Shown one piece after another: positions 1 to 64,000 of a DNA stretch of 64,000 bases (within the stretch, counting starts at the first letter, position 1; each line of letters opens with the position of its first letter). This stretch comes from a virus. The stretch is taken from IMG/VR virus record IMGVR_UViG_3300008516_000204, positions 32,001 through 96,000 of that record. One strand, given 5' to 3'. The position numbers and the translations under genes are program-made. Below the pieces are notes generated by a model. The model did not search any database, was not told where the DNA came from, and saw only the letters and a program-made list of their open reading frames with translations.

Positions 1-104
1 TAAGTATAACTCAACATAATGACTATATATCTGTAGATGATACTGTTTATAGATATAACTGGAAGAAAAAAAGAATAGAACAAACTGGAGCTAGATGGAG
101 ATAA
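1..104 (+). CDS. 3' end of a hypothetical protein truncated by the window edge
   Basis: Open frame from nt 3 (SITQHNDYISVDD...GARWR) ends at TAA 102-104, 1 nt before the next ATG. Confidence 0.5.
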   Translation, partial: SITQHNDYISVDDTVYRYNWKKKRIEQTGARWR

Positions 105-105
105 G

Positions 106-978
106 ATGAAAACCGATTTCCAAGATTTACTCATCGCACTAAATCTGTTGCCATTGAACAAGAGGCAGATTAACGCCCTGCTTTTGCTTTACTCTTACTA
201 TCTCGACTCAAATGGGGATAATTCCGAAAAAGTCAGTATAAAAGACCTGAGCCTCCAAATCGGACTGGACAGCACAGTTGGCTCATTCACTCTGGATAGT
301 TTGATAGATTACAATATTTTGGGCTCTGTTGTGCTAAAAGAGTTTGTGGTAAAAAAGGAGATTGCACAGCATTTTCAGCGAGATTTCCTGCAAACTTTAA
401 AAGGCAAAAAAAATCTGGTAAAACAGGCTATCAGCAGGGTGGGATTTTTTATCAAAGAGGGAACGAAGATTTATGTCTTCAACCCAGTTTTGGAGAGCTG
501 GAAATATCCGAGCTGGTACAAGTTGAGAAAGGCACTTAAAATTTTAAAGACAAGATTTCCAGCAAACGAGTTTTTGAAAAATCTGTCAAGCACTCTTGAG
601 AAAAATTCTAAGAATACGAGGAAGAAAGTTACCGACAAAGAGGGAAGGATAAACGCACCCTATCTGGTCAGGGTGTTTCTGTCCAAGTTCAACAATGCCT
701 ATGGAAAGAAATACACGCCGAACTGGGCGATGGACAGCATCAAAATGAACAATCTCATCAGGCAGTTTGAGAAGAACAATATGACTGCAAAGGATGTTCC
801 AGATTTTCTGGACTGGACTTTCGGGAAAGCGGAGGAAAGAAAACTATCTATGCACACAGGACTGTTGCGGACTTTTGCAAACGAGTATGTGATAAAGGAT
901 ATTCATCGGATAAAGCGAAATCGGAAGTTTCGAGAAACGATAGATGGAGACAAATTTATTCGGACAAAGGAGGAATAA
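106..978 (+). CDS. Putative replication initiator / wHTH DNA-binding protein
   Basis: N-terminal wHTH-like segment, a VFNP..W motif like phage O-type initiators, and a helical DnaD-like C-terminus. Lies upstream of the primase-helicase. Confidence 0.4.
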   Translation: MKTDFQDLLIALNLLPLNKRQINALLLLYSYYLDSNGDNSEKVSIKDLSLQIGLDSTVGSFTLDSLIDYNILGSVVLKEFVVKKEIAQHFQRDFLQTLKGKKNLVKQAISRVGFFIKEGTKIYVFNPVLESWKYPSWYKLRKALKILKTRFPANEFLKNLSSTLEKNSKNTRKKVTDKEGRINAPYLVRVFLSKFNNAYGKKYTPNWAMDSIKMNNLIRQFEKNNMTAKDVPDFLDWTFGKAEERKLSMHTGLLRTFANEYVIKDIHRIKRNRKFRETIDGDKFIRTKEE

Positions 979-979
979 G

Positions 980-1267
980 ATGAAAAGATTATTGATTAGT
1001 TTATTGGTAGGAGTTATTTTATTTGTTAATATGCCTTCTTATGCTTTGACTAAAGAAGAAGCAGATGGATATGTAGGAATGAAAAATGTTATAGTTTTGA
1101 CTTATGGATTGCTCAATCCTATAGAAGGCTTGAGATGTAACATCATAGCTGGAAGAACAATTGTCGAGAAAAATGGGAATTATGATGTTTATCTTTTGGA
1201 AAAATTAAATGGAGATGTGATTAGTATAAGAATTGAATATATCATCGAAGTATTAACAACTCAATAA
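980..1267 (+). CDS. Hypothetical exported protein with signal peptide
   Basis: AGGAGG RBS before ATG 980. MKRLLISLLVGVILF...SYA resembles a signal peptide. Confidence 0.6.
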   Translation: MKRLLISLLVGVILFVNMPSYALTKEEADGYVGMKNVIVLTYGLLNPIEGLRCNIIAGRTIVEKNGNYDVYLLEKLNGDVISIRIEYIIEVLTTQ

Positions 1268-1445
1268 ATAGATACCGCCTCATCTTCTTTTTTAAAACTA
1301 TGAGATATATTAGCAAGAGAAAATACAAGAAACTGATTAACCTCGTGGAAAAAATACTCTCTTCTGGGGAGGAATATGATGTTGCGAGGGAGTATTTTAT
1401 CGTGGAAGTTATCTTGGAACGGTTGCATATAAAGGTGGAGAAATA

Positions 1446-1559
1446 ATGGCGATATTTTATCAGATAGTAGCGGGATTTCTTATGCTTTGTCTTCTTGGAT
1501 TGGTGGGATTTTTGGTTGCAATAGTTATTAGAGGGTTATGGCAAATATTTTGGAGATAA
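1446..1559 (+). CDS. 37-aa single-TM microprotein
   Basis: MAIFYQIVAGFLMLCLLGLVGFLVAIVIRGLWQIFWR. TAATG coupling to ORF 1300-1446. Below the ORF-track cutoff. Confidence 0.55.
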   Translation: MAIFYQIVAGFLMLCLLGLVGFLVAIVIRGLWQIFWR

Positions 1560-1562
1560 AAA

Positions 1563-1745
1563 ATGACTAAGATTAAAAGTGATAGGAAAATCCATAAATT
1601 ACATTACGGTATCAATATGCGTTCTCCTTATTATCGTTCTTCTTGTGGAAGGTGGAATGATTTAAAAATGGTAGGAACTTTTCAAGGAAAAGAAGTAACT
1701 TGTAAAACATGTTTGAGGTCAATGAGAAAGAAAGAGAGAAATTAA
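1563..1745 (+). CDS. Small Cys/His zinc-binding hypothetical protein
   Basis: IH...CG...VTCKTC pattern; GGAG RBS. Confidence 0.55.
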   Translation: MTKIKSDRKIHKLHYGINMRSPYYRSSCGRWNDLKMVGTFQGKEVTCKTCLRSMRKKERN

Positions 1746-1749
1746 ATAA

Positions 1750-4044
1750 GTGAGAATAAAAAATTTAGAAGAACTAAAAAATAAACTCAGACCTTATTTA
1801 AAGGAATATCTCGAACTCAATGATACTGTATTCGAGGGGAATCACCTGACCTGTCCCTGTCGGTCTAATCACAGGAACGATGACAACACCCCATCTGCGA
1901 CATTCTTCCCCGACGATGAGCATATCAAGTGCTTTGTGTGTGACGATGTATCCAATGCCGACATATTTGCTTGTGCTTATTTTCTTGAGGGAAAGCCTCT
2001 TACTGGTTCTGAATTTATCAGTGATAATGTTTTATACTTGGCGAAAAAGTTTGATATCTCCTATAAGGTGGAGGACATAAGCGACAGGGAAAAGCAAGCG
2101 AGTCAGTTGCGAGAAATTTTGGAAGTGGCTAACAAGATGATGAAAGCGGTAATAAAGCAGGAACATTCCTCGTTGAAAAAAGTCAAGGATTATATTAAGA
2201 AAAGACATTGGGATAAAATCATAGACAAGTTTGAGTTTGGTTACTGCCTTTATGAGAAGTTAATTGCTAATCTTTTGAAGCGGGGATATACCAAAGAACA
2301 GCTTGAAATGGCTGGCTTAACAGATAAAGATAATGGGAGAAACCAGAATAGTGCCAAAGGCGTTTTGAATAATCGGCTCGTATTTCCCATTAGGGACGGA
2401 TATGGCAGGATAACTGGGTTTGCTAGCAGACGATTAAGCGACAAAAATGGGGAGCAGAAATACATCAACTTTAGGGCGACTAATTTGTATAAAAAAGCCG
2501 AGATACTATATAACTTGAAAGAGGCGAAAAATCATCCCAAAGTCTATCTTGTTGAGGGGTATGCCGATGTGTGGTCTTTGGCTTTAAAAGGAGTGGATAA
2601 TGTCATTGCTCTGGGAGGTTTGGGATTTAGTGATAAGCAATATGACCTTTTGGTGTATAATAGGATTAAGCAGTTGACACTCTGTCTTGATAATGATGAG
2701 GCTGGAAAAGAAGCGACTACCCGAATTGTTGAAGAAAAATTAAAGGCAAAAAGGGATATAGAAGTTTTTATCAAAGAGCCAAATGGAAATAAAGATCCAG
2801 ATGAATACTTACAAAGACATAGTGCTGAAGATTTTCTTGGCTTACCAGAGTTCACCATTTTTGAGTGGAAACTTAAGGACTTGAAAGAGAATAAAGAGAA
2901 TGAGTTTCTCAAAAATGACTTGATCCAGTTGGTAGTTAATGAGGAAGATTATGTAACCACCGAACAGATGATAAGGGATCTGGCCGAGGTTTTAAATGTT
3001 ACTTTTGAGACACTCAAAAAAGAAGTTGAGCGAAACAGGAAATTGGGTAGTGGCAAATATTTGCTAACTTCACGTGATATATTGAAAGAGAAAGCATCTC
3101 TTGAAACCGAAGTAAACCAGTTCGAGTCTTGGGCTTGGTCGAGGGGTGGTGGACTTTTGGGTCTGAAAACTGGCTATCCGATACTCACGAAAAAATTAGA
3201 TGGGTTGCAAAATGCTTTCTATCTGCTCGCTGGACAGACAAACATAGGAAAATCAGCAGTCTTATTAAATCTGGCCTTAAATCTTACGAAACATAACGAT
3301 GTCTTTGTATTGTTCTTTTCCATTGATGATAATATCAGGCAAATACTTCCGAGAATAATTGCTGCCGATACTAATTTGGAAATAAATACTGTGGCAAATC
3401 CGAAGTTCAAGATTAAATATAACAAGGAACTCAAACCAGAAAGAGCCGAAGAGTTGCTCAAAGCCCGTGAAAAAGCGATGACCAACCTAAAATCCTTGTC
3501 AAATTCTTTTGCCGTAAAAGAGGAAAACGATATTCGCAGCATAGAGGAGATGGAAAAATACATCCGAATATACAAGGAGATTGCGGGCAAGAAGCAGTTG
3601 GTTGTAATCGTTGACAATCTGCACAGGATAAAAAGCGAACTGAGGTTCGGCTCGGTGAGGGAGACATATATGTATGTGTCGGACACGCTGAAAAGATGGA
3701 AGACCGATTATGATATTCCAGTTGTGGCCACAGCCGAACTCAAGAAGATAAACTCGTTGCGGAGACCGTTGGGCGACGATATTAAGGAATGTGTTGATTT
3801 GCAGTTCGATTCAGATTTTACAGCACTACTCTACAATGATTTTGATTTGCGGGATGACAGTACCCTGTATTTTGTGGATAATAATGGGAAATCCCAACCT
3901 GTCATTGAAATAAGCGTTATCAAGAACAAGACGGGCGGGTTCAAGGGAAAGTTATACTACAAATTTTATAAAAATTTTTCCAAGATAGTTGAGGCTTCAA
4001 GAGAGGAAATGGAGCAATACTTTTCAGATTTTATAGGAAGATAA
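1750..4044 (+). CDS. Primase-helicase fusion (CHC2 Zn finger + DnaG TOPRIM + DnaB-like helicase)
   Basis: CPC..H..C..C Zn finger; RLVFPI, KYIN, VEGYADV, LDNDEAG and KDPDE TOPRIM motifs; Walker A GQTNIGKS; Walker B VIVDNLH. Confidence 0.93.
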   Translation: MRIKNLEELKNKLRPYLKEYLELNDTVFEGNHLTCPCRSNHRNDDNTPSATFFPDDEHIKCFVCDDVSNADIFACAYFLEGKPLTGSEFISDNVLYLAKKFDISYKVEDISDREKQASQLREILEVANKMMKAVIKQEHSSLKKVKDYIKKRHWDKIIDKFEFGYCLYEKLIANLLKRGYTKEQLEMAGLTDKDNGRNQNSAKGVLNNRLVFPIRDGYGRITGFASRRLSDKNGEQKYINFRATNLYKKAEILYNLKEAKNHPKVYLVEGYADVWSLALKGVDNVIALGGLGFSDKQYDLLVYNRIKQLTLCLDNDEAGKEATTRIVEEKLKAKRDIEVFIKEPNGNKDPDEYLQRHSAEDFLGLPEFTIFEWKLKDLKENKENEFLKNDLIQLVVNEEDYVTTEQMIRDLAEVLNVTFETLKKEVERNRKLGSGKYLLTSRDILKEKASLETEVNQFESWAWSRGGGLLGLKTGYPILTKKLDGLQNAFYLLAGQTNIGKSAVLLNLALNLTKHNDVFVLFFSIDDNIRQILPRIIAADTNLEINTVANPKFKIKYNKELKPERAEELLKAREKAMTNLKSLSNSFAVKEENDIRSIEEMEKYIRIYKEIAGKKQLVVIVDNLHRIKSELRFGSVRETYMYVSDTLKRWKTDYDIPVVATAELKKINSLRRPLGDDIKECVDLQFDSDFTALLYNDFDLRDDSTLYFVDNNGKSQPVIEISVIKNKTGGFKGKLYYKFYKNFSKIVEASREEMEQYFSDFIGR

Positions 4045-4673
4045 AATGGATATAAATAGTATAAGCAAACTGTATGGCAAATCGGTTATAGAAACATTTA
4101 ATGAGAAATATCATAAATTTGATATAGTGGATAGGAGTTATCTTGAAAAATCTCTGCTTACCAAATCAGTCCAAGATTTTTATTTTACAGTGAGTTTAAG
4201 GCTTATAGCAGATTATCTTAAATGTATGCTACAGGAGAGGAAAAATGCAAAATAAAGACAGCCGAAGGCTCGTGGGCATTTACCTAAAATTGAAGGAGTA
4301 TGAGGGCGAACTGCTTGAAATGGAGTTTTCACATCCCAACCATAAAGAGTTCAAGGCCATTATATTGAGATGTGTTGATGAGTTGGATGAGGTTGCTCAC
4401 TTGCTTGTTGTGGAAGCGAATCAGATAAAGGGAGATAAAAATGAAAAATAAAATTAAGAAGACAAAGCAACTTATAAAGAAACTAGAGCCTTATTGGAAA
4501 GAACTGCAAGAAATTGAAAGAGAGTACTATAGTGCAGTTTATAGATTAGAAAAGAGAATGTCAAAAGAAATTGGGATATTGGGTTTAGAGTTTTTCCAAT
4601 GTGATAATTTCTTTGTAGGAATTGGTAATTTAGAGAGGACATTGCCACTTATTCACGCTAGGGAGTTAGAAAA

Positions 4674-5213
4674 ATGATAGTTACCGATACTAAACAATTA
4701 CTAATATCTTGTAAAAATGTTCAGCCAGAACAGGCAAAAGAAATTATCCAAAAGCTGGAGAAGGAACTTGTCTTACACAAAAATGGCATAGGACTTTCAG
4801 CAAACCAAATCGGCATCGATGCTAAAGTCGCTATCATTCGTATTCCTGACAAGGAAAAGATTGACCTGATAAATCCCAAAATAGTCGAGCATAGCAAGGA
4901 AATCGTGTTCTACAAAGAGGGTTGTTTGAGCTTGCCTGACCAGAAAAAGGAGATAACGATCCAGAGATACGAGCAGATAACCATCGAGAATGGATTTGAC
5001 AGGACTAAATATGTATTGTATGGGATGGAAGCGATTGCTTGTCAACACGAGATAGACCACCTAAATGGGTTATTGATTACTGATAAGCAAGCCAAACCAT
5101 ATGCAAGACCAGAAAGAAAGATAGGCAGGAACGAGAGATGCAAAGTTTGTGATATGAAATATAAAAAGCACACAAATTCCAATCACGGATTTATTCCAAA
5201 AGAGGGGGAATGA
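4674..5213 (+). CDS. def: Peptide deformylase with a degenerate C-terminal SEC-C-like motif
   Basis: All three PDF motifs: GIGLSANQIG, EGCLS, QHEIDHLNG. Tail KIGRNERCKVCDMKYKKH. Confidence 0.95.
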   Translation: MIVTDTKQLLISCKNVQPEQAKEIIQKLEKELVLHKNGIGLSANQIGIDAKVAIIRIPDKEKIDLINPKIVEHSKEIVFYKEGCLSLPDQKKEITIQRYEQITIENGFDRTKYVLYGMEAIACQHEIDHLNGLLITDKQAKPYARPERKIGRNERCKVCDMKYKKHTNSNHGFIPKEGE

Positions 5214-6088
5214 TTGAGATGATAAAGTCATTGAGACGAATATTATACACAGTTTTGGTAATCGCTGTTTTGTCCAATGCTTTTATTCATATAAGGGAAA
5301 TTGAAAAGTCGATTTCATTAGAACAAAAAGTAGAAAAAAATGAGACTGTATCACGATTTTCTTTCCAGTTAATAGGTAGCATTTTTGATAATTATGCCAA
5401 AATTATTGCCGATTTGTATAATAGAGTTGATGTTCTTTCTAAAAAGATAGTTGCGGTCAAACCAGATTTTGAAAGATTGATGAACGGAACGGTTATTATT
5501 TACAATGAAGAATATGTAGTTGCTGGGGTGTGCATAGAAGAGGATGAGGATTTTTATTATATCCTGACAGTTCAGCACTTGCTTGGAGATAGAGAAAATG
5601 AAATTTCAAGTCATATAGATACCGTCCCCGAATCGAATATGGGACTGGCTGTCAAATTAGAAAAGATTCAGCAATTTTTTCAAGAGAAAGCATTACAGCA
5701 ATTTGTCCCCAGTGAAGATATTACAGCTATAACTGTCCAGATGAGAAATCATACAATGGTAGCTGGGGAATTTTTATTTGTAAATTATGATTTAGATTTG
5801 GGTTTCCTGAGAATATATAAAAGTGAAAGAGTGGAACTTGAGGTATTAAAATTGGCCGAACCTTATCCCAAAGTAGGAGATGAAGTCTATGTTTTAGGAC
5901 ATCCATTAGGGAGAAAATACAATCTTTCAAAAGGTATAGTGAGCAAAACAGATATTGATTCCACTTATTTTGGTATTGATGCTCTTACTACTTTTGGTAA
6001 TTCGGGAGGTGCTGTTTTTAATAATAGAGGAGAAATCATTGGTATCTGTAGTATGGTTCCAGTGTATAGCTTTGAAATAGAGGAATAA
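5210..6088 (+). CDS. Membrane-anchored trypsin-like (S1) serine protease
   Basis: N-terminal TM segment and coiled coil; triad motifs TVQH, DLG, GNSGG; GHPLG. Confidence 0.85.
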   Translation: MIEMIKSLRRILYTVLVIAVLSNAFIHIREIEKSISLEQKVEKNETVSRFSFQLIGSIFDNYAKIIADLYNRVDVLSKKIVAVKPDFERLMNGTVIIYNEEYVVAGVCIEEDEDFYYILTVQHLLGDRENEISSHIDTVPESNMGLAVKLEKIQQFFQEKALQQFVPSEDITAITVQMRNHTMVAGEFLFVNYDLDLGFLRIYKSERVELEVLKLAEPYPKVGDEVYVLGHPLGRKYNLSKGIVSKTDIDSTYFGIDALTTFGNSGGAVFNNRGEIIGICSMVPVYSFEIEE

Positions 6089-6107
6089 AAACTACCAAAA
6101 ATAGGAG

Positions 6108-7325
6108 ATGATTAAAATGAAAAAGAAAACTAATTTAGTGCAGTTTAACAAGGATTACAACAGGGGGTTGACTACCACTCAACTGTCCATTAAATATGGC
6201 ATCAGCGAAAGGACTGTTGAGAGAATAGCAGCCAAACAAAGAGCAAAAGGACAGTTAAACTATAAGAAATATATTACCAAATCAGGGGTTATCAAGGAAG
6301 ATGCTTCTGTAACACAGAAAGAATTGTTGAAACTTTTGGCTCTTTATGAGACCAAATCTGTAGTTGCCAAGAAACTGGGCATAAGTGAAGGCAAAGTGAG
6401 GGGATTATGCAAGCAATATAATATAATCGATTCAACAACTCGTTCTAAACTTCTGGTAGAATCCTTGCACGAACTTACGAAAGATGTTAAACCATATCAG
6501 GCAGCCAAAACCCATTCACATATTACTGGCGAAACGCTGGTAATCCAATTAACCGACTGGCATGCTGGAAAAATAGTAAAAGACCAACAGGGTAATGTGG
6601 TCTATAACGAAGCCGTATTTAAGCGGAGAATGGATAAATTCTGTGCCCAGATATTGAAGCTATTGGACAACCACATTAAGAAAGGGACTAAAATCAATGA
6701 TGTGGTTCTCATCTCGACTGGAGATAATGCCAATGGCGAAGACATATATGCAACACAGGCATATGAACAAGAGCTTGCACCTCCTTATCAGGTAATGTTG
6801 GTTGTGGAAGTGTTTACCAAATTGATTCAGGCTTTGCTAGATAGGAAACTAAATGTTAAGTTTTATGGGGTAAAGGGAAATCATGGTCGCCTTGGCAAGG
6901 ATAAAGACCCGAATTCCAACTGGGATATTATGATATACCTTATCCTCAAATATCAAGCGTATGCTAATAATAAAAAGGTTGAGATAAATTTTTCTACTTT
7001 AGATTACCTCAATTTTGAAATACAGGGATGGAAATACCACATTCGGCATATAGCACCAGAGCAACCAGACACATCTGCAAGCAGGGCGAAGTTTGGTGGG
7101 TGGGCTGGTATGCACAACGCCGATGCGATAGTCTATGGACACTTTCATCACTTCGGCATTTTCGATGCCAATGGAACGAGAGTGTTCAGGGGCGGTTCGC
7201 CCATCGGTGCGGATGAGTTTGCCGAATCTTTGGCTAAAGAGGCTGACCCAGTTCAGTTGGTCTGGGGCGTTTCAAAGGAGAGGATTCTGACCTTTAGCTA
7301 TGCGGTTGATTTAGCGGATATTTAA
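6108..7325 (+). CDS. HTH-containing metallophosphoesterase
   Basis: Two HTH-like segments, then calcineurin-like motifs DWH, GD, GNHG, H, GHFH. Confidence 0.8.
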   Translation: MIKMKKKTNLVQFNKDYNRGLTTTQLSIKYGISERTVERIAAKQRAKGQLNYKKYITKSGVIKEDASVTQKELLKLLALYETKSVVAKKLGISEGKVRGLCKQYNIIDSTTRSKLLVESLHELTKDVKPYQAAKTHSHITGETLVIQLTDWHAGKIVKDQQGNVVYNEAVFKRRMDKFCAQILKLLDNHIKKGTKINDVVLISTGDNANGEDIYATQAYEQELAPPYQVMLVVEVFTKLIQALLDRKLNVKFYGVKGNHGRLGKDKDPNSNWDIMIYLILKYQAYANNKKVEINFSTLDYLNFEIQGWKYHIRHIAPEQPDTSASRAKFGGWAGMHNADAIVYGHFHHFGIFDANGTRVFRGGSPIGADEFAESLAKEADPVQLVWGVSKERILTFSYAVDLADI

Positions 7326-7339
7326 TGAGGAGCAATAAA

Positions 7340-7477
7340 ATGATTTTTGGATTTTGGGATAAAATTATGTTTACAATTATTGCTTATAGTATGATGATTT
7401 ATTATTACATAAAAATCCACTTAGAAATTTTGGGAGTGATTTATTTAATTAAGGTAGTAAAAAGGAGGGTACCTTAA
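7340..7477 (+). CDS. 45-aa hydrophobic microprotein
   Basis: GAGGAG RBS; MIFGFWDKIMF...VVKRRVP; TAATG coupling to the next gene. Confidence 0.5.
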   Translation: MIFGFWDKIMFTIIAYSMMIYYYIKIHLEILGVIYLIKVVKRRVP

Positions 7478-7758
7478 TGCCTTATATTACACAAAGAGAC
7501 AAGGATAGATTTACAGCTAATGCAGATAATAATGGAGTAGCAGAATATCTAAGTAGATTAGGATTAGGAGAATTTGCTGGGCATCTAAATTATCTCAATT
7601 TTAAGATAGTTCGTAGATGGATAAAAAAGAACGGCAAAAAATATTTTGCATTTGCTACTATTGTAGGAACTTTAATTTGTTGTATATTAGAGATTTATCG
7701 CAGATTAGTCGCTCCTTATGAAGACAAAAAAATTCGTGAAAACGGGGATGTGAAGTGA
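7477..7758 (+). CDS. Conserved phage protein of the MPYI...G.LNY type (DUF6899-like)
   Basis: MPYI, GHLNY, E.YRR..APYED.K..ENGDV motifs. Confidence 0.65.
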   Translation: MPYITQRDKDRFTANADNNGVAEYLSRLGLGEFAGHLNYLNFKIVRRWIKKNGKKYFAFATIVGTLICCILEIYRRLVAPYEDKKIRENGDVK

Positions 7759-7947
7759 TGGGATTTTTTGAGTTTGGAGAGGATATTTTTAAAGAGGAAT
7801 ATAAAGATAGTTTGGATAGATTTACTAAAAGAGCATTGAATAGGGCTGCTAAAGATATTAATTTTTTAAACAAGATATCTGACAAAATTCGTTCTCGAAT
7901 TGAGTCTATCAGAAAATTTAATAAGATAATTGATAATATAAAATAAT

Positions 7948-10900
7948 ATGAAAACTATAGCATTAGCAATGATAGTCAAAAACGAATCGAGAGTGATAAA
8001 GCGTTGCCTCGATTCTGTCAAAAACATTATTGACTATTATGTGATAATAGAGGACACCGCTTCTACCGATGGCACAGCAGATATTATTCGTGAAACCCTG
8101 AAAGATATCCCAGGCGAGATAATACAGAAGGACTGGGTAGGATTTGCGGATACTCGAAACCATTATATTGAGGCATCGAAAGGGAAGGCGGATTATATTT
8201 TGGTAATGGATGCCGACCAAATTTTGGAAGTTGATAACGATTTTGACAAGGATAAATTGGACAAGGACATTTATAACTGTATCGTGAAATATCCCACATT
8301 GCAACACCATTTCCCCAAGATATTTAGACCAGATTGCGGATGCAAATATAAGGGCATTATACATAACTTTTTATCTACGAGTAATGTAACTGTGGGACAG
8401 CTAAATAATATCAGATTTTTAGATCTACACGACGGGAAGCGGGCAATGAATTATTCGGAAAAGATAAAGAAAGATATTGAGATTTTGAAAAGTGCTATTA
8501 AGGCAGACCCAGCAAATAAAGTGAGATATACATTTTACTTGGCACAATCTTTGCGTGAAGATGGAAGATATGAACAGGCTATTAGATACTATAAGAAACG
8601 AGTAAGTTATAAGGGTTGGCGAGAGGAAGTTTATCGAAGTTTATACCAAATAGGTAATTGTTATTTAGCACTTAAAGATTATAATAGAGCTATCTACAGT
8701 TACTTAAAAGCATATAATTACAGACCAACGAGGGCAGAATCTATTTTCAAATTAGCACTTTTATATCGCAATCTCGGACAGAGGCAATTGGCGTACGAAT
8801 TTTCTAAAATAGGAATCGGGATTAAGTATCCCAAATCCGATACATTATTTGTTGAGCATAATATCTACGATTATCTAATGTTGTTTGAGTATTCAATTGC
8901 CCTTTATTATGTAGGAAGATATGCGGAGTCGATTAGGGTTTGTAATAGGATAGATTCTATGGTGGGAGTTCCCAAATCTATTAAAGAACAGAATAGAAAA
9001 AATCGGGAGTTCTCGCTGAATAAGATTTCAGAGTGGTCTATGGACAAGGAAATGTATAATTGGATAAGAAGAAATGTACCCAGAGGGGGTACTATACTTG
9101 AACTTGGAAGTGGGAAAAGCACGATAGATTTAGAAAAGGATTATAGAGTATATTCAGTAGAGCATAGTAAAGAGTGGTTAAATCTCTCACCCAAAAGTAG
9201 ATATATTTATGCTCCGATAAGAAAGGGTTGGTATGATATTGATGTATTGAAAAGGGAGATGCCAATTCACTATAATTTGATAATTGTGGATGGTCCGCCA
9301 GGATATATAGGAAGAAAGGGTTTCTATGAGAATCTAAAATTGTTTAATACCAAAGTTCCCATTCTATTTGACGATACCAATCGCAAAGCAGAAAAAGGTT
9401 TATTGGAAAAGGTAGCAAAGAAATTAAGAACCAAATATACAGAATATAATGTCAGTAATAAAAAGTTTGCTGTGCTTAATTATATAGAGAAAAAGCCTAA
9501 GAAATATGATGTTATTTTCTATGATAATGTTACAACACCATTTACTTCAAGGACTTGGAAAAGTAAGGCTGTCGGGGCTTCAATATTGGAAGCATCATTA
9601 TTGCTAACTGAACTCGCTAAAGAGAAGAAAGTTTTGGCTTTTTCTCGGACAGATAAGTCAAAGGTACAAGATAGAATTTTGTGGAAGAATTATAATAATT
9701 GCTACAATTATGAGTGCGATACTCTGATAGTTTTCAGATACAGTAGTTTGCCTCCAATTAAGTATAAAAGACTTATCGTATGGGCACACGATGCACCACC
9801 ACTCGCCCATAGGCATTTATTTGAAGCATTAAATAGGGATAACGCAACTTTGGTTACAATATCGGATTGGCAGAAATCTCTTTTCGAAAAATATGTAAAG
9901 AATATTGAGACGATAAGATTATGGCTTCCAGATTGGATTTACAGTTATAAGACAGAAAAAGACCCAAATAAATATATCTATGCGAGTGCCAATGTGAAAG
10001 GATTAGATAGCACGATTAAACTGTGGTCGGAACTAAAAAGAGATAGCCGAATGATAGGGGCAACCTTGTATGTTTGTACGCCTGGATATGACAAAGTGGA
10101 TGAACAAAAATTGAGGGAAGCAGGTGTAGTATTTTTAGGAAGCCTTCCAACATTAGAAGATGTAATCAGGGAAATTGCAAGTTCGGTAGGAATGTTTTAT
10201 GTCAATGATTTTCCAGAGACATTTGGGGTATCTCCTTATTTGGCAGAAGTATTAGGTTGCCGAACTCATATTTTATGTGTAAAAGGATTTGGTGCTTTGA
10301 GAGAAGTGTTGAATAGCGATTTACTGACAGATGATAGGGATAAGTTTATGGCAGATGTTTTGGAGGCACATCAAAATGGTGGGCATATATTTGAGCCAGA
10401 TGTACTTACAAAAGAGGAACAATATAGAAAATGGAAGGCAATGATAGATAAAAAGGAAATCACCGAAATCCTACAGGAAAGCGATATTCCAAAAGGGATG
10501 TATTTGAGGAATTTTGAGGGTGGTAAAGAGGGATTACAGGAACTGATTAGCAACTTACCGAAGAATTGTGTTATGGCTGAAATTGGAAGTTATATTGGAG
10601 AGTCTACTGAATTATTTGCTAAAAATTGTTTTAGAGTTTATGCTATCGATGCTTGGGAAAATTATTACGATAAAAATGATAAATCATCTTATCAGTATCC
10701 TATGAAGTTAGTAGAGCAGGCTTTTGATGTTAAAACAAAAAAATTCTTTCTTAAGATAGTAAAAATAAAAAAATATAGTAAAGAAGCAAGTGAGACTTTT
10801 GGAAACAAGATTTTTGATTTTGTCTACATAGATAGCAATCATCAGTATGAGAATATCCTTGAGGATATTAAGATTTGGTTGCCGAAGATAAAGCCGAATG

Positions 10901-11031
10901 GGATGATAGGCGGGCACGATTATGGCTATTTACCCAATGTTACAAAAGCGGTTGATAAAGTATTCGGGGAGCAGAAAGTAGAAACTTTTGAGGACACAAG
11001 TTGGTTGGTTAGATTGGAAAATGTAAAATGA
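7948..11031 (+). CDS. Multidomain GT2-TPR glycosyltransferase / SAM methyltransferase / GT-B glycosyltransferase / Methyltransf_24-like fusion
   Basis: MIVKNE..STDGT..MDAD (GT2); TPRs (FYLAQS, YQIGNCY); LELGSGKST..VDGPPG; WAHD..ISDWQK..ETFG (GT-B); EIGSYIGES..YIDSNH..GHDY. Confidence 0.85.
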   Translation: MKTIALAMIVKNESRVIKRCLDSVKNIIDYYVIIEDTASTDGTADIIRETLKDIPGEIIQKDWVGFADTRNHYIEASKGKADYILVMDADQILEVDNDFDKDKLDKDIYNCIVKYPTLQHHFPKIFRPDCGCKYKGIIHNFLSTSNVTVGQLNNIRFLDLHDGKRAMNYSEKIKKDIEILKSAIKADPANKVRYTFYLAQSLREDGRYEQAIRYYKKRVSYKGWREEVYRSLYQIGNCYLALKDYNRAIYSYLKAYNYRPTRAESIFKLALLYRNLGQRQLAYEFSKIGIGIKYPKSDTLFVEHNIYDYLMLFEYSIALYYVGRYAESIRVCNRIDSMVGVPKSIKEQNRKNREFSLNKISEWSMDKEMYNWIRRNVPRGGTILELGSGKSTIDLEKDYRVYSVEHSKEWLNLSPKSRYIYAPIRKGWYDIDVLKREMPIHYNLIIVDGPPGYIGRKGFYENLKLFNTKVPILFDDTNRKAEKGLLEKVAKKLRTKYTEYNVSNKKFAVLNYIEKKPKKYDVIFYDNVTTPFTSRTWKSKAVGASILEASLLLTELAKEKKVLAFSRTDKSKVQDRILWKNYNNCYNYECDTLIVFRYSSLPPIKYKRLIVWAHDAPPLAHRHLFEALNRDNATLVTISDWQKSLFEKYVKNIETIRLWLPDWIYSYKTEKDPNKYIYASANVKGLDSTIKLWSELKRDSRMIGATLYVCTPGYDKVDEQKLREAGVVFLGSLPTLEDVIREIASSVGMFYVNDFPETFGVSPYLAEVLGCRTHILCVKGFGALREVLNSDLLTDDRDKFMADVLEAHQNGGHIFEPDVLTKEEQYRKWKAMIDKKEITEILQESDIPKGMYLRNFEGGKEGLQELISNLPKNCVMAEIGSYIGESTELFAKNCFRVYAIDAWENYYDKNDKSSYQYPMKLVEQAFDVKTKKFFLKIVKIKKYSKEASETFGNKIFDFVYIDSNHQYENILEDIKIWLPKIKPNGMIGGHDYGYLPNVTKAVDKVFGEQKVETFEDTSWLVRLENVK

Positions 11032-11266
11032 AAACTATAAAAGAAGTTTATTATAGCCCCAAATATAATCGATTTGTTCAAATTAGAGGACTCCGAGATG
11101 ATGGATATATAATTGGAGGTTTTACTATTTTTTATAATGATGCTTTTACCACTACCAGAAATAGCAAGATGAGTAGAAATTTCTGTAAAGATTTTATTGA
11201 AATTGATAATATAGATGAGCTCAAATTTGCTAAATTGGATGAAAATACTAATACTTGGAGAATAAA

Positions 11267-12070
11267 ATGAACATAGGTATCTGGGGAACTGGCATAGTAG
11301 GCTCGGCAACAGGCAGGGTGCTTGAGCAGGCACACAAGGTCTATTACTATGATAAGTATAAAAAAGACCCCAAACTTACTACTGATAAAGAGTTGGTGGA
11401 TAATTGCCAGATTATATTCATTACTGTTCCTACACCTATGTTGCGAAGCGGTAGGATTGGTATAAGAGATATAAAAGACTCTCTATTTCAAATACAAAGA
11501 TTGACGAAATTGAGGAAGATAATTGTTATCAAAAGCACAGTAGTCCCAGGTACTACCAAGCGATTTGTCTACAAGTTTCCACAGTTTGACTTTGCCCATA
11601 ATCCAGAATTTTTGCGGGCTAAATATGCTTATGAAGATATGTTAAACTCCAAAAGAGTAGTGCTTGGTGTGGATAAAGATGAAATTTTCCAGATACTTGA
11701 GAAAATGTATCGTGAGATATTTAAGGAAATTCCTATTATAAAGGCGACATTCACCGAAGCCGAGATAGTAAAATATGCCTCCAATATAATGTTAGCTGGG
11801 CAGATAGCACTGGCTAATGAATTGTATCAGGTTTGTAAGCAGTTAAGAATAGACTATAAAATAATTGAACAAGTTTTAAGTTATGATAAAAGAATAGGAA
11901 CAAATATTAAAATGCCAGGTTTGGATGGTAAATTAGGTTTCGGTGGTGGATGTTTTCCTAAAGACCTCAATGCACTGATTTATAGGTCAAGGGAAGCGGG
12001 TTATCGCCCATATTTGTTGGAAGAAATTTGGCGATTAAATGTGAGAGTTAGGAAAGGTGCTAAAAAATGA
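11267..12070 (+). CDS. UDP-glucose/GDP-mannose dehydrogenase family protein, lacking the C-terminal domain
   Basis: GIWGTGIVG Rossmann, VPTP, KSTVVPGTT, NPEFL, AE..KY, GFGGGCFPKD. Confidence 0.9.
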   Translation: MNIGIWGTGIVGSATGRVLEQAHKVYYYDKYKKDPKLTTDKELVDNCQIIFITVPTPMLRSGRIGIRDIKDSLFQIQRLTKLRKIIVIKSTVVPGTTKRFVYKFPQFDFAHNPEFLRAKYAYEDMLNSKRVVLGVDKDEIFQILEKMYREIFKEIPIIKATFTEAEIVKYASNIMLAGQIALANELYQVCKQLRIDYKIIEQVLSYDKRIGTNIKMPGLDGKLGFGGGCFPKDLNALIYRSREAGYRPYLLEEIWRLNVRVRKGAKK

Positions 12071-12720
12071 CAAACGAGCATATCCTAAAAGTCTATTTGG
12101 CAGGTCCGATGGAAGACATTCCAGATGGTGGTATTCAGTGGCGAAACAGGATTACACCCAAATTAATTGAATATTTTGGCGATAGAATTGTCATTCAAGA
12201 CCCTTGCCGAATGGAAAACGATAAACTAAAGGGCTTCGTAGACCCAAATACTCCATTGGAAAAAGTCAAAGAGGTATTGCAGGGTTGGAGACAGGGTGGG
12301 CATTGGGATAAGTTTGACCCAGCAATGGAAAAGATAATTGATATGGATTTTGATTGTGTCGAGAAAAGTGATTTTATTATTCTCTTCCTAAAATTTAAAG
12401 ATAGGGATGGTAAAAAAGTTCAAATGGGTGGAACTATCAGTGAACTCACTTACGCTTACAGACATCGTATTCCAATTTATGCGGTTACATACAATACTAT
12501 TTCAGAAGAGAATAGTTGGATAGTTCGTATGGCACGGGGAAAAACAAAAGCTATTGGAGATAGAAAGATTTATCCCAATTTTGCCCAAGCATTGGAAGCC
12601 ATCAAAGAGGATTATAGGGAATTTAAGGTACCCAAGAAAGAAGCCGAAAAAGCATTAAAGGAATTCAAATCCGAACAAAAACCTGATGAACCCCTTAAGG
12701 AAGCTAAAGGTGAAAAATGA
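12067..12720 (+). CDS. Nucleoside 2-deoxyribosyltransferase-like / nucleotide N-glycosidase
   Basis: YLAGPM, D...V..SD, GT..E..YA motifs. Confidence 0.7.
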   Translation: MTNEHILKVYLAGPMEDIPDGGIQWRNRITPKLIEYFGDRIVIQDPCRMENDKLKGFVDPNTPLEKVKEVLQGWRQGGHWDKFDPAMEKIIDMDFDCVEKSDFIILFLKFKDRDGKKVQMGGTISELTYAYRHRIPIYAVTYNTISEENSWIVRMARGKTKAIGDRKIYPNFAQALEAIKEDYREFKVPKKEAEKALKEFKSEQKPDEPLKEAKGEK

Positions 12721-13151
12721 TTAATTACTTAATAGGTATAGGACTAAGTTTGGTTCTTAGTGGTTTGATTGGGTGGGAACGAGAATCCCAAAAGAAACCA
12801 GCAGGACTGAGAGATGCTATGCTAATTTGTCTTGGTGCTACTATGTTTACTATTATCTCGCTTATTTTAAGGGATGTTCCTGCTTCTGAAGGAGTTAAGT
12901 ATGATTTAGGAAGAATTATTGCTTACACTGTGGCTGGTGTCGGCTTTCTTGGTGGTGGGGTTATGCTAACCAATAAAAAGAAAATTGAGGGAATTACCAC
13001 AGCAAGTATGCTTTGGGCGATTGTAGGTATCGGAATTTTATGTGGGTTAGGGGAATATTTATTGGCTAGCATTTGTACGGGAGCAATTTATTTAACCTTA
13101 AAATTAAAATATGTTCAAATTAAAATAATTAAACAAAAAAATAAGAAATGA
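12717..13151 (+). CDS. MgtC/SapB family membrane protein
   Basis: IGWERE...KPAGLR, RIIA..V.GVGFLGGG, GITTA..W...IG..CG.G. Confidence 0.92.
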   Translation: MINYLIGIGLSLVLSGLIGWERESQKKPAGLRDAMLICLGATMFTIISLILRDVPASEGVKYDLGRIIAYTVAGVGFLGGGVMLTNKKKIEGITTASMLWAIVGIGILCGLGEYLLASICTGAIYLTLKLKYVQIKIIKQKNKK

Positions 13152-13738
13152 GAAAATTAATATTATTAGCAATATTCATAAGTTTATCTATATATTTGAT
13201 TAAGACGAATTTTGTAGAGCTTAAATATCATTTGCCCCTGCCTATAAAAATAGAAACCAGAGCAAATCTGACAGAGACTAAAAAAATGTTGCAGGGCAAT
13301 CCGATGAAAATAGCAAGATGGTTGGATAACAATATAACTGGAAAGTCAGATGGAAGAATTCAGTATGCCCAAACACCAGAAGAGACATTTGAGAGGCGCA
13401 CTGGTGATTGCGAAGATTATAGTATTTTGGCAAAATATTTTTTAGATTCTCGATATGATGAAATTTATTTAATAATCTGGCAAGGAAAGTCTAAGTCCTC
13501 ATCTGAACATTATGCAAAGCGTAAACAACAATCAATATGTCACTGTATTTGTGTATTCAAGATAGGCGAAAAAATGTGGGGTATAATGGATAATAGCAAT
13601 TTTATAATGGCTTATGGTTCAATAGAAGATATAGTTAAAGCAGATTGTGAATTTAGAGATACTAGGATTGGGCGTGCCTATATTGTGCGATTTACTCACT
13701 ATATTTATCGAAGAATTAAGAAACTGGATATAAAATGA
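13148..13738 (+). CDS. Transglutaminase-like cysteine protease (BTLCP-like), N-terminal TM
   Basis: GDCEDY, CHC and MDN give a Cys-His-Asp triad. Paralog at 34263. Confidence 0.75.
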   Translation: MRKLILLAIFISLSIYLIKTNFVELKYHLPLPIKIETRANLTETKKMLQGNPMKIARWLDNNITGKSDGRIQYAQTPEETFERRTGDCEDYSILAKYFLDSRYDEIYLIIWQGKSKSSSEHYAKRKQQSICHCICVFKIGEKMWGIMDNSNFIMAYGSIEDIVKADCEFRDTRIGRAYIVRFTHYIYRRIKKLDIK

Positions 13739-14271
13739 CCAAGAGAAAGAAAAATAAGAAATCACGACGAGACAAATCCCGTGTCCTACATCTATTCAAG
13801 GAAATCAATAGCGATAGTGTTGAAAATATTATCACAAAACTCCTCGAATTAGATAGGGACAGGAAGCGGAGGCTCATTACCATTTATATAAATTCTCCTG
13901 GTGGGGATTGTGGTTCAGGATTTGCTCTCATCGATATTATGGAAAAATGTAAGTGCCCTATTAAAACAATCGCTGTGGGCGAGGTGGCGAGTATGGCTGT
14001 TCCAATTTTTTTGGCTGGAACGCAGGGAAGGCGCTATATCTCCAAGCATACATTTCTTATGATACATCCGCTTCATTTGGGAGCGAGGGATTATTTATCT
14101 TTCGCTAAATCGAGAGTGTTAAATGCCGAAGAACTTGAGAAATTGTATGACAACTATGTTATTGATAGAAGCAATTTACCTAAAAAGATTATAGATAAGG
14201 CAAAGACTAAAGAAGTATGGCTTAATGCTAAAGAGTGTTTAAAATATGGGTTGGCTGACAAGGAACTATAA
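13735..14271 (+). CDS. clpP: ClpP-family protease
   Basis: YINSPGG, VASMA (catalytic Ser), MIHP (His), WLNAKE...YGLAD. Confidence 0.88.
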   Translation: MTKRKKNKKSRRDKSRVLHLFKEINSDSVENIITKLLELDRDRKRRLITIYINSPGGDCGSGFALIDIMEKCKCPIKTIAVGEVASMAVPIFLAGTQGRRYISKHTFLMIHPLHLGARDYLSFAKSRVLNAEELEKLYDNYVIDRSNLPKKIIDKAKTKEVWLNAKECLKYGLADKEL

Positions 14272-14522
14272 ATGAAAAGGCTTAAGAAAATCAAGCAGAT
14301 ACAGAAATTTCAGAGGGCTTATACAGCCCTCACGAGTAAGCTATTCGAGGCTGTAAAAAATGATGAGCCAGACGATTTCAAGAAGCTGGTTATGGGTTAT
14401 CTGATGGAACAGCAGAGATTGAATACGGAATTCTCTATGGACTTATTAAGGGCGATTCCAAAGGAAGTTGATAAGGACAGATTTGATAATATTATAAAAC
14501 CATTAGAAAAGGAGATTGGATA

Positions 14523-14855
14523 ATGCTAAAAAAAGACAGAGATAAGAGCAGAAAGATTCAAGCCAAAGAGAAGGATATCCCAAGAAAACTATCCTATTTC
14601 AATGAGTTTATAGGACATATGAAAAGCATTATACTCCAAGGGACAGACAAATATACTGGGGCAGAAAAGGACAAAGCCGAAACTATAGATATTATGCCCC
14701 AAGTTGTCGGGGAAGATGGGTATGTGAGTTTCATTATCTGTGATATATTAAAGAGGTTGATTAGGTTCAAGAATGATAGGAGAGAGAGAGATATAATCAA
14801 AATAGCTGTCTGGTGTTATTTACTGTTAAAATTTTATAAGGATAAACACAAATGA
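14523..14855 (+). CDS. Hypothetical, DUF3310-like helical nucleotide-handling protein
   Basis: G..KY...D.LKR..R....D..KIA.W pattern. Confidence 0.35.
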   Translation: MLKKDRDKSRKIQAKEKDIPRKLSYFNEFIGHMKSIILQGTDKYTGAEKDKAETIDIMPQVVGEDGYVSFIICDILKRLIRFKNDRRERDIIKIAVWCYLLLKFYKDKHK

Positions 14856-15406
14856 AAAAATATCAAATTATATATGTAGATCCTCCTTGGTCTTACAACG
14901 ATCAAGGTTGTCAAGGAACAATGGCAAATCATTATAAAGGTATGAAACTGGAGGATATTAAGAATCTTCCTGTGAACCAAATAGCCGATAAGAATAGTAT
15001 ATTATTTTTATGGACAACTTATCCAATGTTGCAAGAGGCATCGGAAGTGATAAAGGCATGAGGCTTTCAATACAAGAGTATTGCCTTTCAATGGGTCAAA
15101 CTAAATCCCAAAGCCCTAACCCCTTTCTATGGATTAGGGAGACGGACACGGGGTAATACAGAACCATGTTTATTGGCAACAAAAGGTAAGCCTAAAAGAG
15201 TAAGTGCCTCTGTTTTTCAACTAATATTTGCTCCTCGCAGAAAGCATAGTCAAAAACCAGATATAGCAAGAGATAAAATCATTCAACTAGTAGGAGATTT
15301 ACCTCGTATAGAATTGTTTGCTACAGAGAAAATAAAAGGATGGGATTCAATAGGTTATGAGATCGATGGCAAGGATATACGAGATGTTTTACAGGAGATG
15401 ATATGA
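14852..15406 (+). pseudogene. MT-A70-family adenine methyltransferase interrupted by an in-frame TGA
   Basis: DPPW, LFLWTT, KA*GFQYK..F.WVK (TGA 15059-15061 at the conserved Trp), HSQKP, RIELFA. Both halves are in the same frame. Confidence 0.88.
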
Positions 15407-16317
15407 AAACAAATAAAAATCTTAATTATTATATCAAGGTCTGTAAGAAATTGATAGATAGGCCATACAATAAATTCAATCTGGGCAACTATCGAGGCAT
15501 TATGGCATCTGAATATGATACCCCTGTTTACTCCTACCCAACAAAATCAGATAGCCCGATTAAGTTGATGGCAGGACAGCATAGAGAAGCCCAGATTATT
15601 TCCACCGATTATCAATTTAAGCATAATAAAAGGCGAATTATCTTGGTGGGAAAAGGGATTTTATTTGATTCAGGTGGATATAATCTAAAGCCCAAAATGG
15701 TGAATATGAAAAGTGATATGGCTGGGATGGCTGTCTCATTTGCTGTAGCTTCTTATTTTAAAAAGCAAAATGATGTAATTGCCTTCTGCCCTGTTGCAAC
15801 GAATTTTCTTGATGGAAATCAGATAATCCCTGGCGATGAAATAAAAATAGGTAATAAAATTGTTAAAATAACCAATACAGATGCGGAGGGAAGATTGATT
15901 TTAGCCGAGGCACTTTCTGAATTAAAAGTCAAACCCACAGATATAGTAATCACAGTTGCGACTTTAACTGGGGTTGTGGGCTATGCGATAGGTGATAAGG
16001 CTACTGGCGTTTTTAGTCCTAATAAAAGATTGGCAAATAAGTATTTGGAAGCATCTAAAAAGGCAAAAGAACTGGCATGGGAATTGCCCTTATGGGATTA
16101 TTTGCAGAAGCATTTTGATAAGAAGAAAATTAAAAATGTCCAGAAGATAAATCCAGGTGCCTCAATGGGAGCAATGTTTCTCAAGCAATTTGTTAGATAT
16201 CCCCAAAACTGGTTACATCTCGATATCGCTTATTCTGCTTGGGATAAGAAAAAGGAAAAGGCAACTGGTGAGCCAATTAAATCGTTAGTTCAATTTATAG
16301 AAAGGATAGGGCAGTAG
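15403..16317 (+). CDS. pepA: M17 leucyl aminopeptidase, catalytic domain only
   Basis: VGKGILFDSGG, LKP, MKSDMAG, NTDAEGRL, ATLTG, WLHLDIA. Confidence 0.92.
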   Translation: MKTNKNLNYYIKVCKKLIDRPYNKFNLGNYRGIMASEYDTPVYSYPTKSDSPIKLMAGQHREAQIISTDYQFKHNKRRIILVGKGILFDSGGYNLKPKMVNMKSDMAGMAVSFAVASYFKKQNDVIAFCPVATNFLDGNQIIPGDEIKIGNKIVKITNTDAEGRLILAEALSELKVKPTDIVITVATLTGVVGYAIGDKATGVFSPNKRLANKYLEASKKAKELAWELPLWDYLQKHFDKKKIKNVQKINPGASMGAMFLKQFVRYPQNWLHLDIAYSAWDKKKEKATGEPIKSLVQFIERIGQ

Positions 16318-16521
16318 ATATGTCGCTGAAACGGTCTATTGTTATCGATGATAGGCACTGTATATGCAAAAATTGCAAGCGTAGTAATGTCTGCCCAATC
16401 TATACTAAATACCAGAAAATGCTTGACTTGATGGAGAATATCGAACCCGATAAATATTTGATTAAGATAACAGCACATATTAGGAAATGCAATAACTTTT
16501 TATCAGACGAGGAGGTGTAAA

Positions 16522-16869
16522 ATGACGAAGATGATTCCATGTTTTGTGTGTTCCAAATTAGTTGAGGCGATTGAGGACAAGGCGATAGCGAAACTGTGTC
16601 CCGAACACGATACAGCCCAGAATCGAGAGGAAATGCGTAACACTCCAGTTCATCAGCTCTTGAGAAGGCTCAATGATTCCATTCAGAAGCAGGTTGACCA
16701 AGTTACGAATGATGTAGGAACGACCAATGCCAAGTATGAGGAAATCAGGCAGGAACTGGTTATTTTGCAGGGCAAGATAGACAGCTTGGAGACGACCCCA
16801 GCATCAGCACCTGTGGTTGAAGAACCGAAAGATACCACAAAATTAAATGAATATGGTGAGTTGATCTAA
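16522..16869 (+). CDS. Hypothetical Zn-finger + coiled-coil protein
   Basis: CxxC..CxxH followed by a heptad-like helix; GGAGG RBS. Confidence 0.55.
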   Translation: MTKMIPCFVCSKLVEAIEDKAIAKLCPEHDTAQNREEMRNTPVHQLLRRLNDSIQKQVDQVTNDVGTTNAKYEEIRQELVILQGKIDSLETTPASAPVVEEPKDTTKLNEYGELI

Positions 16870-16887
16870 TTTTTGAAAGGGAATAAA

Positions 16888-17052
16888 ATGACAGATGTTC
16901 AATTTCGAATAATGCAAGAAGCTGTAGCTAATCTGCTTAAAGTAAAAGACGAGATGGCTAAAGGTCTATTTGAAATGTATAAGGCATATCAGAAAGCAGG
17001 CTTTAAGAAGAAAGAGGCTATGGAGTTGTTGAAAACTATTCTGAAACCATAG
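16888..17052 (+). CDS. 54-aa hypothetical protein
   Basis: MTDVQF...Y.AY..AGF...EA.ELL motif seen in small phage proteins. Not in the ORF track. Confidence 0.5.
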   Translation: MTDVQFRIMQEAVANLLKVKDEMAKGLFEMYKAYQKAGFKKKEAMELLKTILKP

Positions 17053-17614
17053 GGGATAGAATGAAGAAAAGTTTGGTAGGGTGGGCTAAAAGTGAACAAT
17101 GGTTTTTAGGTCTTATTAAAACAGTAATGGAAGTTAAAAAAGTTCCTTTCTGGTTATTTGAAGATAAAGATTTTATGGCATCTATTACTTTTGGGGCTTC
17201 TTGTTTTTATTGTGAAGAAGATTTTTTATATTGGTTGGATAAATTCTTAAATGGGCTTTCAAGACATTCTCAAGAATTAGTTAATAGAGTATCTTGTATA
17301 AGAATAGTAGAAGAACTAAAAAGAAGATATGATTTGACAGATGAAAAAGGCAAGAAAGAAATTAGAGAGGAATTGTCAAAGATCACATATTAAGGAGAAT
17401 AAATGGAGAAAAATACCATCACAATAGGCAATGTCATCAGGCTTACGCAGGAGAATGGGCGATATACTGTTGAAGAAAAAACCGATGGCAAATGGATAGA
17501 GATAGCGAGATTTGCTCTGGGAATTGATATGATTACCTATGTCAAGGGCTATCTGGATGAGTATGTTGAGCAGATGAAACGATATGGCAACAATATAGAA
17601 GAACAGAAGGAAAA

Positions 17615-18328
17615 ATGATTAGACTTAAGACAGATAAAGATATTCAGTTAATTGAGAAGGCAATCGAAATAGGAAAAAATGCTTTATCGGTTGCCAAGCA
17701 AATTACTGTTGTCGGGATTACTACACAGGAGATAGATAGGCAAGTGGAAGCATACATTCTTAAAAAGGGTGCCGCTCCCTCGTTCAAAGGCTACAAGGGC
17801 TTTCCTACTGCTTGTTGTATAAGTTTGAATAATGAGATAGTACATGGATATCCCAGAGATAACAAGATAAAAAGCGGTGATATAGTCAAGATAGATATTG
17901 GTATATGCTTTAAGAGCAGATATTCCGACCAAGCAATTACATTTGTAGTTGGAGAAGGCAAGTCTAAAAAGCATCTTGATTTAGTATATACAACCAAACT
18001 GGCATTAGAGAGAGCAAAAAAGGTTGCTATTCCAAATAATACTTTGAATCAGATTTCGTGGGAAATACAGCGAACAGCACAGGAAAATGGATTGGGTATA
18101 GTTACTGCTTATACAGGACATGGCGTGGGTTTTGAAATTCACGAAGAACCAATTATCAGAAATATTGTTACTCCAAATGAAAATATGCGATTAGTAAAAG
18201 GAATGGTGTTGGCTATTGAGCCGATGTTTGCATTAGGAAAGGGCGATGTTGAAGATAAAGGATATGCTGTTGTAACTAAAGATAATAGTATGTCCTCCCA
18301 TTTTGAGGAAACAATTATCGTAAGATGA
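17615..18328 (+). CDS. map: Type I methionine aminopeptidase
   Basis: PSFKGYKGFP, CISLN..IVHG.P, D.V.ID.G, YSD, GHGVG..IHEEP, AIEPM, SHFEET. Confidence 0.95.
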   Translation: MIRLKTDKDIQLIEKAIEIGKNALSVAKQITVVGITTQEIDRQVEAYILKKGAAPSFKGYKGFPTACCISLNNEIVHGYPRDNKIKSGDIVKIDIGICFKSRYSDQAITFVVGEGKSKKHLDLVYTTKLALERAKKVAIPNNTLNQISWEIQRTAQENGLGIVTAYTGHGVGFEIHEEPIIRNIVTPNENMRLVKGMVLAIEPMFALGKGDVEDKGYAVVTKDNSMSSHFEETIIVR

Positions 18329-18930
18329 AAAAGAGTAAGACAAAAAAACTACTGTGTGAATATTGGAATCAGGGCAAAATCTGCGGTCTTGATAGAACTA
18401 AGCATTGCCCCTATACCAAAGCCACCAGTTACAAATGCGAGAGCTGGCTCAAGCGGATAAAACGACGCAAGAAAGGGATACATATTCCTGTGATAATTAC
18501 CGATACAAGAGAAAATTGTGGCTACTTATTCAAGGGCAAAGAGGCAGAGGCAAAAATAGTTATGAAGAAACTGGCAACAGGAGATTACAGTTTGGAAGGC
18601 TTCGAGAACGATATAGTCATAGAAAGAAAGCGGATAAACGAACTCTTTGGGAATTTTGCTGGGGACAGGGAACGATTTATGCGGGAAGTTGAACGAATGG
18701 AAAAAATCCCATATAAGTTTCTCTTGATAGAGGGTTCATTCAAAGATTTAGCCCAAATGAAAAAAGTCCCAGGCAAAGTCAGTATTAAATTAGTGGTGGC
18801 TACCCTCATCAGTTTGATGATAAAGCACAATGTAAAAGTTGTATTCGCTGGAAATCCGAAACTGGCGGAACAGTTGGCATATAGGATTCTTATCAAGTTT
18901 TTTAACTATAAGATAAAAGGGGATGTATAA
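18325..18930 (+). CDS. ERCC4-domain nuclease
   Basis: DTRE, TGDYSL, IERK, RF.RE..R, LLIEG. Confidence 0.88.
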   Translation: MKKSKTKKLLCEYWNQGKICGLDRTKHCPYTKATSYKCESWLKRIKRRKKGIHIPVIITDTRENCGYLFKGKEAEAKIVMKKLATGDYSLEGFENDIVIERKRINELFGNFAGDRERFMREVERMEKIPYKFLLIEGSFKDLAQMKKVPGKVSIKLVVATLISLMIKHNVKVVFAGNPKLAEQLAYRILIKFFNYKIKGDV

Positions 18931-19304
18931 TGGGAACTAATTACTATTTAAGAACAGATATTTGTAAAAGTTGTAAGAGATATGAAGAGATTCATTTAGG
19001 TAAGCATAGTTTTGGTTGGGTATTCCATCTACAATTTAACGATGGCAAATTTTATGAGCACTGGAGAGGAATGAGAAAATGGCTGAGAGACAAGACAAAA
19101 AGTGGTGCAAAGATATTCGATGAATATGAAAAAGAAGTTAATTTATGCAGTTTTATAAGATTAGTTCAAAAATTCCAGAGAGATAAGAAGAATAGAAGGC
19201 ACAATGATTATGTGAAAAAGAATTTTCCCTATAACCCTGAGTATTTAAAGGATATGATTGTAGATGCAGATAATTTTGAATTTGCTAATTACGAATTTAG
19301 TTAA
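18930..19304 (+). CDS. Conserved phage hypothetical protein
   Basis: MGTNYY..C..C..HLGK.S.GW.F...DEY pattern. Confidence 0.6.
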   Translation: MGTNYYLRTDICKSCKRYEEIHLGKHSFGWVFHLQFNDGKFYEHWRGMRKWLRDKTKSGAKIFDEYEKEVNLCSFIRLVQKFQRDKKNRRHNDYVKKNFPYNPEYLKDMIVDADNFEFANYEFS

Positions 19305-20422
19305 AAAAAGAGAAATAGAAAGGAAATATAATGGAGTTTATTAGATTCTTACGATTTTGGTGGCGATACAAAGCATTGGGATTTAAAAGATGTTGGAGAG
19401 AAAGAGAGAATTTTAAAAGATTAGTTCGTTTAATAGACGAGTTTTAGGAGGAGAATTAGATGGATTGGTTAGATAAAGAACTTGCTTTTATAACTTGGCT
19501 TTATAAATATAGTAACTTTTTTGGACAGTTAAAGCGGAAAGAGTTTAAGGAATTTCTCACCAGAAAAGAGGCTTGGGAACAATTTTGTAAGGAAATAGGA
19601 GAAGATAGGTGTCCAAACTGTGGTGGTGAATATCAACAGATTGGAAAATATTTCACCGCAGAAGGATATAAGATTTTAATTGATGGCTGTAAAAATTGTG
19701 GGCACACGAGGGAAAGATAAAATGGCAAATGATGTATGGCTTATGACTCCCGAAATCTATATGGAGATATACAGATTGGCTGTGAAGCATGGCAAGAAGG
19801 TTGGGGATTCGATGGCGGAGGAGTTTAAGGAAATTTTGCAAAAGAGAAAAGGTGAAATCGAGCATCTGGGGACTTCTGATAAGGATGCAGATTTATTGAC
19901 AGGGAATCTTCGTGAAGAAGGTTTGAAAATAATAAACCTCAGAGAACTGGAAAAAGAATGATACTGCGAAAGGTAAACAAATGAAACATCCTAAATTAAG
20001 AGCAAGGAAAAGACCAAAAAGAACGAATATCCGTAAAACTAAGCAAGATATTACAGAAATTATTGAAAATAGTCAAAGAGATATTCGTTGGTATTTGGCT
20101 AAAGATATTATGGATTATTTGAAGAAAAGAGGTATGTTAGATGTCAGGAAGAAAGACAAGAAGAAAAATAAAAAGAAGAAAAAGAAATAAACATAGATTA
20201 AGAACAAGAGGATTTGTTGAAAATCTTACACATTTCTTTTTAAAAGGAAGAGTTACTGACAAGTATACCAAAATAACTACTTTAATGATTATAGTATTAG
20301 AACTATATTGGACAACATTAGATTCTGTTTGGTTTGCTGTTGAAATGTGGTCTCCAATTCCAGTATTAGTAAACATATTGGTTATGTTATTCTTACTTCG
20401 ATTAATAAATGGGAAGTAGAAA

Positions 20423-20623
20423 ATGAAAGACCCAAAAAGAATAAATAGAATATCAAAATTGATTGGGAAGATTTGGAGAAAAAATCCTAGTTTGAGATTA
20501 TGCCAATTAATAGGAAATTGCTTTAATTTTAGCACAAACGATACTTCAATAATAAACGATTTATATTATATAGAAGATGACGAATTGGAACGAAGATTAA
20601 GAGAGATATATAAGGAGGAATAA
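20423..20623 (+). CDS. Conserved phage hypothetical protein (DUF1040/YihD-like)
   Basis: DPKRI...IW...P.LRL.QLI.N...DLYYIEDD. Confidence 0.55.
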   Translation: MKDPKRINRISKLIGKIWRKNPSLRLCQLIGNCFNFSTNDTSIINDLYYIEDDELERRLREIYKEE

Positions 20624-20625
20624 AG

Positions 20626-20919
20626 TTGAGTCTGCATAAGACATTGAAGCCGAGAAGAAAAAAGGTTCGTTCCGTTCTAAAGAGACATGAAAGATTGGCA
20701 AAGGCTATTAGGGAACGGAATTGGCTCAAAAAGATGGGTGCATATGGTTTACCCAAGTTTAACCCACTAAAATTTAAAGTGAAAAAGAAAGAGGAAGAAG
20801 AGCAAACAACTACATTAGGTAAAGTTGATATTGTAGCACAGCATAAATTAGAGAAAGAAAAATTAAGAGAAGAAAAAAAACAGAGAAAGAAAGGGAAAGA
20901 TACAACTGGAATAAGATGA
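20626..20919 (+). CDS. PVC-superphylum signature 'small basic protein' homolog
   Basis: MSLHKTL...RSVLKRHERL......W....YGLPK fits the family pattern MS.H.S...R.VLKR.ER...W...GLPK. TTG start with AAGGAGG RBS. Confidence 0.75.
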   Translation: MSLHKTLKPRRKKVRSVLKRHERLAKAIRERNWLKKMGAYGLPKFNPLKFKVKKKEEEEQTTTLGKVDIVAQHKLEKEKLREEKKQRKKGKDTTGIR

Positions 20920-21518
20920 TTAAATATTGCCTATGTGGTAATAAAATAGATAAAAGGTCTAAAAATTGTAGAATATGTGCTAACTTGGGAATAAATAATC
21001 CAAGATATGAATTTAGTAAATATAATATAACTAAAGAATTTTTGATAGAAGAATATCTTAATAATAGAAATTCCATTTCTCAAATTGCAAGAAAGAAAAA
21101 ATGTTCCGAATCTTGTATTTATAGTAAATTGAAGAAATTTCAAATTCGGATTAGGACAAGAAGCGAAGCTAATAAAGGAATAAGTAGAGGTTTGGGTAAG
21201 AAACGACTTCCTTTTACAAAGGTGTGGAAAAGAAGAATTAGTGAAAACCATGCAGATTTTTCTGGTAAAAATAATCCCAGATTTGGTAAAAGATTATCCA
21301 AATAAACGAGAAGAAAAATCAGAACTACAAAAGTCAAACATCATGTTTATTTAAAAGAAAATAAAGACGATACGGTACTTATTAAGCAATCAATTCATCG
21401 TAAATTACACGCATATGCTTATAATTATTTAGTAGAACTTGGTTTAATTAAAAAATATATTAAATGGTTTGAAAAAAAATTGAAAATAAAATTAATGAAA
21501 ACTATGGGGAGGAAATAA
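20916..21518 (+). pseudogene. Free-standing HNH-variant endonuclease with an in-frame TAA
   Basis: TAA 21303-21305 lies in a NUMOD3-like motif (LSK*TRRKI). The frame continues to HHVYLKEN...H.KLH..AY..YIKWF, homologous to 36098-36739. Confidence 0.8.
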
Positions 21519-21524
21519 TAAGTA

Positions 21525-21614
21525 ATGAAAATTGTATTGTACATATTATTAGGTTATGCGGTGATGGCAATAATTTGCTTTTGTTTAGTGGTGAGAACAT
21601 TGAGTAGTATATAA
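21525..21614 (+). CDS. 29-aa single-TM microprotein
   Basis: MKIVLYILLGYAVMAIICFCLVVRTLSSI; GGAGG upstream. Confidence 0.45.
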   Translation: MKIVLYILLGYAVMAIICFCLVVRTLSSI

Positions 21615-21628
21615 ATGAAGGAGGAAAA

Positions 21629-21739
21629 ATGACATTGACTCCATTACAGCAGTTAATAATTATGGGAACTATCTATGTTTCTGTCTATGTTGGGATAGTT
21701 CTGTTTCTAAGACATTGTTACAGGAAAGATAAAAAATGA
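21629..21739 (+). CDS. 36-aa single-TM microprotein
   Basis: AAGGAGG RBS; MTLTPLQQLIIMG...RKDKK; ATGA coupling to the methyltransferase. Confidence 0.55.
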   Translation: MTLTPLQQLIIMGTIYVSVYVGIVLFLRHCYRKDKK

Positions 21740-23232
21740 AGCTCAAGAACCACCTATATTATTCAGAAAAAGGAATCAGGTTATACAATGCAGATTGTCT
21801 GGATGTTATGCGGAAACTGCCAGATGATTATGTGGATTTGATTGTAACCGATCCTCCTTATGGAATTTCCTTCATGGCAAAGGAGTGGGATACTTTTAAT
21901 GAGGTTAAGGATATTCAAAAAGAATTTAGTAATACTGTTTATGCTAAAAAAGGATTCAAGAAATTACCAAGAAATAAACCCTTTGGAATGATTAAATTTT
22001 TCGTGCCTATTTGGAAAGAAGCATTAAGAGTATTAAAGCCAGGAGCCTTTGCTTTTGTAATGTGTGCTCCTCGTCAGGATGTATTAAGTAAACAGATAGT
22101 AGCATTACAAGAGGCTGGATTTGAAACTGGGTTTAGTAGTGTTTATTGGAGTTATGCAACAGGATTCCCAAAAGCAAGTAATATAGGAAAGAAAATAGAT
22201 AAGAGATTAGGCAAAGAAAGAAAAATTATAGGAAAAAAACCAGGAAATTATGCTGATATTCGTAGAGACAAAAAAACAGGGCAGGATAGTCTTCATGGAG
22301 GGATTGCGACACAAAGAGAAAGAATAGAAAGTTTTATTACCGAACCAGCATCACCACAAGCCAAATCTCTTGATGGTTCTTATGGTGGCTTCCAACCCAA
22401 GCCAGCAGTTGAAATAATAATAGTAGCAATGAAACCTTTATCTGAAAAATCATATATAGACCAAGCATTAAAGAATAAACATGGTATTACATATTTAGAT
22501 AACTGTAGAATTCCTTATGAAAGTGATAATGACAAGAAGAAAGCCAAATTTGGGACTCAAACAGATATCAGGGGGAATGCTTATAATAAGAATAGACCAA
22601 GCGAGGGAAAAATTTATGCTAAAAATGTTTTATCATCCCAAAAAGGTCGTTTTCCCGCAAATTTGCTCGTGAGTAATGATGTATTAAATGATGGTGGGAA
22701 TTACAAAACAGGTAATCTGAATAGACGAGGTAATAGCAAATATTGGGGTTTAAATGGACAGGCTTTAAATCACAAGGGTAGTTCTGGTTCATATTCTCGT
22801 TATTTTTCACTTGATAAATGGTGGATAGAAAGAGTTAAAAAATTACCCCCAGAAGTTCAGAAAGTATTTCCTTATTTAATAGTGCCTAAAGCTAGTAAAA
22901 GAGAGAAAAATAGAGGATGCGAAAATTTACCTAAAAAACAAAAAGTATTTAATGGTCAAAGTAATCAATCATCTAAAGATATAAAAGATGTAGAAGAAAG
23001 ATTTACCACACAACCTACAAGTAATAATCACCCTACTGTAAAACCTATAAAACTCATGAGTTATCTCATTACTTTGGGAAGTAGGGAAAATGACATCGTA
23101 TTAGACCCGTTTGCTGGCTCTGGAACTACCTTGATTGCTTCCAAATTGCTCAATAGAAAAGGAATAGGAATTGAACTAAGCAAAGAATACTGCGAGATAG
23201 CGAAGCACAGGATAAAAGGTCGGTCAAAATGA
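21736..23232 (+). CDS. N6-A/N4-C DNA methyltransferase (beta class)
   Basis: TDPPYG, HPTVKP, LDPFAGSGTT, GIEL. Confidence 0.92.
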   Translation: MKLKNHLYYSEKGIRLYNADCLDVMRKLPDDYVDLIVTDPPYGISFMAKEWDTFNEVKDIQKEFSNTVYAKKGFKKLPRNKPFGMIKFFVPIWKEALRVLKPGAFAFVMCAPRQDVLSKQIVALQEAGFETGFSSVYWSYATGFPKASNIGKKIDKRLGKERKIIGKKPGNYADIRRDKKTGQDSLHGGIATQRERIESFITEPASPQAKSLDGSYGGFQPKPAVEIIIVAMKPLSEKSYIDQALKNKHGITYLDNCRIPYESDNDKKKAKFGTQTDIRGNAYNKNRPSEGKIYAKNVLSSQKGRFPANLLVSNDVLNDGGNYKTGNLNRRGNSKYWGLNGQALNHKGSSGSYSRYFSLDKWWIERVKKLPPEVQKVFPYLIVPKASKREKNRGCENLPKKQKVFNGQSNQSSKDIKDVEERFTTQPTSNNHPTVKPIKLMSYLITLGSRENDIVLDPFAGSGTTLIASKLLNRKGIGIELSKEYCEIAKHRIKGRSK

Positions 23233-23300
23233 CATTGTTGATTGCAGTGCTTTTAATTTTACTAGTAAGTTATGGAGTAGTTAAATTATTAAACTGGTGA
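23229..23300 (+). CDS. 23-aa hydrophobic microprotein
   Basis: MTLLIAVLLILLVSYGVVKLLNW; ATGA coupling. Confidence 0.4.
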   Translation: MTLLIAVLLILLVSYGVVKLLNW

Positions 23301-23304
23301 TGAT

Positions 23305-24123
23305 ATGAAGCAATATACTTTAGAACAATTTAAAACCAAATTGAATAAGATCTATTGCTGCGAGTGTTTGAAAGGAATGCAGGCTATACCAGATAAATCT
23401 GTAGATTTAGTAGTTACTTCTCCTCCCTACGATGCTATTAGAGATTATAAAGGATTTGGTTTGGATTTGAATAAAGTTGGAATTGAGTTAGGAAGAATAT
23501 TAAAAGAAGGAGGTATTTGTGTAATAGTTATTCAGGATCAAACTAAAAATTTTAGAAAGTCATTAACTTCTTTTAAAACTATAGTCAATTGGTGTGAAAA
23601 TACAGAGATGGATTTATTTGAGTGTGTAATTTATTCTCGTCAAGGGAGACCTGGAGCTTGGTGGAAAACAAGATTTAGAGTAGACCACGAATATATACCG
23701 ATTTTTTTAAAAGGGAAAAGACCTCAATATTTTGATAAATCTCATTTAACAGTTAAATTAGACCATAATTGGAGCGCAAAAGGAACAACTAGAATGACAG
23801 ATGGGAGAACTTTACATAATACAAGTGGAAATATTGGAAATACTAAAACACAAGGAACTATTTTTCATTATTCCAATTCTGCTTCTGAATCTTGCATTGA
23901 TAAAAAAATTAAACTCAAACATCCAGCAACTTTTCCAGATAAATTAGCGGAAGATTTTATTAAATGTTTTTGTCCAGAGAATGGAATTGTTCTTGACCCA
24001 TTTATGGGAAGTGGAACTACTTTAAAAATGGCTAAATTAAATGGTAGAAAGTTTATCGGTTTTGAAATATCGCAAGAATATGTAGATATCGCTAATAAAC
24101 GATTAGCAGAAATTAAGGATTAA
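23305..24123 (+). CDS. DNA methyltransferase, SPPY type (N4-C likely)
   Basis: TSPPY, HPATFP, LDPFMGSGTT. Confidence 0.92.
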   Translation: MKQYTLEQFKTKLNKIYCCECLKGMQAIPDKSVDLVVTSPPYDAIRDYKGFGLDLNKVGIELGRILKEGGICVIVIQDQTKNFRKSLTSFKTIVNWCENTEMDLFECVIYSRQGRPGAWWKTRFRVDHEYIPIFLKGKRPQYFDKSHLTVKLDHNWSAKGTTRMTDGRTLHNTSGNIGNTKTQGTIFHYSNSASESCIDKKIKLKHPATFPDKLAEDFIKCFCPENGIVLDPFMGSGTTLKMAKLNGRKFIGFEISQEYVDIANKRLAEIKD

Positions 24124-24125
24124 AT

Positions 24126-26666
24126 ATGTCTATATACTGCACAAAATGTCCTTTACACTTAACAAGCTTTACAAACGACAAGAAACATAAGGTAATCTGT
24201 CTTTCTGGTTGTGGCTCTAAATCTGCCAAGATTATGCTCATCGGCGAAGCACCAGGGAATGATGAGCTATTTAAGAAAGAGCCATTTGTGGGCAAGGCAG
24301 GCAAAGAACTGGACAAATGTTTGAAAGAGGCAGGGATAAATCGAGCCGAGATATTTTTGAGCAATAGTTGTCGTTGCCGACCACCAGATAATCGTGACCC
24401 AAATGCCAAAGAACTAAAAGCCTGCCGAGAATTTTTGGTGAATGAGATAAACGCTATCAAACCCAATGTCATCGGGCTTCTCGGTAATATAGCGATGAAG
24501 CAGGTTCTGGGCAAAACTGGTTCACTAAAGTATCAGGGGCAACCATTTTGGAGCGATGAGTTTCAGGTTACTTGTATACCACTTATTCATCCCAGTTATA
24601 TTATTAGAAATCAGGATAATATGGAGATTAGGGAGAAATTTATCAATGCCCTCAAATTTGTTAAGGAAGCCAGCAAAACTAAAAATCCAATTAAGCGGAA
24701 AGTTTCACCAGTTAAATATGTAGTTTGCGATAATATGAAGAAAGTTAAGGCACTATTTTCAAGATTAAGGCAGATTAAAGAGAATTCTATTGACACAGAA
24801 TCGACTTCCTTGCGACCTTATAATGGCAAATTGCTTTGTGCGTCTTTTAGCTGGAAGGAAAATACTGGAATAGTCCTGCCTATTTTGGGCAGAAACCTCA
24901 AGCGGATTTGGAACAATCAGCAATATAATTGGATCTTGGGCGAGCTTCGCAAATATTTTAGTAGAAAAAATGTCAAGAAAATATATCAAAATGGTAAGCA
25001 TGATATTCAATGGTTCAAATATCACCTCGGCATAGAAAGCACGATAGAGTTTGATACTCAGTTGGCTCATTATTCTTTGAATATGGAATCGCCTCGACAC
25101 AGTCACGGACTAAAGGAAATGGCTTGGACTTTTACAGATATGGGGAACTATGCTGAAAAAGTTGACCCAAAACAATTTGGCGACCCAAAATATATTAAAG
25201 AACATTACGATGATATAATGCAATATGCCTGTGCGGATGCCGATTGCACTTTCAGGATTTACCGCAAATTATCGCCACAAATTACAAAAGAAAAAATGGA
25301 CTATGTTCTTTATAACATAATGCTTCCAGAATCCATAGTCTTGGCAGATATTGAACTAAATGGTGTCCAAATTGACAGGAAAAAATTGGAACGACTAAAA
25401 TTTCAGTATGCTCGCAACTTGAATGCAACCGAAACCAAACTTTATTCTCTGCCAGCGATTAAAACAGTTGGGAACAAGCAATATAAGAAACTTGTTGATA
25501 AGCAGAAAGCCAAGTATAAAAATTCCAAAATAATTAAGAAGCGACACACATTAAAAGAATATCTGGACAAGGTTGAGCGACCCAAGTTCAATTTCAAATC
25601 GCACCAGCAATTAGCCATATTGTTTTATGATATTTTGAAAATGCCCAAACCAGAGAAAACGAAGAAGGGAACAGCATTATCCACAGATAAAAAGACATTG
25701 GAAAAATTGGAAGGGAAACATCCCGTTATAAAACTGATTCTCAAATATAAGAAGCTGACGAAGATGTATAATACTTATATCTGCCCGACACTTGAATCTT
25801 TGGATGAGAACGACAGGATACACACGGAATATAATCAGCACATCACTCGGACTGGTAGAATTTCGTCAAGCAGACCGAATCTCCAGAATGTTCCGAAGGA
25901 GTATGGCAAGGATTTTAGGGACTGTTTTATAGCAAAAAAGGGACATAGACTATTGGAAGCAGATTCGAAACAAATCGAGTTTAGAGTATTGGCACATTTA
26001 TCCCAAGACCAGAGAATGATTGCTGATATAAAAAGTGGAAAAGATATTCATACCATTACAGCATCAAGATTGTATAGGACAAAAGAAGAAGATGTTACCA
26101 AGGAACAGCGTGATAAAAGCAAGCCATTCGTTTTCGGCGTACCTTATGGTCGTGGTGCGAAAGCCATCGCTGAACAATATAAGCTGACGCTGAAAGAGGC
26201 GGAGGAACAGTTGAGATACTTCAATCAGATTTATCCGAGGGCTTCCAGATGGAACAAGGCAGCAGTGAGTGGTGCTAAAAGACACGAATATGTTAAGAGT
26301 TGGTTCGGGAGAAAAAGACCACTATTCCATATTAATGATAAGGATAAAATGTTGTCCGAGAAAGACGAGAGAAAAGTCGTGGCATCGGCTGTCCAATCAA
26401 CCGCTTCAGACATTGTTGCCTTGCAAATGGTTGAGGTATATAAGAGATTAAGGGCGAATACCAAATCCAGAATTGTGCTAACCATTCACGATAGCATTGT
26501 AAGCGAAGTTCCCGACAATGAGATTGAAAAGGTTACAGGAATAGTAAAAGAGGAGATGACCAAAGCTCCTAAAGGATTCAGAGTTCCTCTGGATACCGAT
26601 GTCAAGGTCGGGGAACAATGGGGTTCTATGCACGATTCAGATAAGGTTGAAAGCGAGGAAGAATAA
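24126..26666 (+). CDS. polA: Family-4 uracil-DNA glycosylase fused to family A DNA polymerase (3'-5' exo + pol)
   Basis: GEAPG..E..PFVG.AG, CRP, HPS and Fe-S Cys (UDG4); DTES, HD, YACAD (exo); TGRISS..PNLQN, ADSKQIE, R..K...FG..YG, IHDS (pol). Confidence 0.95.
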   Translation: MSIYCTKCPLHLTSFTNDKKHKVICLSGCGSKSAKIMLIGEAPGNDELFKKEPFVGKAGKELDKCLKEAGINRAEIFLSNSCRCRPPDNRDPNAKELKACREFLVNEINAIKPNVIGLLGNIAMKQVLGKTGSLKYQGQPFWSDEFQVTCIPLIHPSYIIRNQDNMEIREKFINALKFVKEASKTKNPIKRKVSPVKYVVCDNMKKVKALFSRLRQIKENSIDTESTSLRPYNGKLLCASFSWKENTGIVLPILGRNLKRIWNNQQYNWILGELRKYFSRKNVKKIYQNGKHDIQWFKYHLGIESTIEFDTQLAHYSLNMESPRHSHGLKEMAWTFTDMGNYAEKVDPKQFGDPKYIKEHYDDIMQYACADADCTFRIYRKLSPQITKEKMDYVLYNIMLPESIVLADIELNGVQIDRKKLERLKFQYARNLNATETKLYSLPAIKTVGNKQYKKLVDKQKAKYKNSKIIKKRHTLKEYLDKVERPKFNFKSHQQLAILFYDILKMPKPEKTKKGTALSTDKKTLEKLEGKHPVIKLILKYKKLTKMYNTYICPTLESLDENDRIHTEYNQHITRTGRISSSRPNLQNVPKEYGKDFRDCFIAKKGHRLLEADSKQIEFRVLAHLSQDQRMIADIKSGKDIHTITASRLYRTKEEDVTKEQRDKSKPFVFGVPYGRGAKAIAEQYKLTLKEAEEQLRYFNQIYPRASRWNKAAVSGAKRHEYVKSWFGRKRPLFHINDKDKMLSEKDERKVVASAVQSTASDIVALQMVEVYKRLRANTKSRIVLTIHDSIVSEVPDNEIEKVTGIVKEEMTKAPKGFRVPLDTDVKVGEQWGSMHDSDKVESEEE

Positions 26667-27005
26667 ATGAAACACAAAAATCATGAATGGCAATTAACCA
26701 ATTTGGAATTATCTAAACGCTTAAAGGAATTAGGAGTAAAGCAAGAGAGTTTGTGGTGGTGGGTTAATTTTGAAGGTATTTCAAAAGATGACCCTGCTTA
26801 TGGCGGTTATCCTGATTGGCAATTAGTGCAAGAAGATAATGATTTTAGCGATAGAGATGCTTACTCCGCCTTTACTGTTGCTGAATTGTATCAAATTCAT
26901 TGGAAAGCATTTGGCAGATTTCCAAGCGTAATAGGACTTAAGCCTACTCAAATAGCAAATTATTTAGCAGAAGAACTTATAGAGAGAAAAAAGAAATATA
27001 AATGA
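26667..27005 (+). CDS. Conserved phage hypothetical protein
   Basis: LELSKRLKELGV.Q.S..WW...SAFTVAEL pattern. Confidence 0.55.
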   Translation: MKHKNHEWQLTNLELSKRLKELGVKQESLWWWVNFEGISKDDPAYGGYPDWQLVQEDNDFSDRDAYSAFTVAELYQIHWKAFGRFPSVIGLKPTQIANYLAEELIERKKKYK

Positions 27006-27436
27006 AACTATTTGACATCAAATTCAACACCATACCTGTCAGAAAATGGCTAAACGAGCATCGATGCCATAGAAAAAGGCAGTTCTCGGCATATGACGAG
27101 GAAAATCATGGGATAGTTTGTGTAAAATGTCTGGATTGCAATCAACTTTTTATATTGGATGAGATAGGAGGTTTGAGATGAAGATAGCAACTAAATTAAA
27201 TATGCTCCCAACTAATATTATAGGGAAACCTGTAAAATATGATAGAATTAAAGTTGGAAAGATAATTGAGGTTAATAGTCCTACCCAAGGTTTTGTAACT
27301 ATAAAAATAGATACTAAATATTGTAAGTTATTAAGAGAGCTTATAAGAAGCAAATTAGTAAAAACACAAATAAAAGCAGATAATTTATTGCTCTATTCAG
27401 AAAAAAGATTCCCTCAAAAGATAAAGGAGGAATAAA

Positions 27437-27625
27437 ATGAAGATAACCAAAGTTGTTCGTGGGTTCGGGAAAAATATCAATCTGGGCAACTATGAATCGG
27501 CTCGGTTCTTCGCCTCACTGGAAGCCGAAGTCAACGATGGCGATGATGTCAAGAAAGTTTCCAAGCAGCTTCAAAAGGGCGTGGAACATCTCGTTAATCA
27601 GGATATTAAGAAATACAAAGGATAG
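27437..27625 (+). CDS. Conserved phage hypothetical protein
   Basis: INLGNYESAR motif; AAGGAGG RBS. Confidence 0.6.
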   Translation: MKITKVVRGFGKNINLGNYESARFFASLEAEVNDGDDVKKVSKQLQKGVEHLVNQDIKKYKG

Positions 27626-28041
27626 AAGGAATTAATGTTTTATAAAATATATAGATATTTAGCAGAATTTTTCTTGGAAAGATGTGGTTTTCTGCCAACA
27701 GAAATAAAAAGAGTATTTGCTACGCATTTAGTAAAAAATATTCCAACTGGTGAGAAATTTTGCATAGCTCCAGAGAATATAGAGAATAGCCAAGTTTCGC
27801 TTCAAGAAATAAAAGAAATATGCTCTTCAGTTGAATATAGTGCTGAAGAAGATTTGTATAACTGCATAAGATAGGAGCTCCAAATATGGAAAAAAAAGAT
27901 GATATCATACTATCTCGAAGTGAGCAAGGCTTATGTCCTTTTTGCAAAGAACTTATCGGAACAGATTTTAAAGTAGTAGAATACAGAGGTAAAAAAATTT
28001 GGGTTTGTAAAAAACACCCAATAAGCGAATAGGAGGCTAAT

Positions 28042-28482
28042 ATGAAAACCTTGGACAGAATCATCAGGGAACTCAAGCTGACCGACGACATCAAGCGGAT
28101 TTCGAAGGTCGAGCAGCGAATCCCCAGAAATGGCATTATCCCAGAAAACGATGCCATGATATTGCATGTGCTATTCCTGCAAGCAAAAATGAAGCTGACA
28201 GACTTGGTAACGAAAGCCAAGAGGTATGAGCAGCACATAAAGATAACGAGGAATAATAAGTTAAATCTGCTTACATCCAAATCTGGCGAAAAAAGCGAGG
28301 CTGCGAAGTTGAGGATAGCACATGGTAATAAGGAGTGGCAGGTTTTGCAAGAGGAGAGGGTAAATGCAGAAATTCTGGTGGACTGGCTTATAAACAAGCG
28401 TCGGGATTTTGGGGATGCTTCTATTATGTGCCGAGAAACATTGAAGTTTGTGCGTGAGGATAAAAATCAAGAACAAAAATAA
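28042..28482 (+). CDS. Helical protein, possibly a UvsY-like recombination mediator
   Basis: Long helices; lies just upstream of the SSB-like gene in the recombination block. Confidence 0.3.
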   Translation: MKTLDRIIRELKLTDDIKRISKVEQRIPRNGIIPENDAMILHVLFLQAKMKLTDLVTKAKRYEQHIKITRNNKLNLLTSKSGEKSEAAKLRIAHGNKEWQVLQEERVNAEILVDWLINKRRDFGDASIMCRETLKFVREDKNQEQK

Positions 28483-28501
28483 ATGATAAGGAGGTGTGAA
28501 A

Positions 28502-29050
28502 ATGGCTGACAGAAAAGACAATAACGACCTTGCCAACTTCGAGGTTAAAGTCAGTGATGGTCAGGGTGGCGATTATTATCTTCTGCCCGAACGGACTTGG
28601 TTAGCAGCAAAATTAATCGCTGTAAAATCCAAGAATACCCAAAAGGGGCAGAGAGCCAACTTTGTCTATGAAACAGTCAAGGAATATGATGGCGAAACTC
28701 GTAGAGCATATCGTTCAGTTCCGCTTCATAAGACTGTTACAGAGAAGGCTGATTTATATGTAACCATAGCTGAACATCTTGGCAGACCTTTGGAAGTTGA
28801 TGAGAGCGTTAAACTTGGTGATTTGACTGGGAAAGTTTATCTCATTTCTTTGGATAATAAAGAAGTCGGGGAAAATACTTACCAGAATGTTACCAAGGTC
28901 AAGCCTTACAAGGGAAAGGGCAAAACTACCACTCGTCGCAGACCTGTGGAGATAGCAGAAGAAGAACCCTTACTTGTAGATGATGATTTGAAGGAAACAC
29001 AGGCAGAACCACAAGAGGAAGAAATTAGCGAGGAAGAGCTTCCTTTCTAA
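28502..29050 (+). CDS. Single-stranded DNA-binding protein (OB-fold-like)
   Basis: Beta-rich core ending YQNV..V, and an acidic tail ending EEELPF. Confidence 0.7.
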   Translation: MADRKDNNDLANFEVKVSDGQGGDYYLLPERTWLAAKLIAVKSKNTQKGQRANFVYETVKEYDGETRRAYRSVPLHKTVTEKADLYVTIAEHLGRPLEVDESVKLGDLTGKVYLISLDNKEVGENTYQNVTKVKPYKGKGKTTTRRRPVEIAEEEPLLVDDDLKETQAEPQEEEISEEELPF

Positions 29051-29056
29051 TTAAAA

Positions 29057-29099
29057 TGCTTAATCGGTGGGGTGTCCAAGCGATACCCCACCTAAAGCA
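29057..29099 (+). terminator. GC-rich stem-loop after the SSB gene (terminator or processing/stability hairpin)
   Basis: GGTGGGGTGTC-CAAGC-GATACCCCACC: 11-bp stem with one G-U pair, extendable by TGCTT/AAGCA. No clear U-tract. Confidence 0.6.
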
Positions 29100-29118
29100 A
29101 ATTTAAAAAGGTATAATA

Positions 29119-29745
29119 ATGAAAGTAATTGATTTATTTTGCGGTGCTGGTGGAGCCAGTATAGGTTTGAAGCAAGCAGGCTTTAATTATATTCTTGGTA
29201 TTGATATAAATAATCAACCAGAATATCCTTTTGAGTTTATTAAATCTAATGTATTTGATATGGATGCTAATTTTTTAAGGCGATTTGATTTTATTTGGGC
29301 TTCACCGCCTTGTCAAAAATATACTTGGGCTTCAAAGAAGTGGCAAAATAGGGGCAAAAAATATCCTGATTATATTAAAAGAACTAGAGAAATGCTTTTA
29401 AAAGTTAGCAAACCCTTTGTTTTAGAGAATGTTATTAATGCACCATTAAGAAAAGACTTAATTCTTTGTGGTGAGATGTTTAACCTAAAAGTTATAAGGC
29501 ATAGGATTTTTGAAATCGAAGGTTTTCAAGCAGAACAACCAAAACATAAGAAGCACAAAGGAACAGTAAGACAAGGATATTATGTTACTGTTGCGGGTCA
29601 TGGTGGAGATGGTAAAGCAAGTTTAAAAAGTTGGCAAGAAGCGATGAAAATTAATTGGATAGCAGATAAAAAAATGTTAGCAGAGGCAGTTCCTCCAGCT
29701 TATGCAAAATATATCGGAGAACAATTTATAAAATGCAAATCCTAG
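29119..29745 (+). CDS. Short C5 cytosine DNA methyltransferase
   Basis: DLFCGAGG, SPPCQ, LENV, RHR.FE, EAVPPAY. Confidence 0.9.
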   Translation: MKVIDLFCGAGGASIGLKQAGFNYILGIDINNQPEYPFEFIKSNVFDMDANFLRRFDFIWASPPCQKYTWASKKWQNRGKKYPDYIKRTREMLLKVSKPFVLENVINAPLRKDLILCGEMFNLKVIRHRIFEIEGFQAEQPKHKKHKGTVRQGYYVTVAGHGGDGKASLKSWQEAMKINWIADKKMLAEAVPPAYAKYIGEQFIKCKS

Positions 29746-30329
29746 GAATTGATTTAGACACGAATTACTGTGGTGTCGCAATATTAGACCATAACCTACG
29801 CTTAATTAAGCGAAAGCTCCTTACTCTATCTGGCAAGACGGAAATTCAGAAAATGATTGAATTGGCTTTTTACATCTATTCTATTAAGCACAGTATTGAT
29901 GAGATAGTTATTGAGGATACTTTTATGGCGAAAAATGCCAAAACATTTAAACATTTATCAAGATTGGCGGGAGCAATTGAGTATCTCTGTTATCGCAAGT
30001 TTAATAAAGAGGCACATTTTATTATGGCACGACAAGCACGAGGGTATTCACAGCTTAAGGGCAACTGCAAAAAAATAGAAACCCAGTTAAAAATTGCCAA
30101 GGAATATGGATTGGTGGATGACAAGATTTTTTATAAGTATCATGGCAAAATCGGAAACCTGTATCAGCAATACAAGGACAAGAAAATAACCAAGGGGCAG
30201 TTCGACTACCGAGCCGACAAAAAGTTTAGCGAGGAGTTTTTCGAGGAAACCAAATTATCAAATCACGAGGCTGATGCTGTGATTATCGGCAAGGCACTAA
30301 TTCTGCGATTAAAGGAGAAAAAGATATGA
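29733..30329 (+). CDS. RuvC-like Holliday junction resolvase
   Basis: ILGIDL...G.A, VIED, EADA RNase H-fold motifs. Confidence 0.7.
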   Translation: MQILGIDLDTNYCGVAILDHNLRLIKRKLLTLSGKTEIQKMIELAFYIYSIKHSIDEIVIEDTFMAKNAKTFKHLSRLAGAIEYLCYRKFNKEAHFIMARQARGYSQLKGNCKKIETQLKIAKEYGLVDDKIFYKYHGKIGNLYQQYKDKKITKGQFDYRADKKFSEEFFEETKLSNHEADAVIIGKALILRLKEKKI

Positions 30330-30819
30330 GTTTTTATTGCAAATCCTGCGGACTTGCTCCAAAAGGAGTGAAGCAACAGAAGGTAGTAACCAAGGCGAGA
30401 AATGTAAAATACCTTTTTCGCAATATCTATCTCAGTAGGCAGATCGATAACATTACTGGTATCCCCAAACTTATCCCCTCAGCTCCTAAAGTCGTGAAAG
30501 AAACCTCTGGATTTGAGATAATTGAACAGACTATCTACTGTCCTAAATGTGCACCAGAGGATGACAAACCCGAAGTTGTGGGAACAGTTAATAGGTATAT
30601 CGACAGAACCGTTTATGTGAGGGACAGGGAAAAGAGAGGGATGTTTAGCAGGAGGAGAAGGTAAGATGTATGGACATATCCAATGCAATAAGCATACAAG
30701 GCAGTTTCCCGAACTGGGAATTCGAATTGAATATTTTCGTCGAACTAAAGGTAGAAAGATTCATATGACTGTATCTCTATGGACTATCAGAATATATCTT
30801 TTTATATAAGGAGAAATAA

Positions 30820-31839
30820 ATGGGAGAACTTGAAAAAATTATCAATGAAATAAATAAACAGTATCCAGGCTCGGTTATGCGACTCGGAAAATGTGCCTAT
30901 ACCAAGAAGAAACGGGTTTCCACTGGCTCTTTTGCGCTTGATATGGCGACTGGTGGAGGCATACCAGAAGGGAGCATAATCGAGATGTTTGGCCCATTAT
31001 CTTCGGGAAAAACATTTTCGGCACTCAAACTGGTCGCCGAAGTCCAGAAAATCGGAAGAAAGGCAGCATATATCGATTTGGAAAACGCCATCGATTTGGA
31101 GTGGTGCGAAAAATTGGGGGTAAACAACAAAGAGCTGATTATATCCCAACCTTCTTCGGCAGAACAGGCGATAGATACCGTTGACAAGTTGGTTAGAAGC
31201 AGAGAATTGGGGATTATTGTGATTGACAGCTTGGCGAGTATGACCCCGCTAGTAGAGATAGAAAGCTCGGCTGAAGACCAGCAAATGGGAGTCGCTGCCC
31301 GTCTCGCCAACAAAATGGTTCGGAAGGTTCAATCGGCACTGCAACCAGTTGATTTGGGAAAGGGAGAATCTTATAATAGGTGTATCGTTGTCTTCATTAA
31401 CCAGATTAGGATGAAAATCGGAGTGCTATATGGTAATCCTGAAACCACGCCTTGTGGAAAAGGTGTTGGATTTTGTGCTGCTATTCGGATTAGATTAAGC
31501 AGAAAAGAATGGCTTCAGGAAGGAACTGGCGTGAATAAAAAGACTGTTGGGCAGGTTGTCGCCTTCAAGACGGTTAAGAACAAGACCTATGAGCCATTCA
31601 GAGTGGGAACTTTCAACATTTATTTCAAGGATGGTTCAATAGACAATTATGCAAGCATCATTCAGTATGGAATATTCTATGAGTATATTAAGAGGGCAGG
31701 GGCGATTTATACTTTTGAGAAGAAAAAATTTAAAGGCAAGGTTGCCTTAATCAATCATTTAAAGGCTCATCCTAAATTGGTTGGAAAACTCAAGACCGAT
31801 ATAAAGAAAGCACTGTTTAGAGGAAATGAAGAAGAATAA
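30820..31839 (+). CDS. recA: RecA recombinase
   Basis: STGS..LD.A.GGG.P.G, GPLSSGKT, IDLENA, IVIDSLA, FINQIR.KIG..YGNPETT, KNK. Confidence 0.95.
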   Translation: MGELEKIINEINKQYPGSVMRLGKCAYTKKKRVSTGSFALDMATGGGIPEGSIIEMFGPLSSGKTFSALKLVAEVQKIGRKAAYIDLENAIDLEWCEKLGVNNKELIISQPSSAEQAIDTVDKLVRSRELGIIVIDSLASMTPLVEIESSAEDQQMGVAARLANKMVRKVQSALQPVDLGKGESYNRCIVVFINQIRMKIGVLYGNPETTPCGKGVGFCAAIRIRLSRKEWLQEGTGVNKKTVGQVVAFKTVKNKTYEPFRVGTFNIYFKDGSIDNYASIIQYGIFYEYIKRAGAIYTFEKKKFKGKVALINHLKAHPKLVGKLKTDIKKALFRGNEEE

Positions 31840-31973
31840 ATTAGTTATATACGGCTGTCCCCATTGCAGAGAATATTTGTGCAAATGTGATTATTATAGA
31901 TACTGTATGTATTGTGGCAAATCCTATGATAAGAATAAATTGATAATTTTGAAGACTATAACTTGGGAGGATT

Positions 31974-32441
31974 TTGGTTGTGAATAAATCCTGTTCTAAC
32001 TGTGGATTTGAAATTAATGGCTATTGTCCAGAACATAGAATAAAAACAAAAGTAGTTCCAAAGGCTTGTCCTTCTTGGAAACGAAAGTCTACTACCAAGC
32101 AATTTTACGATAAGAAAAGAAGACAAAAAATCAGAAAGAAATCTATCAAGCAGGAAAACCAAGTCGCACGGGAAGTCGGAGGCAGAAGGCAACCGATGAG
32201 TGGTGCAGGCTATCACAAGGGCGATGTCAAATCCAAACTGCGGTTAATCGAGATAAAGTTTACTGATAAGAATAGTTATGCTCTTAAGCGAGAGGTATTG
32301 GAAAAGATTTTTTACGAGGCGGTATATGAGGATAGGGAATTGCCATATCTTCAAATTAGAATGGGAATGAAAAATTATTGTGTAGTATTAAAAGACGATT
32401 TGGAAGCGATAATTCGAGAACTTAAGGAAAGCAGAAAATGA
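31974..32441 (+). CDS. PD-(D/E)XK Holliday junction resolvase-like nuclease
   Basis: E..VA...GG.R.P.SGA...KGDV....IEIK. Confidence 0.75.
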   Translation: MVVNKSCSNCGFEINGYCPEHRIKTKVVPKACPSWKRKSTTKQFYDKKRRQKIRKKSIKQENQVAREVGGRRQPMSGAGYHKGDVKSKLRLIEIKFTDKNSYALKREVLEKIFYEAVYEDRELPYLQIRMGMKNYCVVLKDDLEAIIRELKESRK

Positions 32442-32490
32442 AAAAATGTCCAGAATGTGGTATTTTCGATTCTGAAATTGGCAAATTTCT

Positions 32491-33258
32491 ATGAAAAGGT
32501 ATAAAAGAAACAGAGAAGTTAAACATTATAATGTGAAAAAGAATAATCCTATGTTTGGATATGATAAATATAATATAACCAAAGAATTTTTTGTTCAAGA
32601 ATATAGCAAAAATAAGAAATTGCAAAATGAGATAGCAAGAAAAATAGGATGTAGTTCTACTTATATAAGAGATAAATTGATTAAATATAATATCCCCATT
32701 AGAACTAAAAGTGAGACAATGAAAGGAAAAAATAAAGGTAAAGAGGCTAATAGGTATAACCCAGAAAGACATAAGACACATTATTGTAAAGAATTAAACT
32801 GTAATAACGAAATAACTTATAGTGGTTGGAAATATTATGGTGGTAGATGCAAATCTTGTGCAAGTAAAAGAGAGACAAAAAAACTCTGGCAAAATGAAAA
32901 ATTTAGAGAAAAAGTTACCAGAGCTATTTTTAAGGCTTCTAAAATAAAACCAAATAAACCAGAGAAAAAATTAAATAGATTGCTTCAAAAATTATTACCA
33001 GAAAAGTATAGATATGTTGGTGCTGGTCAAATAATTTTAGGGGGTTTTAATCCAGATTTCATTAACTGCAATGGACAAAAGAAAATTATAGAACTTTATG
33101 GTAATTATTGGCATAATCTTCCAGCATATAAGAAAAGAGATAAAAGAAGATTGGTTACCTATAAAAAATATGGCTATAAAACTTTAGTCATATGGCAATA
33201 TGAACTAAAAGACATGAATAGATTAATAGAAAAAATACTACAATTTAATGGAGAATAA
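32491..33258 (+). CDS. Free-standing Vsr/EDxHD-like endonuclease with HTH and Zn modules
   Basis: PNKPE, PDF, IIELYGNYWH, D..R...Y..YGY..L.IW..E. Confidence 0.75.
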   Translation: MKRYKRNREVKHYNVKKNNPMFGYDKYNITKEFFVQEYSKNKKLQNEIARKIGCSSTYIRDKLIKYNIPIRTKSETMKGKNKGKEANRYNPERHKTHYCKELNCNNEITYSGWKYYGGRCKSCASKRETKKLWQNEKFREKVTRAIFKASKIKPNKPEKKLNRLLQKLLPEKYRYVGAGQIILGGFNPDFINCNGQKKIIELYGNYWHNLPAYKKRDKRRLVTYKKYGYKTLVIWQYELKDMNRLIEKILQFNGE

Positions 33259-33509
33259 AATGAAATATAAAATATGTCCAAAATGTAAAACAGAGTTGAG
33301 TCTATTGGGAATATTATATAAAAGGAAATACCCTCATTATCTATGCCCCAAGTGCCATATAGATTATTTAGAAGTCCCTACATTTGGAGGAAAGACATTA
33401 ATCGTTAGTCGAGAATTTCACGAAGCAGTTAAATACATAATTGAACAAAATAGAGAGCTATTACAAATGTTATCAGATCACGATGGACATCCAAGGGAGG
33501 AAAAATAGT

Positions 33510-33692
33510 ATGGCAAGATTAGGAGGGCATTCAAAGCAACCAGCAGCTCAAAGGTATAAGGCTGGAAATCGAAGATATAATAATAAGATAAGAAAGGCAA
33601 AAAGGAGATATAAGAACTGCCCTAAATTGCTTCAGTATATCCTTGAAAATATCAAGGAGCTACCTCGTCGGTTCAAAGGAGGAAATCAATGA
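33510..33692 (+). CDS. Small, highly basic hypothetical protein
   Basis: GGGAGG RBS; MARLGGHSKQPAAQRYK...NKIRKAKRR. Confidence 0.55.
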   Translation: MARLGGHSKQPAAQRYKAGNRRYNNKIRKAKRRYKNCPKLLQYILENIKELPRRFKGGNQ

Positions 33693-34033
33693 GTTTAAGA
33701 AAACCAATACTTAAAGTAACAAAAGAATGTCCTAAATGTAAAGGATCTGGTCAAAAAACGATTAAAACAAAAAGAACTGATTCATATTTTGAAGCAGATG
33801 GAATATTAGGAAAATATGTGTATATTATTATTGATTGTCCAAGATGTAAAGGAATTGGTAGAGTAGACATTAAACAAACTAATCCAAGATTTAAAAAGTA
33901 TTATAAAAAGGATTTAGAAGAACGAATAGACGATTTGACAACAGAATATAGAAATGCTAAAGAAGAAGCATATAAAATAGGAGAAGAACTTGCTAAACAT
34001 TGTAAAGAATTAGATAAGGTGGTGAATAAGTAA
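33689..34033 (+). CDS. DnaJ-type Zn finger (CxxCxGxG) protein
   Basis: CPKCKGSG and CPRCKGIG. Confidence 0.65.
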   Translation: MSLRKPILKVTKECPKCKGSGQKTIKTKRTDSYFEADGILGKYVYIIIDCPRCKGIGRVDIKQTNPRFKKYYKKDLEERIDDLTTEYRNAKEEAYKIGEELAKHCKELDKVVNK

Positions 34034-34262
34034 TGGCCTACGGGATTTTCACGAAGATAAACATATTTGTTCGCAATATATTGCTCGGCCTGATCGCTTT
34101 TCTTCTGGGGAGATTGGTTTATGTCCTCTTTTTATTAGGGATTCAGTTAGCAGACACCCAAAAAATAATTAATGGAATGTTTGAGATTATGGAGGCTATA
34201 GCTAAAAGGCTTCGTGTGTAGATATAGAAAAAGAGAAAGAATTTTTAATTAGGAAGGAAATA

Positions 34263-34835
34263 TTGGTGAAAAAGTTTACAAAAAAACTTTCGTTGATTAC
34301 AAGTATCGCAGTAGGATTATTACTATCTTTATTTGTGCTAATTAATTTATCTGCTTCTGAACCGACTATAGATGAAGTTAAAAAGGAATTGAATGGAGAT
34401 CCTTATAAAATTGCACAATGGATGGGTAGGAATATTAGAACATCAAAGGATAGTATAGGTTATTCTCAACCAGCTAAATACACTTACAAATATAAAAAAG
34501 GTGATTGTGAGGATTTTGCCATTCTTGCTCGTCATTTTATTGGGGATAAATACGAAACCCATTTAGTAGTATGGACTGGAAAATTTAGAGAAGATTCTAA
34601 ATTCTATAAAAAATACAAGGCTAAAAAGATATGCCACGCAGTAGTAGCCATTAAGTTACATGTAAACAATTGGGGAATTATAGACCAAGATAAATATATT
34701 CCCAATGGCAGAACTCTAGCAGCTATAATTAAGATTAATTGCGATTTAAGAAGAATTAAAGTGACAGGAGCTTATATAGCAGATTTATATAGATTTAGGA
34801 ATAAAATAATTAAAGAGATAGATTTAGATGAATAA
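34263..34835 (+). CDS. Second transglutaminase-like cysteine protease, N-terminal TM
   Basis: GDCEDF, CHA, IDQ; collinear paralog of 13148-13738. Confidence 0.75.
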   Translation: MVKKFTKKLSLITSIAVGLLLSLFVLINLSASEPTIDEVKKELNGDPYKIAQWMGRNIRTSKDSIGYSQPAKYTYKYKKGDCEDFAILARHFIGDKYETHLVVWTGKFREDSKFYKKYKAKKICHAVVAIKLHVNNWGIIDQDKYIPNGRTLAAIIKINCDLRRIKVTGAYIADLYRFRNKIIKEIDLDE

Positions 34836-35269
34836 ATTACATGTATTGGAAACTATATTAGTAATAAGCACTTTTGCCTTATCACTGATAGTGCTATTTA
34901 ATTACTTAGCTCCCCCTAAAATACAGACTGATCCAACTTCCGAAGAGATGAGAGATGAAATTATTAGGCAATTGAAAGAGAAAGGAGAAATAGTATGATA
35001 AATATATTTAAGTGTGCTTGTGGAACTCATTTGGTAGAAATAAGTTATGAAAATGTAACTGAATGGACTCATATGAAAACTAAGAAGAAATCTAAAAAGA
35101 ATATTCCCGATTTATGGATTGGAATTTATGATATCTATAATCCTAAGACTGGAAGAAAATATAGAAAGCCCAAATTAATCGCTGACACTATATTTTACGG
35201 CAAAACTTTAGGTTTTGTTATGAAATTCTTAGAAGATATAGTCATGCAATATATAATAAGGAAGAAATA

Positions 35270-35536
35270 ATGAAAACATTAGCGGACATTCTCATATATG
35301 TTGCAGGGCTCCTGTGGGCTATTGAATGTCTGCCTCAGATTTTCAAACTGTTGCGAACCAGAGAAACTCGTGGCTTGAGCTTGGTGTTCTTTATAATATG
35401 TTTGACCGCCTATATTTTGTTCATTGCAGGAAATATGATGCTTAAAAATTACTCCATAGTGATAGCCAATTCGCTCCCCTTCACATTGATGGGGGTTATA
35501 GTATTTTTGATAATGAAATATCGGAGAAAGAAATGA
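35270..35536 (+). CDS. PQ-loop / SemiSWEET-like 3-TM transporter
   Basis: LPQIFK..RT..T.GLS, three TMs, IANS. Confidence 0.85.
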   Translation: MKTLADILIYVAGLLWAIECLPQIFKLLRTRETRGLSLVFFIICLTAYILFIAGNMMLKNYSIVIANSLPFTLMGVIVFLIMKYRRKK

Positions 35537-36105
35537 ACATATGGTTCGTAAGCGATACGCACTTTTCGCATGCCAACATTATAAAATACTGCAATCGCCC
35601 ATTTAAGTCTTTGGAGCAGATGGACAAAATCATAATCCGAAACTGGAACGAGCGAGTAAAGCCCGATGATTTGGTTTTCGAACTCGGCGATTTCAACTTC
35701 AAAAATTCTGCTGGAGGGAAAAAGGGCGAGGGAACGACTATGAAAGCCAGCGATTATGAAAAGCGGTTGAATGGCAAGATTGTCCATATTCGAGGCAACC
35801 ACAGTTGCAACAATGGATGCAAGACGCCGATAGAGAAAATAGCCATTAAGTTCGGAGGGCATAGAATTAACTTGGTACACAATCCCGAACATGCAGATTT
35901 GAGCTTCCCCATAAACTTCGTCGGCCATGTCCATAATACTTGGAAGTTCAAAAGAATACATAAGGGATTGGGACACACCGATTTAGTCAATACAGGTGTA
36001 GATTGTTGGTCATTTCGCCCTGTATCATTTGAAGAAATTATGAAAGAATATAATTTATGGCTAAAAAAGAAAATCAATGATAAAGGAAAAAAATATAATG
36101 TTTAA
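35533..36105 (+). CDS. Calcineurin-like phosphoesterase
   Basis: SDTHFSH.NII.Y..RPF, LGDF, GNH, H.P, GHVH, N.GVD.W.F.PV. Confidence 0.9.
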   Translation: MNIWFVSDTHFSHANIIKYCNRPFKSLEQMDKIIIRNWNERVKPDDLVFELGDFNFKNSAGGKKGEGTTMKASDYEKRLNGKIVHIRGNHSCNNGCKTPIEKIAIKFGGHRINLVHNPEHADLSFPINFVGHVHNTWKFKRIHKGLGHTDLVNTGVDCWSFRPVSFEEIMKEYNLWLKKKINDKGKKYNV

Positions 36106-36739
36106 AAAAGGATATGTTCCTTGGAATAAAGGAAAGAAAAGATCTAAAAAAACTAAGGAAAAAATAAGTGATTCTCACAAAGGTAAGCATCATACAATAA
36201 AAACTCGCAGAAAAATGAGCAAAACTCATAAAGGAAAACAACAGAGCAAAGAAACTAAAAAGAAAATTAAAAAAGCAAATATTAAATTTTTTAAAAATCA
36301 TCCAGAAAGTAGGAGAAAAGAAAACAACGGTTTTTATAATAAACAGCACACAGAAAAGTCCAAACAAAAAATGAGAAGAAATCTTCCTAATAGATCAGGC
36401 AAAAACAACGCTAACTTTGGTAATCATAAATTAAAAGGACATAAACTAACTCCTGAACAATGTGAAAAAATTAGAAGAAATAAATTAGGGAATAAATATA
36501 ATTTAGGCCATAAACACTCAAACAAATCTAAACAAAAAATGAGAAAAACTTTACGAAAACATCATATATATCTAATAGAAAATTCTGATAAAGTTATGTT
36601 GTTACCCGTTGGAAAACATATACAATTACATAATAGAGCTTATCATTATCTCTATTATAAATACGGTAAAAAGGGGATTAATAATTATATTAAATGGTTT
36701 GATAAAAAGTATGGGTTAAAAGAGAGGAGCCAAGAATGA
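36098..36739 (+). CDS. NUMOD3-repeat HNH-variant endonuclease
   Basis: PWNKG, repeated H(S/T)..(T/S)K.KM, C-terminal HHIYL.EN...H..LH. Confidence 0.75.
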   Translation: MFKKGYVPWNKGKKRSKKTKEKISDSHKGKHHTIKTRRKMSKTHKGKQQSKETKKKIKKANIKFFKNHPESRRKENNGFYNKQHTEKSKQKMRRNLPNRSGKNNANFGNHKLKGHKLTPEQCEKIRRNKLGNKYNLGHKHSNKSKQKMRKTLRKHHIYLIENSDKVMLLPVGKHIQLHNRAYHYLYYKYGKKGINNYIKWFDKKYGLKERSQE

Positions 36740-36914
36740 AAATAACATTCGAGTTTGACGAGAATAATCGGGTAGTAAAAGAAACAACTGCCGAAACCAT
36801 TGATGAAGTCATAGACGAGATTGTTGATTTATTGGTGGCTTTCGGTTTTACCAGCGAAACCGTCAAGAATGGAGTATTGGCAAAAGCAGAAGAGATTCAA
36901 GAGGGGAATGAAAA

Positions 36915-37112
36915 ATGCCGACTAAATTCTTCAAAATCAAATGGGATTCTGGAGTCAATCTTACAGAATATAATGTAAAGCGGGCTTTGAAACAGTATTT
37001 TTACTACGAGTTTAAGGTAAGAGAACTTTTAAAATTCCCGAAAGCTGTCTTGAATTTGGTCAAGGATAAGATAAAAGATGCGAAGTATAATATCAAGAGG
37101 AAAAGGAGATGA
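36915..37112 (+). CDS. Hypothetical protein, paralog of 37451-37648
   Basis: MP.K.FK..W.SG..LT..NV.RALK..F..EF is shared. Confidence 0.6.
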   Translation: MPTKFFKIKWDSGVNLTEYNVKRALKQYFYYEFKVRELLKFPKAVLNLVKDKIKDAKYNIKRKRR

Positions 37113-37450
37113 AAATGAATTTAAACTGGCAGATATGTAAGACCAACGTACCAGAATTTGGTATCTCTTTTTATACGCTTGTTGATAGGATATTTGTGAT
37201 GCAGATAGGATTGTACAATAGATTTTTAGAAATTAGGCTTGGATAAAAACCATTAAGAAGGAGAAATAATGCCTAAAATATATTATAGATGTTCAGCATG
37301 CCATAGAAAATATACTGAAAAAGAATTATTTCCTGATACTATATGTGGTAATTGTTGTGGTAGACTTTATAAGTGTCAACATAATTATTGGTGGGAATTA
37401 CTTTATTTAACAATAAGAGATTTAGTTAGAAACTTGAAAAGGAGGTAGAA

Positions 37451-37648
37451 ATGCCCAGTAAAACTTTTAAGGTTACATGGAATTCTGGCTCGGCTCTAAC
37501 AAAAGACAATGTTAGACGAGCCTTGAAGCATCATTTTGCAACTGAGTTTGAGATAGAGGAAGTAAAGGAAGCACCAACAGTAAGCTTGGACTTATTAAAA
37601 ACTGATAAGCCAAAAAAGAAAAGACGTAAGAAATATACTGTATTATAA
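37451..37648 (+). CDS. Hypothetical protein, paralog of 36915-37112
   Basis: Same shared motif; AGGAGG RBS. Confidence 0.6.
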   Translation: MPSKTFKVTWNSGSALTKDNVRRALKHHFATEFEIEEVKEAPTVSLDLLKTDKPKKKRRKKYTVL

Positions 37649-37907
37649 CAGGAGGTGGAAATGAATATTCTTGAAATAAAAAACCATCCGAAGTATAATA
37701 GCAAATCTTTGAGAATTCACTTGAGTCAAGAAGAAATAAAGAGTTTGTCTTTAAAAATAATTTCTGAAAATGAATTAAGGAATTTAGAATGTGAAGCCGA
37801 CTTTAATCCCACTTACTTTTATAAAGAACGAATGGAAATAAATATTGGAGAAGTTGGTCATGATTTAGAATATAGATATATCATTAAGTAAAGTAAAGGA
37901 TAAAACT

Positions 37908-38918
37908 GTGGCACGAATTGTCGCTATAGCAGATTTGCACATAGATTACTCCAGACGCTTCAAGGACACTTTAAATGTTATGAAGCAGATATTGGATTTT
38001 GCCATTCTCAAAAAGGCGAATTATCTTATGATAGCGGGCGACATCTACCAATATAAGCGACCCAGAAATGTTGAAAGGCACGCTTTTGAAACTTGGGTTC
38101 TTCGGTTCGTGGAGAACAAGATAAAGGTTGTGATGATACCTGGACTCAAGGGAAAGCACGATTTTGACAAGAACATATCGGTTGTTGACGAATTTAACAA
38201 CTTAAATATACGGGGTGTACAGGTACTCAATAATGGCGATGTCTTTATAACTCGTGATAATATTCGTGTTAAATTATGGCATATTTTGGTCAGAGAGGCA
38301 AAATTAGGGGCTTTGGGGTACAGCCTCGCTTCTGCCCAAAATCTTTCAATACAGGCAATCCTCACCACAAATCGGGGTATTTCAGGGGATGATGCTGACA
38401 TTTTCCTGCTTGGGCACATACACAAAGCCCAAATACTAAATAGAGACCCATTTATGTGTTATCTTGGGAGCATAGACCACATTGATTTTGCCGAAAGAAA
38501 CGAGCATAAGTATCTGCTATATATGGACATAACCAAGGACAAGGACAATATAGTCCACAATAATTACAAGTTTTATCACCTGAAAACCCGCCCAATGATA
38601 CAGTTTGATATTCACACTATCGAGGAATTGGAAAATGTGGATATAGATAAGGTCAACGAGGCGATTGTCAAGGTTGTTTTCCATTGCAAGAGAGAGGACA
38701 AGGACAAATTTGACTGGGAGCTGATACAGCAGAAATTTAACGGGGCTTACACTTATACTGTGCATTATGATTATATTAAACTTAAGAGAACAAGGAATAG
38801 GAACATAAATGAGAGGATTAGCCCAGCACAGGCTTTTTTGCAATATGGCAGAGAGAAAAAATTGGAACGAGACGTAATCAAAAGGGGATTAGAGATAATA
38901 GAGGGCAAAAATGCTTAG
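37908..38918 (+). CDS. sbcD: SbcD/Mre11-like nuclease
   Basis: ADLH, AGD, G..HD, GHIH, YLGS....DF.E. Confidence 0.88.
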   Translation: MARIVAIADLHIDYSRRFKDTLNVMKQILDFAILKKANYLMIAGDIYQYKRPRNVERHAFETWVLRFVENKIKVVMIPGLKGKHDFDKNISVVDEFNNLNIRGVQVLNNGDVFITRDNIRVKLWHILVREAKLGALGYSLASAQNLSIQAILTTNRGISGDDADIFLLGHIHKAQILNRDPFMCYLGSIDHIDFAERNEHKYLLYMDITKDKDNIVHNNYKFYHLKTRPMIQFDIHTIEELENVDIDKVNEAIVKVVFHCKREDKDKFDWELIQQKFNGAYTYTVHYDYIKLKRTRNRNINERISPAQAFLQYGREKKLERDVIKRGLEIIEGKNA

Positions 38919-39400
38919 TTACACATATCATTTCTATAATCAGACAGATGTATATTTCTTTTCAAAGGGACTTAGCATACCTTCAATCTGGATTGCTTGG
39001 CTACCATCGTTTTATAGATTATCATTAGTAAATATTGGAAGTTGGAGTTTGGCAGCAAAATTAAATTTAGTAGAGGCGATAAAATGAAAAAGAAAATAGG
39101 CTCGTTTACTATAAAAATAACAGCAAAATACCTTATCCTTCGAACAGACAATCATATTGTGTTCGGTATGCGATGGATAAACTCTTGGCGTTTGATTGCT
39201 TTGGCTATTTGCAAAGGTGGAGGTTATGCAATGGGTCCCGCTTTATTAAATTTCGGATTATCATTTGGTCCATTATTTTGGATGGATGCTGTTGGTGTAG
39301 ATTTAAGGTTAGAAATATTGGGTAAGGGATTTACTTACAGAAAATTCAGATATTGTGAAAGACCAGAGATGATTCCACAAGAACAGTTTGAGATAATAAA

Positions 39401-41056
39401 ATGAACATAACCAAAATAAAACTACATAACTTCCTCTCGCATAAGAATACCGAACTAAATCTCGACAGGGATGGTTTATATCTTATTCTTGGCAAGAACA
39501 AATTAACTGGGTTATCAAACGGAAGCGGAAAAACCAGTTTGATAGTAGACTCAATAGAATACTGCTTGTTTGGCAGTTCAAACCGATGTATCACCGCTGG
39601 CGATAATCTCATTACCGATAATTTTGATAAGATGTCAGTTGAAATTACCTTTATAAAAAACAATAAGCGTAGTATTGTATTGCGAAAAAGAACACGAGGC
39701 AAATCTACTAAGCTCACCATAAACGGAAAATCTGGCAATAGTATAAAGGAAACGCAACGAGCTTTAGAAAAGATTATAGGAATGAATTATGAGACCTTTC
39801 GACATTCGGTAGGATTTGAGCAAGGTAAAATGAATTCTTTTTCTGAACTTGATCCAGCAGATGCTAAAAAAGTCTTAATGCACATATTGCAGTTGGACAA
39901 ATATGATGGCTACTATAAGAAGGCGAAAGAGCTTGGCGATGCTTTAAAATCCAAGCACAGCGAAATAGAAATGGAACTTTCCCTATTAGAAGATACCACT
40001 GCTTCGCCAAATACTGAAAGTCGCAAAGATACTGAAGATCGCATTAAAGTAGTTCAGAAACAACTCTCCAAGATAGAGAGGGGCTATAAAAGATATTTAG
40101 AAATAGAAAGCCAGCGAGAAAAAATCAAGAAACAAGTAAACGAATTAGAAAGTAAACAATATCACGCTACTCAAGAGATTTCCCGATTAAAAAGAAAAGC
40201 AGGCGACTTCAAACAATTAGGAAAATGTCCAACCTGCCTTCAAGAAGTTGGAACAGATTATAAGAAGGATATTTTAAAGGGTATTCGTGCCGAAGAACTA
40301 AAGCAACAGCAAATTGCAGATAAATTGGATATTCAGACGAGGAAAAAACGAGCTACATTGCCTAAATCCATATCCGATGAGGTAGAACAGTTAAGAGGAG
40401 AAGACAACGAACTACGAGAGGAATTGGGCAACCTAAAGACCAAGATGGTATCCATTGAGGAAACTGCCAAAGAACTTGTCAGAGTCAAAAAGAAGAAAGC
40501 AACCCTTACTCAAAACAAAAAACTCATTTTCAATAAAATGAACGATTATTCGCTTTTAATGGACGCTTTCGGCAAGAATGGGATACAGGTATATATCATA
40601 GACAACATAATCCCCGAAATCCAGAACATCGCTAATGACATAATTGGCAGGATTACCGATTTGCAGCTCAATATGCAAACGCAGAAGGTGCTGAAAAATA
40701 AGAAGGAAGCCGAAACCCTTGATATAATCATATCGGATTCAAGCGGGGACAAGTCTTATTATAATTACTCTGGTGGCGAGAAAACTTTGATTGATTTTGC
40801 ATTGAGGATTGCCCTATCGGTCATCTTGTCGAGACGAAGCGGGACACAGATTGAAACACTGATATTGGACGAGCCATTCGGTAGTTTGGACGCACAGAAC
40901 AAGGCGAAGGTGATGTCGGCGATAAGCTATGTTAAAAATAAGTTTCAGTTTAAGAAAATATTTCTGATTACCCACGATTATGAGTTGCAAGAGAACTGCG
41001 AAAATGTGATTGAGGTTGTTAAGGATAGAACAGGTAGTTTTATCAGGGAGGATTAA
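39401..41056 (+). CDS. sbcC: SbcC/Rad50-like ATPase
   Basis: NFLSH, NGSGKT, CPTC Zn hook, YSGGEK, LDEPFGSLD, ITH. Confidence 0.93.
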   Translation: MNITKIKLHNFLSHKNTELNLDRDGLYLILGKNKLTGLSNGSGKTSLIVDSIEYCLFGSSNRCITAGDNLITDNFDKMSVEITFIKNNKRSIVLRKRTRGKSTKLTINGKSGNSIKETQRALEKIIGMNYETFRHSVGFEQGKMNSFSELDPADAKKVLMHILQLDKYDGYYKKAKELGDALKSKHSEIEMELSLLEDTTASPNTESRKDTEDRIKVVQKQLSKIERGYKRYLEIESQREKIKKQVNELESKQYHATQEISRLKRKAGDFKQLGKCPTCLQEVGTDYKKDILKGIRAEELKQQQIADKLDIQTRKKRATLPKSISDEVEQLRGEDNELREELGNLKTKMVSIEETAKELVRVKKKKATLTQNKKLIFNKMNDYSLLMDAFGKNGIQVYIIDNIIPEIQNIANDIIGRITDLQLNMQTQKVLKNKKEAETLDIIISDSSGDKSYYNYSGGEKTLIDFALRIALSVILSRRSGTQIETLILDEPFGSLDAQNKAKVMSAISYVKNKFQFKKIFLITHDYELQENCENVIEVVKDRTGSFIRED

Positions 41057-43078
41057 ATGAAAATCTATTTCCACAAATATGTCGTAGAATGGCTACTAAG
41101 ATACCTACCAGATATGTTTAGGAGGTATTATCTTGATTATATTAATGCAACAACTTACGAAATGAGGAGGAAAGATGATAATGAAAAGAAACGATAAAAA
41201 GGCTTTGGACTTTTGGAAAAATATTATTTATAAGAATGGAAAATTGGATGAGGAACAAGTATTGAAAGAATTATCTGACTACTATTTTGTTATACAACAA
41301 GTTCCGAAAGTGTATTGCCATATTACAAATGGATTATTATCTAAACTAATGTATAAGGCAGAAACAATTATCTCAATAGCGGATGATTGTATTAGTAAAG
41401 ACTATGTTCATAAAGACGATTTAAGGGAATTAATGAAATGAGGCAGAAAGCACTCAATTTATCGTGGAACGAGATTAGGGAATATGCGAAAAATCTGTAT
41501 TTACAGGCAAAAAGGATTATCAAAATGATTTTGGAAAGGATAAGATAGTGAGAAACCGCAAGCACATTGAAGGCGAAAGAATCCCAGTTTCAGATGTCTG
41601 CCTCAAGGGAGTGGACAGATACGAGTTGGATATAAAAGGCATAAAAAAACTGTTACAACTGAACTTGGAAGTTTTATTGGATCTTAGGGATTTATTGGAA
41701 CGGAGAAAAAAATGATAGACGAGAATAAGATAGGCATACTATTTACTACAAATGGAAAAGATGTATGGAGATTGATAAGTTATTGTGAATATCCCACTGC
41801 TACTTTCGAAAATATTGAAACAAAAGAGCAAACTGGTGGAGCTGTAGGAAACCCTATAGTAAATCAATTTAAGGAATTAGAAATAAAGAAGGAGATAAGG
41901 TAATGAAGAAAGAAACTTATGTCTATTATTACCTAAATGGTAAATATGTTTGCAAAGCTGAACTAAAAGATGTGGATATGAGAAAGGAATAAAATGAGAG
42001 AAATATTGTTTAAATTAGTAGCTAAAAAGATGGATAAGAAAAGGCTTGGTAGTTATGAGCCAGTTAGGTTTAACATAACTTTAGAAGTTCCTCTTTGGTT
42101 TGGGGAATCAATTATTCAGTTAATTAAAGAAAAAGCAAAGGAGGTGAAATAAAATGTTAGGATTTCCAAGAAAAACGAAGCAACCCCAGAAGCCCAGAGA
42201 AGCGAAGGACATTGTGAAAGCGTGCGACAAAGCCCTAATGATAACCGAGAAAGCTGGCGATGTTCAGATTCATGTGCTGAAGAATATCAAATACCGCAAC
42301 GAGGTCAAGGGCATATTACAGGAGGCGTTGGATTCTTACTTAACGAATCCCGTGCTTAATACGCTTCTTAATGTGTTCAAGGGCTTAAGGGGCGAAGTAA
42401 TAGAGTTGAAAAAACTAATTGAAAAGCTAACTGGAGACAAAAATGAAGGAAAAGAAAAAGAGAACAAAAAAGAAACTCCCAAATAAGAGGAAAAGAAAAC
42501 GGTCTAAGAAAGTCGTTAAGCGAATCGGCGTTTTTATTCCTATTCAAGCTGACATCATAACCCAACAAGTCAAATTAGATAAATACATCATTGAACAGGG
42601 ATGTCAAAGACTCGGCATCTTCCACAAAAACATTGACAAGGAAAAAGGGGTTATAGAACTCTACGCCAGAACCCGTCACATAGGCAAATCCAGAGCCAGA
42701 AAAGTGAAACCGATAACAGGAGATTCTTTACAGGCAGAATTAGCTCAAATGGCTGAACGAACCAAAACCAAGCTGATTTTTCCTCTAGCTTAAATAAAAG
42801 AACTTTAAGAAAGGAATGGACTATGGGAATATTAGATGAACTTAGGAATAAGAATCCTAAGAAATTTGCTATCAAGCCTCAATTTTCCTTGGGTGCAACA
42901 TTTTTGGCTGTTGTAATCGGAAAGGTGGTACAGTACACCTTACTGGCAACTATCGGCTACCTTTGTTGGAATTATGTCGTTCCAGCTTTGGGCGGGGTTA
43001 GTTTAACTTTTTGGCAGATTCTCGCCCTCTTAATACTTGCCGAGATATTTATCTATCGAATCTCTGGGACTGGCAGCA

Positions 43079-43561
43079 ATGCGGGATATTGATAAAAAAA
43101 TTAAGAAATTTGAACCACTGATGTTTAAGCTTTTACGAAAGTTTAGAATACCAAAACGAGATTACGACGACTACTTACAGGAATTGAGAATAGCAGCTTG
43201 GAAAGTTATCGAAAAATATGATAAAAAAAGAGGGTTATTAAGTACGATTATGCAAATAAGCCTGGAAAATCGTATCAAAGACCTGCTAAGAAAATCGGAT
43301 AATGAAACCATCTTTCTGGAGGATTTATCACATCATCAAAAAACCAAAGCTTTAAAAGTTAAAACCAATTTTATGGCAAATATTGATATGGACTTTATCA
43401 AAAATAAATTAACCAAATTGGAGAAGAAAATTATCAATCTGCGATTAAAAGGCTTAACGCAATCCAAAATCGGTAAATTACTTAATATATCACAATCGGC
43501 TATACAGCAGAAATGGCAATTAATACTAAAAAAGTTGAAGAAACTAATAAAAAGGAGGTAA
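43079..43561 (+). CDS. Sigma-70 family (ECF-like) RNA polymerase sigma factor
   Basis: Region 2 DD.LQE......W...EKYD..RG; region 4 HTH LT..E......G.TQ..IG..L.ISQ. Confidence 0.85.
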   Translation: MRDIDKKIKKFEPLMFKLLRKFRIPKRDYDDYLQELRIAAWKVIEKYDKKRGLLSTIMQISLENRIKDLLRKSDNETIFLEDLSHHQKTKALKVKTNFMANIDMDFIKNKLTKLEKKIINLRLKGLTQSKIGKLLNISQSAIQQKWQLILKKLKKLIKRR

Positions 43562-43996
43562 CAAATGAGAACATTATCTAATTTAATTGATAAAAAACTA
43601 GAGAAAGATAAACTTGCTAAAGAAACAGCAGAAGCCAAGTTTCAAGTAAAAATGCAAGAGATAGAAAAAAGAATAACTAATCAATTTGAAAAAGCAAAAT
43701 ATGTTACTGGAAAAAGATTGACAATGAGGAAACAACATGAAAGTATGTATTATTTCTCCTTTGATATAGGTAATAAAGAGTGTAGAACACTATATATTTG
43801 TAGTAATGATAACTGGGATACATTAAACATAGATAGTGAATTTAATATTAATTTGTTCAATGCAGCATATGGATATACAGCAGAAGAAATTAAAGTATTA
43901 GGAACGACATTTCAGCTTAAGGACCTAAATAGAATGCTAATTGATTGGTGTAGAATATTAACAGACAAAATAATAAAAAGAAAAAGGAGGTAAACA

Positions 43997-44551
43997 ATGG
44001 GGCGTGGAGGATTTAGACCTGGGGCAGGCAGAAAAAAGGGGAAAAAGGATTCGGTTCTCAGAGAAAAAGTAACCAAATTTCCCAAACCAACTGGCAAGGA
44101 CATAGAAAAATATGCGAACTTTGACAAGCCTATGTATTTGAAAATCTCCAAATATCTCAATAAAGACCAGAAGACTCTGTATAAAAATCTGCTGGTCAAA
44201 TATGAAAGCCCTTTGAAGGCTCTCAAATCGCTTAGAGACGATATGGCGGTTAGGTATAAGGAAGCAAGGATAGCAGAAATTAGTGTTGGGGCAGGGAAGC
44301 TTTCAAGGGCAGTTACAGAATTGGGGGCAGAACTTAGGTCTTTGAACGAGCTTATCGACAGGATTGAATCTGGTCGGCAGGATTTACGGATTAATATTCT
44401 CAATCTGCTTACTTCTACCGATAAAAAAGATATAGGTAAACTTAAGCGACTGAGGGATAGAGTGTTCTCTCTTCCTGAAGAAAAATCAGCAGTAGAGGAA
44501 GCAGAAATTGTGGATGAGGAACAAGATGGAACTGGGGAAAATAATGGATAA
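43997..44551 (+). CDS. Putative terminase small subunit
   Basis: N-terminal GRGGFRPGAGRK motif common in TerS; helical core; acidic tail; upstream of TerL. Confidence 0.5.
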   Translation: MGRGGFRPGAGRKKGKKDSVLREKVTKFPKPTGKDIEKYANFDKPMYLKISKYLNKDQKTLYKNLLVKYESPLKALKSLRDDMAVRYKEARIAEISVGAGKLSRAVTELGAELRSLNELIDRIESGRQDLRINILNLLTSTDKKDIGKLKRLRDRVFSLPEEKSAVEEAEIVDEEQDGTGENNG

Positions 44552-44950
44552 ATTCATACCGATTTGGGAGAATAAGAGATACTCGAAAAAATATTTTATC
44601 GCTGGTCTTAGAGATATAAGAATGTATTGGCAATTTTCTCTATACCCTGGATTTTTCTGGGCAGGAATTCATGGGGTTTGGACTACTTTGAGAGTAATGA
44701 TCGAAGGTAAACCACTAAGATATAAACTGGAGGAATACGATGAAAATCCTACAATCTAAGAAACGAAATAGGATAACCTTACTCAAGGAAGAAATCAAGA
44801 TACTCCAAAATAAGATAAAAAATTACGAGTTCATTATTCAGGAACACGAAAATGAAGCTAATAGATATCGTAAAGCTATTGTTAGTATGCGAAAGAGACT
44901 TCGAAAATTGAAAGGGCAATTAAAGTCTTTAATAAAAAGGAGTAAATAGT

Positions 44951-45046
44951 ATGGTAAAATATTGCCCTAATTGTGGCTTTGTAGTCGTGGAATCGGCTGA
45001 GGCATTATGCCCAAATTGTGGCAAACAATTAGAAGGAATAAAATGA
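44951..45046 (+). CDS. 31-aa zinc-ribbon microprotein
   Basis: YCPNCG...LCPNCG; AGGAG RBS; ATGA coupling. Confidence 0.55.
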   Translation: MVKYCPNCGFVVVESAEALCPNCGKQLEGIK

Positions 45047-46182
45047 TTACAGTTTTGAGTTTATTTGATGGTTTGGGTGGGGCAAGAATAGCTTTGGATA
45101 GATTAGGTATCCCTTGTAAATACTATGCTTCTGAAATAGATAAATATGCTATCAAAATAGCTCTGAAGAATTATCCCGATATTATTCAACTGGGAGATAT
45201 AGCGAATATTAAGACGAAGGATTTGCCACAAATTGATTTATTAATTGGGGGTTCTCCTTGCCAAGATTTGAGTGTAGCTAAAAAGGATAGAAAAGGGTTA
45301 CAAGGTAAAAGAAGCGGTTTATTTTGGGAATATGTCAGACTATTAAAAAAATTGAAACCCAAATATTTTGTTTTAGAAAATGTAAATTCAATGAAAAAGA
45401 CAGATAAACAAATTATTACAAATACTCTGTGTATTGAACCTATTATGATAAATTCAGCCCTATTAACCGCACAAAATAGAAAGAGATTATATTGGACTAA
45501 CATCAAAAATATTCAGCAACCAGAAGATAGGCATATTTATTTAAAGGATATTATAGAAGAAAATGTTGATAGAAAATACTATATTGAAAATATTTCTATT
45601 ATACCATCAATAAAATCAAAGAAAACAAATCTTTTAAACTTTTTAGGAGGCATACGAAATAAAGACTGGGCAAAAGACGGGAAAAAATTTAGTAGAAATT
45701 TTGGGCAGGGGGATAGGGTTTATTCAATAGAGGGAAAATCTGCGACTCTATCTGCTAATGGTGATGGAAGAGGAGCTAAAACAGGTTTATATGTAATTCC
45801 TCATGGATTTGTAAAAAGGCGGTATAAAAAAGTTAATAAATACCCCACTTTATGTGGACAATCCCCTTCATCAAAACATTTAATAGCATGTGTTGCACAG
45901 AGAGGTCGATACAATAAAGATGGTTCTACTTCCCAAAAACTTGAACCAAGATTTGATGGTAAAACAAATACTCTAACCTCTATTCAAAAAGATAATGCAG
46001 TATTAAAAATAGATACAAATAAAAGTTATATTAGAAAATTGACACCCATAGAATGTGAAAGATTACAGGGACTACCAGATAATTATACTGAAGGTGTTTC
46101 TAATACTCAACGATATAAGATGGTAGATAATGGCTTTACAATCGATGTCGTAGCACATATCCTAAAGGAAATGAAAGAATGA
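45043..46182 (+). CDS. C5 cytosine DNA methyltransferase (possibly decaying)
   Basis: SLFDG.GG, GGSPCQ, LENV, AQNR.R, LTP.ECERLQG.PD.YT; motif X has DNG where GNG is expected. Confidence 0.9.
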   Translation: MITVLSLFDGLGGARIALDRLGIPCKYYASEIDKYAIKIALKNYPDIIQLGDIANIKTKDLPQIDLLIGGSPCQDLSVAKKDRKGLQGKRSGLFWEYVRLLKKLKPKYFVLENVNSMKKTDKQIITNTLCIEPIMINSALLTAQNRKRLYWTNIKNIQQPEDRHIYLKDIIEENVDRKYYIENISIIPSIKSKKTNLLNFLGGIRNKDWAKDGKKFSRNFGQGDRVYSIEGKSATLSANGDGRGAKTGLYVIPHGFVKRRYKKVNKYPTLCGQSPSSKHLIACVAQRGRYNKDGSTSQKLEPRFDGKTNTLTSIQKDNAVLKIDTNKSYIRKLTPIECERLQGLPDNYTEGVSNTQRYKMVDNGFTIDVVAHILKEMKE

Positions 46183-48485
46183 AACTCACAATAGTTACAC
46201 CAACCCACAATACCAAATATATCAAAGAGGCATATGATAGTCTACTTGCTCAAACTGACAAAGATTGGCAATGGCTTATTGTGCTAAATGGCGATGCCAA
46301 ATTTTTTGATATCAAGGATAAAAGGGTAAAACAAATTCCCTATCCAAATGCTCCAGTTAGCGTCGGAGCTGTAAAGAATTTCGCCTTCAGCCAAGTAAAG
46401 GAGGGTATTTGCGTTGAACTCGACCACGATGATTTACTCACACCGATCGCAGTCTAGCACATCAAAGAAGCATTTAGAAACACAGAGATAGGATTTGCTT
46501 ACAGCGACTTTGCGGAATTTTTAGATGTGTCTTGGAAGCCTTATACATATGGTTCTCAATATGGGTGGAAAGCCGAGGAAAGACACTGGTATGGGCATAA
46601 ATTTATATCTATGAGAGCATTTGAGCCATCTCCCCATTCTATTGGCAATATACATTTCGGACCAAATCACGTGAGGGCTTGGACAGTCGAGGCATACAAA
46701 AAAGCAGGGAAACACAATCCTGATTATCGAGTCTTGGATGACCAAGATTTAGTTTCAAGGACTTATCTAACGACAAAAATGAAACACATACCAGAGTGCC
46801 TATATTTATATCGCAATTATCCAGAACAATCATTTAGGAGATTTAATCAAGAAATTCAAAGTGGAACTCTTAAATTATATGACAAATACATATTCGACAT
46901 GGCAAAGAGATGGTGTCAATTAAATAATTATCCAATGGTTGATTTAGGTGCAAAGCATGGCAAGCCATTGGGATTTTTCGGGGTTGACTTATATGGAACT
47001 GATATTACTGTGGATTTGAACCAGGAATGGCCATTCAAGGACAGTTCGGTGGGGTTAATACGAGCCAACGACATAATTGAACACCTAAAAGACCCAGTGA
47101 ACACTATGAATGAGGCATACAGGATTTTGGTGGATGGTGGGTGGTTTTTAATCGAAGTTCCCTCGACAGATGGGCGTGGAACATACCAAGACCCTTCCCA
47201 TCGTTGTTATTCTCAAGATACTGAAATACTAACTACAAGTGGATTCAAACTCCTTTCGGAAGTTAAAAAGGGTGAAACTGTTTATACATTTAATAAAACA
47301 AATAATAAAGCTGAAATTCAACCTGTTATTAAAACTCATAAATATAAATATAACAGTCCGATGATTCATTTTAAACAACGAAGCATAGACTGTTTAGTAA
47401 CACCTAATCACAATATGTTTATAGGATCGTCAGATGATATTACTCCTTTCAGATTTAAAAAAGCCGAAAAACTGCTAACTATGAAATCATGTAAAAGAAT
47501 TCCAAGTAATGTTATTTTTGATGGGGATTATCCTGAGTATTTCGAAATTCCAAATTCCCAAAATAAAATATCAACTTATCCAGAAAAAATGAGATTTATT
47601 AATGATAGTGTAAGATTACCTATTAAACCATTTATGGATTTTATGGGATGGTATGTATCAGAGGGCTGGACACATATTGTTACTACTACAGATTCAAGAT
47701 ATAATTGTTACAATATCGGAATTAGCCAAAGTCAAAATGCTAATCCCATAAAATATCAGCAAATAGGACAATGTATTAAAGATTTAGGATATAAGCCACA
47801 TAAAACCAGTAATGGCTGGGGATTTTGTAGCAAATCTCTTGCTTTATGGTTATCTAAACTTGGAAAATCTCACGATAAATATATTCCTATTGCACTTAAA
47901 CAAATGCACCCAGAACTGCTTCAAATATTATTAGAATCCGCTTTATTAGGAGATGGCCATAAAAATGGTAAAACAGGTTACACTTATGGCACCATTTCAG
48001 AGCAACTATCCAAAGATATTCAAGAAATTGCTATAAAATGTGGTTATAAAACAACAGTTAGCAAAGATGCGACTAGAGTAGGAAAACCAGTTTCTATAAA
48101 TCCAGATTATAGAGCAAAGTATCCTATATATCTTGTATATCTTTCTTCACCAAAACAGCGATATTTAACACCAGATAATATTAAGCAAATTGATTATAGA
48201 GGTATGGTATATTGCGTAACTGTCCCAAAAAATAATGTTATATTAACTCGTAGAAATGGTAGAGTAATTTGGGCTGGAAACAGTTTCTGGAATAGCAATT
48301 CATTCTGGTATTATACAGACAGAAAATATGCTAAGTATGTTCCAGCAATTAAATGCAGATTTCAAGTGCAAAGAATATTAAATTACAATCCAACCGAGTT
48401 TCACAAGCAGAATTACATCTGCTATACGAGAGCACATTTAACTGCGATAAAGAATAAGCGATACCCAGGGACGATAAAAATATAA
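46179..48485 (+). pseudogene. GT2 glycosyltransferase + SAM methyltransferase fusion with an intein and an in-frame TAG
   Basis: TPTH, LDHDD, AV*HIKEAF (TAG 46455-46457, same frame as the downstream ORF), DDQDL, DLGA, IEHL, DPSH/SFWN. Confidence 0.82.
47205..48281 (+). mobile_element. Intein (359 aa) with LAGLIDADG endonuclease, in the methyltransferase domain
   Basis: HR|CYSQDTEILT; block B VTPNH; MGWYVSEG and LLGDG; block F VYCVTV; WAGN|S. Confidence 0.92.
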
Positions 48486-48946
48486 TGAAGAAAGCCGATA
48501 TAGACAAAATATGTAATACCAGAGGTTTTAAAGACTGTCTTAAATGTTCTGAATACGATACTTGTGATAATTGTGGCCGTAGAGTTTGTAAATATGTATC
48601 AATAATTATAGCTGATAATTATAATGAGAGAAATGATGAAGAATTATGGTGTAGCTACTGTTGTAAAGAATATGGTTTTTCAAAGCGAGAAATAGAAACT
48701 GGAAGAGTATATTTATAAATAGACTATTAGAAAAATTTAGGGTAGAAAAATGAATGAATATTGGATAGTACATACAAATTGTGATTGTTGTAGTTCTAGA
48801 ACACTTAAAGCAGCAACGAAATGGAAATTTGGTCCAAGGTGTCCTAGTTGTAAAAAAATATTAGGCATAATGCAATATTCAATTCAAAAAATTATAAAAG
48901 CACAAAACTTAGATCATGCTTTTGAAATATGGAGAAATAGTGAAAA

Positions 48947-51424
48947 ATGAAATTAACTAATAAAGAACGAAAACTGTGGTTCCAGAAAATTTTGAGTCGG
49001 CGAGATAACTGCAAAAATCTGAGGGCTTTTGTCTATAATATCTTTGGGGTAAAATTATATTCTAACCAAGTAAAATCGTTGAGAGATTTTTTAGACCCAT
49101 CTATTAAGAAAGTTTTATTTTCATGTGCTCGCCAGGGTGGAAAAACAATGGATATTGCGATTGCTTGTGCAATCATTCCAATATTTTATGATAACATTCA
49201 TATGTATATTTTTGCCCCAAAACAGGAGCAGGCACAAATCAGCTTTGAACGGTTTTCCAGCCTTGTCCATACCAATCCCTATAATATCTATGCTGGCTCA
49301 TTAGCTGTAGATAAGTCAGATAGAATTAAATTCTCAAATGGGACAGAGATTAGGGCTGTAACCGCCTCACGAAATGCGGAAATCGAGGGATTAACTTGCC
49401 ATATCATAGTGCTTGATGAAGCCCAAGCAATATCACCATTTAAGGTGCGAGAATGTGTTTCTGGTAATATGAGGATTCCTTTACCAACTGGTGATTATGC
49501 AACTATGCCTGAAATTATTAAGAAACAACTTAAAGTTATTACTCCTGATGGTCCAGAAAGGCCAATTAGATATTTCAATGCTGGTATAGATATTCTACAT
49601 GCTATTTATTTAGATAATGGGAAAATTTTAAAAGTAAATAAAAATCATAAGCATCTTGTTTACAGCAAAAATTGGAGAGATATAAAATCAGGGGCGGTAA
49701 AGAAATTGAGAACAGATGAGTTAAAAGTTGGTCATCGTTTAGCTGTAGCAGATAAATTACCTTATTTTGGTAACGAGGGTACCTATGACGATGGTCTTAT
49801 AGTAGGTAGTTTTTTAGGCGATGGATCTATTTGTAATGATAAACCAGAATTTTGTGGGTGTCCTAAATTTGTATCTATAATATCATCTGTTATATGGAAA
49901 AAGTATAATTTGAAATTTAAACTTAAGCCAATAAAATCTAAAATTTTGGAAGGCGTATTTACAAATAATAAAGGGGGGAAATGGAATAGTAATCCTTTAA
50001 CAAAATATTTTCGTGATATGGGAATGTGGGGAATGAAAGGCGAATTTAAACAGATTCCTAATAAGCAATGGTCTAAGAAATTTCTTCGGGGTCTAATAGT
50101 TGGTCTTATTGAGACTGATGGTTGTATTAGTCATGTTAAAGAAAAAAAGGGAATTATATCATTTGGTAATATATCCAAAGAATTAGTAATCCAATTGCAA
50201 GATTATTTAGTTAAATTTGGAATACACGGCACCATTTTTCACAAAAAGAATAATAAAGGATTTGGTAAAAATCCTAAACCTTTTTATATTCTATCCATTA
50301 AGGGTATTGAAGATATTCGCAGATTCCATAAAAACTTCCAATTGATTACCAAGCAAAAAGTTTTAAACGAAATTGTTGATAATATGAAAAATAAGTCTCC
50401 AAGAATTTCCAGTAGGCACTATCCTAAAGGAATACGATTTATGCAGATTAAAAAAATTGAACAATCGGAGACAGAAAATGTTTATTGTGTTGAGGTCAAA
50501 AAGCATTTATGGATAGTTGATGGAATTATTACAGGAAATAGCATTTACCCAATGGGTGGAGCGGTTCCTGGCGGGGCTAAAATTATTCAGTGCGGTGTCC
50601 CAGGTGTTCGGGGGACACATTTTCACAAGGCGTTCAAAAATAAGTACGACCAAAAGATTAATCCTTTAGGTTATGTACAACATATCTATCCTTGGGATAA
50701 ATGCCCTATTTTAGACAGAGACTATGTATTGGCAAGAAAGGCAGAAGACCCAATCAGTTTCGCAACCCAGTATGAACTAAGCTGGGAAAAGTCCAATATC
50801 GGAATGTTCTTATCCGAGGAAGATTGGGCACGCTGTATCGTTCATTATGAGCTCAGGGATAAGAAAGGCAAGCCCCTGCGTGGCGAGTTTATGGGCATAG
50901 ACTTTGCAAAATTAAGGGATTCCACTGTCATTACAGAACTGAGGCAAGATCCAGACCATCTTGAGCAGTTTTATGTAGTAGGCTGGTGGGAACTCTCTGG
51001 GGTGGACTACGCCTCACAGATAGGTTTTATTAAGAACTTATGGCACAATGAGTTAAAGCAGATATATGCTGATAAATCATCTGTAGGAGAAGGGCCTTTG
51101 GATGTATTAAGGCAGACAGGCATGCCCATTGAGGGCTTTAATTTCGATATTCAGCATAAGGATAAATTATACAAGAACTTGGCAAACTTCATCCAAAAAG
51201 GGCAGATACACTGGCCAGCCTCGACTCCAAGAGGCTTTGAAAAGGAATATGCACATTTTAAGCAACAGATGATGGAATTGGAAAAGGAGTTCAAGCTATC
51301 GGGACTTATCTCTGTCCACCACAATTTGGATGATTCTCTGGGGAGAGATGATTTTCCCGATTCGATAGCTCTGGCTGTATGGGCAGCTACTCACTTTATT
51401 GAGCCTTCGGCATATACTGCATGA
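48947..51424 (+). CDS. terL: Terminase large subunit with intein
   Basis: Walker A ARQGGKT, Walker B IIVLDEA, F..QYE, GIDFAK..DST, DDFPDS. Confidence 0.92.
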   Translation: MKLTNKERKLWFQKILSRRDNCKNLRAFVYNIFGVKLYSNQVKSLRDFLDPSIKKVLFSCARQGGKTMDIAIACAIIPIFYDNIHMYIFAPKQEQAQISFERFSSLVHTNPYNIYAGSLAVDKSDRIKFSNGTEIRAVTASRNAEIEGLTCHIIVLDEAQAISPFKVRECVSGNMRIPLPTGDYATMPEIIKKQLKVITPDGPERPIRYFNAGIDILHAIYLDNGKILKVNKNHKHLVYSKNWRDIKSGAVKKLRTDELKVGHRLAVADKLPYFGNEGTYDDGLIVGSFLGDGSICNDKPEFCGCPKFVSIISSVIWKKYNLKFKLKPIKSKILEGVFTNNKGGKWNSNPLTKYFRDMGMWGMKGEFKQIPNKQWSKKFLRGLIVGLIETDGCISHVKEKKGIISFGNISKELVIQLQDYLVKFGIHGTIFHKKNNKGFGKNPKPFYILSIKGIEDIRRFHKNFQLITKQKVLNEIVDNMKNKSPRISSRHYPKGIRFMQIKKIEQSETENVYCVEVKKHLWIVDGIITGNSIYPMGGAVPGGAKIIQCGVPGVRGTHFHKAFKNKYDQKINPLGYVQHIYPWDKCPILDRDYVLARKAEDPISFATQYELSWEKSNIGMFLSEEDWARCIVHYELRDKKGKPLRGEFMGIDFAKLRDSTVITELRQDPDHLEQFYVVGWWELSGVDYASQIGFIKNLWHNELKQIYADKSSVGEGPLDVLRQTGMPIEGFNFDIQHKDKLYKNLANFIQKGQIHWPASTPRGFEKEYAHFKQQMMELEKEFKLSGLISVHHNLDDSLGRDDFPDSIALAVWAATHFIEPSAYTA
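49454..50539 (+). mobile_element. Intein (362 aa) with LAGLIDADG endonuclease, in TerL
   Basis: RE|CVSGNMRI; N.NH; GSFLGDG and GLIETDG; VYCVEV; ITGN|S. Confidence 0.92.
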
Positions 51425-52361
51425 AAGGAGTTTCAATGAAACTTAAGAAAATTACACTTATCTCCAAAGAATCCGATATACTCTACAAAGTTGCCTGCTA
51501 TTCTTATAATTTACTTAATATAAGAGTTAAGCGAATCGATATTATAAACAGCAATAAAGCAATAATCCATTATAAAAAATTGAGAACCCATATGAAGAGG
51601 TAGGAGGCAAACTATGAGCATAAAATTTAACCAGCTTCAAATTGCTATGGATACATCTAAAATAGAAAAAGCCCACAAACTAATCGACAGCCTCTATGCC
51701 AAAATAAAAAAATACAATGAGGAAGTAAAGAGGGCAAATAGACTGTTACGAGAGTTTGACGAACTCAAAAAGAAAACCAATATCAGATTCGATAAGGGAG
51801 AAGTCAAGGGCTTGCCTAAAAAGGAAAACTTAAAATGATACACTTTTGCCCAACCCACCAAAAATATGTTGAAACCTACGAAATGTGGGATACTTATGCC
51901 AAAACCGATGGCATGACTATGTTAATAGTTGAACACCATTGTCCTTATTGCTTTAACCTAATTTGCACAGAGGAGAGACCATATCAAAATGGCACAGATA
52001 ACCCCAGAAGAAGCTAAAATATTGGCAAAATTTCTTAAGGAACTCAAAGATTATAAAGAGGCTAAAACCAAAAAGAAATTTATCCCTAGACAAATTTCAG
52101 TTATCTATCAACATCCCGACAAGCCCAAAGAGTTTCGCTGGTTTTCCTGCCATAGATGGTTTGACAAGGTTTTCAAAAACGAGGGAGCATCTAAAAATAT
52201 CCTATTAATTGCCTTACAAATATCAGCAAACATAATTGTGGGCTTGGAAATTCTGCTTAAAAAGAAACATCTATTGGGCAGAGTCAATGAAAGAAGGCTT
52301 GAGAAAGCAATCGAATTACTCAAAAAGATTAAATTTGAGTTCAAATAGAAAGGATAGAACA

Positions 52362-53153
52362 ATGAAACAAAGTCACATAATCGGACTTCTAAAATCCGAT
52401 GATATCGATACACCACCTCACAGAAAGAAGTGGCTATTTTATCCATCCGAAGCGTCCTGCCTCATCGATGGCGAGATAGTGGGAAACTGTCTCAGGAGGT
52501 CTTACTATGCCTGGAAAAAGGTATCGATTACCAACCAGCCCAGCGTGTTTGCTCGTGTCTCAAGAAAGATGGGCAAATTCATCGAATCCGACACGAAAGA
52601 TTGCCTACTACATAATAAGGAACTTGTGGATAAGTCAAAGAAGGATAGGCACTTTAGGACAGAAATTATCGAGGGAATTACAGTATCAGGCGAGATTGAT
52701 GCTATTACTAAAAGAGGAAGCAAGGAAATAGGATTGGAAATCAAGTCATTTTCGAGCAATCCAAAGTATGTTGCAGATAGACCCAAAGAAACCCACATAA
52801 TGCAGGCTTTGCTTTACATCGTTTGCTATAAGCCAAGATTGCCTTATTGGATTATCTTTTACAGGAAATCCCCAGTAACCTATAGATCCAAAATGGATGA
52901 TTGGCTAAATTTCGAGGGATTTGAACACAGGATTGACTGGATTAAAATGGACAATAATATATTTCCAATTATCAATGGCAAGCTAGAAAAAAGTATTAGC
53001 ATAAGGGGAATTTTAGAGAGGTGGAAAGTTCTAAAATACTACATAATAAAAAACGAACTCCCCCCATGCGACTATAAATTAAGTAGCAAAGAGTGTGGTT
53101 ATTGTCCCTACAAAAAACATTGCAAAGAAAACAGGTTTGGTAAAGGGAGGTAA
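52362..53153 (+). CDS. Cas4-like (RecB-family, Fe-S) exonuclease
   Basis: YPS..S..C.R..Y, GEIDA, EIKS, Q..LY, C..CPY...C. Confidence 0.82.
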   Translation: MKQSHIIGLLKSDDIDTPPHRKKWLFYPSEASCLIDGEIVGNCLRRSYYAWKKVSITNQPSVFARVSRKMGKFIESDTKDCLLHNKELVDKSKKDRHFRTEIIEGITVSGEIDAITKRGSKEIGLEIKSFSSNPKYVADRPKETHIMQALLYIVCYKPRLPYWIIFYRKSPVTYRSKMDDWLNFEGFEHRIDWIKMDNNIFPIINGKLEKSISIRGILERWKVLKYYIIKNELPPCDYKLSSKECGYCPYKKHCKENRFGKGR

Positions 53154-53756
53154 TGATGATTCCTCAAATTTTAATGGAAACAATTACTGGGACGGCTACC
53201 AAAATGGCAGATTTAAGCGAAAGTGTGTTTAAAACAGGTAATCCAGAAATCTTTCGTTCCCTAATACTTGGCATTAGGGATAAGCAACCCTATCTGGTCG
53301 AGTGGTTTGCACTTTATTGCCAGTCGTGCTTGGCTCAGGGGATGGGAAAGGTAGAAATAGCTGCTATGACTATGGCTTTCGTGGTAACAATGAAAGCACT
53401 ATATGACCAAGATGAGATTAGTAACTTGGAGGATTTATTTAAAAAGTGAAGGACATCCCTAAAAAACTTTCTCGGTATCCGTGTCCTATTTGTGGTAAAC
53501 TGCTAACTGTGACTTATTGGGGAATTGTCAACTTAGCGAATCCAAAATCTGACAATCTATGGAGATTCTGTTGCAAGAGCATTTTGATAACCTCGTTCGG
53601 CGAATATCATTGCTATTTTAATTCTCCGATTGTTCAACTGCCTCGAAATTATAGGGACAAGATAGACTGGGGCAAAATAAAAAGCCTCACAGATAGCATT
53701 CATCCTGTTATTAAAAATGCTATAGATGAGGCAATTAAGCACAATAAATTTGCTAA

Positions 53757-53918
53757 TTAAAGCCTGTCTTTGATATACCTGCCTACAAAATATAATCCCG
53801 CCGATAAGCAAAGTCCAGTTACCACCACTGGATTCTGCTTTACAATAGCAATTATAGAAATCAGACCTATAATACAACTTGTTGCCTGACAAATTAAGCC
53901 TATCATTCTATTGTCCAT
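53757..53918 (-). CDS. 53-aa two-TM protein, holin candidate
   Basis: AAGGAGGG RBS; MDNRMIGLICQATSCIIGLISIIAIVKQNPVVVTGLCLSAGLYFVGRYIKDRL; last gene of the late arm. Not in the ORF track. Confidence 0.55.
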   Translation of the reverse strand: MDNRMIGLICQATSCIIGLISIIAIVKQNPVVVTGLCLSAGLYFVGRYIKDRL

Positions 53919-53931
53919 AACTATCCCTCCT

Positions 53932-54642
53932 TTACAATATTCCTAATTTAACTAAATCTGGCTTCATTAATACTCTTATTTTGACTCTAGGATATTTTAT
54001 CTTAAATAATTCAAATTTTTTCTTAGCGTCATCCCGCCAATAACCTTTTATTTCGATATAAGTATTTGTTTTTGGTAAATAAAAATCTGGTATATAACTT
54101 GTTTTACCTAAATCAAAAGTTTTGGGTTCATAGAACCATCTAATTCTATCACTATCTAAATATTTTGCATAACCTATTTCCCATCCAGAACGCATATTAA
54201 TTTTTTTATAAATTCCCCATTTACCATGAACTACTTTACCATACATTGGGTTGTTTTTACCCTCATAAGAACGCCTAGTTTTTACATTTAATTTAGTGGC
54301 ACAAAATCGACACCTCCCTTTTCCATACTTCCAAGTTTGGTAGGTTATTTCTTTGTTACATTCTAGTTCTTTGCAATAATACTTTTTTATCCATCTGCCA
54401 TCAATATAACTGGCATTATTTTTTCCTTTAGTTGCACAAGATTGACATGTTTTATTTCCATAATAAAAAGTTGTATAAGAAATTTCATTTATTTTACAAC
54501 TAATACAGTAATACTTTCTTCTAGTTATTCCATTTTTCCAATTAGGATTATGCTCTCCCAAATTAGAACAAACTCTACAAAAATTAGCTCTTTTATCTTT
54601 TAATTTGCCACAGACACATAAATCTTTAGAATGTCTTGGCAT
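53932..54642 (-). CDS. Free-standing PD-(D/E)XK endonuclease with Zn-finger modules
   Basis: RS.WE...A..LD....W.YEP..F....Y.PDFYL....IEIKG; several CxxC pairs; G.NNP motifs. Confidence 0.8.
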   Translation of the reverse strand: MPRHSKDLCVCGKLKDKRANFCRVCSNLGEHNPNWKNGITRRKYYCISCKINEISYTTFYYGNKTCQSCATKGKNNASYIDGRWIKKYYCKELECNKEITYQTWKYGKGRCRFCATKLNVKTRRSYEGKNNPMYGKVVHGKWGIYKKINMRSGWEIGYAKYLDSDRIRWFYEPKTFDLGKTSYIPDFYLPKTNTYIEIKGYWRDDAKKKFELFKIKYPRVKIRVLMKPDLVKLGIL

Positions 54643-55280
54643 TAGAATTTCCATCTATAATATAATATCATCCTGTTATCGCCCTTATATCCTTTTCCTA
54701 CACCCAAACCTATATTTGAATTATCTGTAATTTTATATGACGAACCTAAATAGATACCTCGATTAGTCAAGAATGTTTCTAATTCCAGTTTCCAGTATCT
54801 AAGGAATGAGATGCCAACTCCTCCTTCAAAAACACCGCCTTCCAATCCAAAGCCCGCTCCCATAACACCAATCGGCTTCAACTGAAATCCCACTGGGGCA
54901 AGTTTCTTCTTAAGTCCTGGAATATCTGCCACAGATAACTGTTTTAAAATATTCTCATCTTTATCTCTAAAATAAACAAATCCTTTCTTATCAATATAAA
55001 CATGGTCTCCTTGTTCATTAACTTCTAAAATAGCCTCTCGCCCATATCCAATATCTATCTTTACTGGTTTGCTCCCTCTTCCCTGTACATAAAAGTAACT
55101 CGCTACAAAACCAAATATAAAAGCATAAATAATTAATTTTCGCACATTAAAAAGCGAAAAAATATCCTTCAGCCACAGAACTGGGTTAAACAAATTTAAC
55201 ATACTATTAGTAAATTTCTTGCCAGAAACTTTCTCTCTATATTTCCATTTTTTGCCTACGCTACAATTATTTCTGTTCAT
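54642..55280 (-). CDS. Membrane protein with one TM and C-terminal amphipathic beta-strands
   Basis: TM LIIYAFIFGFVASYFYV; Gly-rich alternating strands; ends LYYRWKF. Confidence 0.6.
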   Translation of the reverse strand: MNRNNCSVGKKWKYREKVSGKKFTNSMLNLFNPVLWLKDIFSLFNVRKLIIYAFIFGFVASYFYVQGRGSKPVKIDIGYGREAILEVNEQGDHVYIDKKGFVYFRDKDENILKQLSVADIPGLKKKLAPVGFQLKPIGVMGAGFGLEGGVFEGGVGISFLRYWKLELETFLTNRGIYLGSSYKITDNSNIGLGVGKGYKGDNRMILYYRWKF

Positions 55281-55345
55281 ACTATCATCTCCTTGTTTAG
55301 CTCCTCTTTCTATAGATTAAAAATATCACAATAAGGGAAATAAAT

Positions 55346-56464
55346 TTATATTACTTTAATACTTCCGAAGCTAGCTTCATTGGTTTCCCAATTTATATCA
55401 AAAGCACCTGTCAAATTAAATGAAATCTCATTTATAATACATCCTTTATTATCAACTACTCCATTGTAATAATTTTCAAATTCAGATCCGTATTTTTCAA
55501 CCATATTATTATAAATATCTAAAACTTGTATAGGTTCTGTTAAAGCTATAGTATAGTGGTAGTATTTTAAATCATAATGAACAGTTCTCAGAACTACATT
55601 TATAATAAATTTATTAAAAGTTGGGGGTGGTATATAATATTCTAAAGGTGGGATTTTTATATTTAATGAATCTATATAAAGCCTCCCATTTTTAGGTAAT
55701 CTATAATTCTTAGTTTGGTATCCACCCAAAGACGAATATCTATAAAAAGACAATATGGTAGCAAGGGCTATATTAGGTATTCGTAATGTTTTCATAATTA
55801 TTTTACCACTTTGGATTTCAATAGACTGAGATGGACTTAGATTGGATACAGCCCATTTTTTAAAATATCTACCATAAAATAAAATATTAGCACTATCTGT
55901 ATAAATTTCTAAAGGGGAATGTTTCCAATCTTCTAAAAAATATGGTTCAGGAATAGGATGTCGTAAATCTTCTATGTGAATTGCTTTAATTTTAATTAAA
56001 TTTTGCTTATCCTCTGTCTTTTTAGGCATTTTTGGTCTATTAAGACAATCTATATCTACCCATTCTCTTTTATCTTCTACTTTGTTTCCATATTTATAAG
56101 TTCCTATATAATTTGCTTTACTATCATAATTAAAATATTGGTATAATAAAGGTGTGGCTGATACATTATGCGGATCTGATAAAAGTTTTTCTGTAGATGT
56201 TCTCAATTCATTTATATGTTTTTTATTTACAGGAGTTTTTGGGGGTATCGTGCTAAAATCTGTTTTTTCCATTTCTGGAGCAAATTTTGTAGCTTCAATT
56301 TCTTGCTGCTTTCTTGTATCCTGTAATTCTTTGATATGCTTAACTTTTATTGGTACCACCCCTTTGTAATCATCGCCACTCAACCCTCTGGGTGTCAAAA
56401 TAGGATCATCTGTCCATTTGCCTATTTCGGTATGGCAAGTTGGGCATAGTTTTTTATCGGGCAT
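55346..56464 (-). CDS. Tail/fibre-associated protein
   Basis: Three (I/V)K..HI.(E/D)L(R/Q) repeats; in the tail operon. Confidence 0.5.
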   Translation of the reverse strand: MPDKKLCPTCHTEIGKWTDDPILTPRGLSGDDYKGVVPIKVKHIKELQDTRKQQEIEATKFAPEMEKTDFSTIPPKTPVNKKHINELRTSTEKLLSDPHNVSATPLLYQYFNYDSKANYIGTYKYGNKVEDKREWVDIDCLNRPKMPKKTEDKQNLIKIKAIHIEDLRHPIPEPYFLEDWKHSPLEIYTDSANILFYGRYFKKWAVSNLSPSQSIEIQSGKIIMKTLRIPNIALATILSFYRYSSLGGYQTKNYRLPKNGRLYIDSLNIKIPPLEYYIPPPTFNKFIINVVLRTVHYDLKYYHYTIALTEPIQVLDIYNNMVEKYGSEFENYYNGVVDNKGCIINEISFNLTGAFDINWETNEASFGSIKVI

Positions 56465-56766
56465 TATTCTTCCTCCTCATCAACATAATAAGCCCCTAGT
56501 TTGGCAAAACAAGGACCACCCTGACCAGCACTTCTGTGATCATGATAATCTTCCTTGCTCGCCTCATTTATTTCATATTTCGTTTTGCTATTTAATAGGT
56601 GCTTAAACTCATCGGAATTTACAATATCCTCAATGTTTTCAAGTCTGTCTTTCAAATTTTTGAGAATATTAATATCCTTATTGGCTGTATCAAGTTTGTT
56701 TTTCAACTCTTTTATTTCTTTTATTAGAGTAGATATTACTTCAAATTCTTTAGCCGATAGAGGCAT
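56464..56766 (-). CDS. Tail-associated coiled-coil protein
   Basis: Coiled coil followed by HDH...QGG; GGAG RBS. Confidence 0.45.
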   Translation of the reverse strand: MPLSAKEFEVISTLIKEIKELKNKLDTANKDINILKNLKDRLENIEDIVNSDEFKHLLNSKTKYEINEASKEDYHDHRSAGQGGPCFAKLGAYYVDEEEE

Positions 56767-56779
56767 TTTTATCTCCTTA

Positions 56780-59700
56780 TTATGCTGAGTATTGTGTAGT
56801 TAGTTGTAATGTTGTTGTATTATCTATAAAATTATATGCTATAGATGTTACTCTCGCATCAAGTGACTCCCAATCTCCCTGTTCAGTATTCTGCAAATTA
56901 ACAGTTTTTTTGAGATTCCAAGTATTATCAATTGTATCTAAAGTAACTGACCCAGATATCACTATATCTTTCTTAGATTCCAGCTCTTTATTAGCCCGAT
57001 TCAGAATTTTATCTGTATCATCAATAAATAGCGAAGGTAGATCATCGGGATAATTTCTCCAATCGTACTCTACATCAACTTTTTCTCCACTGATGTAAGC
57101 ATAAAAACGACTCTTATCATATCGATAGCTTGAATCGTAAATTCTGAGAATTTTTGGGCTCACAGCGGTACCAGAAAGAGAGGCACTTACTATCAGTGGT
57201 TCGGTTTCAACAGCCACCAGAGCAATCACGGTTCCTGGTGTCGGTGTGCTAGCTGGTGTCGGCTTATTGTATATCCATTTATTAAACTTGACCAAAAAAC
57301 CATCTATTTCTGTCGCTGAATCTGCTTTATATTTTGGTTCAAGTGATCCTTTTTCAAAATCAGTAACTGTACTATATTTAGCTTCCTGCTTCCATTCTTC
57401 AGTTTCTATCGGTGGGATATCATCAGTTGCACTTTTTATTCTTTTAGTCTTCATCCACTGTCTCTGGGTTATTTTCTGATACTTACTATTATTACAGAAT
57501 TCGGACACAGCGAGATAAGTCATATCATGATAACCTTCCCAAACCCAATCTGTATTCTGTTCTTCTGGAGTAGCTTCTGGATTCAAGACTACCTTATTAA
57601 ACTGCCCAAGGAAGGATTTTTTCCTGTATGCTCCTTCTCTCATTGCCTTAATGAAAGACACTTTTGTATTAAGAAGCTTTACTACTTTCCAATGGTCTGG
57701 AAGACACCACTTGGTATAATCATAGCCCCAATCTTTAGTTTCGTCTTCTAATGGATAACACTCAACTTCTCTTATTTCTATTTTTCTTGAACCCTGAACT
57801 ATACATTGGTTATATCTATTCGTATTATCAAAAATTAAATTTGAATCAATAACATTAAATTGTGGACTGGATGTCGATATTTTCTGTCCATATATTCCAA
57901 AATAAACATCTTTACCACTTGCGACAGTCAAATCTATAAAATTTAATGTTCCATCTGGATCGATGTAATATTTATAATTTTTGGCCTCTTTAAGAATCTC
58001 TGTAATAGCTTGAGCGGTAGGTATTGTAGTGAGTTCCAGTTCTTTTATATTATCAGCGGAGACAGTTCCCGAAACCCCACTGACTATTTCAGTCACTGGA
58101 GCTAAAATCTGATTAAGTGCATTTGTCGGAGAGACATCTCTGAAAGTTAAAATATGGGTTTCCCCATAGGTAGCTGTAGCGTAGCTATATACCTGTTCTA
58201 ACTCAGCCCTTGGACCAGCTGCTTGATAATGTATCGTCTCATTATTTATAGACATTGACCGTCTAATAACTCGAATCCTGCCTGTAAATAAAGTGTTCTC
58301 ATTATGGATTACAGAGACTATCTGATCATAGTTAAACGAACCAGCACTATCAAAATCTACAGGCTCTTCAAATTCGCAAACTCTCGCACTATCCAATGAA
58401 AACCTTATGCTATTAACGACAACTTCCTTTAAACTTTGACTTAATATTGTCCCATTGCTAATAACAATAGTATCACCAGTATAAGTGGCAGCTGAATATA
58501 CAAATGTAAATTGTCTAGTTCTACCCAAAGTTCCATACTGATCTTTAGCCCTTACTTTAAATATATGAGAACCAGTTCCCATTGTTTTTACAACATGAGT
58601 ATCTGTAGTATTATCACTAGTAGAAGTAGGTTCAGAACCATCAATAGTATAATAATAAGTCATATCCCCTGGGGCATCTGGTGCAACCCATTCAAAATAG
58701 CCACTATCAGATAAATCCTGAAGCTGTCCATTAATTATCTCGGTTCCACCTTCACTGACATAGCATTTTAAATTAGTCAGGTCTGGGGACAGTGACGAGA
58801 TCCACAAATTAAATGTCGCAAGATTACTCCATAACCCATTTAGTGCTTGTGCCTTTATTTTTAATGTGTGTTGCCCTGCTTCCAAGAATACGTCAGCATA
58901 ATCCAGAGCTACCTTTATGATACGGGAATCTGTAATATCCGAGCTTAATATCTCGGTAGTTGCTGCCCTAACTCTTATCTCAGCCAATTTATTTGAATTG
59001 GTAGGAGTGCTTGCTGGATCTGGATCAACTCCTTTTATTCCCTTGCTAACTCTGATAACATTATCATTCAGAGTAATATAGATAACATCAATTCTATCTA
59101 AATCTTCTGAATCCTCTATAGTAAAGTTCTGTGAAGTATAAATTATTCTCTCCAAATTATTATAAAAAATTCCATCATTAACCTTGACTATCATATTAGA
59201 AACTTCTTCAACATCCATACCAGATATAACAATACTTGGCTGCGGAATATTAATTATATCATCGGGAGTTCCATCAACAGCATAACTGTAACCTTTAATC
59301 GGAACTATATGTAATGGTGTATCCCAGTCAAAATAAACAGTATTATCTGGCTGATATGTGCTATCAGATATTTCTGCTCCATTTTTTTCCTCATAAGCTT
59401 TTAAATTTAAAATTGAGAAGGCATCAGTATTCAAATAGCATTCTAAATAGAAGTCAACTTCCGATAAGATTAAGCCACCAGCGGTTTTGAACTCATAGTA
59501 TATCCTCTTAACCCCATTTCCTGCTATAACATCCCACTCTCTTTCACCATCATCAATTTTTTCCCAAGAAGACCAAGTTCCACCTACTTCATTTTTAAAT
59601 CTCCACTGATAATAGGACAATGTAGTAATAATATGAATTGTTTGAGTAGGGATGTAATATCCTTCTTGAATATAGATATCACTTTTTACAAATTTACTTA

Positions 59701-61105
59701 TGTCAGTTGAGTACCTAATGTCTGTGTTTATATTTTTATATTCGGGCACTAAAAATCTAATATCTGCATTGATATGTGTAAAGGCATCGCCCCTAACATA
59801 AGCATCGGACAAAATAGTTTTATCTCTTTTTGCAGCAATGTGAGCATCTGAAATTATTGGTATAGCTAAGATGTCCGCTATTACAGCATCCGATTTTATA
59901 GACTTTACACCAGTCCCTGGTAAAATAATTTTAGCGTCTGACAAAATCGTTGCCTGCGTACCTACTGCCTTAATGTTAGCATCAGAAAATATATTTTTAT
60001 CCTCTATAGACAAAATACTTGCATCTGATGAAACAGTTATATCATATTGATCCGATACTATGGCATCCGATGAAATAGTCTTTTGTTCTGTTCCAGTTAT
60101 ACTTGCATCTGCCAAAATTGTTTTCTGGTCTGTTATCGCCTGTTGCATATAGGTTTTAAAGTACATATCATAGGGATTGATATGCCAAGATGTCTCCCCA
60201 TCAGTACTATAAACATAATTCCCATCGGCATAGACATCGGTATCCTGGTAAAAAATAGCACAGCCACCATCAACAGAAGTTCTTCTGACCACTAGGCTGT
60301 AATAATTATTGGCAACAATATTTTCCGCTGGCGTAGATAAGGCAATAACAAATTCTGTTCCAGCAATATCAACAGTTAAATCTGAATTACTAAAAGTCCC
60401 AGAACCCAATACTATAGAATCTGGCTTAGTATGAGATTCGATAGTATTTCTTATTTCAACGATAAAATCCCCAGAGGAATAACCAGCCTTGTATCCCCAT
60501 AAATTGACTTTTTTTAGAGTGCCACTGATTCCAGCTTGGAAGGTTTGAGCTACTCTGAAGTTGGCTGTATTAATTATTTGAAAGGAATTTTGCTGTGCTT
60601 GTTCTTGGTCCAATGAAGGAATGAGTTCGACATATGTTTTAAAATAAAGGTCATAAGTAGAATTAATAGTCCAACTAGAACCGCTATTTACAGAATAACA
60701 ATAATCACCATTTGTATAAGGGTCTGTACCTGCTCCATAAAAGCCATAATAATGAACATTATAAGTTCCTCCATCGGCTTTCTGATGAACAACTATTGAA
60801 TAACTTGTTCCAGAAACTATAGATGTCGGGGTGGAGAAATTTATTGTAAATTCTGCTCCAACTCCTCCAATACTTCCAGCAGAGATTTCTTCAGAAGCAA
60901 GGATATTTCCATCTGGTTTACCTCCACTTACCCCTTGAATTTCTACTATCAAATTGGATGGTGAGCCTATTTTAACAGGATATAATTTAACTGTAGGTAA
61001 TTCCCCAGACAACCCTGCTTGGAAAGTCTGAGCACTATAATTTGATCCATAAACTTGATGTTGAATCCCACTAGCTAATGTTTGTTGCTGATCTAATACT
61101 GCCAT
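56780..61105 (-). CDS. Large tail protein: duplicated N-terminal beta domains, SDA repeats, Ig/Fn3-like domains, C-terminal hub-like region
   Basis: Two ~160-aa repeats (LDQ.Q..AQTFQAG..YFKTY); RIDVIY..LAEIRV; YYYTIDGSEPT; LFTGRI..YYIDPDG.L.F..N..IV.G. Confidence 0.7.
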   Translation of the reverse strand: MAVLDQQQTLASGIQHQVYGSNYSAQTFQAGLSGELPTVKLYPVKIGSPSNLIVEIQGVSGGKPDGNILASEEISAGSIGGVGAEFTINFSTPTSIVSGTSYSIVVHQKADGGTYNVHYYGFYGAGTDPYTNGDYCYSVNSGSSWTINSTYDLYFKTYVELIPSLDQEQAQQNSFQIINTANFRVAQTFQAGISGTLKKVNLWGYKAGYSSGDFIVEIRNTIESHTKPDSIVLGSGTFSNSDLTVDIAGTEFVIALSTPAENIVANNYYSLVVRRTSVDGGCAIFYQDTDVYADGNYVYSTDGETSWHINPYDMYFKTYMQQAITDQKTILADASITGTEQKTISSDAIVSDQYDITVSSDASILSIEDKNIFSDANIKAVGTQATILSDAKIILPGTGVKSIKSDAVIADILAIPIISDAHIAAKRDKTILSDAYVRGDAFTHINADIRFLVPEYKNINTDIRYSTDISKFVKSDIYIQEGYYIPTQTIHIITTLSYYQWRFKNEVGGTWSSWEKIDDGEREWDVIAGNGVKRIYYEFKTAGGLILSEVDFYLECYLNTDAFSILNLKAYEEKNGAEISDSTYQPDNTVYFDWDTPLHIVPIKGYSYAVDGTPDDIINIPQPSIVISGMDVEEVSNMIVKVNDGIFYNNLERIIYTSQNFTIEDSEDLDRIDVIYITLNDNVIRVSKGIKGVDPDPASTPTNSNKLAEIRVRAATTEILSSDITDSRIIKVALDYADVFLEAGQHTLKIKAQALNGLWSNLATFNLWISSLSPDLTNLKCYVSEGGTEIINGQLQDLSDSGYFEWVAPDAPGDMTYYYTIDGSEPTSTSDNTTDTHVVKTMGTGSHIFKVRAKDQYGTLGRTRQFTFVYSAATYTGDTIVISNGTILSQSLKEVVVNSIRFSLDSARVCEFEEPVDFDSAGSFNYDQIVSVIHNENTLFTGRIRVIRRSMSINNETIHYQAAGPRAELEQVYSYATATYGETHILTFRDVSPTNALNQILAPVTEIVSGVSGTVSADNIKELELTTIPTAQAITEILKEAKNYKYYIDPDGTLNFIDLTVASGKDVYFGIYGQKISTSSPQFNVIDSNLIFDNTNRYNQCIVQGSRKIEIREVECYPLEDETKDWGYDYTKWCLPDHWKVVKLLNTKVSFIKAMREGAYRKKSFLGQFNKVVLNPEATPEEQNTDWVWEGYHDMTYLAVSEFCNNSKYQKITQRQWMKTKRIKSATDDIPPIETEEWKQEAKYSTVTDFEKGSLEPKYKADSATEIDGFLVKFNKWIYNKPTPASTPTPGTVIALVAVETEPLIVSASLSGTAVSPKILRIYDSSYRYDKSRFYAYISGEKVDVEYDWRNYPDDLPSLFIDDTDKILNRANKELESKKDIVISGSVTLDTIDNTWNLKKTVNLQNTEQGDWESLDARVTSIAYNFIDNTTTLQLTTQYSA
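59669..60121 (-). repeat. About 11 tandem 14-16-aa (T/N)I.(S/A/T)D(A/I).(I/V) peptide repeats
   Basis: TILADASI, TISSDAIV, TVSSDASI, NIFSDANI, TILSDAKI, SIKSDAVI, PIISDAHI, TILSDAYV, HINADIRF, NINTDIRY, FVKSDIYI. Confidence 0.85.
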
Positions 61106-61115
61106 TATATTTCCT

Positions 61116-61535
61116 TTAGATAATTATATTCCCCAGTTCATCTATCTGTATAATCTTCTTATAGTTTTTGCCACTTCTATCATTATACTGGTAGCCTAGG
61201 AAGTAAATTACATCTTGTCTTATTTCCTTTCCAGATTGGCTAATTTCCATTTTCCTACGCCTATAATAAATGAGCCTCTTCCTATTCTTATCATCAACAT
61301 TAGACAATAGTTCAGGTTGAGGCATTTGAATGCTATTTATATAAATTACGCCTAATTTCAAATCTAAAATAAGGCGTAAAGATTTCTCGGTATGAAAAAG
61401 TATAAATTTAACTAAGTCGTTCTGCCTATCTAAAACCCCACGAAATAGATTCTCCTTACCATTTGTTTCAAATTGTTTCAACTGACTGCCATCGGAGAAT
61501 TGAGCCAGCCAGTGAATTTTTAAATTTTGAGACAT
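61116..61535 (-). CDS. Hypothetical virion-module protein
   Basis: W.A.FSDG, RLIYYRR, YFLG.Q; GGAG RBS. Confidence 0.55.
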   Translation of the reverse strand: MSQNLKIHWLAQFSDGSQLKQFETNGKENLFRGVLDRQNDLVKFILFHTEKSLRLILDLKLGVIYINSIQMPQPELLSNVDDKNRKRLIYYRRRKMEISQSGKEIRQDVIYFLGYQYNDRSGKNYKKIIQIDELGNIII

Positions 61536-61555
61536 TGTATTATCTCCTTATTAAA

Positions 61556-62044
61556 TTAAACTTCATCCCATTGGAATAATAAAGTCTTTTGATTTACTGC
61601 TCCTGCTGGCGTAGCTGCTGTAGTCTGCAATTGCTGAACTACATACTCAGTATAATTATCCCCAGGTCCAGTGATAGTCAAGGCTACACCATCACTTGCA
61701 TGAATAACTGTAGAACCTGGCTCATCTGTTCCTATCAAAGCACCACCAGTATCTGTAGCAACTGGAACAACCCAAGTATTAGTTACTCTAATCTTTATGG
61801 TTTCACCAGTCTTGTAATTGCCAGCGGACTTCCAATATTTCATATTGCTAATGGTTGTATATGTCCCACTAAATTTTACTCGCAGATATTTCTCATATGA
61901 GTTCTCATTAGCAGTAATCGGGTAACTCGAAACAGGTGATAACTCATGATCATCCACATTACCAAAATTCAGATTAGCAATATCATCAGTAACAGATTCA
62001 CCAGCAACATCATTGGATTCCGAAAAAACAACTGTAGCTCCCAT
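61556..62044 (-). CDS. Putative structural (tail) protein
   Basis: Beta-rich; NSYEKYLR.KF...ISN.KYW; ends F.WDE. Confidence 0.5.
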   Translation of the reverse strand: MGATVVFSESNDVAGESVTDDIANLNFGNVDDHELSPVSSYPITANENSYEKYLRVKFSGTYTTISNMKYWKSAGNYKTGETIKIRVTNTWVVPVATDTGGALIGTDEPGSTVIHASDGVALTITGPGDNYTEYVVQQLQTTAATPAGAVNQKTLLFQWDEV

Positions 62045-62047
62045 CTT

Positions 62048-62434
62048 TTACTCGCCTCCTCTCCATCCATTCAAAATAGGTCTTCCATAGAATTCCTTCC
62101 CTCTTGGACACTTGTATTTTTTTACATCTCCATACTTATATTTTCCATTAACTATCTCAATGCTTATTTCATAGGCTGTTACTATATTTCCTTTGGAGCC
62201 TACTACAAAGACTTTCTCTATCTTATTTGTTACTTTAAAATTGCCATAAATATCTATTGAATATTCAGTAATAATAATGTACTCAGAAAAATCTTCTAAA
62301 ATAATGGTTTTATTTGGTAGCAGATACTCTACTTTTGTAATTGCTTTCTTAGGTACAAATCGCCAATCCAAATTCTCGATGGGATTGTTATTCTCATAAA
62401 CTGAATTATCTGAAAAATATACCTTATAAGTCAT
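62048..62434 (-). CDS. Hypothetical virion-module protein
   Basis: Y.VYFSD N-terminus; translationally coupled within the operon. Confidence 0.5.
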   Translation of the reverse strand: MTYKVYFSDNSVYENNNPIENLDWRFVPKKAITKVEYLLPNKTIILEDFSEYIIITEYSIDIYGNFKVTNKIEKVFVVGSKGNIVTAYEISIEIVNGKYKYGDVKKYKCPRGKEFYGRPILNGWRGGE

Positions 62435-63063
62435 TAGATCACCGCAAACCTTATTGTAATTACTGGTGTTTCAACAAAAGGAGTCGGATATGCTGCTGAA
62501 ATATTCCAGTGTAAATTAAAATAAAGATTACCTCCACCACCTGGTACAGCTCCTCCATTATTTAGACCTATAACATTTAGACCAGCAATTGGACTCCCAA
62601 CCCAATTAGATCCTGGAGAACTAAAAGTGGTAGCTATCCCATTCAACATACTATTATCTGGATTACCACTTCCTAAACAATTAAGATCTGCTAGTACATG
62701 GCTATTAGTATTCCAAGCTTCGAGAGTCGGTTCGGTAGCTGTCTCACCATCAAAATAAGCGTTAAAAACATATCTATAATTGCCACTATTAGCCATAAAG
62801 ATTTCTTTCAGTTCTGCCCCTACTTCAGAAACATCTAATAAGAAAGTATGGGGAATTTCTTGCTCGCTTGAAGAAAACTGCATAGAAGCATTAGTTAGTT
62901 CCAAATCAGTTGGGGTACCTTCTCCATCCGCTACCTCGCTACTTCCCTTAGAGAAAATGAGCTTATCGGCAGCTAAATTCACCAAAACATAATCAGATTC
63001 GTTCCCAGGATATTCATTATCATTATTTGTAACATTAACTCTGATAATACAAGTAGTTGCCAT
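62434..63063 (-). CDS. Putative structural (tail) protein
   Basis: Beta-rich, acidic; EP.LEAW motif; downstream of the tape-measure-like gene. Confidence 0.5.
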   Translation of the reverse strand: MATTCIIRVNVTNNDNEYPGNESDYVLVNLAADKLIFSKGSSEVADGEGTPTDLELTNASMQFSSSEQEIPHTFLLDVSEVGAELKEIFMANSGNYRYVFNAYFDGETATEPTLEAWNTNSHVLADLNCLGSGNPDNSMLNGIATTFSSPGSNWVGSPIAGLNVIGLNNGGAVPGGGGNLYFNLHWNISAAYPTPFVETPVITIRFAVI

Positions 63064-63416
63064 TACTCTCCACTCCTTCTAAATATCGCTGTAAAAGATG
63101 TAAAATTTTTATAGTCTCCACCAGATGAAATACTAACAAAAAGGGTGTTAGGATAATCAAGTCCATTAACTGTCAAAGTAGCTAAACCAGAGCCAAAAGA
63201 CAGAGGCAGCGTCTTGAAGTACTGTTCAAAGTTTGCCCTCGTAGTTTTTGTAACATAAGCATGAACAGTAAGAATTTGCTCTCCTCCACCTCTTCTGCGA
63301 ATTATACATCCATCTGCTCTAGGTATTTTCTTTACTTCCAGCTCATTTGAAAAACTATTTTCTAACCAAGCAAAGTCTCCAATATTGATACTGTTAAAAG
63401 TAGCATTAGGAGTCAT
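63063..63416 (-). CDS. Putative distal tail-type protein
   Basis: IPRADG motif; immediately after the tape-measure-like gene. Confidence 0.4.
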   Translation of the reverse strand: MTPNATFNSINIGDFAWLENSFSNELEVKKIPRADGCIIRRRGGGEQILTVHAYVTKTTRANFEQYFKTLPLSFGSGLATLTVNGLDYPNTLFVSISSGGDYKNFTSFTAIFRRSGE

Positions 63417-64000
63417 TATTCAACCTCTCCAGGTAGTTGATTTCCAATAAAATGTCCTGTTTCCCTTTCCTCACCTATTATTTTCTTCCTAGCCCTTTCA
63501 AGCTCTTCTTTCAAAATTCTATTTCTCTCGTTACTTCGATTAGTTGCCACTACAACCCCATCTATAAATTTAATGAAAGTTTCATTAAGTAATCTATCTA
63601 AAACAGCTTCTTCTTTTATAACCTCGGTTGCTTCCTCTACGCTTTTTTTGACATCTTCACGAACTTCTTCAGGTGGGGTAGGCTCAATAGGAGCACCAGC
63701 CACTGGAGGCAATCCTGCCTGTCTTACTTCTCTTTGCCTCTCAAGTTCTCGACCAGTTTCATACCAAGCAGCCCTTGCAGATTCAAGTTCCATAGCTGCA
63801 TTTCTAATAACTTCTGTAAGTCCTTCAAATGGCTTAATCTCTGGGGCTAATCCCAAAGTCATTATCTTCTGAAGAGTATTAAGGGGTCCTATTAAATACT
63901 CATCAAAAATTTGCCTTATTTTCAAAGCACCTAACTTAAAGTTTGCTATAAATACCCGCCAACCAGTTATCATATTTGTAAACCAGTCGGTAACTATATC
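63416..64000 (-). CDS. C-terminus of a probable tape measure protein (truncated)
   Basis: Frame stays open to the window end (DIVTDWFTNMITGW...); helical; upstream of the tail-tip genes. Confidence 0.5.
   Translation of the reverse strand, partial: DIVTDWFTNMITGWRVFIANFKLGALKIRQIFDEYLIGPLNTLQKIMTLGLAPEIKPFEGLTEVIRNAAMELESARAAWYETGRELERQREVRQAGLPPVAGAPIEPTPPEEVREDVKKSVEEATEVIKEEAVLDRLLNETFIKFIDGVVVATNRSNERNRILKEELERARKKIIGEERETGHFIGNQLPGEVE

Follow-up and report, generated by a model that had tools for sequence, protein, structure and literature searches.

Phage-encoded peptide deformylases (PDFs) are active and have been proposed to sustain translation during infection (PMC3660681; PMC7162821), and those of huge phages have already been published (PMC7162821). 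The PDFs of cyanophage S-SSM7 (3UWA) and Vibrio phage Vp16 (5MTC) have the same type 1 core and three motifs as the deformylase (Def) of the phage described here, and are among its best sequence matches; phage PDFs mostly stop just past the HEXXH helix, whereas this one adds a basic tail of about 40 aa containing a CxxC...H...H pattern. ClpP is patchily distributed among jumbo phages, with host proteins as its suspected targets, and ClpS is encoded by some of these phages too (PMC7824862).

Similar in layout is the cultured Vibrio phage V6Aob (98.7 kb; PV454620.1), annotated with a polypeptide deformylase and a type I methionyl aminopeptidase that, as here, share a strand within the non-structural region of a phage of about 100 kb and are about 13 kb apart. 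Its methionine aminopeptidase (Map) is only 28.5% identical to the present one, however, and it has no ClpP and no match to the M17 aminopeptidase. An earlier note on this DNA, made from the sequence alone, took def to be the only gene of the set known from phages; the V6Aob annotation and the published jumbo-phage ClpPs (PMC7824862) overturn that. Def, Map and a pair of ClpP genes also recur together in huge phages of 350-480 kb from IMG/VR, including every one of the five Map-carrying genomes with a completeness of 97% or more. These differ from the present phage in having tandem ClpPs that score higher on the Pfam ClpP model (145-174 bits), Maps only 33-37% identical, genomes 3-4 times larger and no M17, which is missing from all 13 of the Map-bearing large or huge-phage records.

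Genome and gene content of the region

The window analysed is a 64,000-nucleotide stretch (positions 32,001 to 96,000) of IMG/VR record IMGVR_UViG_3300008516_000204, a complete phage genome of 106 kb from marine sediment. There is a 99-bp direct terminal repeat at the record ends, completeness is estimated by CheckV at 100%, and the structural genes include a Peptidase_S78 prohead protease, which adjoins the HK97-type capsid and portal genes, and a terminase; on these grounds the contig is phage, as the earlier note had taken it to be, and not a host chimera. The whole stretch is present in four runs from two samples, with no RNA run among those listed, though these runs may be the source data. 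The genes under discussion are:

4674-5213, + strand: peptide deformylase (Def), 179 aa (PF01327, 7.6e-30; TIGR00079)
5210-6088, + strand: trypsin-like serine protease (HtrA-type, no PDZ) with an N-terminal transmembrane helix (PF13365, 1.3e-19)
12717-13151, + strand: MgtC-family membrane protein (PF02308, 7.4e-33)
13148-13738, + strand: transglutaminase-like, cysteine-peptidase-like protein with an N-terminal signal/transmembrane segment (DUF553, 7.6e-07; Transglut_core)
13735-14271, + strand: non-canonical ClpP-family serine peptidase, 178 aa (PF00574, 1.2e-33)
15403-16317, + strand: short M17 leucyl-aminopeptidase-family protein, 304 aa, catalytic domain only (PF00883, 3.2e-65)
17615-18328, + strand: type I methionine aminopeptidase (Map), 237 aa, short form (TIGR00500)

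The four genes of main interest thus run in the order Def ... ClpP ... M17 ... Map, all on the + strand at the positions first noted and with profile scores far above chance. Phage genes lie on both sides of each of them, glycan, membrane and nuclease genes are interspersed among them, and their GC content is 36-38.5%, against about 35% for the whole genome. All four, ClpP included, sit in the long rightward non-structural block, in which the primase-helicase, polymerase and RecA genes are found too. The earlier note's central observation, that four genes with intact catalytic motifs lie within about 14 kb, is borne out by positions, profiles and residues alike, the one exception being a Glu in place of Asp in ClpP; all four enzymes look active.

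Properties of the individual proteins

Membership in the peptide deformylases was judged by the motifs G[IV]GL[AS]AxQ, EGCLS and HEXXH and by the curated equivalog cut-off. Def has GIGLSANQ, EGCLS and QHEIDH, all aligned to solved PDFs, and scores 104 bits on PF01327 (cut-off 22.8) and 109.9 bits on TIGR00079, above the NCBIfam equivalog cut-off of 103.95; it is a predicted peptide deformylase. Its C-terminal tail is conserved only in G006, the closest relative of this phage, and in G007, and gives a weak, sub-threshold match to C2H2 zinc fingers; no SEC-C match to it was found in the profile search. The Def stop codon overlaps the start of the 5210-6088 gene, whose translation contains TVQH and GNSGG, is hydrophobic in its N-terminal part and is 73% identical to its G006 counterpart. 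Map was considered as the gene directly following Def and rejected, that gene being this membrane-anchored trypsin-like protease, probably an envelope protein that stands outside cytosolic N-terminal processing.

Map scores 227.9 bits on TIGR00500, over the equivalog cut-off of 171.35, and its GDIVKID, YSD, GHGVG, AIEPM, HFEET and VHG segments align to 1O0X and to E. coli MetAP. Type I methionine aminopeptidases (MEROPS M24A) are defined by Asp, Asp, His, Glu and Glu ligands plus conserved His residues; the corresponding residues (His, two Asp, His, two Glu) are all present and are invariant in 16 members of a clade of 236-239-aa proteins on metagenome contigs, and Map is a predicted enzyme of this type. 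ATGA overlaps bind its gene to the neighbours on both sides. A small second residue, of the kind that Map could expose, occurs in only about 40% of the predicted phage proteins of at least 80 aa, start codons being uncertain.

The M17 protein shares its fold and all metal and catalytic residues with the cellular enzymes (E. coli PepA and PepB, tomato LAP-A, Plasmodium M17), in contrast to which (470-500 aa) it lacks the N-terminal domain of about 170-220 aa. Its catalytic-domain residues (Lys, Asp, Lys, Asp, Asp, Glu, Arg) are all present, with the Lys/Asp/Lys of VGKGILFDSGGYNLK, the Asp of SDMAG, and NTDAEGR aligned, and they are invariant in more than 20 members of its clade (20 in the alignment). 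The match covers only positions 56-309 of the Pfam catalytic domain; the protein is not of the two-domain form and falls below every NCBIfam full-length cut-off. The AF2 model gives TM values of 0.80-0.84 on the query against M17 structures and about 0.5 on the targets, of whose full length it spans about half. Open frames in the short-M17 clade are 300-310 aa long. The clade takes in more than 120 clusters from viral and metagenome contigs, at identities of 52-64%; it is monophyletic, with a local support of 100%, and its stem is long. A search of 185,579 species genomes gave no homologue above 41% identity, while a few homologues carry Omnitrophota MAG labels. The short M17 would appear from this to be a long-time resident of viruses. 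An ATGA overlap links its start to the upstream ORF. M17 enzymes also cleave Cys-Gly and other peptides.

The ClpP-family protein is the sole PF00574 match in the phage genome (116.9 bits; cut-off 20.2) and falls under the cut-off of all NCBIfam ClpP models, the best being 103.7 against 228. It shares with cellular ClpP (E. coli, T. thermophilus, S. aureus; MEROPS S14) the predicted fold with its handle helix, the catalytic Ser (ASMA) and His (MIHP) and the C-terminal YGLAD motif, and its AF2 model superimposes on T. thermophilus ClpP with 1.7 A rmsd over 163 columns, handle helix included; cellular ClpPs are the structures nearest to it. (Both AF2 models, of ClpP and of M17, are confident, with pLDDT of 86-87, and match known structures of their own families.) Unlike the cellular enzymes, it has Glu at the canonical Asp site, as do all 8 members of its small clade and the ClpPs of loci L154, L156 and L158, so that the standard Ser-His-Asp triad is absent. 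The catalytic residues are invariant across these eight members, outside which identity to any ClpP is at most 35%, and a Ser-His-Glu ClpP may be active all the same. The first 12-18 or so residues of canonical ClpP are also missing: in place of the hydrophobic axial-loop segment, (A)LVPxVIEQT..., stands MTKRKKNKKSRRDK, a short Lys/Arg-rich N-terminus that is probably disordered (residues 1-13 in the AF2 model), and the protein has no axial-loop gate. In canonical ClpP these loops serve in gating, in communication with the ATPase and in work with ClpA or ClpX.

Upstream of ClpP, the MgtC-family protein shares 91% identity with its G006 counterpart and 46-47% with those of loci L005 and L152, its position next to ClpP being an arrangement kept in relatives. 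The transglutaminase-like gene at 13148-13738, just before ClpP, is a sixth peptidase-like gene of the region; its translation has a hydrophobic N-terminus and a GDCEDY motif, a paralogue with weak Peptidase_C93 and Transglut_core matches lies at 34263-34835, and G006 has no such gene between MgtC and ClpP.

Co-occurrence in related and unrelated phages

Gene order is the same in the closest relative, G006, and most of the proteins that could be matched are 73-96% identical. Def and ClpP are present in it, but at the exact places that correspond to M17 and Map these two genes are missing, the neighbours on either side being conserved; each is a single-gene difference. Because G006 manages without both, M17 and Map are dispensable for this type of phage, and because they differ from it one gene at a time, the four genes appear to have been acquired piecemeal. 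Map is likewise missing from all 13 of the M17-bearing viral records (ten from the short clade and three others), just as M17 is from the Map-bearing ones. The earlier note's picture of one complete pathway survives in part, in that three of the four genes co-occur repeatedly in other phages; as a single inherited unit it fails.

Def, short M17 and ClpP occur together in three other complete phages of about 100 kb (G013, G015 and G016); in G013 and G016, neither portal nor capsid shows detectable similarity to that of this phage. Of 11 short-M17 loci, 7 have Def and 5 have ClpP within 10 kb of the M17 gene, counts that overstate independence since loci L158 and L159 are near-identical; in the controls, Def was near none of the 69 viral M17 loci outside this group and near none of the 80 unrelated viral ClpP loci. 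In L154, L156, L158, L159 and L160, the start of M17 follows that of Def at a distance of about 1.0-1.9 kb, and in relatives ClpP adjoins Def and M17 rather than head genes. The search for co-occurrence that the earlier note proposed therefore finds both this trio and the Def, Map and ClpP set recurring, and all four together solely in this phage among the records examined.

Possible roles during infection

The sequences show genes that are intact and conserved, that belong to the phage and that are linked in several lineages of phages. The explanation we favour, at somewhat better than even confidence, is that the phage acquired them singly, as auxiliary genes, and draws from them extra capacity for protein processing and turnover during infection; their activity, substrates, timing of expression and benefit to the phage are what we infer. 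A shared gene pool or habitat, and not joint function, could yield some of the co-occurrence, which counts against this explanation, as do the absence of M17 and Map from G006, the head-maturation label on the best PHROG match of ClpP and the limited share (about 40%) of phage proteins whose second residue would suit Map.

It is unlikely that the four are simply independent accessory genes, possibly moonlighting or decayed, whose closeness has no functional meaning. Such a view gains from the single-gene insertion or deletion of M17 and Map relative to G006, from the unrelated genes interspersed among the four and from the confinement of the full set to this phage, but it sits poorly with catalytic residues kept invariant in more than 20 short-M17, 16 Map and 8 ClpP clade members, with linkage of Def, short M17 and ClpP far more frequent than in control neighbourhoods, and with the trio's recurrence in phages whose portal and capsid show no detectable similarity.

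ClpP-family prohead proteases process virion proteins in many phages, and one possibility is that the present ClpP does so too, cleaving capsid, scaffold or other virion components, perhaps with help from M17 and Map. Its best PHROG match is phrog_94, "head maturation protease" (2.1e-31), and several of the ClpP-like GenBank phage matches listed carry that annotation. A separate S78 prohead protease already stands beside the capsid and portal genes, however, and ClpP lies about 28 kb from these, on the opposite strand and amid non-structural genes; it scores only 64.8 bits on the head-maturation model NF045542 (cut-off 120), with cellular ClpP models scoring higher, and both its nearest structures and its gene neighbourhood in relatives point away from the head, which makes such a role quite improbable.

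The earlier note had also proposed that Def, Map and M17 trim host or defence proteins to destabilising residues, for degradation by ClpP. All four of the activities that expose or use N-termini are indeed encoded within 14 kb, and the jumbo-phage ClpPs suspected of acting on host proteins, in some cases in phages with ClpS (PMC7824862), offer a precedent. A profile search of the complete phage genome, however, found neither ClpS (PF02617) nor an AAA+ unfoldase (PF07724, PF00004), so that adaptor and partner ATPase of the bacterial N-degron pathway (ClpS-ClpAP) are both missing from it; the ClpP is without the loops that the canonical enzyme uses with ClpA and ClpX, the four genes are not co-inherited, and the substrates of Def and Map are nascent chains rather than folded mature proteins (PMC3660681). 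We regard N-degron editing as very improbable.

That bacterial peptidase DNA was joined to a phage contig is effectively refuted, even though the four belong to classic cellular housekeeping families and a few short-M17 homologues have Omnitrophota labels, by the terminal repeat and estimated completeness, the flanking phage genes and G006-like gene order, the genome-like GC and overlaps with neighbours, the recovery of the stretch in four runs (possibly source data) and the lack of any close cellular short-M17 homologue among the species genomes.

The auxiliary processing and turnover that we favour would have two arms. In one, Def, and here also Map, would supplement the host's limited co-translational machinery, removing first the formyl group and then Met, so that both steps keep up with the surge in phage protein synthesis. 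In the other, whose pairing of ClpP with M17 for recycling we likewise infer, the gate-less, unfoldase-less ClpP and the catalytic-domain-only M17 would degrade peptides and unfolded polypeptides to amino acids that can be used again, with Def unblocking formylated N-termini and thereby giving the aminopeptidase access.

Gene content of the peptidase region and its phage setting

The genes of positions 4674-18328 were called with Pfam and NCBIfam; all lie on the + strand, and most are coupled by stop/start overlaps. The earlier note had placed genes for a peptide deformylase (Def), an M17 aminopeptidase, ClpP and a methionine aminopeptidase (Map) in this span, which runs exactly from the start of Def to the end of Map, and the domain searches confirm all four at the sites listed here, with the catalytic residues kept save at the Asp site of ClpP.

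Genes of 4674-18328 identified with Pfam and NCBIfam
4674-5213, +, peptide deformylase
5210-6088, +, trypsin-like protease, hydrophobic N-terminus
between 4674 and 18328, +, metallophosphoesterase/HTH protein
between 4674 and 18328, +, glycosyltransferase-TPR-methyltransferase protein, 1027 aa
between 4674 and 18328, +, UDP-glucose dehydrogenase
12717-13151, +, MgtC protein
13148-13738, +, transglutaminase-like protein, hydrophobic N-terminus
13735-14271, +, ClpP-family protein
15403-16317, +, M17 aminopeptidase
17615-18328, +, type I methionine aminopeptidase
last in the gene list of 4674-18328, +, ERCC4 nuclease

Judging from their hydrophobic N-termini, the trypsin-like and transglutaminase-like proteins are probably envelope proteins, and they are not counted here in the cytosolic N-terminal processing set. 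There are two transglutaminase-like paralogues, at 13148-13738 and 34263-34835 (+); the nearest relative of this phage, G006, has a single copy in the second position, 55% identical to the second copy here and 41% to the first.

The source record, of which the window covers 32001-96000, is a 106,111-bp IMG/VR virus with a 99-bp direct terminal repeat and a completeness estimate of 100%. Its head and packaging genes include those for a portal, an HK97-type capsid, an intein-containing large terminase and a prohead protease (Peptidase_S78) with a scaffold-like region fused to it; there are also tail fiber genes and, for replication and repair, a primase-helicase, a family A polymerase, RecA and SbcCD. 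The GC content of Def, ClpP, M17 and Map (36-38.5%) is counted as matching that of the genome (35%), and ATGA overlaps couple M17 and Map to adjoining genes. An assembly chimera or host DNA, a possibility that the earlier note had raised, is thus effectively ruled out by the complete phage genome with its terminal repeat and phage gene complement, by the matching GC and by the overlapping neighbors. The sequencing runs listed as containing the stretch are all of DNA, from marine sediment, with no RNA run among them, and are possibly the source data themselves. No match to the 13.7-kb stretch was found in a DNA search of GenBank phages, and a tRNA scan found none. Scans of positions 1-20000 for sigma-70 promoters and terminators gave the same counts as shuffled controls, so that they define no transcription units.

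The intein of the large terminase (825 aa; listed with its neighbor at 46527-48485 and 48947-51424, +) carries a LAGLIDADG domain, and a methyltransferase-like protein of 652 aa upstream of the terminase gives a weak intein-splicing match. The family A DNA polymerase (24126-26666, +) bears an N-terminal fusion to a domain of the uracil-DNA glycosylase superfamily (PF03167, 4.8e-32). In the head module (L002:12534-14540, -, genome coordinates, in a stretch of the same genome outside the window), a gene located between those for the portal and the prohead protease encodes a 668-aa protein whose domain is that of ATP-dependent DNA ligases; a ligase is unusual at this position. About 2.1-2.3 kb ahead of the window start, and upstream of the long rightward block that holds the peptidase genes, two c-di-GMP-I riboswitch aptamers were found in tandem at 9667-9742 and 9813-9885 of another such stretch, L003 (genome 29667-29885); they match Rfam RF01051 with 50.9 and 49.3 bits, above its gathering score of 35.

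The four enzymes

The Def motifs GIGLSANQ, EGCLS and QHEIDH align with those of solved deformylases, the phage enzymes 3UWA and 5MTC among them, and the protein exceeds the TIGR00079 cut-off. Its C-terminal tail (5082-5213, +) contains CxxC, then KYKKH, then a His, a motif kept in the two closest relatives only; the tail may be a small zinc knuckle, and may stand in for the ribosome-binding C-terminal helix of bacterial deformylases. A SEC-C-type zinc tail was rejected, since Pfam gave no SEC-C match there; a C2H2 match was weak and sub-threshold. The Def proteins of some relatives (loci L154 and L158) have an N-terminal extension of ~60-80 aa and the motif variants EGCCS, NEACLS and AHEIDH. 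Map aligns over its full length with the T. maritima enzyme (1O0X), has all the metal ligands and both conserved His residues, and passes TIGR00500 (227.9 vs a cut-off of 171.35). Its clade is a small one of 236-239-aa proteins from metagenome contigs; one of these proteins, 56% identical, is on an 89-kb contig having a few small genes in common with this phage. About 40% of the phage's proteins have a second residue permissive for Map, and such second-residue statistics do not discriminate between the readings considered below. Def and Map work on nascent chains at the ribosome (PMC3660681); phage deformylases are active, with a proposed role in sustaining translation (PMC3660681; PMC7162821), and in marine viral metagenomes their genes rank with the most frequent auxiliary ones (PMC3660681).

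The 304-aa M17 protein consists of the catalytic domain alone, with every catalytic and metal-binding residue kept; its AlphaFold model (pLDDT 87.5) spans half of full-length M17 structures. A protein search detected ~300-aa homologs, 52-64% identical, in more than 120 clusters, nearly all without an organism label and a few labeled as from Omnitrophota MAGs, and IMG/VR contained 11 full-length matches to this short form at 50-63% identity. The best match among 185,579 species genomes was only 41% identical; all but a few of the species-genome matches span only residues ~50-304, and all lie inside full-length PepA-type genes. A FastTree tree of 175 sequences places the 26 rows of the short clade in one group on a long stem (local support 100), with another set of six short viral M17s as sister (support 86), a relation that is provisional because the tree is a quick one with long branches. 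The short M17 thus appears to be a viral lineage without close cellular counterpart in the species genomes searched, and a literature search found no paper on phage M17 aminopeptidases or on this clade. Among the GenBank "phage" matches for Map and M17, many were discounted as misfiled bacterial contigs (Salmonella, Listeria, Acinetobacter MD-2021a). A 97-aa protein (20626-20919, +) matches, with E 5.6e-08 and 32.5 bits (under the cut-off of 50), TIGR04137, a model for a small basic protein of Chlamydiae/Verrucomicrobia; with the Omnitrophota-labeled M17 homologs, this hints weakly that the host belongs to the PVC group or to Omnitrophota.

The ClpP keeps the catalytic Ser and His, with Glu at the catalytic Asp position, and its predicted fold, handle helix included, is that of ClpP, with an rmsd of 1.7 A from the T. 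thermophilus protein. In place of the hydrophobic N-terminal axial loop there is a short Lys/Arg-rich segment, disordered in the model. It is the only ClpP-family gene in the genome and scores higher with cellular ClpP models than with the ClpP-related head-maturation model, falling under the cut-off of all of them; it should be dispensable for head maturation, since an S78 protease is already encoded in the head module. The N-terminal loops of ClpP gate the pore and are required for productive coupling to ClpX or ClpA, and ClpP from which they have been deleted degrades unfolded proteins without an ATPase. A ClpP naturally without these loops is therefore likelier to act by itself on unfolded chains, as a peptidase, than to serve as an executor of N-degrons. 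The N-degron use proposed in the earlier note is made unlikely both by the missing coupling loops and by the genome, in which neither an AAA+ unfoldase nor ClpS was found. In jumbo phages, ClpP is patchy in its distribution, and a role against the host has been proposed for it (PMC7824862).

Recurrence in other phages

Whole-record searches covered 13 M17-bearing viral records, ten with the short clade and three others. The three complete genomes among them (G013, G015 and G016; 96-102 kb) all combine Def and ClpP with the short M17. In the ClpPs of the trio phages, too, the Asp site is occupied by Glu and the canonical N-terminus is missing. G013 and G016 have no detectable portal or capsid protein in common with this phage, and those of G015 are only 26-30% identical, so this trio recurs across very divergent phages; Map was found in none of the 13 records. 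When neighborhoods of about 20 kb were compared, 7 of 11 short-M17 loci had Def nearby and 5 of 11 had ClpP (the number of independent loci is slightly lower, as L158 and L159 are near-identical). In five of the loci with Def, it starts ~1.0-1.9 kb upstream of the M17 start. Def was absent from the surroundings of all 69 further M17 loci of viruses, all 80 unrelated viral ClpP loci and all 34 Map loci compared.

The Map-bearing IMG/VR records are mostly large phages. All five of these that are 97% complete or more (L024, L028, L032, L033 and L035; 361-481 kb) encode Def and two adjacent ClpP genes (145-174 bits), with Def ~12-13 kb away, and no M17 was found in them. Of the four-gene set proposed earlier, then, both the trio and the combination of Def, Map and ClpP recur in other phages, while all four together were seen, among the records examined, in this genome only. 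In GenBank, Def and a type I MetAP are annotated in the cultured Vibrio phage V6Aob, which has no ClpP; literature searches found no paper on V6Aob, and none in which phage, deformylase, methionine aminopeptidase and either ClpP or M17 come together.

G006 (81.7 kb, 77% complete) has the same gene order as this phage, with matched proteins mostly 73-96% identical (portal 92%). It carries Def (80%), the trypsin-like gene (73%), MgtC (91%) and ClpP (74%); neither M17 nor Map was found in this incomplete record. At the two corresponding sites the flanking genes are conserved around a short gap (~780 bp vs 1465 bp, and ~250 bp vs 714 bp), which indicates that M17 and Map are single-gene gains or losses. 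Among more distant records, G001 has Def, ClpP and M17, and G004 has Def and ClpP close together and also Map. The genes are linked and intact, as the earlier note had said, but its single pathway is supported only in part: the set is a mosaic on a Def and ClpP core, M17 and Map being absent from the matching G006 sites. None of the enzyme families is new to phages, each being known there or annotated in GenBank.

Possible roles

With moderate confidence, we regard these genes as a loose auxiliary set: Def, here with Map, would increase N-terminal processing of phage proteins, ClpP and the short M17 would recycle polypeptides to amino acids, and formylated ends would become accessible through Def. 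The tight Def-M17 linkage in relatives also leaves room for M17 to pair with Def in removing Met where there is no Map.

It seems rather unlikely, though conceivable, that Def, the short M17 and the gate-less Ser-His-Glu ClpP make up a phage-specific proteolytic unit with no need of an unfoldase, conserved among ~100-kb sediment phages of which at least two lack detectable similarity to this one in portal or capsid. The open-pore ClpP would then shred unfolded or nascent host chains, like drug-activated ClpP; Def would unblock formylated ends, the short M17 would take peptides to amino acids or remove N-terminal Met in place of Map, and Map would be an add-on in this one phage.

The elements of most interest are the family of short M17s from viral contigs, the gate-less Ser-His-Glu ClpP, and the recurrent linkage of both with Def. 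The M17 clade's many sequence clusters have neither a close counterpart in the searched species genomes nor a paper describing them in the literature search; the ClpP without a gate loop, if active, would be a natural counterpart of drug-deregulated ClpP. The Def linkages bear on the purpose of phage deformylases: the association of Def with the short M17 and the non-canonical ClpP in several lineages of phages, and in huge phages with Map and a ClpP pair, points to a broader phage investment in the processing and turnover of new proteins, beyond a helper for one host protein.

Follow-up and report, generated by a model that had tools for sequence, protein, structure and literature searches.

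A diverged viral homologue of the TIGR04137 small basic protein of PVC bacteria in a large phage from marine sediment

Small basic proteins that bind nucleic acids are found in both phages and bacteria; the HU-family protein TF1 of phage SPO1 is a phage histone-like protein, and Hc1 is a chlamydial histone H1-like protein. Another small basic protein is regarded as a signature of the PVC superphylum, and in purified form it reportedly binds DNA and RNA non-specifically. Represented by CT421.2 and by the NCBIfam model TIGR04137, it has been put forward as the single protein uniting the whole superphylum, and has served as a cellular marker for metagenome screening. A published proposal confines CT421.2 to Planctomycetes, Verrucomicrobia, Lentisphaerae and Chlamydiae (PMC3444138, Gupta et al. 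2012). Family members measure about 53 aa in Chlamydiaceae, whereas those of Planctomycetes exceed 80 aa (PMC3444138; PMC2474590), and in C. trachomatis the CT421.2 gene ranks among the top 100 by expression (PMC5541142). In the literature we found no paper connecting the PVC signature protein with phages, and no mention of TIGR04137. Phage-encoded small ribosomal proteins such as bS21 are an established precedent (PMC6375957, Mizuno et al. 2019; PMC9723584, Chen et al. 2022).

The phage gene described here can be compared with each of these systems. It belongs to a diverged viral clade of TIGR04137 with a tail of its own, which is new, while the carriage of small basic host housekeeping proteins by phages (bS21, HU-like) was already known. 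By analogy with phage bS21, its product would be a small basic protein of host housekeeping type, carried by large phages, conserved within phage clades and thought to replace the host copy and bias the machinery. The two differ in that bS21 is proven to be ribosomal and bears no sequence or structural relation to the phage small protein; bS21 is absent from the whole phage genome, and no recognised ribosomal protein homology of the small protein was found in Pfam or among PDB chains at E≤1. With TF1, other HU proteins and Hc1 it shares small size, basicity and, presumptively, nucleic-acid binding, and its gene lies among genes of DNA metabolism. The tails of cellular TIGR04137 proteins are also H1-like in their Ala/Lys/Pro composition. 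However, searches of Pfam, PHROG and NCBIfam detected no homology of the phage protein to HU, IHF, Hc1 or any other known nucleoid-associated protein family, and its Lys/Glu-rich, predicted helical tail is unlike that of H1.

A maintained gene in a phage replication module

The window, which is the whole stretch of 64,000 nucleotides that was analysed, comprises bases 32001–96000 of a 106,111-bp IMG/VR virus record that is rated 100% complete and in which we measured direct terminal repeats of 99 bp. The phage originates from marine sediment, has a GC content of 35%, and has a gene content typical of a large tailed phage. Its replication and repair genes encode a primase-helicase, a UDG/exonuclease/PolA fusion, RecA, SbcC- and SbcD-like proteins and an ERCC4 nuclease; it also encodes several DNA methyltransferases, def, map and an M17 aminopeptidase, and some of its genes bear inteins. 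No tRNA genes were found across the whole genome. The structural genes form a minus-strand block that begins at 53.9 kb, and the small-protein gene lies outside this block.

The small-protein gene occupies positions 20626–20919 on the plus strand, begins with TTG, and encodes 97 aa with a pI of 10.65; the translation agrees with the sequence given in the earlier note, including its Lys/Glu-rich tail. The strong ribosome-binding site claimed there is also present, as the Shine-Dalgarno sequence AAGGAGG (20612–20618, plus strand) can be read 7 nt 5' of the start codon. Orthologues support the TTG start, with ATG in L003 and L004 and TTG in L005 at the same aligned position. The protein can be divided into an N-terminal family domain defined by alignments (aa 1–47, pI 11.9; 20626–20766), a Lys/Glu-rich linker (aa 48–68; 20767–20829) that includes the TTLGK motif of the phage clade, and a tail specific to the phage clade (20830–20916), in which a predicted long charged helix (aa 69–94) is followed by a conserved C-terminus of the KETTGRK type. 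Some gene callers place the start at an internal ATG (residue 37), which removes the entire homologous domain and is thus an annotation trap. P0027 is such a call, and the protein atlas holds the truncated form only. This mis-called start may be one reason why viral copies escaped notice.

Immediately upstream lies a 66-aa ORF with no assigned function (20423–20623, plus strand), which is also conserved in both L003 and L005; 2 nt separate its end from the small-protein start. On the downstream side, the small-protein stop and the ATG start of the following ORF overlap (ATGA, 20916–20919), indicating that the gene is part of a tightly coupled run of small ORFs. A scan for promoters and terminators near the gene gave no signal above chance. 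On a larger scale, it is flanked on the same strand by an ERCC4-type nuclease (18325–18930) upstream, and by two N6/N4 DNA methyltransferase genes (21736–24123, comprising 21736–23232 and 23305–24123) and the fusion of UDG, 3'-5' exonuclease and family A DNA polymerase (24126–26666) downstream. The order of ERCC4 nuclease, small ORFs, small-protein gene, DNA methyltransferases and UDG-PolA is identical in four phages, with the methyltransferases as the variable element.

The small protein has 25 close relatives with 55–90% identity, about 97 aa in length and conserved from end to end. The phage sequences, together with P0029, a protein from a short contig, formed one clade, supported at 97 (quick trees) and at 98/99 (careful tree). 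Among four phage orthologues, dN/dS was 0.07–0.25 where synonymous sites were unsaturated, demonstrating that the gene is under purifying selection in phages. A set of 401 Omnitrophota genomes yielded no copy of the phage type, the best match there reaching 64 bits, compared to more than 100 bits inside the phage clade. We conclude that the small-protein gene is a maintained viral gene and no stray host fragment, and that the element carrying it is a phage. The presence of relatives in MAG bins could be taken to mean that the contig is a cellular fragment or chimera and that the gene is the host's own copy. We regard this as very improbable, given the direct terminal repeats and completeness rating of the record, its phage-type gene content, the separation of the phage copies, with their own tail, from all cellular copies, and the lack of any phage-type copy among the 401 Omnitrophota genomes.

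Relationship to the cellular family and its distribution

The only NCBIfam family matched by the small protein was TIGR04137 (Chlam_Ver_rRNA, 'small basic protein'). This match was significant (E 5.6e-8, 32.5 bits), as the earlier note had predicted, and aligned residues 1–46 with profile positions 1–48 of 50, at the protein's own N-terminus. Searches of Pfam and PHROGs with the small protein gave no match and no virion-protein family. The curated cut-off of TIGR04137 is 50 bits, above both the 32.5 bits of the protein search and the 31 bits of a six-frame search. Because the score fell under this cut-off, we tested homology from the reverse direction, searching 1.84 billion cluster representatives with a profile built from 26 phage-clade clusters only. 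This search returned 409 proteins at E≤1e-3, nearly all of which were 50–130 aa long and were matched at their own first ~60 residues. All 148 of the proteins that were aligned from it matched TIGR04137 in turn, with a best E-value of 4.5e-24. In two alignments, the near-invariant residues of the family (M1, L7, R15, V17, L18, R20, E22, R23, W33, L42, P43 and K44) were all in register in the phage protein; family residue S6 is Thr in the protein studied here and Ser in other members of the phage clade.

A short, Lys/Arg-rich peptide could in principle resemble TIGR04137 by chance, with no shared ancestry, given that the domain is only ~47 residues long and compositionally biased, that the score lies below the curated cut-off, and that at E≤10 the model weakly matches 9 of 14 control genomes. 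This explanation is effectively refuted by the reciprocal search, which gave family members solely (148/148), by E-values as low as 1e-17 in individual Omnitrophota genomes, by the twelve near-invariant positions in register, and by the failure of all 14 control genomes to match at E≤0.001. On these sequence comparisons, we consider the common ancestry of the small protein and the TIGR04137 family to be firm. The description of the protein as the PVC signature small basic protein therefore stands in the sense of a true, diverged homologue, and fails in the sense of strict membership by the 50-bit cut-off. For the same reason, equal function of the phage and cellular proteins should not be assumed.

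The phage protein agrees with the family (about 50–130 aa) in its small size and strong basicity, in having the homologous domain at its extreme N-terminus, and in carrying a tail after the domain, which is of variable length in Planctomycetota and Omnitrophota members. It differs in that its gene lies in a complete virus genome bounded by direct terminal repeats, rather than being a single-copy chromosomal gene of a PVC bacterium. Members of the phage clade also have a 2-residue deletion before RSVLKR and read 'GLPKFNP' where cellular proteins have 'GLPK[IVT]K'. Their tail is conserved (TTLGK, LLEQHKLAKE, KETTGRK), Lys/Glu-rich and predicted to be helical, whereas cellular tails are low-complexity Ala/Pro/Lys sequences, poly-Lys, or, in Verrucomicrobiota, missing; no homology between the phage-clade tail and cellular tails was detectable.

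To follow the family at the DNA level, we used a degenerate motif for its core (R-x-V-L-x-R-x-E-R-[ILV], 16 residues, G-L-P-K). It occurs once in the window, compared to 0.00 expected from 100 shuffles, and in 2.9 million IMG/VR contigs it was found in just three others, all belonging to the phage clade. A tblastn search of GenBank phage records with the small protein gave no match. Across 185,579 species, each represented by one genome, there were at least 120 loci, and every locus listed encodes a true family member. Among the matches listed, 58 were labelled Planctomycetota, 40 Verrucomicrobiota, 10 Omnitrophota, 3 Lentisphaerota and 2 Kiritimatiellota, with 5 unlabelled; all labelled loci were thus from PVC bacteria. 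Together with the absence of matches at E≤0.001 from the 14 non-PVC control genomes, this bears out the PVC restriction claimed in the earlier note. Chlamydiota do not appear among the motif matches listed, and a reported chlamydial 2-aa indel (PMC2474590) may break the fixed spacing of the motif; the family trees were built from the other lineages, leaving chlamydial sequences out.

Within Omnitrophota, 327 of 401 species genomes had one match each. The forms of the protein differ among phyla: 50–52 aa and tailless in Verrucomicrobiota, Kiritimatiellota and Lentisphaerota; 64–127 aa in Planctomycetota, mostly with an 'MSxDKSLK' start and Lys-rich tails; and 75–122 aa in Omnitrophota, with 'MSIHPSL...RSVLKR' and Ala/Pro/Lys tails. 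The existence of a diverged copy in a phage lineage means that the viral clade must be excluded from TIGR04137 matches when metagenomes are screened.

The probable host

A PVC host is a sound inference from the restriction of the cellular family to PVC bacteria and from the selection acting on the viral copy. The earlier note had reached the same assignment, and we found no host-derived genes that place the host firmly outside the superphylum. We therefore consider a PVC host to be well supported, with Omnitrophota as the probable host phylum, another PVC lineage as a possible but less probable one, and a non-PVC host as very improbable. The phage copy could accordingly serve as a sequence-based marker for phages of PVC bacteria, probably of Omnitrophota, of which hardly any have been characterised. 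One relative, P0021, comes from a MAG that carries the label Hodarchaeota. The presence in the phage of def, a bacterial RecA, replication genes of the DnaB/DnaG type and strong Shine-Dalgarno sites makes an archaeal host very unlikely, and it is plausible that this label reflects mis-binning, given the marine-sediment origin.

Several lines of evidence point to Omnitrophota. The organism-named proteins among the nearest matches of the small protein were all from this phylum. Median scores to the phage profile, for the N-domain and the full length respectively, were 42.7 and 50.7 bits in Omnitrophota, 35.5 and 38.8 bits in Planctomycetota, and 29.9 and 28.3 bits in Verrucomicrobiota. The tetranucleotide composition of the phage correlated at 0.47–0.53 with Omnitrophota loci compared to about 0.28 with Planctomycetota and Verrucomicrobiota loci, and median GC was 44–45% for Omnitrophota loci compared to about 59% for those of the other two phyla. 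The comparison of RecA that the earlier note had suggested gave a slightly higher median for Omnitrophota (about 220 bits vs about 203 for Planctomycetota); with both at about 40% identity, RecA was set aside as too weak to discriminate between hosts.

The M17 aminopeptidase of the phage is a short form, whose best relatives had 52–64% identity, and all five of the organism-named ones were in Omnitrophota MAGs. Chromosomal M17 in 61 Omnitrophota species genomes was of the long, ~500-aa form only, with 38–44% identity to the phage protein (31–42% for the long form of Planctomycetota). Since these Omnitrophota genomes hold only the long form, the named short-form matches most likely represent phage contigs in Omnitrophota bins. 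We therefore rejected M17 as an ancestry-based host marker and retained it as a weak association.

The earlier note had based its own hint of Omnitrophota on the Lys-rich extension, which it took to resemble Omnitrophota versions. By eye, the Omnitrophota tail 'KIKKEKAEKxETTxEG' does resemble the phage sequence 'KVKKKEEEEQTTTLG'. However, a tail-only profile gave Omnitrophota no advantage over Planctomycetota (medians of 0.7 and 0.8 bits, near the level of shuffled sequences), indicating a likeness of composition. The hint itself is still favoured, on the moderate and different grounds of composition, score medians and MAG-bin labels.

Phylogenetic analysis with PVC homologues confirmed that the phage clade is monophyletic, and did not separate Omnitrophota from basal Planctomycetota-like lineages as the donor. 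In the quick tree, the phage clade joined, with a support of only 70, a sister group of Omnitrophota that included four MAGs wrongly labelled 'Planctomycetales'; one of the four, G005, is in the same GTDB phylum as an Omnitrophota genome. In the careful tree, the phage clade fell on the Planctomycetota side of a split with 99/99 support, with Omnitrophota as a grade. Its sister was L072, and it lay near L115, L040 (Brocadiaceae) and L095 (Ca. Uabimicrobium). An AU test did not reject a grouping of the phage clade with Omnitrophota (p 0.199).

It is conceivable, at odds well short of even, that the gene was captured from, and the phage infects, another PVC lineage, such as low-GC basal Planctomycetota (relatives of Uabimicrobiia or Brocadiia) or an unnamed PVC phylum. 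Besides the position in the careful tree, an 'MS[IL]HKSLK' start is common to the phage clade and its tree neighbours, the top single N-domain score (54.7 bits) belongs to L095, and the tail-homology case for Omnitrophota failed. L095 has a GC content of 38% and is a host lineage that may be compatible by composition. In contrast, L072, L115, L027 and L040 have GC contents of 62–73% compared to 35% in the phage, making them compositionally implausible as hosts. The result of the AU test, the fact that Omnitrophota have the highest medians for M17, RecA and the small protein alike, and the Omnitrophota bins of the five named short-form M17 relatives also argue against a host of this kind.

Possible functions of the phage protein

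Modelling with AlphaFold from the family alignment confidently predicted an N-domain (pLDDT 80–91) that is extended except for a single short helix (aa 20–29), followed by a low-confidence linker and the long charged helix of the tail, with no globular core (pTM 0.37). The predicted structure looks like that of a protein whose folding takes place on a partner, either a nucleic acid or a ribonucleoprotein, and its charge and extended form would be consistent with non-specific binding of DNA and RNA. A search of PDB sequences with the family profile at E≤1 found no chain, ribosome structures included. Foldseek found nothing in PDB with the predicted model, and a wide VIA-align search gave generic single helices only (Z≤3.7).

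Other clues come from genomic context. In 23 Verrucomicrobiota and Kiritimatiellota loci, the cellular gene is directly 5' of a gene for an S4-domain rRNA pseudouridine synthase; the neighbours are different ones in Omnitrophota and Planctomycetota loci, and the context is not conserved across phyla. Adjacency to rRNA genes, hinted at by the model name Chlam_Ver_rRNA, was examined and rejected, as no rRNA gene occurred within 8 kb in 18 cellular loci. A role at the ribosome or with RNA is suggested by the linkage to the pseudouridine synthase, by a structure that is extended and basic, by the phage's own Def, Map and M17 enzymes and by the precedent of phage bS21. The position of the phage gene in a replication and modification module, as well as the H1-like tails seen in cellular proteins of the family, suggest a role with DNA; the module position fits an RNA role equally well.

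Considering these observations together, we infer that the phage protein mimics a host nucleic-acid- or ribosome-binding factor, in line with the earlier suggestion that the copy replaces or titrates such a factor. The probable reading is that it is a virus-adapted paralogue of the PVC small basic protein, captured from a PVC bacterium, kept in the replication-module operon and acting on the host's nucleic-acid site. An ancestor of the phage group would have captured the gene, most likely from Omnitrophota and less likely from a low-GC basal Planctomycetota-like lineage, and it would since have been kept as a fixed member of the operon. During infection, the basic N-terminal 47 residues may occupy the nucleic-acid site of the host protein, whether on ribosomal or other RNA or on DNA. 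The phage-specific charged C-terminal helix, standing in place of the host's Ala/Pro/Lys tail, could then change the outcome at that site, such that the phage copy would take the place of an abundant host factor, or compete with it, and turn the machinery to the phage's advantage. As to the partner of such a mimic, the ribosome or RNA is a reasonable candidate, DNA or the nucleoid a more tentative one, and some other partner would be unexpected. With the N-domain kept and the tail swapped, the phage version is a natural variant for dissecting the binding of the host protein.

It is also conceivable, if unlikely, that the PVC signature protein is specific to its lineage and either binds the ribosome or serves rRNA maturation, and that the N-domain of the phage paralogue docks on the host ribosome while the phage-only helix reprogrammes translation to phage messages. 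If so, the phage protein would be the first case of a virus encoding a ribosomal component that is restricted to one lineage, and would work alongside the phage Def, Map and M17 enzymes in processing nascent chains; the function of the PVC signature protein would also become directly testable.

The phage protein might instead be a virion or DNA-condensing protein, which coats or compacts the phage's own DNA during replication, packaging or protection and leaves the host machinery untouched. The highly basic protein, its gene amid a nuclease, DNA methyltransferases and a polymerase, a second small and very basic ORF 440 nt upstream, and the DNA binding, besides RNA binding, said to occur in the cellular family are all compatible with this. 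We nevertheless think it quite improbable, as the gene lies apart from the structural block and its product matches no PHROG or virion-protein family. In addition, the part of the phage protein that is conserved is exactly the host-family domain, suggesting a specific shared partner rather than generic charge.

Start codons and relatives of the viral protein

An internal ATG at residue 37 of the small basic protein gene (20626-20919) is used as the start in some public calls, including those of the relative P0027 and the protein atlas record. Starting at this residue removes the entire TIGR04137 domain, and viral copies of the family are therefore easily missed in annotations. P0021, a member of the phage clade, was found on an 80.9-kb contig within a MAG named Candidatus Hodarchaeota archaeon, and this contig is probably a mis-binned phage. 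P0028, in which a signal-peptide protein is joined to the phage-type tail, is likely to be a chimeric call, and P0029 carries an unrelated acidic tail on a phage-type N-domain.

Other genes of the phage

The short-form M17 aminopeptidase (approximately 300 aa; 15403-16317, plus strand) has relatives at 52–64% identity that are frequent in metagenomes, and all five of those bearing organism names were in Omnitrophota MAGs. Species genomes of Omnitrophota and Planctomycetota (61 of each) lacked the short form and contained only a long form of approximately 500 aa with 31–44% identity to the phage enzyme. The short form may represent a phage-specific lineage.

Examination of the ORFs flanking the small basic protein gene revealed a second small, extremely basic ORF (19981-20190, plus strand) located 440 nt upstream, which encodes 69 aa with a C-terminal poly-Lys run. 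This ORF matched no Pfam family, and was kept in the related phage contigs L004 (65%) and, weakly, L005 (36%). Downstream, the ATG of a 129-aa ORF (20916-21305, plus strand) overlaps the stop codon of the small basic protein gene, and its product contains a CxxC...CxxC motif and matches HTH_28 weakly. Because no counterpart was present in the related phage contigs L003–L005, this ORF is possibly a mobile insertion, for instance a DNA-binding remnant of the homing-endonuclease type.

Farther along the plus strand, a single 846-aa ORF (24126-26666) encodes a fusion of uracil-DNA glycosylase, 3'-5' exonuclease and family A DNA polymerase, with 84–93% identity across related phages. Two large plus-strand ORFs (46527-48485 and 48947-51424) carry intein splicing-domain signatures, the second together with a LAGLIDADG endonuclease domain.

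Cellular loci, genome labels and copy number

In Verrucomicrobiota/Kiritimatiellota, the small basic protein gene is followed directly, on the same strand, by an RluB/RsuA-like rRNA pseudouridine synthase gene (S4 and PseudoU_synth_2 domains; 23 of the cellular loci L006–L125, e.g. L008:4550-5332). In Omnitrophota, it lies after genes for two other proteins, one with a SPOR domain and one of the HD_5 type.

The MAGs behind L010, L031, L041 and L064 are titled 'uncultured Planctomycetales/Planctomycetia bacterium', yet they encode Omnitrophota-type small basic proteins and are just 1.0–2.3 Mb in size. The genome of L064 (G005) shares its GTDB phylum with an Omnitrophota genome, and the NCBI labels of all four look wrong. 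The 10.6-Mb L115 MAG, titled 'uncultured Victivallales bacterium', has a tailed, 88-aa protein of the 'MSIHKSLV' type, whereas other Lentisphaerota have tailless proteins of 50–51 aa, suggesting either a doubtful label or a foreign gene. The TIGR04137 family was single-copy apart from G003, the small MAG behind L031, where two genes, on contigs C37 and C30, exceeded the cut-off with scores of 74.6 and 61.6 bits.
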